From contig JBBCAV010000405.1 of the NCBI GenBank assembly GCA_051382305.1, positions 1-35,640 of the forward strand: DNA of 35,640 nucleotides. Reading direction: 5' to 3'. A program made the translations under genes and the position numbers. The stretch is from Bdellovibrionota bacterium FG-2 (GTDB taxonomy: Bacteria; Bdellovibrionota; UBA1018). This document shows positions 1 through 35,640 of the stretch, one piece after another (positions within the stretch are counted from its first letter, which is position 1; the number at the start of each line of letters is the position of its first letter). Under the pieces are notes generated by a model. It was not told the origin of the DNA, ran no database searches, and saw nothing but the letters and a program-made list of their open reading frames with translations.

Positions 1-279
1 GTCTATCCGGTGGTGCGAAACCTCTTTGCCCCGCTGTTTGCCGAAGGCCCCGAAGTGATGACGATTAGCGATTCTAAGACGCAGCTTCAGGAAACCGTCC
101 AGGCCCGGTGGAAGATTACGCCGACCTATCATCTTATTGGCACTCGGGGGCCGGATCATGCTAGAGAGTTTGAAATCGAAGTACGCATGAGTGGAAAACC
201 CCTGGCAATTGCGCTGGGTGCATCCAAAAAAGAGGCAGAACAAGCCGCCGCACGTGCCGCGATGAGAGAAGTCGAGTAG
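1..279 (+). CDS. rnc: Ribonuclease III, C-terminal dsRNA-binding domain (5' part outside the window)
   Basis: dsRBD motifs DSKTQLQE, GPDHAREF and GASKKEAEQAAA; directly upstream of era. Confidence 0.95.
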   Translation, partial: VYPVVRNLFAPLFAEGPEVMTISDSKTQLQETVQARWKITPTYHLIGTRGPDHAREFEIEVRMSGKPLAIALGASKKEAEQAAARAAMREVE

Positions 280-289
280 GAACCCCAAA

Positions 290-1255
290 ATGAAATCAGG
301 TTTTGTTGCAGTCATTGGCCGCCCTAACAGCGGCAAATCCACCCTTATCAATCAGATCTTGGGCACCCAGCTCTCTATTGTCTCGCCTAAAGCCCAGACG
401 ACGCGCGAAAAAGTGTTGGGAATTCTGACCGAAAAACAGGGGCAAATGATTTTTATGGATACCCCCGGCATTCATCGAGCCAAAGAAGGCGGCATCAATG
501 AGTTCATGGTGGGTGAAGCGCGGGGGGCGCTCGACACTCCCTGTGTGATTTGGTATCTCATCGATCCCGCGTCGCGCTTGGAGCACGAAAAAGCCGTGAT
601 CGAGTTGCTGGGCGCCGCAGGTGTGCAAAAGAGTTCTTCGTTGATGATTCTCATGACGAAGTCCGACATAGCTCGGGGTGCGATTGTGCCCAAGCTTAAA
701 GGAGAAGTCTCGCAAGCGCTTGAAGCGTTAGGGTATAAGATTCACAGCGATTATATGATCTCGGCCTTAAAAGACAAGGGCGTGAATCTTCTTCTTGAAG
801 CAACCTGGAACCTGTTTGAAGAAGGCCCGCTGTATTATCCCGATGAAGAGCAGCTCTCGGATCGCCCAACTCGATTTTTTGTGAGTGAAATGATTCGAGA
901 GAAGTTGTTTCTCCATCTGGGCGAAGAAGTCCCGTATTCTTGTGCGGTGGAAATTGACAAATTTCAAGAATCTTCCAAACCCCCTCGGATCGAGGCTACG
1001 ATCTATGTGGAGCGCGAGTCGCAAAAGGGGATGGTCGTGGGAAAATCAGGGAGCAAGATCAAAGAAATCGGTCAATCGGCGCGAGCCGATATTGAGGTTT
1101 TTCTGGGGCATAAAGTCTTTTTAGGCCTTAACGTGAAAGTTTTGAAAGAGTGGACACGCTCGCCGGATGCCATGAAACGATTTGGATACAAGCTTAAGAA
1201 GAAGCCGCAAACAAAGCCACCAGTTAAGCCGCAATTCAAGAAGGAGCAAGCGTGA
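290..1255 (+). CDS. era: GTPase Era
   Basis: MKSGFVAVIGRPNSGKST, DTPG, EEVPY and KH-domain motif SQKGMVVGKSG. Confidence 0.97.
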   Translation: MKSGFVAVIGRPNSGKSTLINQILGTQLSIVSPKAQTTREKVLGILTEKQGQMIFMDTPGIHRAKEGGINEFMVGEARGALDTPCVIWYLIDPASRLEHEKAVIELLGAAGVQKSSSLMILMTKSDIARGAIVPKLKGEVSQALEALGYKIHSDYMISALKDKGVNLLLEATWNLFEEGPLYYPDEEQLSDRPTRFFVSEMIREKLFLHLGEEVPYSCAVEIDKFQESSKPPRIEATIYVERESQKGMVVGKSGSKIKEIGQSARADIEVFLGHKVFLGLNVKVLKEWTRSPDAMKRFGYKLKKKPQTKPPVKPQFKKEQA

Positions 1256-2751
1256 ACTCTCTGCGCGTGGTCGTCATGGGGCGTCCGAATGTAGGCAAAA
1301 GCAGTCTTTTCAACCGTCTCTTGGGACGAAAACATGCCTTGGTGCATGACGAGCCGGGCGTGACGCGTGATCGTATTGAAAAACAGGCCACATGGTGGTC
1401 ACAGGGCAAAGAACTCTCCATCACGCTTGTCGATACGGGGGGCGTGGGTGGCGAGCGTTTTGTGGAGGAGATTCAACGCCAAGTCGATATTGCCCTCTCA
1501 GAAGCACATGTCGCAGTTCTTGTGTTTGATGGTCAATCCGGCGTGACTGCGGCGGATGAAGTGTTGGTTCGTAAACTGCACTCATCGGGCGTGCAAAAAA
1601 GGATTCCGATTGTGGCGGTCGTCAATAAGATCGATGCCCCTCAGCACGAAGATGCCGTCTCTGATTTTCATCAGTTTGGTTTTGATTCGTTGATTGCCAT
1701 CTCGGCCGAGCATAATCGTGGGGTTGAAGAACTTAAAGATACGCTGGTCGAAATCACGGGTTTTGCAGAGTCGGAACCAAAATCAAAAAAATCTCTCAAA
1801 AATGAAGGCGAAGATCTGGCTCCCGGAGAAGGTGCCGAGAATGCGGACAAAGAAACGGCGTCTGAAATTCCCGCACTCCCGCGCATTGCGATTGTCGGGC
1901 GCCCCAACGTAGGTAAAAGTACGATGCTTAACGCTCTTTTGGGCAAGGAACGAATGATCACCAGCTCCATTGCCGGGACCACTGTGGACGCTGTTGATTC
2001 GATCGTTGAATTAGAGGGCAAGCAATTGGTTTTTGTGGATACGGCCGGAATTCGCAGGAAAAGTAAAACGGAGCAAGGCGTAGAAGTGCTCTCGGTTTTG
2101 CGTGCAAAAAAGGCGCTCGAAGACGCTGATTTGGCGATTTTACTTTTAGATGGTGAATCAGGCTTGACGGATCAAGATGAAAAGATCGGTGGACTTATTG
2201 AAGAGGCCGGCTGCTCCGTGATTATCGCCATGAACAAGTGGGACACGCAATTGCGCAATCGGGAGTTTCCCCGAGATGTGGCGGCCGAGGTCATTCGTGA
2301 AAAAATCACCTTTCTTAAATATGCTCCCATCGTTTTTGTAAGCGGAAAGCAAGGCAAGGGCTTTGAAGATTTGGGCGGTTTGATTGAAGAGATTTTGAAA
2401 CAAAAAAATCTCAAAATTCCAACTCGCGAGTTTACGGAGTTTTTGCGAGAAGAATGCAAAATCTATAATCCACAAGATGCCAAGTTTTTCATGTGTCATC
2501 AGACCTCCAGACATCCTCCCACCTTTATGTGTCACGTGAATGATCCGGAGCGCGTGAACTTTAGCATGCAAAGACATCTAGTAAATGCCATGCGGGAGCG
2601 TTTTGGTTTCATGGGGAGTCCGATTCGTCTTTTGTTTGCCGAAGGGAAAAATACCCGAAAGCAGCCCAAAAGGGCTCCTCACGTGAACGAGGCGCGCCTT
2701 GCGGCCAAAAAATTAAAGAAACCCTCACCAGGTAAAAAGAAGGTTCGCTGA
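1252..2751 (+). CDS. der: Ribosome biogenesis GTPase Der (EngA)
   Basis: Two tandem G domains (GRPNVGKS twice, DTGG/DTAG, NKID/NKWD); C-terminal PPTF...FGFMGSPIRL; GTGA overlap with era. Confidence 0.97.
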   Translation: MNSLRVVVMGRPNVGKSSLFNRLLGRKHALVHDEPGVTRDRIEKQATWWSQGKELSITLVDTGGVGGERFVEEIQRQVDIALSEAHVAVLVFDGQSGVTAADEVLVRKLHSSGVQKRIPIVAVVNKIDAPQHEDAVSDFHQFGFDSLIAISAEHNRGVEELKDTLVEITGFAESEPKSKKSLKNEGEDLAPGEGAENADKETASEIPALPRIAIVGRPNVGKSTMLNALLGKERMITSSIAGTTVDAVDSIVELEGKQLVFVDTAGIRRKSKTEQGVEVLSVLRAKKALEDADLAILLLDGESGLTDQDEKIGGLIEEAGCSVIIAMNKWDTQLRNREFPRDVAAEVIREKITFLKYAPIVFVSGKQGKGFEDLGGLIEEILKQKNLKIPTREFTEFLREECKIYNPQDAKFFMCHQTSRHPPTFMCHVNDPERVNFSMQRHLVNAMRERFGFMGSPIRLLFAEGKNTRKQPKRAPHVNEARLAAKKLKKPSPGKKKVR

Positions 2752-3531
2752 AACGGTGTAAAAGACGCCGGTGAGATCATCGAGTCTGTTGAAGTCATTA
2801 TTGAACACCCCCGTATGGGTATCTTTGAAGTTCACGAGATGAACTTTACCTTCAATCTCAAGATAGGTCTTGCGCGCTTTGAGCACAAATTCGAGCCCGC
2901 CGCCCGCGCTCATGCCAAAGCCGGAGTCCGGATCTGAGGTTCCTTTAGAATATGAATTCTCCGTTTTTGAGAAATTGCCGATCCCAATGAGGACATAGGG
3001 ATTGGCGAAACTCAGCGCGGCTGAAAGATTTTTGGTGTCAAAATAGTATTTGAGATCCGCGCCAATATGAAAAACGGGGACATCGACATGGCCGCCTAGT
3101 TCTTCGGTGGTTTCATAAAAGTGAGTGACGGTAAAAAATCCGATATCGATCGCAAAATTAAAATCAAACCAATAGTGGACTTTGAAATCCAGGAGAGGGA
3201 AACCGCCGTTCCATAAAAGGCCCCGGTTTCCTGTTATTCCCTCGGCTCCAAGTCCAAGACTGACGCCAAAGAATCTGCCAAACTGCAAAAACTTGGTGTC
3301 GGCATCCTCATCCGCTTGTTCGTTAAATTCGCCGTATTCAGTAAACGGGGTCGTGGCAAAATCGTCTTCCTCAGATTGATAGACCTTCGGTGTTTTGCCT
3401 CCTGCAGCCGAGGCTGCTGCACCGTCTTGGGCGAGAAGGGGCGTGCTGAACACGTTCAGCGCGAGGGGGGTTAAGAAGATCAAGAGGATGAGGGTGGCAA
3501 ATTGCTTAGAAATAAAAATGAATCCCCGCAT
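2725..3531 (-). CDS. Outer-membrane beta-barrel protein
   Basis: Signal peptide, acidic linker, amphipathic aromatic-rich strands, C-terminal LLFTW; 27-bp convergent overlap with der. Confidence 0.75.
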   Translation of the reverse strand: MRGFIFISKQFATLILLIFLTPLALNVFSTPLLAQDGAAASAAGGKTPKVYQSEEDDFATTPFTEYGEFNEQADEDADTKFLQFGRFFGVSLGLGAEGITGNRGLLWNGGFPLLDFKVHYWFDFNFAIDIGFFTVTHFYETTEELGGHVDVPVFHIGADLKYYFDTKNLSAALSFANPYVLIGIGNFSKTENSYSKGTSDPDSGFGMSAGGGLEFVLKARKTYLEIEGKVHLVNFKDTHTGVFNNDFNRLDDLTGVFYTVSANLLFTW

Positions 3532-4060
3532 CTAGAAAACTCACCCCCAGCGTACGCAGCGCATAGGCGCCACTCATATTGTTAAACGTTCCCCCCGTTT
3601 CGACGGCAAAGCCCAAGCTTTCGATGCCAGGGATGAAAAACTCCGCCCCAAATCCTCCGAGGGCTTCAATTCCTGAATTTGAATTCCCCGTGAGCACGCC
3701 GAAGCCCGCCATGAAATAGAAATTAAGATTGGTTTCTAGGAAAATATTCTTGAAAACCTTGCCTGCCGCCACAGAATTTCCGGGGGCACCGGTGTAGATT
3801 CCGACAATCCCCTCAACGGCAAAATCGCGAGAAAGGCCGTATTTCAGGCTAACTGCGGGATTTGATCGATAGTTAGGGGCATTGCCAAACTCGTTGTTAT
3901 ATCCCAAACCCAAGCGGCCTTGGATTTCCCGAGCACTCGCGTTTTGGGCAAACGCAAAAACGAGTAGAAGTGCCACGTTAATGAATAAAATGACGCTTAG
4001 CGCCCTTATTGTTTCGACCTTGAACGTCCCCGGCCAACTTAAGTGAAGAAGAGCTTTCAT
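3506..4060 (-). CDS. Small outer-membrane beta-barrel protein
   Basis: Signal peptide (ASA cleavage), Gly/aromatic strands, C-terminal IHFYF. Confidence 0.75.
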   Translation of the reverse strand: MKALLHLSWPGTFKVETIRALSVILFINVALLLVFAFAQNASAREIQGRLGLGYNNEFGNAPNYRSNPAVSLKYGLSRDFAVEGIVGIYTGAPGNSVAAGKVFKNIFLETNLNFYFMAGFGVLTGNSNSGIEALGGFGAEFFIPGIESLGFAVETGGTFNNMSGAYALRTLGVSFLDAGIHFYF

Positions 4061-4068
4061 GTAATCTA

Positions 4069-4119
4069 AGGTTACCCGTGCCCTTTCTTTTTGACAACCC
4101 CCGAAGACTCCTCTAAATC
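4069..4119. promoter_or_regulatory. Divergent sigma70 promoters with overlapping -35 boxes
   Basis: Plus: TTGACA(4091-96)-17-TAAATC(4114-19), 7 nt before ATG 4127. Minus: TTGTCA(4097-92)-17-TAACCT(4074-69), 8 nt before ATG 4060. Confidence 0.6.
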
Positions 4120-4126
4120 TTTGAGT

Positions 4127-4939
4127 ATGTTATCAACAGGATCGAATCCGCAAACAAGTGAAGTTCAGTCTGGCAACAATAGCAATAAGCAAGGTTTCAT
4201 GGCCGCGCTCTATGGTTTTTTTGACGGAATCGCAAAACACACCCGGGGCGCAGCCCTTGGCGTTGGGGCGATGCTCGTTATTGGAGTGGCCATTGCGTTT
4301 TTCATGAACCACCGAGAGGAAACTGCTGCATCGGGAAGAAACGCGCTCTATGCCGCCCATAAATCCATTGAGGGCGGAATCAAGAGCATGGCTGACGCTG
4401 AAACGCCTCCGCCCCAACCTGCGTCCTCGCCCATGCCTGTCGGTGCACCAAAAGCTGCCGAAAAAGATCTGGGCGCTTGGATGTTTAAGCGATTTGACGT
4501 TGATGCAAAGCTCTCCGAGGGCGTGAAAAAGCTTCAGGAGGTTTCCACAAAATTCAAGGGCACCCGTGCAGGGTTTGAAGCAGACCTTGAACTGGGCAAT
4601 CTTTATTTCAATCATGGCGAGCCTTTAAAAGCCGTTTCTTGGTTTGAAAAAGCGGCGCTGGGCGCCCCCAGCATTTTTGAGCGAGCGTTGGCTTATTCTT
4701 CGCAAGGCAATGCGCTAGAAAATGGGGAGAAGTTCTCTGATGCTGTGCAGGCCTACGAAAAGGCCCTCAATCTCGGAGAAGAGACCCTCAAAGGTGATTT
4801 GCTCTTGGCTATGGCTCGCTGCTACGAGGGCGCAAAAGAATTCGTAAAAGCGAAAGGTGTATATGATCGCATCATCAAAGAACTCCCCAGCAAAGAGCAT
4901 GCAAAATCTGCAGAAACCTATAAGTCACAGATTGAATAG
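4127..4939 (+). CDS. Membrane-anchored TPR protein, YfgM-like
   Basis: One N-terminal TM helix then TPR helices; directly upstream of a BamB-like gene. ATG 4127 preferred because the TTG at 4091 is the -35 box. Confidence 0.75.
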   Translation: MLSTGSNPQTSEVQSGNNSNKQGFMAALYGFFDGIAKHTRGAALGVGAMLVIGVAIAFFMNHREETAASGRNALYAAHKSIEGGIKSMADAETPPPQPASSPMPVGAPKAAEKDLGAWMFKRFDVDAKLSEGVKKLQEVSTKFKGTRAGFEADLELGNLYFNHGEPLKAVSWFEKAALGAPSIFERALAYSSQGNALENGEKFSDAVQAYEKALNLGEETLKGDLLLAMARCYEGAKEFVKAKGVYDRIIKELPSKEHAKSAETYKSQIE

Positions 4940-4940
4940 C

Positions 4941-6140
4941 ATGGGTGTTTGCACGCAATTACGTCTTCTTATTATTTTCGTCTTAGGAGTGCTTGTTTTG
5001 GGGTTAGGGAGTGTGAGCTGCACGGGCAGAAACATTCACAGCGATCTGACGGCTGACTCCAAGCTTCTTGTCCGCAAATGGACCCTTTCGACGCATGGTG
5101 CTTTTGAGGCCGGCGATCATGGAACTGAGTATTCCAATCCGGTCATGGTCGAAAACACGCTCATTTTCGGGAACCGAAGCGTTGGCGTTATTGCGCTCTA
5201 TCCCACCTTGAATCAGCAGCGTTGGGTTCTGCCGATTCCGGGCGGTGTGGTGAGTGAACTTTCCGTTGAAAAGGGGCTGGTCTATTTTGGGGGTGGCGAC
5301 GGGTTTCTTTATTGCGTCAACTCCGAAAACGGTCGGGTCAGCTGGAGATATGAGCTGCGCAATCCCGTGATTTCGCGCCCCACCTTGGATGGGGGGCGGG
5401 TTTTTGTCACCACCTCGGATGATACTGTTTTTGCTTTTGATGCAGGCACTGGCAAATGGTTATGGCACTATCGCAGGCGCTCATCGCCCGCCGCCACGAT
5501 TCACGGCGCTTCAGCGCCCCTGGTGGATGCTGGAGAAGTGCTTGCAGGTTTGAGCGATGGCTTCTTAGTTGCGCTCTCCACCAATGATGGAAAACTTAAG
5601 TGGGAGCGAAAACTTCATCACGGGTTAAAATTCACGGATGTGGATGCGTCTCCGGTGCTTGAGAGTGGGACGTTGTATGTTCCTAGTTATGATGGTGCCC
5701 TTTATGCGCTCAAACGCCAAGGGGGCGAGGTTCTGTGGCGCTATGATTCTGGGGGGAGCAAGAATGTGGTCTTGGAAGGTAGTCGGATTTTTCTGCCTTC
5801 AAGTGACGGAAACGTTTATGCGCTTCAAAAGGACAATGCAAAAGTCTTGTGGAAGTTTGAGCTTGATCACGGAACTCCAACTCGTCTAGCGGTCACCGAC
5901 AAATACATTATCGTGGGTTCGAGTTTTCAGTATCTTTATGTGATCGACAAAACGACAGGCAAGGGCCTTTATCGCTATAATTCAGGGTATAATAGCGGAT
6001 TTTCGGGATACCCCTTTTACGATGCGCAAGCGGGGCGGGTGTACTTCTTGTCGGGCGCGGGCAATCTCTTTGCCTTCGCGCTTCGTAAGCCTCCGCGCAA
6101 GGTCATGTCGCATGGCCAGACGGATCCTTATACTTTTTAG
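4941..6140 (+). CDS. PQQ-like beta-propeller lipoprotein, BamB-like
   Basis: Lipobox-like SVSC; repeated DGxLYAL...GxxxW blades; ATG 2 nt after the TPR stop. Confidence 0.85.
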   Translation: MGVCTQLRLLIIFVLGVLVLGLGSVSCTGRNIHSDLTADSKLLVRKWTLSTHGAFEAGDHGTEYSNPVMVENTLIFGNRSVGVIALYPTLNQQRWVLPIPGGVVSELSVEKGLVYFGGGDGFLYCVNSENGRVSWRYELRNPVISRPTLDGGRVFVTTSDDTVFAFDAGTGKWLWHYRRRSSPAATIHGASAPLVDAGEVLAGLSDGFLVALSTNDGKLKWERKLHHGLKFTDVDASPVLESGTLYVPSYDGALYALKRQGGEVLWRYDSGGSKNVVLEGSRIFLPSSDGNVYALQKDNAKVLWKFELDHGTPTRLAVTDKYIIVGSSFQYLYVIDKTTGKGLYRYNSGYNSGFSGYPFYDAQAGRVYFLSGAGNLFAFALRKPPRKVMSHGQTDPYTF

Positions 6141-6141
6141 G

Positions 6142-6651
6142 CTACTTTTTAGGGGGCGAAGCAGGTTGTCGCTCAAGTGGGGGCGCGGGTTTTTTCGCGA
6201 CGTAAATTTGCGGGGTGGTTTTGATGGCGAGTTGAACCCCGGTTTCCAAGAGAACGAGTTGAAGTTTGTGAACTTGGTCTTCAGCTTTCTTTAGTTTGTC
6301 GCGAAAATCTTTATAGGCCTTGTAGGCATGGCGCTCCAGACGGGTAGGGAAGGTAATCGCTGCCTTTGGATCTTTGTTCCAGGCTTCATAGGCGGCCGCA
6401 CAGGTAAACTTTTTTGCCTCGTTCTTGCATCCTTTGGCCGCTTCAAAATCCTTGAGTTGGGAGGCGAGATCGGTATGGACCTTTCTAAGTGCGGGGATGT
6501 GGATGTCCCTCAAATCGAGCGCAAAGTAGCCTAGGTCCTCCGCGTCCATTTGTTTAAGCTCCTCGGGTGAGCGATAGACCGAATCCGCGGCGAGTGAAAG
6601 CCCGGTGAGCACCAGACAAAGGCAGGGGATCCATAAAGCGAGCGGTTTCAT
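6142..6651 (-). CDS. Secreted helical hypothetical protein with C-terminal RQPAS motif
   Basis: Signal peptide (SLA-A), coiled-coil character, a Cys pair. Confidence 0.7.
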   Translation of the reverse strand: MKPLALWIPCLCLVLTGLSLAADSVYRSPEELKQMDAEDLGYFALDLRDIHIPALRKVHTDLASQLKDFEAAKGCKNEAKKFTCAAAYEAWNKDPKAAITFPTRLERHAYKAYKDFRDKLKKAEDQVHKLQLVLLETGVQLAIKTTPQIYVAKKPAPPLERQPASPPKK

Positions 6652-6658
6652 GATAATC

Positions 6659-6686
6659 CTATCGGTCGGAGCGCGTCAATAGTTGA
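6659..6686 (-). promoter_or_regulatory. Sigma28 (FliA)-like promoter
   Basis: TCAA-N16-ACCGATAG ending 7 nt before ATG 6651. Confidence 0.5.
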
Positions 6687-6698
6687 GTGAAATAGTTC

Positions 6699-6748
6699 AG
6701 TATTTGAGATCTAAAATACTTGACCATTAATGTTCGGTATGGTATGGT
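6699..6748 (+). promoter_or_regulatory. 22-bp palindromic operator plus sigma70 promoter of the carboxyltransferase
   Basis: AGTATTTGAGA|TCTAAAATACT (one mismatched pair, 6699-6720) abutting TTGACC(6720-25)-17-TATGGT(6743-48) with extended TGn. Confidence 0.6.
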
Positions 6749-6758
6749 GCGGAGCGAT

Positions 6759-8252
6759 ATGAATGTTTCATGGCAGAAAATCCGTCTCAGTGATCATCGT
6801 TTTCTCGCGCCGCTGCAGGATCTGTACGGCGATATTGAGGTGGAGAATTTCACCCAAGACGACTCCGGAAAAAATGCGCAGGAATTTTCGCGCATGGGCT
6901 GTGATGGCGTTATCACTTTGCGAGGACTGATTGGGGGTCGGTGGGTCGGAATCATCTATAATGATTTTCGGGTCAATGGCGGAAGTTTTGGAAAAGCCTG
7001 CGCGCTTCGGGCTACTGAGTTTGTCAGGGTGATGGACGCTCAAGGGTGCGCGCTAGTTTTCGCTCTTAATTCGCTTGGCCTTCGCATCATGGAGGGGCGC
7101 ACTGCCGCGCAAAATGCCTTCAGTCTTGTCCCCGCACTTAAAAAGTTTTCGAAAAACAACTTGCTGATCACCGTCACAATCGGGCGCTGCCTGGGTCTTG
7201 GCGCGATCCTGTTTGCGCTTGGAAAATACCGCATAGGAATCCGTGGTGGAGGCTTACTCAATCTTGCTGGCCCCGAAGTCATGCGGCTGTTCTTCGGTGC
7301 AAAGGTCGTTTTTGAAGAGCTCGCAAGTGTTGAACGCAACTTCGAACAGACGACATTGGTGCACGAGCTTTTGGCAGATAAAACAGTGGCGTTTAAGCGG
7401 ATTCGCCAGCTCGTGCTCGCGCCTCAAACTGAGGCGGGCCTGGATTTTCCGGAATCCGTAGTGGTGTCGGCGGCGATCCAGAAAAGTGATCCAAGACTTG
7501 TTTCAATCCTGAGCCAGGTCGGCGAAGTCCCTCTTGAAGTATTTGGCCAGCGCTCCGCCGTGGTGCGGGCTTTTATCGTAAAGAGGAAGAATCGAAGACT
7601 TGGCGTGCTGATCAATCCTCCCGGCAATGTTAACAATATGGTCACCTGTGCGACGCTGCAAAAGTATTCTGATGCTTTGGATTTTTTCAAGTCGTTGCGT
7701 TTGCCCGTGCTCTCATTCTTGGATGCACCTGGAATTGATCCGCGCGTGGAGCAGATGGACGGTAACATTCTGCAGAAGATCGTCGATGTGACTTCCCGTA
7801 TGATTGATTATCCTCATGGCCTGATGGGGGTCATGGTCGGCCGCGGTTTTGGAGGCTCTAATGTATTGGGTTTTCCAAAATGTTTTGGTTCCAATCGTGT
7901 AATTGCGCTCACGGGCGCTCAGATTGGCATCATGCATGAGAGCATTGTGGATCAGTTGCTTTCGGGATCGCCACGGTTACAAGAGCAGTGGGATAAGGCT
8001 CTAAGCGAACAGACACCGGACTTGAAGGATCTCCTTGCTGAAGGAATCATAGATGCCCTCATTGACCAAAGTGAGTTGGATGGGCAAGTCGAGATTTTTG
8101 TTAGAGGCTTGGAGTCTCCAGTAGTGCGCAGGCCGCAAGTCCCCCTCCTCCGGCGGCAACTAACAAAACACGTTGAGAGGCCTGAAGTGCTGGCCGCTGC
8201 AACAAAGAGTGGAGCGCGATCCCGACACTCGCCCCCGAAGTGTTCCCCGTAA
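6759..8252 (+). CDS. Acyl-CoA carboxylase beta-like carboxyltransferase (two CT domains), divergent
   Basis: NDFRVNGGSFG, NSLGLRIMEG (cf. DSGGARIQEG), LAGPEV, FLDAPG, GRGFGG; ATG 6759 preferred over TTG 6720 (-35 box). Confidence 0.85.
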   Translation: MNVSWQKIRLSDHRFLAPLQDLYGDIEVENFTQDDSGKNAQEFSRMGCDGVITLRGLIGGRWVGIIYNDFRVNGGSFGKACALRATEFVRVMDAQGCALVFALNSLGLRIMEGRTAAQNAFSLVPALKKFSKNNLLITVTIGRCLGLGAILFALGKYRIGIRGGGLLNLAGPEVMRLFFGAKVVFEELASVERNFEQTTLVHELLADKTVAFKRIRQLVLAPQTEAGLDFPESVVVSAAIQKSDPRLVSILSQVGEVPLEVFGQRSAVVRAFIVKRKNRRLGVLINPPGNVNNMVTCATLQKYSDALDFFKSLRLPVLSFLDAPGIDPRVEQMDGNILQKIVDVTSRMIDYPHGLMGVMVGRGFGGSNVLGFPKCFGSNRVIALTGAQIGIMHESIVDQLLSGSPRLQEQWDKALSEQTPDLKDLLAEGIIDALIDQSELDGQVEIFVRGLESPVVRRPQVPLLRRQLTKHVERPEVLAAATKSGARSRHSPPKCSP

Positions 8253-9135
8253 CTTGTACGGTTTCTATCACTTTGTCGGGTGAAATCGCCAATCTCAATC
8301 CCACCTCACGAATCAGATGCAAGTTCGCCTGATGCGGAACGAGCCAATTGATATCACTGATTTTGAGGCCCATCGTCGCAAGAAAGCGCGATGCGCTCTC
8401 GGCCATCCCTTCGACGGCTTTTAAGAAAAGCACGGCGCCTTTTTTCATTATTAAGAAATTATCTTCTGGATTCGGGTTGCGCGAATAGGGGAGCCGCGTG
8501 CCCCCGGCGGGAATGGAGATGATATCGGCCACGCTCCCGTCACTGAAAAGTTGGGAGGCAATATAGCGAAATGTTGCGCTCGCTGGATCCGCCGTAACCA
8601 CACATGCTGCCGCGCCATCGCCAAAGAGGGCCGTTGTTGCGAGGTCTTCACGACGCAAGAATTTAGAGCGAATGTCAGCGGCAATCAACAGTTGAGATTC
8701 ACCCGTGGCAGCACACATCGCCGTGGTTGTATGGAGGCCTGAAACAAAGCCCGCACAGGCCGCGCCTAAATCAAAGGCGCCTACGTTCTCTAACCCCAAT
8801 CGGTGCTGAACCAAAGGCGCGGTGGGCGGCGTCGGATAATCCCCAGAAATAGTGGCTAATACGAGTTGCCGAATCTTGGTCCGCTCCTCGGGATATTTTT
8901 CAAATAGGCTTGTGGCCGCCGCAAAGGCAAGATCCGAGCACGCTTGCTCATCGCTGGCCCAGTGACGTTTCTGAATTCCACTACGGTGTTCAATCCAGGA
9001 TCCCCTGATTTTGAGCGGTCGCTCGGCTCCCTCACTCATCCAAGCAATGAGAGCGTCATTATCGAGGGTTTCTTCCGGCAGAAAAGCCGCAGGGCCCTTG
9101 ATGAAAATGGGGGTGCTCGGTTGGTGTAGACTCAA
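8101..9135 (-). CDS. 3-oxoacyl-ACP synthase III (FabH-like) #1
   Basis: Triad AACAGF / PHQAN / GNTSGAS and LFGDGAAA; likely TTG start at 9135 coupled (TTGA) to the SDR stop. Confidence 0.92.
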   Translation of the reverse strand: MSLHQPSTPIFIKGPAAFLPEETLDNDALIAWMSEGAERPLKIRGSWIEHRSGIQKRHWASDEQACSDLAFAAATSLFEKYPEERTKIRQLVLATISGDYPTPPTAPLVQHRLGLENVGAFDLGAACAGFVSGLHTTTAMCAATGESQLLIAADIRSKFLRREDLATTALFGDGAAACVVTADPASATFRYIASQLFSDGSVADIISIPAGGTRLPYSRNPNPEDNFLIMKKGAVLFLKAVEGMAESASRFLATMGLKISDINWLVPHQANLHLIREVGLRLAISPDKVIETVQVTGNTSGASVGIALHSLLQRPALQASQRVLLVAAGGGGLAACALLETPSL

Positions 9136-9887
9136 GGTTCGCTGGCCCCATGCGCGCGAAACAGGGGCAGTCCGCCGCTGACGGTGACTACGGATCCATT
9201 CATGTAACTCGTAACCGAGAGCAGGGGATCGAAAGCTTCGGCCACTTGGTCTGGCTCTCCCAGCATGTTCGCCGGTATGATGCTGCTGGCGCGCGTGACG
9301 TATTCTTCGTTTTTCCAAAATCTTCGCGTTCGGGCAGTTTTGATGATTCCCGGGCGCACAATGTTGGAGAAGATCCCAAACTCCCCATAGTCCACGGCGA
9401 GATTCAGAAACAGGGCTTCGAGTGCTGCTTTGGATAGACAGTAGGCGCCGTATTTACTCATGCCCGTAACGCAAGCAACGCTTGAAACAAAGACGAGTCG
9501 TCCCCACTTTTTTTCCATCATGGAGGGTAAGACTTGCCTGATGAGCCAGGTGTTGCCAAAAACATTTTCCGAGATGTATTCGTCAAAATTTGCTTCAGAG
9601 ATCTCATGAAACCGGCGCAATTTGACCACGCGCGAAGCAGCATTCAGCACGACCGCATCGAGGCCTTGTTTTAGGAGTTCCGCAAAATCGGCATGGCTGG
9701 CTTTGGGATTGTTCAGATCAAAGACTAATCCCGTGACTGCAAGACCTTGGGCTTGATATCTTTCCAGGGTTTCTCGCAGGCTCTTTTCGGTTGAAGAAGT
9801 AAGGATCACTTGGTCGCCCATTTTGAGGCGGCGTTTGGTGAACGCCAGGCTGATATCTGAGGAACCTCCGGTGATCAGAATTTTCAT
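9132..9887 (-). CDS. SDR oxidoreductase, FabG-like ketoreductase
   Basis: ILITGGSSDIS, LNAA, FVSS, catalytic YCLSK, PGIIKT; ATGA overlap with the ACP gene. Confidence 0.9.
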   Translation of the reverse strand: MKILITGGSSDISLAFTKRRLKMGDQVILTSSTEKSLRETLERYQAQGLAVTGLVFDLNNPKASHADFAELLKQGLDAVVLNAASRVVKLRRFHEISEANFDEYISENVFGNTWLIRQVLPSMMEKKWGRLVFVSSVACVTGMSKYGAYCLSKAALEALFLNLAVDYGEFGIFSNIVRPGIIKTARTRRFWKNEEYVTRASSIIPANMLGEPDQVAEAFDPLLSVTSYMNGSVVTVSGGLPLFRAHGASEP

Positions 9888-10114
9888 ATTGCCCCCAGTT
9901 TTTGAAGAAACGCTTGTAAGGTATTTAGGCTTTCAAAGGTTTGATCTTCGATGCTTGCAGCGCGGATTTTTATTTTGAATTCCTTCTCAAGTTCGGAGAC
10001 GGTCATGACCGCCATGAGGCTGTCAAAACCAAAGTCCACTAAATTTTGAGAAGGGTCGTCGGGGAGTTCTTCGAGACCTGCGCGTTTGATGGCATCGCGA
10101 ATTCTTGGAATCAT
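9884..10114 (-). CDS. Acyl carrier protein
   Basis: 76 aa, GFDSL phosphopantetheine site, ELEKEFKIKI. Confidence 0.9.
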   Translation of the reverse strand: MIPRIRDAIKRAGLEELPDDPSQNLVDFGFDSLMAVMTVSELEKEFKIKIRAASIEDQTFESLNTLQAFLQKLGAI

Positions 10115-10123
10115 GCCCTGAGG

Positions 10124-11398
10124 TTACCTCAATCGACGGGCGGGTGTCTTTAATTTTTTCAGTTCGGTTCGCATAAGTTTTCCGCTCGCATTTCGAGGCA
10201 GGGCCTGGATGAGGTAGATTTCTCGGGGTATCTTGTTGGGGGAAAGATTGTCCGAAATTTGGGCGAGAACTTTGTTTTTTTCGAGAATGACAGACGCAAT
10301 CAGGAACGCCGAAATCTTACTCCCGTACATTTGATCGTCTTCGATAAGTACAGCAGCATCAGTGACATCTGGAATATTTTTTAGTACTTGTTCAATCTCA
10401 GAGGGCCCGGTTCGCTCGCCGCCAACATTGAAAAGTTCGTCGATGCGTCCCGTGATTGAAACGAGACTCCCGTTGGATGTTTCAGGGGAAATTTCAGCAA
10501 GGTCGCCTGTATGAAGCCAGCCGTCTTCTAGTTTCTTAGCCGTTGTTTCAGGGTCGCCTAGGTAGCCCAGCATGATTTGGCTCCCGCGGACTTGAAGCTC
10601 GCCATCCGTGCCGAGTCGCACCTGCGTATCCCCGATAGGATAACCCACTCCGCGTTTGAAAAACGCAGGGTCGCGACTGGAGAAACATAGGATTCTTGGT
10701 GAGGCTTCTGTTTGACCGTAGTTGTTGTAAATCGTCGCCCGCGGAAATCTCTCGCGGAGGCGTTCACGCAGGCTCAAAGATAGCGGAGCGCCGGCCGAAA
10801 TGATATGTGTGATTTCGCTCTTGCCCGAATGAGTGGGCTCCGTGATTTTCAAAATCATTTCCCAGTGCGAAGGGACGCCACTCCACATGCCTGTTGCCGA
10901 CCCCCCGTCAAAGCAGCCTTTGATGTCAGTCATTTTAGTGAGGATGCGTGTGGGGATCTTGCATTGAAGTGCAGGCAGGAGTTGGCCTAAAAGACCATAG
11001 CAGTAGGAGAGGGGGAGAAAAAGTGTTTGCTCGCGAGCGGATATAAAATCCAACGACGCGATCACGCCTCGAGTGTTGGCCTCAATATTTTTGCGTGAGA
11101 GTTGAACAGCTTTGGGGGTGCCAGTGCTACCTGAGGTAAACAAAATGACGGCTGTTTCATGATGGCAAGGCGTTTGAAGGAGCGCTGCGCGGGATTGCGT
11201 TTCTGCAACGCTCCACTGGGGAGAAAAAATGGCGGCCGGACGACCTGTCTCGAGACAGGCGAGAAACTGGACAATAAAATCAAGAGTAGGCGTTGCGGTG
11301 AGGATCTGAACGCCTTTATGGGGTACAGTTTCCGTTCGCACCCTATTTTGAAGTTCTTCAAATGTGACGTTTTCTTTACCGCAGATCAACGCTATCAT
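10124..11398 (-). CDS. ANL-family adenylate-forming enzyme (acyl-CoA/ACP ligase), compact
   Basis: FTSGSTGTPK, YGQTE, LHTGDL, GRIDELFNVGGE, PRNASGK. Confidence 0.92.
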   Translation of the reverse strand: MIALICGKENVTFEELQNRVRTETVPHKGVQILTATPTLDFIVQFLACLETGRPAAIFSPQWSVAETQSRAALLQTPCHHETAVILFTSGSTGTPKAVQLSRKNIEANTRGVIASLDFISAREQTLFLPLSYCYGLLGQLLPALQCKIPTRILTKMTDIKGCFDGGSATGMWSGVPSHWEMILKITEPTHSGKSEITHIISAGAPLSLSLRERLRERFPRATIYNNYGQTEASPRILCFSSRDPAFFKRGVGYPIGDTQVRLGTDGELQVRGSQIMLGYLGDPETTAKKLEDGWLHTGDLAEISPETSNGSLVSITGRIDELFNVGGERTGPSEIEQVLKNIPDVTDAAVLIEDDQMYGSKISAFLIASVILEKNKVLAQISDNLSPNKIPREIYLIQALPRNASGKLMRTELKKLKTPARRLR

Positions 11399-11435
11399 TG
11401 AGAGCAATTATGAAGGTTTTGACTCCAAGTCTCAA
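11393..11435. promoter_or_regulatory. Overlapping divergent promoters embedded in the two start regions
   Basis: Minus: TTGAGA(11435-30)-17-CATAAT(11412-07), 8 nt before ATG 11398. Plus: TATCAT(11393-98), no clear -35. Confidence 0.5.
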
Positions 11436-12495
11436 ACTAAATATCAAAGGATTCGGGCGCGCTTGGCCTGAGGGGGCGGCCATCACAAATTTGGCCTTGC
11501 TCGAGCAACATCCGGATACGGCCGCGCAGCCCAAACCGTTTCTAGAGGAACTCGCAAAACGAGTGGCGCGAATATATGGTTTTAGTGAGCGCTACCTCAC
11601 GCATTTCCCGGGGACGCCTTTTTCGGCCGTAGAAGAAACGTCTGAGTCTTTGTGCTTAAAGGCTGTGAAGAAGGCGCTCGGCGTCGGGGCTGTTATCGGG
11701 AGCGTGCTTGCAGGCACGCCAGAGGCTTTTGTTCTTGGAACGACAACGACCCGCCGCTATACGGGATCCCAGGCAACTTCGGTTCTCGGAAACTTTGATC
11801 TTCAGATCCCGGCCTACGAGATCAAGGCTGGGTGTTCGACGTCGCTGGCGAGTTTGCACTTTGCGCAGGCGTTGTTTGCGCAGGGCTACGAGAGTGTGCT
11901 GGTGAGTTGTGCGGAGACATTGTCGAAAGTTATCAACCCGGCTGTTCGCGAAACGTGGTTTGGCCTAGCTGATGGCGGAGCGGCAATTTGGCTAGGGAAG
12001 GCGTCTGAGGGATGCCAAGAAGGCGGGGGGGCGAGTAGGGCTCAGTTCGAAATTCTCAAATCCGTTTACTCAACCCATGGAAAATACGTTGACATGTATA
12101 CCACCCAAGGCGATTTGCCTCCTCGCGCTGAAACGCTTGAGGCAGGCGGATATTATTTGAGCGGGGATTCTTCGGAGCTTAGAGAGATTGCGAAAAAGCA
12201 TTACCTCGCAATGATTGAGGCGCTTTTGCCGGAGGAAAGAGATCGCAAGGCAATCACCCAGATTATTCCACATCAAGTGAATCGTGAACTCATTGATCAG
12301 GTGGTTCGCGAGACGGGGCTGGGGGGAAAGTTAAACTGGAGTGCCGGAGAATTTGGAAACCTTGGGGGCGCTTCCGTGCTCTTTACTTTATCTCAGGCGC
12401 TTGAGGAAAATCGGTTTAAAGCTGGAGATCTGATTTTGTTGATGAGTGTGGGAGGGGGCCTGTCGTTTGCCGCGCAGCTCTGGCGGTGGGGTTGA
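11410..12495 (+). CDS. 3-oxoacyl-ACP synthase III-like enzyme #2, divergent
   Basis: Triad KAGCSTS / PHQVN / GNLGGAS; LADGGAA; GDLILLMSVGGGL. Confidence 0.88.
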   Translation: MKVLTPSLKLNIKGFGRAWPEGAAITNLALLEQHPDTAAQPKPFLEELAKRVARIYGFSERYLTHFPGTPFSAVEETSESLCLKAVKKALGVGAVIGSVLAGTPEAFVLGTTTTRRYTGSQATSVLGNFDLQIPAYEIKAGCSTSLASLHFAQALFAQGYESVLVSCAETLSKVINPAVRETWFGLADGGAAIWLGKASEGCQEGGGASRAQFEILKSVYSTHGKYVDMYTTQGDLPPRAETLEAGGYYLSGDSSELREIAKKHYLAMIEALLPEERDRKAITQIIPHQVNRELIDQVVRETGLGGKLNWSAGEFGNLGGASVLFTLSQALEENRFKAGDLILLMSVGGGLSFAAQLWRWG

Positions 12496-12631
12496 AAAAG
12501 TTAGGGCACCTGATTAGTCCATAATTCGATCCTACGATCTGGATTCCATAGACCTTTCTAGTTAATTTGGGCGCAAGCTGGGTCCATATCTTGCTTTATG
12601 GTCCAGAACAATCTAAATACTCAGGAGCCAT

Positions 12632-13045
12632 ATGCCAAAAAAGAACGTTGCCAAAAAGACTGATGCGACACCCAGTTTTCTGTCCAGTGCCAAAGACCTC
12701 CCTGCAACTCAGGGAATGCTGCAACTCGTGCGCGCTGAGCTTAAGGCTGATATTCGAAGTTTAAGTTCGGAAATGAAGGCGGGTTTTAATCAAATCGACT
12801 CTAAGTTCAGTCAGGTTGATTCTAAGTTCAGTCAGGTTGACTCAAGATTTAATCAAGTCGACTCGAAACTTGAACGTGTCCTTTCCGATGTCGCGCGAAT
12901 CGGGGTCATAGTCGAAGAACAGAATGCAAATAACCGTGTGGTCTTGGAAGGCTTAACTGGATTTTGGCAACGCCAAGAACGGGTTGAAACGCGGGTCGAT
13001 GAATGGGAGAAACTGCTACGTTCTATTGCGCAACTGAGACCGTAG
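12632..13045 (+). CDS. Coiled-coil heptad-repeat hypothetical protein
   Basis: SD AGGAG; four F(N/S)Q(I/V)DS(K/R) heptads. Confidence 0.75.
   Translation: MPKKNVAKKTDATPSFLSSAKDLPATQGMLQLVRAELKADIRSLSSEMKAGFNQIDSKFSQVDSKFSQVDSRFNQVDSKLERVLSDVARIGVIVEEQNANNRVVLEGLTGFWQRQERVETRVDEWEKLLRSIAQLRP
12785..12868 (+). repeat. 4 x 21-bp coding tandem repeat
   Basis: tttaatcaaatcgactctaag / ttcagtcaggttgattctaag / ttcagtcaggttgactcaaga / tttaatcaagtcgactcgaaa. Confidence 0.9.
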
Positions 13046-13071
13046 AATGGCTTGGCACTGCAAGACAGTCT

Positions 13072-13740
13072 TCAATTCAACTGCCCATCTCTCATCTCAA
13101 GTCTTCGCGAAACCCGATCGACTAATTTGCCGTCATGAGTCGAAAATAAAAAAGTCACCTTGAACTCCTGATTAAGCCGCTCAAAAAGTTCGATCAGCTG
13201 ATAGGCGGTTTTTGAATCGAGGTTTGCCGTGGGTTCGTCGGCAAAAACGATGTCGGGTTGAGTCGCCAGGGCACGGGCGACGGCGACGCGTTGCTGCTGT
13301 CCCCCACTGAGTTGGGAGGGGAGTCTCGCGAGTTTATCGCCTAGCCCCACAGTCCTAAGGGCATCTGTGGCGCGGGCTCTCGCCTGTGTCCGATCATCGC
13401 CGCGCATGACGCTTGTGTATTCGACATTTTCAACGGCCGTGAGCACGGGAAAAAGATTGTAGGATTGAAAAACGAAGCCCAGGTGCTTGCGCCTAAAGAG
13501 GCAAAGCTGTTTTTGAGAGAGATGCACAATCGATTGGCCCGCAATCAGAATGTCACCACGGGTGGGGCGGTCCAGGCCAGAAGCGAGATTGAGCAGCGAC
13601 GTTTTGCCGCTGCCCGATGGCCCCATTAATGCCGCAAAAACACCACGCTCCAGGCAAAAAGAAACCCGGTCCACGGCCTGAACCGGGGGTTCGCCGGGGT
13701 AGGTTTTTTCGATATTGCGGAACTCAAGAACTTGCGGCAT
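13072..13740 (-). CDS. ABC transporter ATP-binding protein, LolD/MacB type
   Basis: GPSGSGKT, LGFVFQSYNL, LSGGQQQR, ADEPTANLD, STHD. Confidence 0.95.
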   Translation of the reverse strand: MPQVLEFRNIEKTYPGEPPVQAVDRVSFCLERGVFAALMGPSGSGKTSLLNLASGLDRPTRGDILIAGQSIVHLSQKQLCLFRRKHLGFVFQSYNLFPVLTAVENVEYTSVMRGDDRTQARARATDALRTVGLGDKLARLPSQLSGGQQQRVAVARALATQPDIVFADEPTANLDSKTAYQLIELFERLNQEFKVTFLFSTHDGKLVDRVSRRLEMRDGQLN

Positions 13741-13809
13741 TGGACTTCCAGTATATCTTTATTATTGCCCAGTTTCCAGAGCGGTGTGATTTGTGCTTAA
13801 ATCATTTAA

Positions 13810-15042
13810 ATGCTTCTGATTGCCAAGATTGCCTATCGTAACTTGATCCGTCATTTGCGCCGTACTGTGCTTACGGTTGCGAGTATATCGTTTGGGTTAG
13901 CTGTTATTTTGTGGTTGCAGTGCCTGTTGGCGGGGCGCAATCAAACGATTATTAAGTCAATTACCTCGACCTATATTGGCCAGGTTCAAGTCTTTAAAAA
14001 AGAGTATCTCAAAGACCGCGTGATAAATTTCACTTTTCCGGGTGTGCCTCCAGGATTTGCCGAGATGCTACCTCAAGGCTCACATTTTAGCCCCCGGATG
14101 CATTTGCCGGCCCTTGTGTCTAGTGGGGAGGCGTCGACTCCGATTGTGCTTGAAGGAATTGAGCCCGAAGCCGAGAGCGCGATCACGACGATTCGGACAA
14201 GCTTAAAAGAGGGCGCTTTTTTAGATCCCGATCCGACTCCTGATTGTCAGTCTCGCCAGATATACATTGGGAAGGCGATGGCGGACCTTTTGAATGTCAA
14301 AGTGGGAAACAAGATCGTGATCTTGGCGCAAGCCACAGATGGCAGTCTGGGGAACGATCTTTTTAGAGTCAAAGGAATCTATGATAGCGGCTCGCCACAA
14401 TTTAATAAAACCTTTGCGTTTGCCCCGGCGAGTTGTGTGAAAAAAGTTGGGGTCTTGGCGGGCATCCATGAAATCACGATTCAGTTGCCGACGGAAGTGA
14501 GCGACACGCGGGTGCAGGAAATTCTCAAAGCCCATTTGCCTCCCGAATTTACGGTTACGACCTGGAGGCAGGCGGTGCCGAATATGGCGGCGATGGTTAA
14601 GTTTAACGATGCCATGCTGCTGATGATTTCGACGATCTTGTTTACGGTCATCACTTTTGGGATCGTCAATTCGCTTCTCATGAGCGTCTTTGAAAGAACG
14701 CGGGAATTCGGCACGATGATTTCGCTGGGTACGACTCCAGGCCAAGTGCGAACGATGGTCGTGGCTGAAAGTCTATTTATGGCGCTGGCGTCTGCACTCT
14801 TCGGTATCGTGCTCGGAGGGGCGGCCGTTCTCTACCATCAAAAATTCGGTTTTGATTTGCGGCCCTTTTTGGGAGAAGCCAAGTCGATTGATAATTTCCA
14901 GCTCGAACTCACGATTTATCCGGCGTTTGAGTTTATTGCGTTCTTGAAAGCGACGTTTGTCACGATCTTTGTCGTTCTTTGTGCGGGACTTTATCCTGCG
15001 ATTCGTGCATCAAAGCTTAATCCGCATGACGCGATGAGATGA
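13810..15042 (+). CDS. ABC permease, FtsX/LolC-E type
   Basis: IAYRNLIRHLRRTVLT, large periplasmic domain, SVFERTREFG, YPAIRASKLNP. Confidence 0.93.
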   Translation: MLLIAKIAYRNLIRHLRRTVLTVASISFGLAVILWLQCLLAGRNQTIIKSITSTYIGQVQVFKKEYLKDRVINFTFPGVPPGFAEMLPQGSHFSPRMHLPALVSSGEASTPIVLEGIEPEAESAITTIRTSLKEGAFLDPDPTPDCQSRQIYIGKAMADLLNVKVGNKIVILAQATDGSLGNDLFRVKGIYDSGSPQFNKTFAFAPASCVKKVGVLAGIHEITIQLPTEVSDTRVQEILKAHLPPEFTVTTWRQAVPNMAAMVKFNDAMLLMISTILFTVITFGIVNSLLMSVFERTREFGTMISLGTTPGQVRTMVVAESLFMALASALFGIVLGGAAVLYHQKFGFDLRPFLGEAKSIDNFQLELTIYPAFEFIAFLKATFVTIFVVLCAGLYPAIRASKLNPHDAMR

Positions 15043-15064
15043 TTCTATTAGAGGGACTTGAAAG

Positions 15065-15811
15065 ATGATAAAACTCATACTTTTTACGTTTTTGTTCGGG
15101 CATGCCGCTTGGGCCTCACCCGCCGATGATCTCGTGGCGAAGTCCGAAGTTCAAACCCGTGGGAAAACCTTTCAGGGTGAAGTCACGATGCAGGTTGAGC
15201 GCGGGGACGCAAAACGGACGATGGTGATGAATATCATGAGTGTGGGGCGTGAGAAGGCCTATGTAAAGATCAGAAAACCTTCAAAAGACCGAGATTCTGG
15301 CAATTTAAGGCTTGATCTGAATTTGTGGCAATACTTGGCGAACATCGAGAGAGTAATCAAGATCCCCCCGAGTATGATGCTGCAGAGCTGGATGGGCTCG
15401 GATTTTACGAATGATGATCTCGTCAAATCCAGCAGTTTGAGTGCGGATTACACCCATAAAATTCTCGCACGAGAGCCCCGGTCCGGATTTTCGGCGGTAA
15501 AAATCGAATGTATTCCAAAGCCTGATGCCCCGGTGGTTTGGGGGAAAATTATTCTTTGGGTTCGAGACAAAGACGCGGTTCCTCTAGCACAAGAATTTTA
15601 TGCAGAGGGCGGGGAGTTGCTTAAGCAGATGGAGGGGCAGGAGATCAAAACGTTTGGTACTCACACGATTCCTACGACACTGGTCATGAAGAACCTAAAA
15701 AACCCAAGTAGCAAAGACTCCAAAACGACCATGCATTATGACAAAGTGGTCTTTGATGAACCCCTCAAGGATTCGGTGTTTACTCAGGAAAATCTTCGGA
15801 AACCGCTGTGA
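15065..15811 (+). CDS. Outer-membrane lipoprotein-sorting protein (LolA-like)
   Basis: Signal peptide; RVIKIPPSMMLQSWMGSDFTNDDL; C-terminal FTQENL. Confidence 0.88.
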   Translation: MIKLILFTFLFGHAAWASPADDLVAKSEVQTRGKTFQGEVTMQVERGDAKRTMVMNIMSVGREKAYVKIRKPSKDRDSGNLRLDLNLWQYLANIERVIKIPPSMMLQSWMGSDFTNDDLVKSSSLSADYTHKILAREPRSGFSAVKIECIPKPDAPVVWGKIILWVRDKDAVPLAQEFYAEGGELLKQMEGQEIKTFGTHTIPTTLVMKNLKNPSSKDSKTTMHYDKVVFDEPLKDSVFTQENLRKPL

Positions 15812-16905
15812 CGCTGTCTGCTTGGGTGATCATCCTTAATGTCGGATTGAACTTCATTTACGGGGTGATGCTGCCGCTCATTCCAACGTTAAATGTAGAG
15901 AATGCAGGCTTTGCGTTTTCGGCCTTTGCCTTAGCTAAGGTTTTTTGCCTGCCTTTTGCGGGGATCATTGGGGATCGCATTGGACACTCGCGCGGGCTCG
16001 CACTCACATTAATCTTGCAGGTTGTTGCGCTTATATGCATGCTGGTTTTGCCAGAGTTTGCCTGGATCGGGCGGATCTTTGAAGGCGCGGCTCTTGCGCA
16101 AGGAATGGTGTCCGCGGTTTCACTGCTTCGTATCAAAACCTCCGATCCCATGCATTTCTCCAAATCTATTTCCAGACTCATGAGTGGCGGGGCGCTAGGG
16201 TTCATTGTTGGGCCTTTGTTGGGGTATCTGCTTTTGCCGTGGGGTTCGACGCTTATTCTGCTTATTTTGCTCGGAGTTTCTGGTGTATTGTTGGGGGCGC
16301 ATCTTTTACGTTTTGTCACTTTGGAGGCCCCTGTAGCGGCGGCTCAAGAGAGTGTGCCGCGTATGCCTCGCATGCCTCGCATGAATGTAGAGTTCTTTGA
16401 TCGCTCGATGTTGTTCACTGTTTTAGGTTTTGCCGCAGCCAAAGTTCTTGGAGTAGGGCTTCAGCCGAATCTCGCTTGGTGGGCCAATCATGACGTGGGT
16501 CTAAGTGCGACGCTCTCGGGGGCGAGTTTCATCTTGATGGGCGTTGGATTTGCGGTAGGTGCCGCCAAACAGTTTCGGGGGTTTGGTTATCTTCCGATAT
16601 TGGGTTTGTTGTTCTTGGAACTGGCGATTCACGGACAGCCCGCATTTTGGTGGGGGGCCGTACCACTGCTTGGATATTGGTTTGGCTGCTACGTGACCAC
16701 TGCCGTGTCAAAGTTGGGTTGGAATCGGCCGGAAAATATTGGGCGATTTAATTCGAAGTGGATGCTTTTTACTGATTTTCCGATGGCACTCGTTCCCATG
16801 CTCGTTTGGCAATGGCGGGCGCCCGAGCCTTCGGCATCAAGGTTGCTCTTTGAGTTAGGGTTTGCCGTACTGGCCCTTTCGGGGCTTTCTCGCCGTAACA
16901 GATAG
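15808..16905 (+). CDS. MFS transporter, divergent
   Basis: Motif A-like GIIGDRIGHSR, GRIFEG, GFIVGPLLG; many TM helices; GTGA coupling. Confidence 0.82.
   Translation: MTLSAWVIILNVGLNFIYGVMLPLIPTLNVENAGFAFSAFALAKVFCLPFAGIIGDRIGHSRGLALTLILQVVALICMLVLPEFAWIGRIFEGAALAQGMVSAVSLLRIKTSDPMHFSKSISRLMSGGALGFIVGPLLGYLLLPWGSTLILLILLGVSGVLLGAHLLRFVTLEAPVAAAQESVPRMPRMPRMNVEFFDRSMLFTVLGFAAAKVLGVGLQPNLAWWANHDVGLSATLSGASFILMGVGFAVGAAKQFRGFGYLPILGLLFLELAIHGQPAFWWGAVPLLGYWFGCYVTTAVSKLGWNRPENIGRFNSKWMLFTDFPMALVPMLVWQWRAPEPSASRLLFELGFAVLALSGLSRRNR
16357..16383 (+). repeat. 3 x 9-bp coding repeat (PRM)3 in the MFS central loop
   Basis: ccgcgtatg cctcgcatg cctcgcatg. Confidence 0.8.
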
Positions 16906-16924
16906 GCCTATGAGGGAGATATTG

Positions 16925-18481
16925 ATGTTCACACGAATACTAGTCCTAGGCAGTACTTGGCTCAAATATCGCGCGTTTGTGCGTGATACTCAAGATCCGA
17001 TCAAAGCCAAAACGCGCGTTTGGAAAGAGACCTGGAATGAAATCCGGGACGCTCCGTATTGGAGGCAGAGGTTCCCTGCGAGTCATCCGGGTTCAAAGCT
17101 TGAAGATTTTGAGCTGACGAGCTTTGAAGACTACCGAGAGGCATTGGATGAGTCGTTTCAAGGCGAGCTTTCGAAGATTTCAGGAAAGAAGATCCTATTC
17201 TGGTCGGAGAGTTCCGCCACTTCTGGTCGGCGCAAACTGTTTCCCATCACGCCCCTTTATCGGGAACAGTTCCAGCGCACGACGGCGCCGCTTTTGCACA
17301 GTTTTGCGCGTGAGTTTACCGGATTTTTGGGGAAACCTGTCTTGTATTTTGCGGGAATGCTGCCTTCGGAGCGCTCACCCGCTGGGATTGATATGGGGTT
17401 CATCAGCAACTTCAATTATCGGCATATTCCTAAGGCACTTCAAAAACATTATGCGTTTCCACTTGAGGTGTTTCGCAATTGGGAAACGTTTTCAAATTGG
17501 GCCGGGCTGTATGCGGTTGCAGGTGATTTGTCGGCGATGATTGGAATTTCTCCATCGGTCATTGAGATTTTTGCGGAGAATCTGGAGCGAAGAATCGAGG
17601 AATTCTGGCCTTACCTTGAAGGAACGCGCCAGCCGCCTGCGCCCTTTCCGCCCATCCAATGCGGCCCTGCTCGTTTGGCGCTCTTGAAGAAGGCATTTGC
17701 AAAGAAGCCCTTTTCTTTTCGTGAGGTCTGGCCATCTCTTCAGTTCGTTTGCTGTTGGAAGACAGCCGGTTGCTCCATGCAACTGCCGAAATTGGAGCGA
17801 TACTTGGGAGGGGTGCCGACGGTGGATGCGACCTATTCAGCAACCGAAGGCTGGGTCAATGTGCCGCTCAATCCAAGATCGGTGGGTGGGCCCATTCATC
17901 CGGGGGCTCACATTTTTGAGTTTCTCAAAGTCGTGGGCGCATTTGCAGATGCGCCTGCCGCAGTCCCGAGAAAAGAAGACCTAAAACAGTGCTGGGAGTT
18001 GGAGATCGGCGCAAGTTATGAAATCGTTTTGACGACGGCTATGGGATTGATTCGATATCGTCTTGGGGATTTTGTTAAATGCACGGGCTATTTTAACCGC
18101 ACGGCGGTGATTGAATTTACGCAAAAAGGCAATAATGAGGTGAGGCTTGGGCTCACGGGGATTTCGGAGGCGCAGTTAATTGAAGCTATGAAAAAAACGG
18201 ATTTTGCGGTTTCAGGGCGCTGGATTTTTGGGCCGAACAAGGAGGGGGATCGGTTGGTGTTTTATTGCGAAAAAGTGACGTCGGCGATTCAGGCTGCGAT
18301 CCCCAAAATTCATGATGCCCTGTTGGCAATGAATCGGTACTACGCACGTGACATTACGAGGGGCTTACTTAAGTCAGTTGAGATTCAGGAATTGCCGGCC
18401 GGACACGCCATTTTTGGCGTACTTGTGCATTCCCAGTCCAAGCCCAAGATCCTGGCACTGAATCCTCCGGGAGAATTTTGA
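16925..18481 (+). CDS. GH3-family acyl-acid amido synthetase
   Basis: GH3 motifs SSATSGRRKLFP, YSATEG, GLIRYRLGD; SD GAGGGAG before ATG 16925. Confidence 0.88.
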   Translation: MFTRILVLGSTWLKYRAFVRDTQDPIKAKTRVWKETWNEIRDAPYWRQRFPASHPGSKLEDFELTSFEDYREALDESFQGELSKISGKKILFWSESSATSGRRKLFPITPLYREQFQRTTAPLLHSFAREFTGFLGKPVLYFAGMLPSERSPAGIDMGFISNFNYRHIPKALQKHYAFPLEVFRNWETFSNWAGLYAVAGDLSAMIGISPSVIEIFAENLERRIEEFWPYLEGTRQPPAPFPPIQCGPARLALLKKAFAKKPFSFREVWPSLQFVCCWKTAGCSMQLPKLERYLGGVPTVDATYSATEGWVNVPLNPRSVGGPIHPGAHIFEFLKVVGAFADAPAAVPRKEDLKQCWELEIGASYEIVLTTAMGLIRYRLGDFVKCTGYFNRTAVIEFTQKGNNEVRLGLTGISEAQLIEAMKKTDFAVSGRWIFGPNKEGDRLVFYCEKVTSAIQAAIPKIHDALLAMNRYYARDITRGLLKSVEIQELPAGHAIFGVLVHSQSKPKILALNPPGEF

Positions 18482-18485
18482 GTCG

Positions 18486-19661
18486 CTAAAAGTAATATTT
18501 CAATCCCGCCGCCAGTTGCAGAGGCGCGCCGATTGCGCGGCCATCAGGAAACGTAAAGGTGTGAGCGCTTAACTCAGCACCCTTCGTACCCAACGGGAGC
18601 TGGGCGGTGAAATAAACCTCGGAATTATCGCTGAGCGAGTGCGTGAGGTTGGGGACGAACAAGAGGCTTCGATCAAAGAGATTGATCAGTGCGCCGCCCG
18701 TGAGAATCCAAAAGGCTGAGAGGTTATGGGTTAACTGCGCATATCCGTAAGCGCGGCCCCGCAGGTTTCTAAAACGTGAATCGATGCTAAGTGTATAATC
18801 TTTAGAATTTGCAACCCCGTGACTTAGATAAAGAAACTCTACAAGGGTGGCCCATTTTTCATTCAGAGCGAGCTCACCTCCGAGACCTGCTTGAAACTCC
18901 TGATCGTGAACCCAAAGCGACTCGCCCCGCAGAGTCATCCCGGAAATGTCTTTGGAAAAGGCGAGGCCCGAGACGCTTTTCTCCCACCATTGAGAGAAGA
19001 GCGCATGAAATTCGAGTTCAGGGTTATACCAGGTGAATTCACCGGCTCGCACAGCATCGGCAGAGGTCGGTCCTTCGAGATCAAATAGCTGAACATTGTA
19101 ATTTTTAAATTGGGTTCGGAAACCTGCAATATCTTGGCTAAAGACTAAAGCGGGTCCTGCGGCATTGGGCAGGGGTCGGGTGAATTTGTTCCATACGGGC
19201 AAGACTTTGAGGACGCCCAGGCTTAGCGGCTTTCGTCCGGCGTAGATTTCAAATGTTTTCTCAGCGTACGACGCGTTGAGTTTTTCAAAATCCCCAATCC
19301 AATAATTGTTCGTGTTTGAAAAAAATTTAAAATCTAGATTCATGAAACGCGAGGGTGCGATGACTGTGAGGCGTGCGGCGTCGGCCAAGGGGACTGAGGC
19401 GCCGGGGCTGCGCAATCCGCGAATCTCGGGACGGACTTCTAGTTGAAAACCAGATTCTCGAGCGCGCAGCTGGGATCCCACGACACACCAGCCATCGAAG
19501 GTGGAATCAAGGGTGGAAAACCCGGTTTGGTGGAGCCTGCGATAGTCCCCAAAGAACAGCGCATCGCTGCGACTTTCAAATTCTACAGCGCTTAAGGGCA
19601 GCGCTGCGAGGCTTGCGGCTAGTAAAAGTCCTAAGATCTCGAGAATCAGAGCTGTTTTCAC
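18486..19661 (-). CDS. Outer-membrane beta-barrel protein, probable partner of the LolA-like/ABC system
   Basis: Signal peptide from GTG 19661, amphipathic strands, C-terminal LKYYF. Confidence 0.75.
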   Translation of the reverse strand: MKTALILEILGLLLAASLAALPLSAVEFESRSDALFFGDYRRLHQTGFSTLDSTFDGWCVVGSQLRARESGFQLEVRPEIRGLRSPGASVPLADAARLTVIAPSRFMNLDFKFFSNTNNYWIGDFEKLNASYAEKTFEIYAGRKPLSLGVLKVLPVWNKFTRPLPNAAGPALVFSQDIAGFRTQFKNYNVQLFDLEGPTSADAVRAGEFTWYNPELEFHALFSQWWEKSVSGLAFSKDISGMTLRGESLWVHDQEFQAGLGGELALNEKWATLVEFLYLSHGVANSKDYTLSIDSRFRNLRGRAYGYAQLTHNLSAFWILTGGALINLFDRSLLFVPNLTHSLSDNSEVYFTAQLPLGTKGAELSAHTFTFPDGRAIGAPLQLAAGLKYYF

Positions 19662-19669
19662 GTGCGCCC

Positions 19670-19741
19670 ACGTTACCAAGCGGCAAGCAGGGTGTCAAAG
19701 TGGGTTATCGACTTGCGGCATTTCAGCCATTCTTTTATAGT
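19670..19741. promoter_or_regulatory. Divergent sigma70 promoters
   Basis: Minus: TTGACA(19698-93)-17-TAACGT(19675-70) with TGn. Plus: TTGCGG(19713-18)-17-TATAGT(19736-41). Confidence 0.6.
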
Positions 19742-19773
19742 CTAGCATCCAAACAAATTGAGGGACTAATTAT

Positions 19774-20595
19774 ATGACCAAGAACCACTCCGGCCCTCCC
19801 CCCGTCATTTTGCTTCTTCAAGACGCGCTCTTTTTCTCCGTCGCGGCTTTTTCTCACGGACCCGCCCTGTACTCTTGCTTTCGACTGTTCACTGAAGCGG
19901 AAGCCCGCGGAGTTTCGATGTGGGCGGTCTTGCCCTTCTCGCTGGTGGTTTATCCTTTGGTAACGCTTTTCATTCTATGCGGGCTGGATCGATTGATTCC
20001 TCGTGTTCCCGAAGGTCGCCACAAATTGGGCGGCCGGATCTTTATTTTTTGGGGCCTGCATCTTATTATTTACCGCGCGGCCAGACTGCCGCCGCTGACG
20101 TGGCTCGTGCGGTATTCGAATGTTTTGCGTTTTGTTTGGCTTAACGGTTTAGGTGCCAAGGTTTCTTTTCGCGCGCAACTCAGCGGGGATGTGAATGTGC
20201 TGGATCACAGGCCTCTCGCCATTGGTGCGGGTGCAGTGATCGGGAGCGAGACCTTGATCTCCACCCACATTGTGATGGGAGACTCGCTGCGGGTGGGTGC
20301 CGTGACGGTGGCTGCTGGCGCGCTCGTAGGAGGGCGTTGCGTCCTTGGGCCGGGCTCGACAGTGGGCGCAGGTGCTACAGTTATGTTAGGCGCTGAAGTG
20401 GGAATGGGTTCTACCATTGGTCCCGGCGCGCTGTTGCGAGCGCATTGCGTGGTGGATAGCAAAGTGGATGTGGGCGCGGGAGCAACGCTTGAGGCGTTTA
20501 CCTATGTGCCGCCCAAAACGATTATTCCCGCTGGCGAGCGCTGGGGTGGAATTCCTGCTCGTCGGTTATCGGAGGCCTCCCTTGAAACCCAGTGA
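19774..20595 (+). CDS. Membrane-anchored left-handed beta-helix (hexapeptide) acyltransferase-like protein
   Basis: N-terminal TM helices, LGAKV, many [IV]GxGA hexapeptides, terminal WGGIPAR. Confidence 0.82.
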   Translation: MTKNHSGPPPVILLLQDALFFSVAAFSHGPALYSCFRLFTEAEARGVSMWAVLPFSLVVYPLVTLFILCGLDRLIPRVPEGRHKLGGRIFIFWGLHLIIYRAARLPPLTWLVRYSNVLRFVWLNGLGAKVSFRAQLSGDVNVLDHRPLAIGAGAVIGSETLISTHIVMGDSLRVGAVTVAAGALVGGRCVLGPGSTVGAGATVMLGAEVGMGSTIGPGALLRAHCVVDSKVDVGAGATLEAFTYVPPKTIIPAGERWGGIPARRLSEASLETQ

Positions 20596-21613
20596 GACCG
20601 CTAAAGGCTACTTTTTTGAACTGACTCCAGAGCGAGTCTTAGACGCAGTCGAGACATCAGGGCTTCGTTGCACGGGGCGTTGTTTGGCGCTTAATAGCTT
20701 TGAAAACCGAGTCTATGACGTCGAACTCGAGAATCAGGATGACGCGTTGGATGCGGGCGTCCCTCAGAATTCTGTTCAAAACCGTCGCGTGATTAAGTTT
20801 TATCGCCCTGCGCGTTGGAGTAAGGAGCAGATTCTAGAAGAACATCAGTTTTTGTTGGATTTGGCGCAAGAGGAAATTCCAGTTATTGCCCCTTTGCCGT
20901 TTCCGGATGGCTCCACGCTGTATGAAACGCCAGGCGATGGAATCTACACCGTTATTTTCCCAAAGGTCGGTGGCCGCTCGCCCTCTGAATTGTCGGTTGA
21001 ACAGTTTCGGAGAATTGGGCGATTACTCGGGAGAATTCATAACGTGGGCGCCAAGCGTCAGGCGGTTCACCGGTTGAGTTTGACGTCTGAGACCTATGGC
21101 ATGGCAAACCTCGAGTTTCTCTTGAAAGGCGGCTGGGTCGCCCTTGAATTTGAAAGAAGATATAAAATGGTGGTCGGTGAAATTTGTGAGGTACTCACTC
21201 CCCAGTTTAAGAAGTTCCCCGAGATTCGAATTCATGGAGATTGCCACCGCGGCAATTTATTGTGGAACGAGCAGGGTCCTTTCTTTTTGGATTTTGATGA
21301 TTTTGTGCGAGGCCCCGCGGTTCAGGATTTTTGGCTTTTGCTGCCGGGTCGAGTAGGGGAGTATCCTCTGGAGGTCGAAGCCTTGGTTGATGGTTATCGC
21401 GAAATGCGTGAATTTGACTCGCGATCTTTGTCCTTGATCGAGGGATTAAGAGCGTTGCGCTACATTCATTACACGGCATGGATTGCCAGACGCTGGGAAG
21501 ACCCGGCTTTTCCGCTCGCCTTTCCTCATTTTAATACTTTTCGTTATTGGGAAGAAGCGACGAGCGATCTCGAAGAACAGTTGCGTCGAATCCGTCAAAT
21601 TTTTGGCTCTTAA
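20582..21613 (+). CDS. srkA: Stress-response Ser/Thr kinase SrkA (RdoA/YihE)
   Basis: LNSFENRVY, KFYRPARWS, IHGDCHRGN, LDFDD, AVQD, ARRWEDPAFP; TTG start with SD GGAGG. Confidence 0.93.
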   Translation: MKPSETAKGYFFELTPERVLDAVETSGLRCTGRCLALNSFENRVYDVELENQDDALDAGVPQNSVQNRRVIKFYRPARWSKEQILEEHQFLLDLAQEEIPVIAPLPFPDGSTLYETPGDGIYTVIFPKVGGRSPSELSVEQFRRIGRLLGRIHNVGAKRQAVHRLSLTSETYGMANLEFLLKGGWVALEFERRYKMVVGEICEVLTPQFKKFPEIRIHGDCHRGNLLWNEQGPFFLDFDDFVRGPAVQDFWLLLPGRVGEYPLEVEALVDGYREMREFDSRSLSLIEGLRALRYIHYTAWIARRWEDPAFPLAFPHFNTFRYWEEATSDLEEQLRRIRQIFGS

Positions 21614-21637
21614 GTTTTCATTCAATCCTGTCGAAAC
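21610..21637 (+). promoter_or_regulatory. Sigma28-like promoter of the histidine kinase
   Basis: TTAA(GTTT)-N16-GTCGAAAC ending 7 nt before ATG 21645. Confidence 0.4.
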
Positions 21638-21644
21638 ATTGTTG

Positions 21645-23690
21645 ATGAAATGGGCCACTGAGAGTCAGCGGGCTTTACGCGCGCGATTCGCTTCTCAAAT
21701 TTGTTTAAGTGTTGCTCTGGGGCTGAGCATGGCCGTCCTTGCAGGATGGGCTTTCGGTTTTTCGTTAGAAAGAGGGTTTTCTTCAGTCGCGTTTACGATG
21801 AAGGCAAATGCATCATTGGGCGCGCTTTTCTTAGGGATTTCACTATTAAATGAAGTCTTTTTTTCGCGAATCAGAATCCACCGCATTGGGCGATGGGCCG
21901 CAACCGGATCAGCGAGTCTGGCGATTCTTATCGGCCTGTCTGTAGTGACCGACGTCATGGCGCTTAACTTGTTGCTGCTTGGATTCTCTCGTCTGTGTTT
22001 GGATAAAAAAATCTATAGGTTTGACATTTATGCGACCGAACTCTTAGCTTCCTTAAGTATCCTGATCACCTTACCTAGCTTTATTGCCTACCTTTATGCA
22101 GATAATTTGCATTCTGCGAGCAATAGTTACCTCCCAATTTCGCTTGTCGCGTCCATCGTCTCCTTGAGTTTAGCATTTTCCCTTTTGTTCGCTCGGCCTG
22201 CACGGGGAGTGATGGATACGCTGACTTGCAATAAAACAGGAGGAATCCTTTTTAGAAAGATGATGCCTTGGGGCATTGGCGCCTTTGTTTTGCTGGGTTT
22301 TGTGCGTATTTTCACTCGCAAGTTCTCAATATTGGCGGTAGAATTCGGTGTGTCAAATCTGATCGTCGCGGGCATAGTGATCATAGTCGCTATCCTTTGG
22401 TATTGCGCAAGACTCGTCAATCGCATTGATGAAGCGCGGACGCGCGCAGAAATGCGTCACCAAGAAAATGAAGAAAAAATAATACTAGCTGAGCGGAAGT
22501 CCGCGGTGCAGATGTTGCGAGAAGTCGGGGCCCTTGAAGCCTCGAATTTAAAGTCAGAGTTTCTCGTTACCATGAGCCATGAGATTCGCACTCCATTAAA
22601 TGGAGTGATCGGGCTGACGGGGTTACTTTTGGATTCTGGACTAAATGACGATCAAACGAAGACTGCAAAAACCATTAAGAGTTCTGCTGATCATCTGCTT
22701 ACATTACTCAATGATATTTTAGATTTTTCAAAAATCGAAGCGGGTAAACTCGATCTTGAAGACCTACCATTTGATCTGGCTCAACTTATTGATGAAACGA
22801 AGAACATGCTCCTGTTTGCAGCCGAACAAAAAGGGATCGGACTTTTTGTCGAGCTTTTCCCTGATACACCATCAGCTCTTGTCAGTGACCCTGGCCGCTT
22901 GCGGCAGATTCTGACCAATCTCATCGGTAACGCGATTAAGTTTACTTCGCAGGGAAGTGTGTTGCTTCGAATTCGCGCGCTTTCACAGACCGACACGAGT
23001 GCGCAGCTCTTCTTTGAAATTCGAGATTCGGGGATTGGAATTTCACATTCAGGGGTTAGGAAGCTTTTTCAAGCCTTCTCTCAGGCCGATGCTTCAACAA
23101 CACGCAAATACGGGGGCACGGGGCTTGGGCTCTCGATCTCCAAGCGTTTAGTGGAAATGATGAATGGAGAAATCGGAGTTTTAAGCCGAGAAGGGCAGGG
23201 GTCTAATTTTTGGTTTACAATCGCAGTTAAGAAAGATCTCGCGCCTCAGCTTGTGCTGGGTGAGCATAGAGAAGAGCAGGGGAGTCCCCTACCCCAGCTT
23301 ACCGGTCGCATTTTGGTCGTTGAAGACAATCCCGTTAATCAAAAAGTGGCTCTAGCGATGTTAAGCAAATTGGGCTTTGCTGCGGATGCCGTAGGTAACG
23401 GCAAAGAGGCGCTCGCAGCGCTTCATACCCTGCCCTACGATTTAGTGCTCATGGATTGCTTGATGCCTGAAATGGATGGCTATGAAGCAACTCGGGAAAT
23501 GCGCAAAAGCTCGCACCCAGAGATTCGAAATCTCCCTGTCGTTGCCCTCACTGCGAACGCGGTTAAAGGGGATGATCAGCAATGCTTTGATGCGGGGATG
23601 AATGACTATCTCACGAAGCCCATCAAACGAGATGTGCTTAGCTTTACTATTGTGAAGTGGCTCAAGAAGACCACCCCAAAAGCCGCTTGA
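21645..23690 (+). CDS. Membrane hybrid sensor histidine kinase (TM-HisKA-HATPase-REC)
   Basis: [33 protein letters not shown], receiver VEDN...[11 protein letters not shown]...KP. Confidence 0.95.
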
Positions 23691-23715
23691 CGGCTCCCCT
23701 GGACTCGCCTATAAC
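23687..23715 (+). promoter_or_regulatory. Sigma70 promoter overlapping the kinase stop codon
   Basis: TTGACG(23687-92)-17-TATAAC(23710-15). Confidence 0.5.
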
Positions 23716-23744
23716 GCCCACAGTCACAAAAATAGGGGGTTCAA

Positions 23745-24074
23745 ATGAGATTCAAGATGTTAGTTTGTTTTCTGGTATTGGGTTTGGCTTCTTTGGCGCA
23801 GGTTTCACAAGCCGCGCAAGTTGAAACCGGCAGGGGCACCTATGAGATTACTTCAGCCCAAGTCATTAGTGCTGGGGCCAGCTGCTATCTCGTTTCCGTC
23901 GGCTATGATTCGCGCACGCCCTTGAGAGATTGTTTTAGCATTGGGTGTTTCTTTGATCCCGAAGAGGCAGACCAAATGGCTGCTATTCTTATGGATTCAA
24001 ATGATGCCGTATTGACCGTGAAGAAAGCCAATGACTGCAAGATAAACGATCAGGATGATTGGGAATTGAACTAG
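23745..24074 (+). CDS. Small secreted protein with four Cys in the mature part
   Basis: Signal peptide (SQA-A); G-rich SD upstream. Confidence 0.7.
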   Translation: MRFKMLVCFLVLGLASLAQVSQAAQVETGRGTYEITSAQVISAGASCYLVSVGYDSRTPLRDCFSIGCFFDPEEADQMAAILMDSNDAVLTVKKANDCKINDQDDWELN

Positions 24075-24096
24075 AACTAGAACTAGAACTAGAACT
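24068..24096 (+). repeat. Hexamer tandem repeat (GAACTA) x4.8 spanning a stop codon
   Basis: gaactagaactagaactagaactagaact. Confidence 0.92.
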
Positions 24097-24153
24097 CTCC
24101 TTTCGATCGGCCTAGGTCTTGGGTCTGATAAGAAGTATTATGTCAACCAATAG

Positions 24154-24579
24154 CTAGACGGGGAGAATTCTGACAAACCCAGCCTGTCCATAGGCTTTGA
24201 TTCTCGAATCATCGGTCACCAAAACTGCACCCAATTTTCTTGCGGTTGCGACCAAAATCCGATCGGCCGGATCGCCGTGAAACTCCCCCGGCAGCCGCGT
24301 GCTCTCAACTGAGATTTCTGGCAGCAACGGCGCGAATGAGATTCCGGGTGCCGCCAACGCCTGCTCCACCCAGTCCAAGCAAGACATCGGAAAATTTAGA
24401 CGTTGTTTAGCCTCCAGCATGGCGACTTCCCAAACGGAGATTGCAGCAACTTTCAAGGAATTTGCTTTTGAAGCTCTCTCAATGAACGCAAGACTTTTTG
24501 AATGCGCTAGTCTTTGGTTTCCATCAATGAGCCAAATCCAAACATGAGTATCCAGCAGAATTAGGTCAGTTTTCGACAT
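24154..24579 (-). CDS. vapC: VapC PIN-domain toxin #1
   Basis: LLDTHVWIW, SVWE, HGDPADRILVATA, VTDD. Confidence 0.93.
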   Translation of the reverse strand: MSKTDLILLDTHVWIWLIDGNQRLAHSKSLAFIERASKANSLKVAAISVWEVAMLEAKQRLNFPMSCLDWVEQALAAPGISFAPLLPEISVESTRLPGEFHGDPADRILVATARKLGAVLVTDDSRIKAYGQAGFVRILPV

Positions 24580-24796
24580 CCCACTTTTCTCCGACCGGCC
24601 CGATGATGTCACCGTGAATTGATACTGAGCCCTTTAGAAAACCAAAAACAGGTGGCGTGCGTTCATCGCCTTCAACAGGAACGAGCTTAGCTACGGGTTT
24701 GCCATACTTGGTCACGGTCACTTCTTCATGGTTTTTCTGAATATCGTCCATGATGCTCAAACACTTGGCTTTGAATTTTCCAGCAGCGATTTTCAT
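24566..24796 (-). CDS. Phd/YefM-family antitoxin
   Basis: MKIAAGKFKAKCL...VTKYGKPVAKLVP; overlaps the toxin start. Confidence 0.92.
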   Translation of the reverse strand: MKIAAGKFKAKCLSIMDDIQKNHEEVTVTKYGKPVAKLVPVEGDERTPPVFGFLKGSVSIHGDIIGPVGEKWDVEN

Positions 24797-24823
24797 AGGG
24801 ACTCATACCTGCCTTCAATAATA

Positions 24824-24852
24824 ATGGTATCATGGTCATAACTAATGGTCAA
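24824..24852 (-). promoter_or_regulatory. TA promoter with repeated operator-like sites
   Basis: TTGACC-17-TACCAT with TGn; TGACCAT occurs twice. Confidence 0.7.
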
Positions 24853-25051
24853 GATATAAATGTTAAGAAATATGGCGATATTACCTGTAGCGCGACAGGC
24901 TCGCAGTTGCGCGAAGACTTCATACACATTCAGTATTCAAGGGATATACCACCGCTAAATGAAGCAGGCTTGTTCTGGGGTCGTTTCGCTGTCTTTGAGG
25001 TGATGGAGTGTCTAGGATTTGGGCAGCCTGGGGGCTCGTTAAGGTCGCTCT

Positions 25052-25079
25052 ATTCGCGATAACTTATCTTATCGCGAAT
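25052..25079. repeat. Perfect 11-bp inverted repeat with 6-nt loop
   Basis: ATTCGCGATAA-CTTATC-TTATCGCGAAT. Confidence 0.8.
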
Positions 25080-25138
25080 GAAAATACGCAAGATGACAGG
25101 GGAACGGAAACCGATTTCCCAGAAAAACTATTCAAGAT

Positions 25139-25519
25139 CTATTGGCGAATAATGTGAACATCTGCGATATCGGCAAAATCATTATCTAGCGTAAGCAAGA
25201 GGGCTCCGGCTAATTGGGCATGAGCAAGTACAATACTATTAGCCATGGCCAATCCTTTTTGAAGTGCGATATCCGCCGCAGCCAGCGCTATTTCCCGGGT
25301 CATATCTACAACATCATGTTGGCTTAGGAGTGCGATTGCTGCGAGCGCCTGATCTTCTGATCGACACGCCGCTATTTTTTTGTAAACTTCGAAAAGAATA
25401 AGAGTTGGAACGGTAATTTTTTGCGCGTTTTTTATGGCGTTGGTGCATTCTTTATGGAGTGGCCCTTTGTTAAAGAGTTCGATCCAAACGGAAGAATCCA
25501 AGACGAGGCACGAATTCAA
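25139..25519 (-). CDS. vapC: VapC PIN-domain toxin #2 (third acidic residue appears as Asn)
   Basis: VLDSSVWIE, LFEV, LAMANS, TLDNDF. Confidence 0.9.
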   Translation of the reverse strand: MNSCLVLDSSVWIELFNKGPLHKECTNAIKNAQKITVPTLILFEVYKKIAACRSEDQALAAIALLSQHDVVDMTREIALAAADIALQKGLAMANSIVLAHAQLAGALLLTLDNDFADIADVHIIRQ

Positions 25520-25728
25520 AGGGAGCGATCCTTCTTTTCACGTAGGTTTTTCCTGTCCAAGCTATGGGCCAGTTCATCCTGAATCGCTTCAAGTGTCTGG
25601 AGCGGCACAAGATAGGCCACTTTTCCCTTGGCAATAACTTCAATTTGCGATCCTGCTCGAATGCCGAGCGCCGTCCGCACGGCTTCAGGGATAACGACTT
25701 GGTATTTTGGAGAGACTTTCACCGTCAT
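25516..25728 (-). CDS. AbrB/MazE/SpoVT-family antitoxin
   Basis: VKVSPKYQVVIPEAVRTALGIRAG; 4-bp overlap with the toxin. Confidence 0.92.
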   Translation of the reverse strand: MTVKVSPKYQVVIPEAVRTALGIRAGSQIEVIAKGKVAYLVPLQTLEAIQDELAHSLDRKNLREKKDRSL

Positions 25729-25734
25729 AGGCAG

Positions 25735-25774
25735 ATGTTAAACGATTACATGATCGATGTCAATATCGTTTAAC
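25735..25774 (-). promoter_or_regulatory. TA promoter with inverted-repeat operator; predicted leaderless
   Basis: TTGACA(25763-58)-17-TAACAT(25740-35)-6 nt-ATG; IR GTTAAACGAT(25737-46)/ATCGTTTAAC(25765-74). Confidence 0.75.
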
Positions 25775-25782
25775 TCGCCCCG

Positions 25783-26382
25783 TCACTCGTCCAACAACTC
25801 CCCTGTTTCGAGCAGCTGCTTTACGTCTTTGGGTAGGTTTTCGGCGGCTCTTTTTGCGCGGGCATCAAACTCTGGGTAATCCTCTGAAAGCTCTTCTGCA
25901 TTAAAATAGCAAAGCGCCAAGATCATCGAAGTCGTGTCTCGGTTCTTTAAACACTCTTCAAGCTCATCAAACAGGACGCGTGCTTTTTCAGGAGATTTCT
26001 CGGAGTCTTCCATCTTTTTTGCCAGCACTTCCGCAAAACGCATCAGCGAAGGCGGGTGCCCATGGGGATTAGCCGCGACCTCGACACGCATCTGCTCCGT
26101 ACTCGGAATGGGGAGCGATCGTGGCGTCAAATCCGCGCTGGGCTGAGACGAAGACAGCGGCGCGGGTTGCATCAGTGCAGCTCCTAAGGGCACGCCACTG
26201 GGAGGGGGCACGGGAACGACTTTGATCGCCTCCTCCCCTGCTCCATTTTTGAGATCTGAAAGCTCAATTGCATCGGGCGCACCCGCATGAGGAGCCGGGG
26301 GGTTGTTTCGGCTTTTGAGCGCAAATCCGATGGCGATTCCGATGATAATGATGCTCCCAATAGCGGCTGTCTTTTTTGTCAC
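25783..26382 (-). CDS. Membrane-anchored hypothetical protein (Pro-rich linker, helical C-domain)
   Basis: N-terminal TM; GTGA coupling to the upstream HExxH gene. Confidence 0.7.
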   Translation of the reverse strand: MTKKTAAIGSIIIIGIAIGFALKSRNNPPAPHAGAPDAIELSDLKNGAGEEAIKVVPVPPPSGVPLGAALMQPAPLSSSQPSADLTPRSLPIPSTEQMRVEVAANPHGHPPSLMRFAEVLAKKMEDSEKSPEKARVLFDELEECLKNRDTTSMILALCYFNAEELSEDYPEFDARAKRAAENLPKDVKQLLETGELLDE

Positions 26383-27452
26383 TGTTGAAAAATCTCCATA
26401 CCTTTGTCTATCTCAGGTGAGAGAATAGAATTTTGACCAGAGCTCGACATATCGGGGGGGCCCAACTTGCCTCTCATCATATCAGGAAACCGCTGCACTC
26501 GCGCGGCCGAATCCACATAAAATGCACGGGCCCATTGTTTCTGAAGTTGCGTGCAATTTGAACAACTTTCGGCCACCGCTAAAAAATATACAGCAGCGAT
26601 GGAATACGCGCCCCAGGGATGATCATCACACACCTTCAATCCAGCAAAATCATTCCCCGGAGGGCATTTGGTGTGAAAATGGCCGCAAGCATTGTTCCGA
26701 GGGTGATACCGATACCCACTTTTTATTTCGGCAACATCCTGCTCATCAAACCCGCCCGTACAATCGGAGTGCCGCGCCTCATGAATCAAAGTCCCGAGCC
26801 GAAACATAGAGATCACTTCAGGGGGGTAGGGCTTTTCAGCTACTTGCGAATAGCCAGGGCCCAGCTTCATAATCCCAATGCGAGAGGAATTCACTTCTCG
26901 TGTCTTTCCGCCTAATGAAAAAGTCTGATTTTGTCCTGGAGACGTTCGCCACTGTGTAAACCAAGTGATGGCACCAGTATTCTGAGCCATCGGAATTAAT
27001 TGTTCTGCCTGATTCTGGCTACCGACACTAGCACCCGAAGTACCGACGATTTTCGCGAGATCGGCATCATTCTTTAGCGAGAGAATAAAATTCAACCGGC
27101 GTTTCAGATATTTCTTAATTTGAGCAACACCCTCCCCTGCAAAAATAAGGCGAAAAGGCGTTCTAGGATCTGCGTTGAGCTGCATCTGGGACAAAACATT
27201 AACATCCTGGGCGAGCGATTCCCGCTCGAGATGGGAGAGGTTTGGATCAAGGCCAAAACCATAACTTAAGAGTTCCGTTTCGTCGGACAAACTAGGTCCA
27301 CTTGCCGATGCATAGCCCAAGGGCGTGATGCTAGCTACGGCGATAATCACGCTCACCGCCGCCAAGACCCCTATAATCGGTGCCCAAGCAGCGGAGTCGG
27401 TGACTTTTTTTGAGACCCAGGAACTTCCACAATTGACACGTAAGTGCGACAT
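26379..27452 (-). CDS. Exported putative zinc metalloprotease (HExxH), Cys-rich C-terminus
   Basis: Hydrophobic N-terminal segment; TLIHEARHSDC; several further Cys and His. Confidence 0.7.
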   Translation of the reverse strand: MSHLRVNCGSSWVSKKVTDSAAWAPIIGVLAAVSVIIAVASITPLGYASASGPSLSDETELLSYGFGLDPNLSHLERESLAQDVNVLSQMQLNADPRTPFRLIFAGEGVAQIKKYLKRRLNFILSLKNDADLAKIVGTSGASVGSQNQAEQLIPMAQNTGAITWFTQWRTSPGQNQTFSLGGKTREVNSSRIGIMKLGPGYSQVAEKPYPPEVISMFRLGTLIHEARHSDCTGGFDEQDVAEIKSGYRYHPRNNACGHFHTKCPPGNDFAGLKVCDDHPWGAYSIAAVYFLAVAESCSNCTQLQKQWARAFYVDSAARVQRFPDMMRGKLGPPDMSSSGQNSILSPEIDKGMEIFQQ

Positions 27453-27459
27453 CGGCGCT

Positions 27460-27488
27460 ATCTTAACGCAAAGCGTTATAAAAAGCAA
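27460..27488 (-). promoter_or_regulatory. Sigma70 promoter, predicted leaderless
   Basis: TTGCTT-17-TAAGAT-7 nt-ATG 27452. Confidence 0.6.
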
Positions 27489-27506
27489 ATTTACTTTACC
27501 AAATCC

Positions 27507-29361
27507 TTACTCCTCCATCGTCGAAACATCCCCCACGTCTTGCCCCATGAGCTTCGCTTTTAAAACCCGTCTCATGATTTTCCCACTCCTCGTCTTCGGA
27601 AGACTTTCGGGGAAATCAATCTTCTCGGGCTTCGCAATCGCTCCCAAATGGGTCGAGACGTGCTCAATCAAAGCTACCGCAAGTTCCGGCGACCCCACTT
27701 TTTTTGCCTTCAAAATCACGAAAGCATAAATCGCGTTGCCTTTAACCTCATGAGGAATTCCAATCACCGCCGCCTCCGCCACGTCCGGATGACTCACGAG
27801 TGCACTCTCAATTTCGGCCGTGCCCAATCTGTGCCCCGCGACTTTGATCACGTCATCGGTTCGCCCAATGATCCAGTAGTACCCATCGGAGTCGCAACGA
27901 GCAGAATCGCCAGCTTTGTACCAACCCTGCGCGGCGTACTGACTCCAATACACTTGCTTATAGCGTTCAGGATCGCCATGAATTGTGCGCCATCCCCGGC
28001 CAAGGAGCCTTGAGAACGAGATTGCCCTCCTGCCCGGCCGGCAAGTCTTTTCCTTGATCATCGACGATCCCTACTTCATGGCCAAAAGAAGGTTTTGTCG
28101 CAGAACCTGGTTTAAGTGGCGTCGTGGGAAGCGGCGTAATCACAAATCCGCCCGTCTCTGTTTGCCACCAGGTATCCATGATGGGGCAACGCCCGCCGCC
28201 GATCACGCGATGATACCAGCGCCACGCTTCAGGATTAATCGGCTCACCTACGGAACCCAAAAGCCTGAGCTCACTTAAATTATGCCGCCCCGGCCATTGC
28301 TCTCCAAAGCGCATAAGGCCCCGAATCGCGGTGGGCGAAGTATAGAGAATGGTGATTCCGTATTTTTCAATCATCTGCCACCAGCGATTGGGATACGGAT
28401 GATTGGGCGCGCCCTCATACATCATTACCGTTGCGCCATTAATCAGCGGGCCATAAACGAGATAACTATGCCCCGTGATCCAGCCTGGATCCGCCGTGCA
28501 CCAGTAACGATCACGCTCCTTCAGATCAAACACGTTTCGCATAGTGCTGGCCGTGTAAACGCCGTAGCCGCCGTGCGTGTGCACCAATCCCTTGGGAGAG
28601 CCCGTCGTACCTGAAGTGTAGAGAACAAAAAGCGGGTCTTCGGCATCCATCACTTCGGTTTCGCATGCGAAATTCGTGAGCGGCAAATTCATCAAATCGT
28701 GCAACCAATAATCGCGATCACTTTCCATGACAACATTGTGGCCGGTGCGCTTTACCGTGATACACACTTCAACCGTCGGAGCTTGTTTGAGGGCTTCGTT
28801 GACGATGCCTTTGAGGTCAATAACTTTACCGCGGCGATAACCGCCATCAGCGGTGATGATGACCCGACTGCCGGCGTCCGCAATTCTTGCGGCCAAGGCT
28901 TCAAAAGAAAACCCACCATAGACCACGGAGTGCGGCGCGCCGATTTTCGCACATGCAAGCATCGCAATCGCAAGTTCCGGGATTTGGGGCATATAGATCG
29001 TGACGATCTCGCCCTTTTTTACCCCCATGCTCTTTAGGACCGCAGCAAACTTGCAGACCTCGCGGTTGAGCGCATGATACGAGTAGGTCTTCGTGTCGCC
29101 CGGCTCCCCTTCCCAAATCAAGGCAAGCTTATTGCGTTTCCAAGTCTTTACATGTCGATCCACGGCATTGTGGACGATGTTTATTTTTCCACCCGTGAAC
29201 CATTTGTAAAAAGGTTTTTGCGAGTCATCCAAAACTTTTTCCCAGGGTTTGAACCAATCAAGATGTGTGGCCTTTTCGGCCCAAAAGCCTTCGCGGTCCT
29301 TGATGGAGCGGTCATAGGTTGCAGCGTAGTCCTTGAGGTTGGTGTCGATAAGTTCGGTCAT
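27507..29361 (-). pseudogene. acs: Acetyl-CoA synthetase, frameshifted near 27990
   Basis: YTSGTTGSPKG, DPGWITGH and DTWWQTETG in one frame; RTIHGDPERY, GRTDDVIKVAGHRLGTAE and PKTRSGKIMRR in another; SD AAGGAG. Confidence 0.9.
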
Positions 29362-29392
29362 GGTTGGGTCGCTCCTTGATTTAGATGAGTAA

Positions 29393-29614
29393 ACCCCTGA
29401 GCAGGAAGCGCGCCTTGATTACGCTGTGCAGACTCAGAACGCGGAACTTCAAGCGCAAGCGCAAAACGGTCTGGAGGCCACGCAGAAGAAGTTTGAGGGT
29501 ATTGAGCGGTTCTTCCCCGTAGAGCGCGAAATTGTTGAAGCACACCAGAAGGAAGTTACACTGCGCGATGCCCGGATCAAAAAATATGAGGAAAAACTGG
29601 GCATCGTTCGGTGA
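29393..29614 (+). other. Short coiled-coil ORF or gene remnant without a clear start
   Basis: Open frame from 29393 with protein-like Glu/Gln/Lys composition; GTG at 29426; out-of-frame ATG at 29385. Confidence 0.35.
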
Positions 29615-29631
29615 ATTAGTCTCGCGATAAA

Positions 29632-30123
29632 TTAGTCGCGACCAAAAGCACCCAACGCTTTCCTGGCCACCTCATGCGAATAGCCACGCCGAAGCAGGTA
29701 CTGGTAAGCCCGCGCAAGAGCGGCGCGATCTTTGCCGCACACTTCAGGATATTTTCGCTCTAGAAGTTTCTTGGCCATATCAAGCTCTGAGACGCCGGTG
29801 AGTTCTTCTGCCGCATTACGCACTTCTTGGACGGCAAGATCCACGCCTTTTTGCTTGAGCTTAAGCCGAATTCGTACGGCGCCACGGCCTTGATTGGCCT
29901 CTTGCCGAATGAGCATCCGAGTATAGCGCGAATCATCCACGAGCTTCGCTATGACCAACCGCTTAACGGTAAAAGCTACTATTTTTTCGGAAAACCCTCT
30001 TTGGCGCAAATAACTCTCAAGCTCACGCGCCGAACCCTCCCTTCGCCCTACACGCCCAAGCGCAACGGCGTAAGCTTTGTCGGGATCGTCGGGCGAATCA
30101 GTCTTTGTGCCCCCTATGGCCAT
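29632..30123 (-). CDS. recX: Regulatory protein RecX
   Basis: RREGSAREL, LVDDSRY, RGAVRIRLKLKQKGV, YLLRRGYS. Confidence 0.88.
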   Translation of the reverse strand: MAIGGTKTDSPDDPDKAYAVALGRVGRREGSARELESYLRQRGFSEKIVAFTVKRLVIAKLVDDSRYTRMLIRQEANQGRGAVRIRLKLKQKGVDLAVQEVRNAAEELTGVSELDMAKKLLERKYPEVCGKDRAALARAYQYLLRRGYSHEVARKALGAFGRD

Positions 30124-30136
30124 CACCTCACGCCCA

Positions 30137-31501
30137 TCACTGAGCGGTGAACACCGTCTGGTAACAACCCATGGTCATGATAAACTTAGGCGAGGTCGAA
30201 TCTGCAACGGCCGACATCAAGCGCACCAAATAGTGCTTTCCTTTTTGAATTTGAGAAGGCGCGAAATTCTTATCCGCTTGCATATCTCCAATACATTTTG
30301 GGAGCCCATACTGCGTGTTGCCCTGGGAAGGGTTCGTGTGACAGCTGCTATCACCGATTGTCTTTAGTGTGCCAGTCATCGCGTTCCACCCAATTGAACC
30401 GCTGTAGGGCAAATAGCCTAGAATAAATCGATGATCTCCAGAATTATCAAAATGGAAACTCTGAAAATCGTTTCCGTCAGTCTGAAAACGACCTGCTCTC
30501 CAAATGACACCGGCCGGGACAACCCAACCCTTATAAGCCCCGCTGCTCACGACCGGCTCTCCGCTCGTGGCAAAACAGTATTGTTCACCGTTGATAGGAT
30601 TCCCCACCTTGTTACAAGGAACAACTTCCCAAACCAAAAAATTATTAGCCTTGCCTTCGTAGCCATCCCAACCACCCGTTACGGGGCCGAGATCAAAGTA
30701 TTCCATGTGCGGGCCTGAGGTTACGATATAATGGGCTTTGCCTTGCTGTTGCTCCTGAGGCGTTTGAGTAGAGCGAAGTTGCAAATCCACGCAACTAAAC
30801 CCGTTAGCAACAGGGGGAGCCGTGGGCTTTGGCGTGCAAACATCCGCAAACTTCGGCAACACACCCGCGCCACATTGCTTATACGTCGCTAGCTCATCCG
30901 TCGATTTATCAATCACCACTGAATACCCCGAAACGCGCGCCAACTTCTGCCAAGGACTCGAGAACTCGAACCCGCCACACTGGGAGAGAATCTGGGCATT
31001 GATTTCACCCCAATGCTCTTGTGGACAAGGGGCCAGCGCTAAAACACCGTCATGGCTTTTTCCGCTTACGCGGAACTCAAACACAAAATTCTTAACTTGC
31101 GAAGACGGTTGCCAGCAAACATCTGCCGAAAAAGTGCCACCCGCATCAACAAAAGGAACGACAGTTCCATCGATCGTATTAAAAGGTCGAGGCTGAAACA
31201 CCCGGTAATCCAAACTAAAATCAAACGAAGCAGCAGGTTTGAAGGGCACTGGGCGCACGAGCCAAGAAAGATACTTAGTCCTCCCGCCAGGGCCAAAATA
31301 TAGTTTCCCCACGATCGTGGTCTTTTGATAACCCCGCGCACACACGCCTGAGGCCGGAGCACGCTCAACCTTCACGCTATTGCCCCCGCTATTGCCGGAA
31401 TTACCAGAATTGCCGGCATAAACCGCAAACATTGCAGCCCCCGCAACGACGACAACCCCAACAGCCGCAAGAAACCTGACAGACTTAAATCGATTGGACA
31501 T
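30137..31501 (-). CDS. Exported Cys-containing beta-rich hypothetical protein with GNS linker and RAPAS motif
   Basis: SD AAGGGGAG before ATG 31501; signal or anchor helix; GNSGNSGNSGGNS; many Cys. Confidence 0.75.
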   Translation of the reverse strand: MSNRFKSVRFLAAVGVVVVAGAAMFAVYAGNSGNSGNSGGNSVKVERAPASGVCARGYQKTTIVGKLYFGPGGRTKYLSWLVRPVPFKPAASFDFSLDYRVFQPRPFNTIDGTVVPFVDAGGTFSADVCWQPSSQVKNFVFEFRVSGKSHDGVLALAPCPQEHWGEINAQILSQCGGFEFSSPWQKLARVSGYSVVIDKSTDELATYKQCGAGVLPKFADVCTPKPTAPPVANGFSCVDLQLRSTQTPQEQQQGKAHYIVTSGPHMEYFDLGPVTGGWDGYEGKANNFLVWEVVPCNKVGNPINGEQYCFATSGEPVVSSGAYKGWVVPAGVIWRAGRFQTDGNDFQSFHFDNSGDHRFILGYLPYSGSIGWNAMTGTLKTIGDSSCHTNPSQGNTQYGLPKCIGDMQADKNFAPSQIQKGKHYLVRLMSAVADSTSPKFIMTMGCYQTVFTAQ

Positions 31502-31526
31502 GGCGATGTGCTCTCCCCTTAGTTTC

Positions 31527-31554
31527 CTTTCGGCTGAGAGCCGCAATGACTTGA
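31527..31554 (-). promoter_or_regulatory. Sigma28 (FliA)-like promoter
   Basis: TCAA-N16-GCCGAAAG. Confidence 0.5.
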
Positions 31555-31591
31555 ATGCGCCAAAATATTGACGAAGTTGTAGAATGCCTCG

Positions 31592-31889
31592 CTAATTGAG
31601 GGACTTTCCGATACCGCGTGCGATCCTAAGTGCGTTTGCCATAATAGTCACCTGGGGATTAACACCCAAGGGCCCCGGAATCACGGAGCCATCTACAATG
31701 AAAAGATTATCGCCCCCCCCAAACCTTGCCCTGGGAGGACACTACGGAGTTGCTTGCATCCGTGCCCATCACACACGTCCCGAGTGGATGATGCGCAGAA
31801 AGGGTTAAGAAGTCTCGCGCGCGAAACCACGTTTGAGCGAAACGAGTGGCATCAAACGACCCTACGATTTTTTCATAACCCAGTACCGG
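31592..31889 (-). pseudogene. C-terminal remnant of a GMC oxidoreductase (not in the ORF track)
   Basis: Manual translation PVLGYEK...SAHHPLGTCVMGTDASNSVVSSQGKVWG/GDNLFIVDGSVIPGPLGVNPQVTIMANALRIARGIGKSLN*; frameshift in the G8 run at 31713-20. Confidence 0.88.
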
Positions 31890-32728
31890 GGCATGCCGTC
31901 TTCTGTTACCAGCTTTTCAAATCGGGTTTGCTCTTGAATTTTCAAACCCGTTCGCGCTTTGGCGTTTTGCCAAAACTCTAGCAGCTCTTCTTTCGAGACA
32001 TGATTGCCGCGAAACTTCATCGTTCCGATCAAGGGCAGTTGCGCCGGATGAGTCATAACGATTTTCTGTCTGGGGTAATTGTAGACCGTACCGCCAAGAC
32101 TCCCCTGCTCGATACACAGATAAGTCTTCTTCTTTTCTAATGCCGCAAGAGCCGCGGCAAATCCTGCAGGGCCCGCGCCCACGATCAGAAGATCAACATC
32201 CGTCTTCTTAGAGGGATCAAGCATCTGGATGGCATGCCGCGCGGCGAGCGTTCCTTGTTTAATGGCATTGCGAATAAGACCCATTCCGCCCAGTTCGCCT
32301 GCGACATACAGACCCGAAACATTGGATTCGTAGCTCGCCGAAATCCGCGGAATATTTTTCCCGCGCGTTCTCGTTCCAAAAACAAGCGAAATCGCACCTC
32401 CGGGGCAGATCCGCTCGCACTCGCCGTGTCCCACGCACTTACTGGGTGGGACAAGCTCGGGGCGCCCCTGAATCATTTGAATCACTTTTTCCTCAGGACA
32501 AGCGGCGGCGCAACTCCCGCAACTAATGCAGAGGGCGCGATCAAATTCCGGGTGCAGGCCAATGGGCTCCAAAACTTGCGTGCTCGGAACTGGTGCGGCG
32601 TGCGATTTATTTCTTTTCTTCGCGATGACCTGCCAGCTTCCAAAGCCTACAAAAAGTGCAGTCCCCACCCAGTGGATGTGCTGACTCATTATATATGTGA
32701 GATTGGATAATTCATTTAACTGCTGCAT
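31862..32728 (-). pseudogene. Di-[4Fe-4S] / FAD-dependent oxidoreductase, apparently C-terminally truncated
   Basis: CISCGSCAAACP, CVGHGECERICP, GLYVAGELGGMGLIRNA, IVGAGPAG; similarity ends at EDGM, before an NAD(P)-binding half. Confidence 0.8.
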
Positions 32729-32757
32729 TTAGGAACTCACTTCCCTGCTTCGCCCAA

Positions 32758-32785
32758 ATGCTAACACAAGTTAATATTCTGTCAA
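32758..32785 (-). promoter_or_regulatory. Sigma70 promoter of the oxidoreductase
   Basis: TTGACA-16-TAGCAT with TGn. Confidence 0.5.
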
Positions 32786-33221
32786 AAAATCAACAAAAAC
32801 CCACTCCGGGGGTTGACAACTTATTGATCTGCCTAGTGTATACCAAAAAGCCTTCAGCGCAACCCTTGCGGAAAATGCTCTTAATATTTCGCAACATTGC
32901 GACACCAATGGTGAAAATACTAAGAGGAAACAATGCTCCGCCCTGGCGCACATAAAATACAATACGCTAAGCCTGTGATTTAGTTGCGCGAGGGAGCGAG
33001 AAGATTTGACTCTCAAAAACCCACGCGCGGCGAGGCTCTCGCATCCTGCAAAGCTCGCACTTCACAATCGCATTCAACGTTGACGATGGATAAGTATTCT
33101 CCAAATAACTCAACGGGGCCGCCGGGCGTGTAACTAAAAAAAGCTCAAAATAACAGGCAGATATTCGAATCACCTGTATCGATACAGGTCGCGACAGGGC
33201 GCGCTCCATGAGCATCTATCC

Positions 33222-33244
33222 AAAGTAGTACTTTATGCTAATAT
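33222..33244 (+). promoter_or_regulatory. Palindrome plus extended -10, predicted leaderless
   Basis: AAAGTA-G-TACTTT (33222-34); TGC-TAATAT(33239-44)-7 nt-ATG. Confidence 0.55.
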
Positions 33245-33251
33245 CAGCGCT

Positions 33252-34391
33252 ATGGGCTCCCATTCTTTCAAGCGCATCCTCGCCCCCCTCTCTCTGCTGA
33301 AAAAGAGCTCCTTCTTCTTATTTGGACCGCGCTCAACCGGGAAAACCTCTCTGATCAAGACTGACCTTGGCAGTAAAGCCCTGATCTTCGATCTCCTGAA
33401 AAGCTCGCTTCTGCAAAAGTTGATGACAGATCATGGGTTGTTTGAGGGCATGATTGATTTGGAGCTTCGCGCGGACCCTAAACGAAAGTACATCATCATT
33501 GATGAAGTTCACCGCCTCATTGAAGAAAGACGGTTTCGTTTCCTTCTCGGTGGTAGTAGCGCCAGAAAACTGAAAAAGGATGGAGCCAATTCGCTAGCAG
33601 GTCGCGCGTGGAAGGCTGAGCTCTTCCCCTTGACGTCTGAAGAGTTAACTGGGGAATTCGATCTGACACGCTACTTGCGTTGGGGCGGCTTACCCCGCGT
33701 TGTTACCTCGGGTGATCCCGCCGAAGAACTTGATGCCTACGTTGGAACCTATTTGAAAGAAGAAATTCAACAAGAAGGTCTCGTAAGAAAACTCCCCCAT
33801 TTTCCCAGTTTTCTACGCCTTGCGGCACTCAGTAGCGGACAGCTCCTTAATTATGAGAGTTTTTCGAAGGAAGTCGGAGTTTCAGCACCGACCATCAAGG
33901 AGTATTACTCAATCCTAATTGACACACTTTTGGCATTCGAATTGGAGCCGTTTTCTGAAACCAAGAAGCGCAAAGCCGTTTCGACTTTGAAGATTTTTCT
34001 ATTCGACCCCGGTGTTACCAATTTTTTAGCAGAAGTCGAATCCCTAGATCGCGCCAGTGATCTCTACGGTAATCGCTTAGAGCAGTTTATTGGAATGGAA
34101 CTGCGCGCCTACCTGTCTTATCGTCGCAAAAAGGATGCTTTGAGATTTTGGCGATCTCATCAGCAGGACGAGGTGGATTTTGTGATCGGGCGGCACACGG
34201 CGATTGAGGTCAAGGCGACCAAGAAGATTGATGTCAAGCACCTCAAGGGCCTACGGACGCTCAGTGACGAAGGGATCTTCGAACAGTCGATCATTGTTTC
34301 GCACGATCCCGTGCCTCACAAAAAAAATGGTATTCAGTGCATGTCCATTGAATACTTTTTGAAACAGTTATGGAGCGACAAACTTTTTTGA
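33252..34391 (+). CDS. AAA_14 ATPase with DUF4143 and C-terminal nuclease-like motif
   Basis: GPRSTGKT, IIIDE, GSS, LAGRA, YLRWGGLP, FDPGV, EVDFV...IEVK. Confidence 0.88.
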   Translation: MGSHSFKRILAPLSLLKKSSFFLFGPRSTGKTSLIKTDLGSKALIFDLLKSSLLQKLMTDHGLFEGMIDLELRADPKRKYIIIDEVHRLIEERRFRFLLGGSSARKLKKDGANSLAGRAWKAELFPLTSEELTGEFDLTRYLRWGGLPRVVTSGDPAEELDAYVGTYLKEEIQQEGLVRKLPHFPSFLRLAALSSGQLLNYESFSKEVGVSAPTIKEYYSILIDTLLAFELEPFSETKKRKAVSTLKIFLFDPGVTNFLAEVESLDRASDLYGNRLEQFIGMELRAYLSYRRKKDALRFWRSHQQDEVDFVIGRHTAIEVKATKKIDVKHLKGLRTLSDEGIFEQSIIVSHDPVPHKKNGIQCMSIEYFLKQLWSDKLF

Positions 34392-34435
34392 AAATCAGCT
34401 GGGCGTGTCGTGAATCACAAATAAGAGCAAAACCA

Positions 34436-35623
34436 ATGACGAGATTCTTCATTTTCACTCTTTGTTTCGCAATTATTTCTGGCCTAGCGACAGGGGCTCA
34501 CGCCGACGAAACCACACAAGCACGCGACCGCCAAGGCGTGCATTGGGGTGGATTCCCCGTCATGAATTACTCAAGCGACTTAGGGCTCACCATCGGGGGG
34601 TTTGCCCGAAGATTTGATTATGGCGAAAAAGGGCAGGCCGGCGCGCACGACAATACGGCCCCCGCCCCCATCAACAAGCCCGCATTTGAAAATCTTTGGA
34701 CCCTTCAACTCACCCACGCCCAACAAGGTGCCAATATCGCTTTTGGCTCCTATGAAGTGACAAACGTTTCACGCTACAATTTGCGGTTCTTTACCCAAGC
34801 CATATCGTTTCAGAACGATCACCAACCCTATTTTGGCTTAGGCAATCAATCAAACTACGATCGCGCACGCACAGACACAGGCGCGTACCAGTACTTTTTT
34901 GGCAAATATGACTTCACCCAGGCCGTCCGAAAAAACGTATTAGATTTTGTTGATCTTGAGCTCAGCCTGAGTGCTTCGTCGGAAACTCAAAAGCCCACCC
35001 ACGAACTAAGCCAGTTTTCCACTGACTTTGGAAACCTAGAATCGCATCATTCCTATGCCAAATTAGGGCTTTCTGCGATCATTGATAAACGCGATTCTGA
35101 ATTTATCCCCTCACGAGGCTACCGACTCGCGGGCTCACTACTCACTTCTCCGGGGCTCACGCGAAACACCGCGAACTGGGAACGATCAGACTTTGATGCC
35201 CGTGCCTATCACCCCTTCGTTGCTTCTCGATGGCTGTGGCTTGCGGCCCAGCTCCACTACACTCAAAGCAGCGACGAAACTCCTCTACAAGACAAAGCGC
35301 GACTGGGGAGCTTCGGAACTCTTCGAGGGCTTTCTCTCGGACGCTATATTTCAAATCACTCTCTGGTCGCACGCGCAGAGCTGTGCTCGGTCTTAATTCG
35401 CCTGCGGATTTTTGATATGCCCTTCAAACTGGGCTCGGGCGTATTCGTCGATACGGGAAAAATCGGAGCTAATTTTAGTGAAATTCGCACCAACCCTTTC
35501 CACAAAAGCGTGGGCGTTTCTTTGATCGGCAGCTACTTTACGGATGATTTTCTCGGCACTGCGGACCTCGCCTTCTCCGAAGGAGGCTATGCATACTATT
35601 TAACGCTGGGGCACGCGTTTTAG
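34436..35623 (+). CDS. Omp85/BamA-TamA family barrel without POTRA domains
   Basis: Signal peptide (AHA-D), YSSDLG, DKRDSEFIPSRG, LRGLSLGRY, FVDTG, C-terminal LGHAF. Confidence 0.8.
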   Translation: MTRFFIFTLCFAIISGLATGAHADETTQARDRQGVHWGGFPVMNYSSDLGLTIGGFARRFDYGEKGQAGAHDNTAPAPINKPAFENLWTLQLTHAQQGANIAFGSYEVTNVSRYNLRFFTQAISFQNDHQPYFGLGNQSNYDRARTDTGAYQYFFGKYDFTQAVRKNVLDFVDLELSLSASSETQKPTHELSQFSTDFGNLESHHSYAKLGLSAIIDKRDSEFIPSRGYRLAGSLLTSPGLTRNTANWERSDFDARAYHPFVASRWLWLAAQLHYTQSSDETPLQDKARLGSFGTLRGLSLGRYISNHSLVARAELCSVLIRLRIFDMPFKLGSGVFVDTGKIGANFSEIRTNPFHKSVGVSLIGSYFTDDFLGTADLAFSEGGYAYYLTLGHAF

Positions 35624-35640
35624 TTTAGGCAGCGTCATCG

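Follow-up and report, generated by a model that had tools for sequence, protein, structure and literature searches.

The 35,640-nucleotide window, a contig stretch of Bdellovibrionota bacterium FG-2, carries what is very probably a rearranged Bdellovibrionota relative of the Legionella legionellol (lol/bbc) surfactant cluster. Six of its enzymes are 36-53% identical to L. pneumophila lol/bbc proteins, and the ligase, ACP, SDR and KAS_A genes keep the same order and strand in both organisms. The original prediction had proposed a new system that was not a described cluster. The locus is a close match to the characterised legionellol cluster lol1-10 (lpg2225-2234; PMC5640695); the pathway type is already known. 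The wider bbc region is given as lpg2223-41 in PMC5126622, and the bbc name and the TolC dependence of the surfactant come from PMC6598767 and PMC5126622. Knockout of lpg2228 abolishes the surfactant, with loss of both sliding and metabolites (PMC5640695). The 2016 study reported that it knew of none substantially similar outside Legionella (PMC5640695), and no description of one was found in the open-access literature.

The cluster genes (Table 1) span 13.8 kb in seven alternating strand blocks and are not a single operon; the "about 13 kb" predicted had the right genes and a slightly short length. Every gene named in the original prediction is present and free of internal stops on ORF inspection, and both C-H-N triads are intact. 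Pfam/NCBIfam matches cover the carboxyltransferase, two KAS III, SDR, ACP, AMP-ligase, MFS, GH3 and hexapeptide proteins and, on the transport side, the ABC ATPase, FtsX/MacB permease and PF17131 LolA-like protein. Two genes had been left out of that list: a core hexapeptide (LbH) gene and a non-core insertion, which has two further copies in the same genome and is carried by 0 of 66 related loci. The KAS_A start codon is probably TTG, given its overlap with the SDR stop, and the C-terminal tail of the carboxyltransferase overlaps the KAS_A 3' end antisense by 152 bp. A promoter scan of the window returned 14 sites against 8.5 ± 2.8 in shuffles and a terminator scan 22 against 19.3, both weak signals.

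Table 1. Genes of the cluster and its insertion, with positions in the window.
Feature	Position	Strand	Basis
Carboxyltransferase-fold protein, divergent family	6759..8252	+	PF01039
KAS III "A" (KAS_A), lol8/lpg2232 orthologue	8101..9135	-	53% identity, tree clade
SDR ketoreductase, lol7/lpg2231 orthologue	9132..9887	-	51% identity, motif counts
ACP, DSL motif, Ser32	9884..10114	-	PF00550
AMP-ligase, lol6/lpg2230 orthologue	10124..11398	-	45% identity, adenylation motifs
KAS III "B" (KAS_B), lol4/lpg2228 orthologue	11410..12495	+	47% identity, tree clade
137-aa coiled-coil-like insertion, outside conserved cluster	12632..13045	+	copies elsewhere in genome
LolD/MacB-type ABC ATPase, transport module	13072..13740	-	Pfam/NCBIfam
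FtsX/MacB-type permease	13810..15042	+	Pfam
LolA-like periplasmic protein	15065..15811	+	PF17131
MFS transporter, Bdellovibrionota cluster type	15808..16905	+	Pfam
GH3 acyl-adenylate enzyme, lol1/lpg2225 orthologue	16910..18481	+	36% identity, motifs
Probable outer-membrane barrel (DUF1302-like lead), start uncertain	18486..19679	-	ESM Atlas look-alikes
Membrane-anchored hexapeptide (LbH) acyltransferase-like protein	19774..20595	+	family alignment, TIGR02353 match

Orthology and synteny are conserved for KAS_A, SDR, ACP, ligase, KAS_B, GH3 and the LbH protein. KAS_A is 53% identical over 341 aa to a 336-aa Legionella ORF and sits with Legionella copies in a 22-row clade (support 100) of a quick IQ-TREE search; KAS_B, 47% identical to its lpg2228 counterpart, falls in a 25-row clade (support 99). 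The triad of KAS_A (C127/H268/N298) is conserved in 41, 41 and 40 of 41 aligned family members, that of KAS_B (C142/H288/N317) in 44, 43 and 44 of 44, and R116 is invariant in the KAS_B family. The predicted structure of KAS_B has the FabH fold (mean pLDDT 88.6). In Legionella locus L029, to which primers of the legionellol study map, the KAS_B-matching ORF begins at the 5' primer for lpg2228, and the ORF lengths agree with the published Table 1 (PMC5640695). The SDR is 51% identical to lol7, with an intact YxxxK and an atypical TGGSSDI cofactor motif common to the family. The AMP-ligase is 45% identical to lol6 over 438 columns, with adenylation motifs conserved in the family. For the ACP, identity to L029:2210-2509 is 42%, and D/S/L is invariant in 41 of 41; the Legionella orthologue sits between lol6 and lol7 and is absent from the published gene table (PMC5640695).

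The GH3 enzyme aligns with Legionella lol1 at full length (36% over 510 aa) and joins the Legionella copy in a 25-row clade (FastTree, support 100). Motifs II and III are intact; in motif I, Ala103 takes the place of a Gly that 45 of 46 sequences have. KAS_B lies near a cluster-type GH3 in 40 of 42 long loci, so that GH3 travels with the KAS block as predicted and the genes are not grouped by chance. The proposal that GH3 amidates the acyl chain is weakened, because inactivation of the Legionella GH3 orthologue left legionellol unaltered (PMC5640695).

Of the 42 long loci, 41 carry the LbH gene; D144 and H165 are invariant in the family alignment. All 24 of 24 LbH members match the TIGR02353 Pls/PosA terminal domain, every one far below the cut-off. 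The predicted model has a helical N-terminus and is otherwise poorly resolved; Foldseek gave no match at E 0.001, and the best VIA Z was 7.9 (rmsd about 10), among middling LbH-type matches of high rmsd, so that in searches with this model no solved acyltransferase matches convincingly. A literature search on Pls C domains gave no useful functional lead. The LbH gene and the ACP between lol6 and lol7 belong to the conserved core and are both missing from the published table. The LbH protein is a candidate second acyltransferase, and of the two overlooked genes added here it is the one that could account for the unexplained acylation step.

Both clusters also have a carboxyltransferase and an MFS. 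The window carboxyltransferase is only 25% identical over 208 aa to the Legionella one (lol3), belongs to a separate family and by sequence is not its orthologue. Its family alignment takes in members from Bdellovibrionota, Acidobacteriota and Gemmatimonadota; among solved structures, acyl-CoA carboxylase beta chains come nearest to it. Unlike Legionella, the window lacks FAAL (lol5), acyl-CoA dehydrogenase (lol2) and the second ACP (lol9); for the first two, only 22-27% paralogues occur elsewhere in the 85%-complete genome, in which no PPTase was found either. The window further differs in its genes being scrambled across strands and in an added ABC/FtsX/LolA-like/barrel module. Because FAAL and ACAD are absent and the carboxyltransferase is different, the window product need not equal legionellol.

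The added module recurs in related clusters, yet stands alone in 12 of 17 barrel matches. The transport genes thus travel independently of the KAS block; GH3 does not. The ATPase is 66-68% identical to proteins of four Bdellovibrionota loci, the permease 58-60% in four loci and the barrel 39-42% in four cluster loci; the barrel also adjoins LolA-like genes outside the cluster. Like the canonical Lol system (LolCDE/LolA/LolB), the module combines a MacB/FtsX-type ABC transporter with a LolA-fold periplasmic protein. It differs in its PF17131 family, its single permease, a barrel in place of LolB (none was found among the cluster proteins) and in being mobile and confined to a minority of genomes; LolA-like relatives occur in 74 of 401 phylum genomes. 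The best NCBIfam match of the ATPase is LolD, below cut-off (217 vs 308 bits), and the permease is below that of the LolC/E equivalog (106 vs 362 bits). The outer-membrane barrel of the original prediction is a supported lead without a Pfam match: look-alikes from the ESM Atlas reach a score of 0.98, and one look-alike cluster has DUF1302 in 41% of its members. A literature search on the function of LolA-like/DUF1302 modules gave no useful lead. Related loci repeatedly combine the core with lipid exporters of other kinds, in Acidobacteriota a separate LolA-like/FtsX/ABC set and elsewhere MMPL; a search of three Legionella genomes gave no PF17131 protein. The window-type MFS is present in 6 of 9 Bdellovibrionota loci and matched 0 of 5 Legionella-type genomes, in a comparison that had no positive control and left lol10 outside the loci compared.

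Relatives were found by an alignment-based scan of genome contigs; a single-protein scan gave none. On sequence comparison the family spans at least four phyla, with a core common to Legionella, Bdellovibrionota, Acidobacteriota and Myxococcota. Locus comparisons thus bear out the predicted co-conserved cluster, probably for an exported lipid. The window and its relatives extend the legionellol family to this range and define its minimal core by comparison.

On balance, the best explanation is an ACP-tethered route to an exported, doubly acylated amino-lipid with an ornithine or arginine head. With the FAAL/ACAD starter arm of Legionella missing, the acyl starter would come from fatty-acid synthesis or be activated by the ligase. 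On the ACP, decarboxylative condensations by the two KAS III would then lengthen it, the carboxyltransferase supplying or trimming the extender, and the SDR would reduce the ketone to give an oxygenated acyl chain. An adenylating enzyme, ligase or GH3, may then join the chain to ornithine or arginine, and a second acyl chain, from a hydroxy fatty acid, may be attached by the membrane-bound LbH protein. Transport of the amphiphile to the outer membrane or beyond it would fall to the MFS together with the ABC/FtsX/LolA-like/barrel module, and there it would serve as surfactant or surface lipid. In favour of this route, the bacterial GH3 OlsH produces N-acyl-ornithine (PMC12493201), and the core recurs beside lipid exporters.

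Legionellol gives fragments at m/z 133 and 175 and is labelled by 13C5-ornithine (PMC5640695); by mass calculation the fragments equal protonated ornithine and arginine. Acylated legionellol forms carry hydroxy-C12/C14 and restore sliding (PMC5640695), and 458.3 plus hydroxy-C14 gives 684.5, the acyl form used in that study. No carbonyl carbon is listed in the published NMR shift table, and the structure assigned from it is an aromatic polyol rather than an amide (PMC5640695). The mass data fit an amino-lipid; the published NMR structure does not. That structure may include an octylphenol-type detergent; a literature search for reference NMR shifts of such detergents gave no papers. On a bolder reading, put forward tentatively, the conserved core of two KAS III, ACP, SDR, ligase, carboxyltransferase, GH3 and membrane LbH protein would build ornithine/arginine-headed acyloxyacyl-type amino-lipids by a route so far unrecognised, with a custom C18 oxygenated chain and with starter and export modules swappable across four lineages. 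The legionellol structure would then be mis-assigned, and LbH, encoded beyond the published cluster limits, would be the missing acyltransferase that makes the active surfactant. The window offers a compact version of the cluster, from a non-pathogen, for working out this chemistry.

The same chemistry could instead serve the envelope, with the LolA-like module carrying a structural amino-lipid to the outer membrane. This is rather unlikely, although it has a precedent in the OlsH/OlsI pathway of Singulisphaera acidiphila, where an OlsH-type GH3 gives a membrane ornithine lipid (PMC12493201). The likeness extends to GH3 as candidate ATP-dependent N-acylating enzyme, to a second acylation step and to ornithine as the head group to which the mass data from Legionella point; the three nucleotide-binding motifs are conserved in the window GH3, apart from the change in motif I. 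However, OlsH uses free fatty acids without a KAS/ACP block, and its partner O-acyltransferase is an alpha/beta-hydrolase (PMC12493201); no hydrolase is found among the window cluster proteins. The review PMC12971839 names neither Legionellales nor Bdellovibrionota orders among those with OlsH homologues. An envelope role would also suit the absence of an OlsB/F-type PF13444 protein from the 85%-complete genome and the desaturase/hydroxylase, KAS III or GH3 genes that adjoin LolA-like/barrel modules in 5 of 9 outside loci. Against it stand the orthologous Legionella product, a secreted sliding agent (PMC5640695), and the patchy distribution of the cluster, with KAS_B in 8 of 401 phylum genomes and not found in a same-genus genome. 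It is improbable that the legionellol scaffold is as published and that a polyketide-like polyol is what the core produces, with GH3 in a side role or none. The structure derived by NMR and the lack of effect of GH3 inactivation speak for it (PMC5640695); the authors themselves were unable to relate that structure to the lol genes (PMC5640695). Moreover, the core genes shared across loci include no aromatic-ring, methyltransferase or hydroxylase genes, and GH3 with intact motifs is maintained across several phyla.

Two KAS III, a reductase, a ligase and a carboxyltransferase make up the lipstatin/Ole parts list, and an Ole/Lst-type head-to-head condensation to a beta-lactone or olefin would match this gene content. 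Such a route is highly improbable. The systems OleABCD, LstA-D and PqsBCD, to which the original prediction had likened the locus, share FabH-fold condensing enzymes, ligase and reductase with it, but are distant in sequence; the window KAS III have full triads and come with a dedicated ACP, GH3 and LbH. The best PDB matches of KAS_A are BioZ (E 5e-46) and FabH (3e-42), and PDB entry 3row, which is taken here to be OleA, ranks at the bottom of the solved matches (6e-10). The model PRK09258, presumably the OleA family, scores 77 and 35 bits on the two KAS III against a cut-off of 285, and in the family alignment the loop assumed to hold the catalytic base of OleA shows no conserved Glu. Least probable of all is a remnant locus in decay, whose transport genes are unrelated neighbours or serve import. 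The solitary modules would allow this, as would the insertion, the relocated LbH gene and the Gly-to-Ala change in GH3 motif I. All 13 cluster genes are nevertheless intact, and the full gene set, module included, recurs in three further genomes (G003, G195 and G256) and in metagenome locus L088.

The window holds a genuine cluster, a previously undescribed version within the legionellol family, which is named for the sliding-surfactant cluster lol1-10 of Legionella pneumophila. It stands out by an exporter specific to its lineage and by a starter arm that is reduced. The published legionellol gene list (PMC5640695) consists of a GH3 enzyme, acyl-CoA dehydrogenase, carboxylase, KAS III, two acyl-activating enzymes, a reductase, a KAS III, an ACP and an MFS transporter. 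A GH3 search that scored 8000 candidates yielded 116 proteins, among them Bdellovibrionota entries and many labelled Legionella. The locus L029, from L. pneumophila subsp. fraseri, has ORFs of 509, 563, 479, 353, 581, 472, 250, 336 and 75 aa, the 472-aa ORF being listed as 464 aa in PMC5640695. The lpg2228 and lpg2225 primers of that paper fall on the 353-aa KAS and the GH3 gene of L029, each with three mismatches and a chance expectation of none.

Identities between the window and L029 are 53% for KAS_A and 47% for KAS_B (the two KAS III enzymes), 51% for the SDR, 45% for the ligase, 42% for the ACP, 36% for GH3, and 31% over 150 aa for LbH, a membrane-anchored hexapeptide acyltransferase-like protein. 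Matches of one KAS type to the other reach only 24-25%. A KAS III tree of 67 rows, built by a quick search and sampling 34 of the 66 loci, assigns KAS_A to a clade of 22 rows (support 100) and KAS_B to one of 25 rows (support 99), both including Legionella copies. Bdellovibrionota MAGs are the closest neighbours of each, and the genome's own FabH-like paralogues lie outside both clades. The run ligase-ACP-SDR-KAS_A is identical in order and strand in the window and L029. By these identities, clades and gene order the window matches a described cluster, and the original impression of an undescribed combination is not supported.

Fourteen intact ORFs were called in the cluster, arranged in seven strand blocks with a GC content of about 0.51, the same as the remaining window. 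Domain searches place housekeeping genes (RNase III, Era, Der, TPR, BamB-like) on the left border and a Ser/Thr kinase and hybrid histidine kinase on the right. The gene annotation made from the sequence was upheld by domain searches of the window proteins, as were the intact triads of both KAS III by family alignments.

Features of the cluster and its surroundings
Feature	Position	Strand	Remark
Cluster	6759-20595
Carboxyltransferase-fold protein (CT)	6759-8252	+
KAS_A	8101-9135	-	lol8 orthologue
Head-to-head gene pair	11398/11410		gap 11 bp
KAS_B	11410-12495	+	lol4 (lpg2228) orthologue
137-aa protein with short internal repeat	12632-13045	+	inserted in cluster; two more genome copies
Transport module	within 13072-19679		ABC ATPase, FtsX permease, LolA-like protein, probable outer-membrane barrel
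Head-to-head gene pair	13740/13810		gap 69 bp
LbH	19774-20595	+
Two PIN-domain (VapC-like) genes	24154-25728		small ORFs adjoining
Acetate-CoA ligase	27507-29361	-	two overlapping ORFs, 464 + 184 aa

The close GH3 group comprises 47 (L014-L060) of 66 scanned loci; 24 of the 47 were taken into a GH3 tree, where they form one clade with the window. Removal of five loci shorter than 15 kb left 42. Among these, 28 of which are Legionella or close kin and not independent, LbH occurs in 41, KAS_B in 40, both KAS in 37 (three absences are flank cut-offs), and KAS_B, ligase, ACP and SDR together in 37; the predicted co-occurrence of GH3 and KAS III is thus borne out. GH3 matches (E 1e-30) were found in 13 of 401 sampled phylum genomes and KAS_B matches (E 1e-40) in 8, and these 8 are precisely the genomes whose GH3 is closest. 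As the genome sample and the locus scan overlap, their counts are not independent. All 28 Legionella or close-kin loci carry FAAL (lol5) and acyl-CoA dehydrogenase (lol2). Neither is present in the window, and the genome (85% complete) has only paralogues at 22-27%. The core ACP between ligase and SDR is missing from the published legionellol table, as is LbH, which comes immediately after GH3 in many Legionella loci. The system was already known; what comparison newly names are these overlooked core genes. Two loci, L017 and L060, have a close GH3 and LbH without the KAS block, which suggests that this pair may work as a two-enzyme module.

The window-type transport set is found in four of nine Bdellovibrionota loci and none of 31 Legionella-type loci. 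The full 13-gene set recurs in G003, G195, G256 and L088 and is truncated where the contig stops in G253 and G402; the block of G392 and G395 lacks the transport module. PF17131, the LolA-like family, was not found in the three Legionella genomes searched (the match count of one being a lower bound). LolA-like matches occur in 74 of the 401 genomes and barrel matches in 17, five within the cluster and 12 outside it. In all nine outside loci examined (of 12), FtsX, LolA-like and barrel genes are kept together; a scan of 64 of their 102 ORFs, omitting transport genes and some edge ORFs, gave no KAS_B orthologue and placed other lipid enzymes next to the module in five. The transport genes had been predicted as part of the KAS III pathway; given the barrel's occurrence outside the cluster in 12 of 17 genomes, the module is instead accessory. 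Acidobacteriota versions have a different LolA-like/FtsX/ABC set and a reducing PKS, and other versions of the core have MMPL. Because exporter sets and starter genes differ among versions, both arms can be exchanged while the core stays constant, a pattern that points to a lipid product that is exported.

In Legionella, both sliding and a series of metabolites depend on the KAS_B orthologue, and ornithine is incorporated with all five carbons retained; acylated forms carry hydroxy-C12/C14 and are best at restoring sliding (PMC5640695). Protonated ornithine and arginine match the diagnostic fragments 133 and 175 in formula. The dehydrated triol that the authors proposed has the same formula, however, and MS alone is not decisive between the two readings. 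C23H42N2O7 corresponds to ornithine joined to a C18H32O6 acid, and addition of hydroxy-C14 gives 684.5; we infer a mass pattern of the acyloxyacyl amino-lipid type. Against this stands the published NMR shift table, which shows no carbonyl and came from a sample of <0.5 mg (PMC5640695). The amino-lipid reading offers a testable re-reading of the unexplained legionellol pathway. Eleven of the 23 NMR carbon shifts (156.3, 141.8, 127.2, 113.9, 69.5, 66.9, 61.7, 56.8, 37.9, 32.0 and 31.9) are near values that we take to be those of an octylphenol-ethoxylate detergent.

Hexapeptide (LbH-type) enzymes such as LpxA and LpxD transfer hydroxyacyl chains from ACP, and this makes the LbH protein the strongest candidate to carry out the second acylation. 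Alignment and model give it membrane-like N-terminal helices, D144 and H165 are invariant in the alignment, and all 24 members have sub-threshold similarity to Pls/PosA terminal domains. A bacterial GH3, OlsH, makes N-acyl-ornithine (PMC12493201; review PMC12971839). Knockout of the Legionella GH3 caused no change (PMC5640695), which would favour the ligase, or redundancy, over GH3 alone as amide former. The nearest solved structures to KAS_A are BioZ and FabH; KAS_B has a predicted FabH fold at about 21% identity. No biotin partner for CT was found in the cluster, and three biotin carboxylase domains lie at other sites of the genome; CT may carboxylate or decarboxylate. In nature, the Legionella surfactant promotes spreading, and it can be separated from interspecies killing (PMC6598767).

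Further related loci were also seen. In Acidobacteriota (L044, L047, L055, L057) the core is accompanied by a radical SAM/SPASM enzyme and its own transport genes, with a reducing type I PKS in L044, L055 and L057 and a PPTase identified in L057. Gemmatimonadota loci (L073-L077, L079) combine a more distant GH3 with both KAS III types and, contig permitting, a CT of the window type together with a hexapeptide gene and MMPL; they form a further branch of the family. In L129, L130 and L132, the transport module lies beside another kind of KAS III, accompanied by an NAD-dependent epimerase/3-beta-HSD gene, a metallo-beta-lactamase-fold gene or both, a putative further uncharacterised lipid cluster.

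The short ligase/KAS_B gap has counterparts of 14-92 bp in eight related loci. Weak promoter-like sites from a promoter scan end 9-11 bp upstream of the CT, ligase and ABC ATPase ATGs, a faint hint of leaderless or overlapping transcripts. Outside the cluster, the split acetate-CoA ligase is a frameshift or assembly error, and the PIN-domain genes with their small ORFs are probably toxin-antitoxin pairs.
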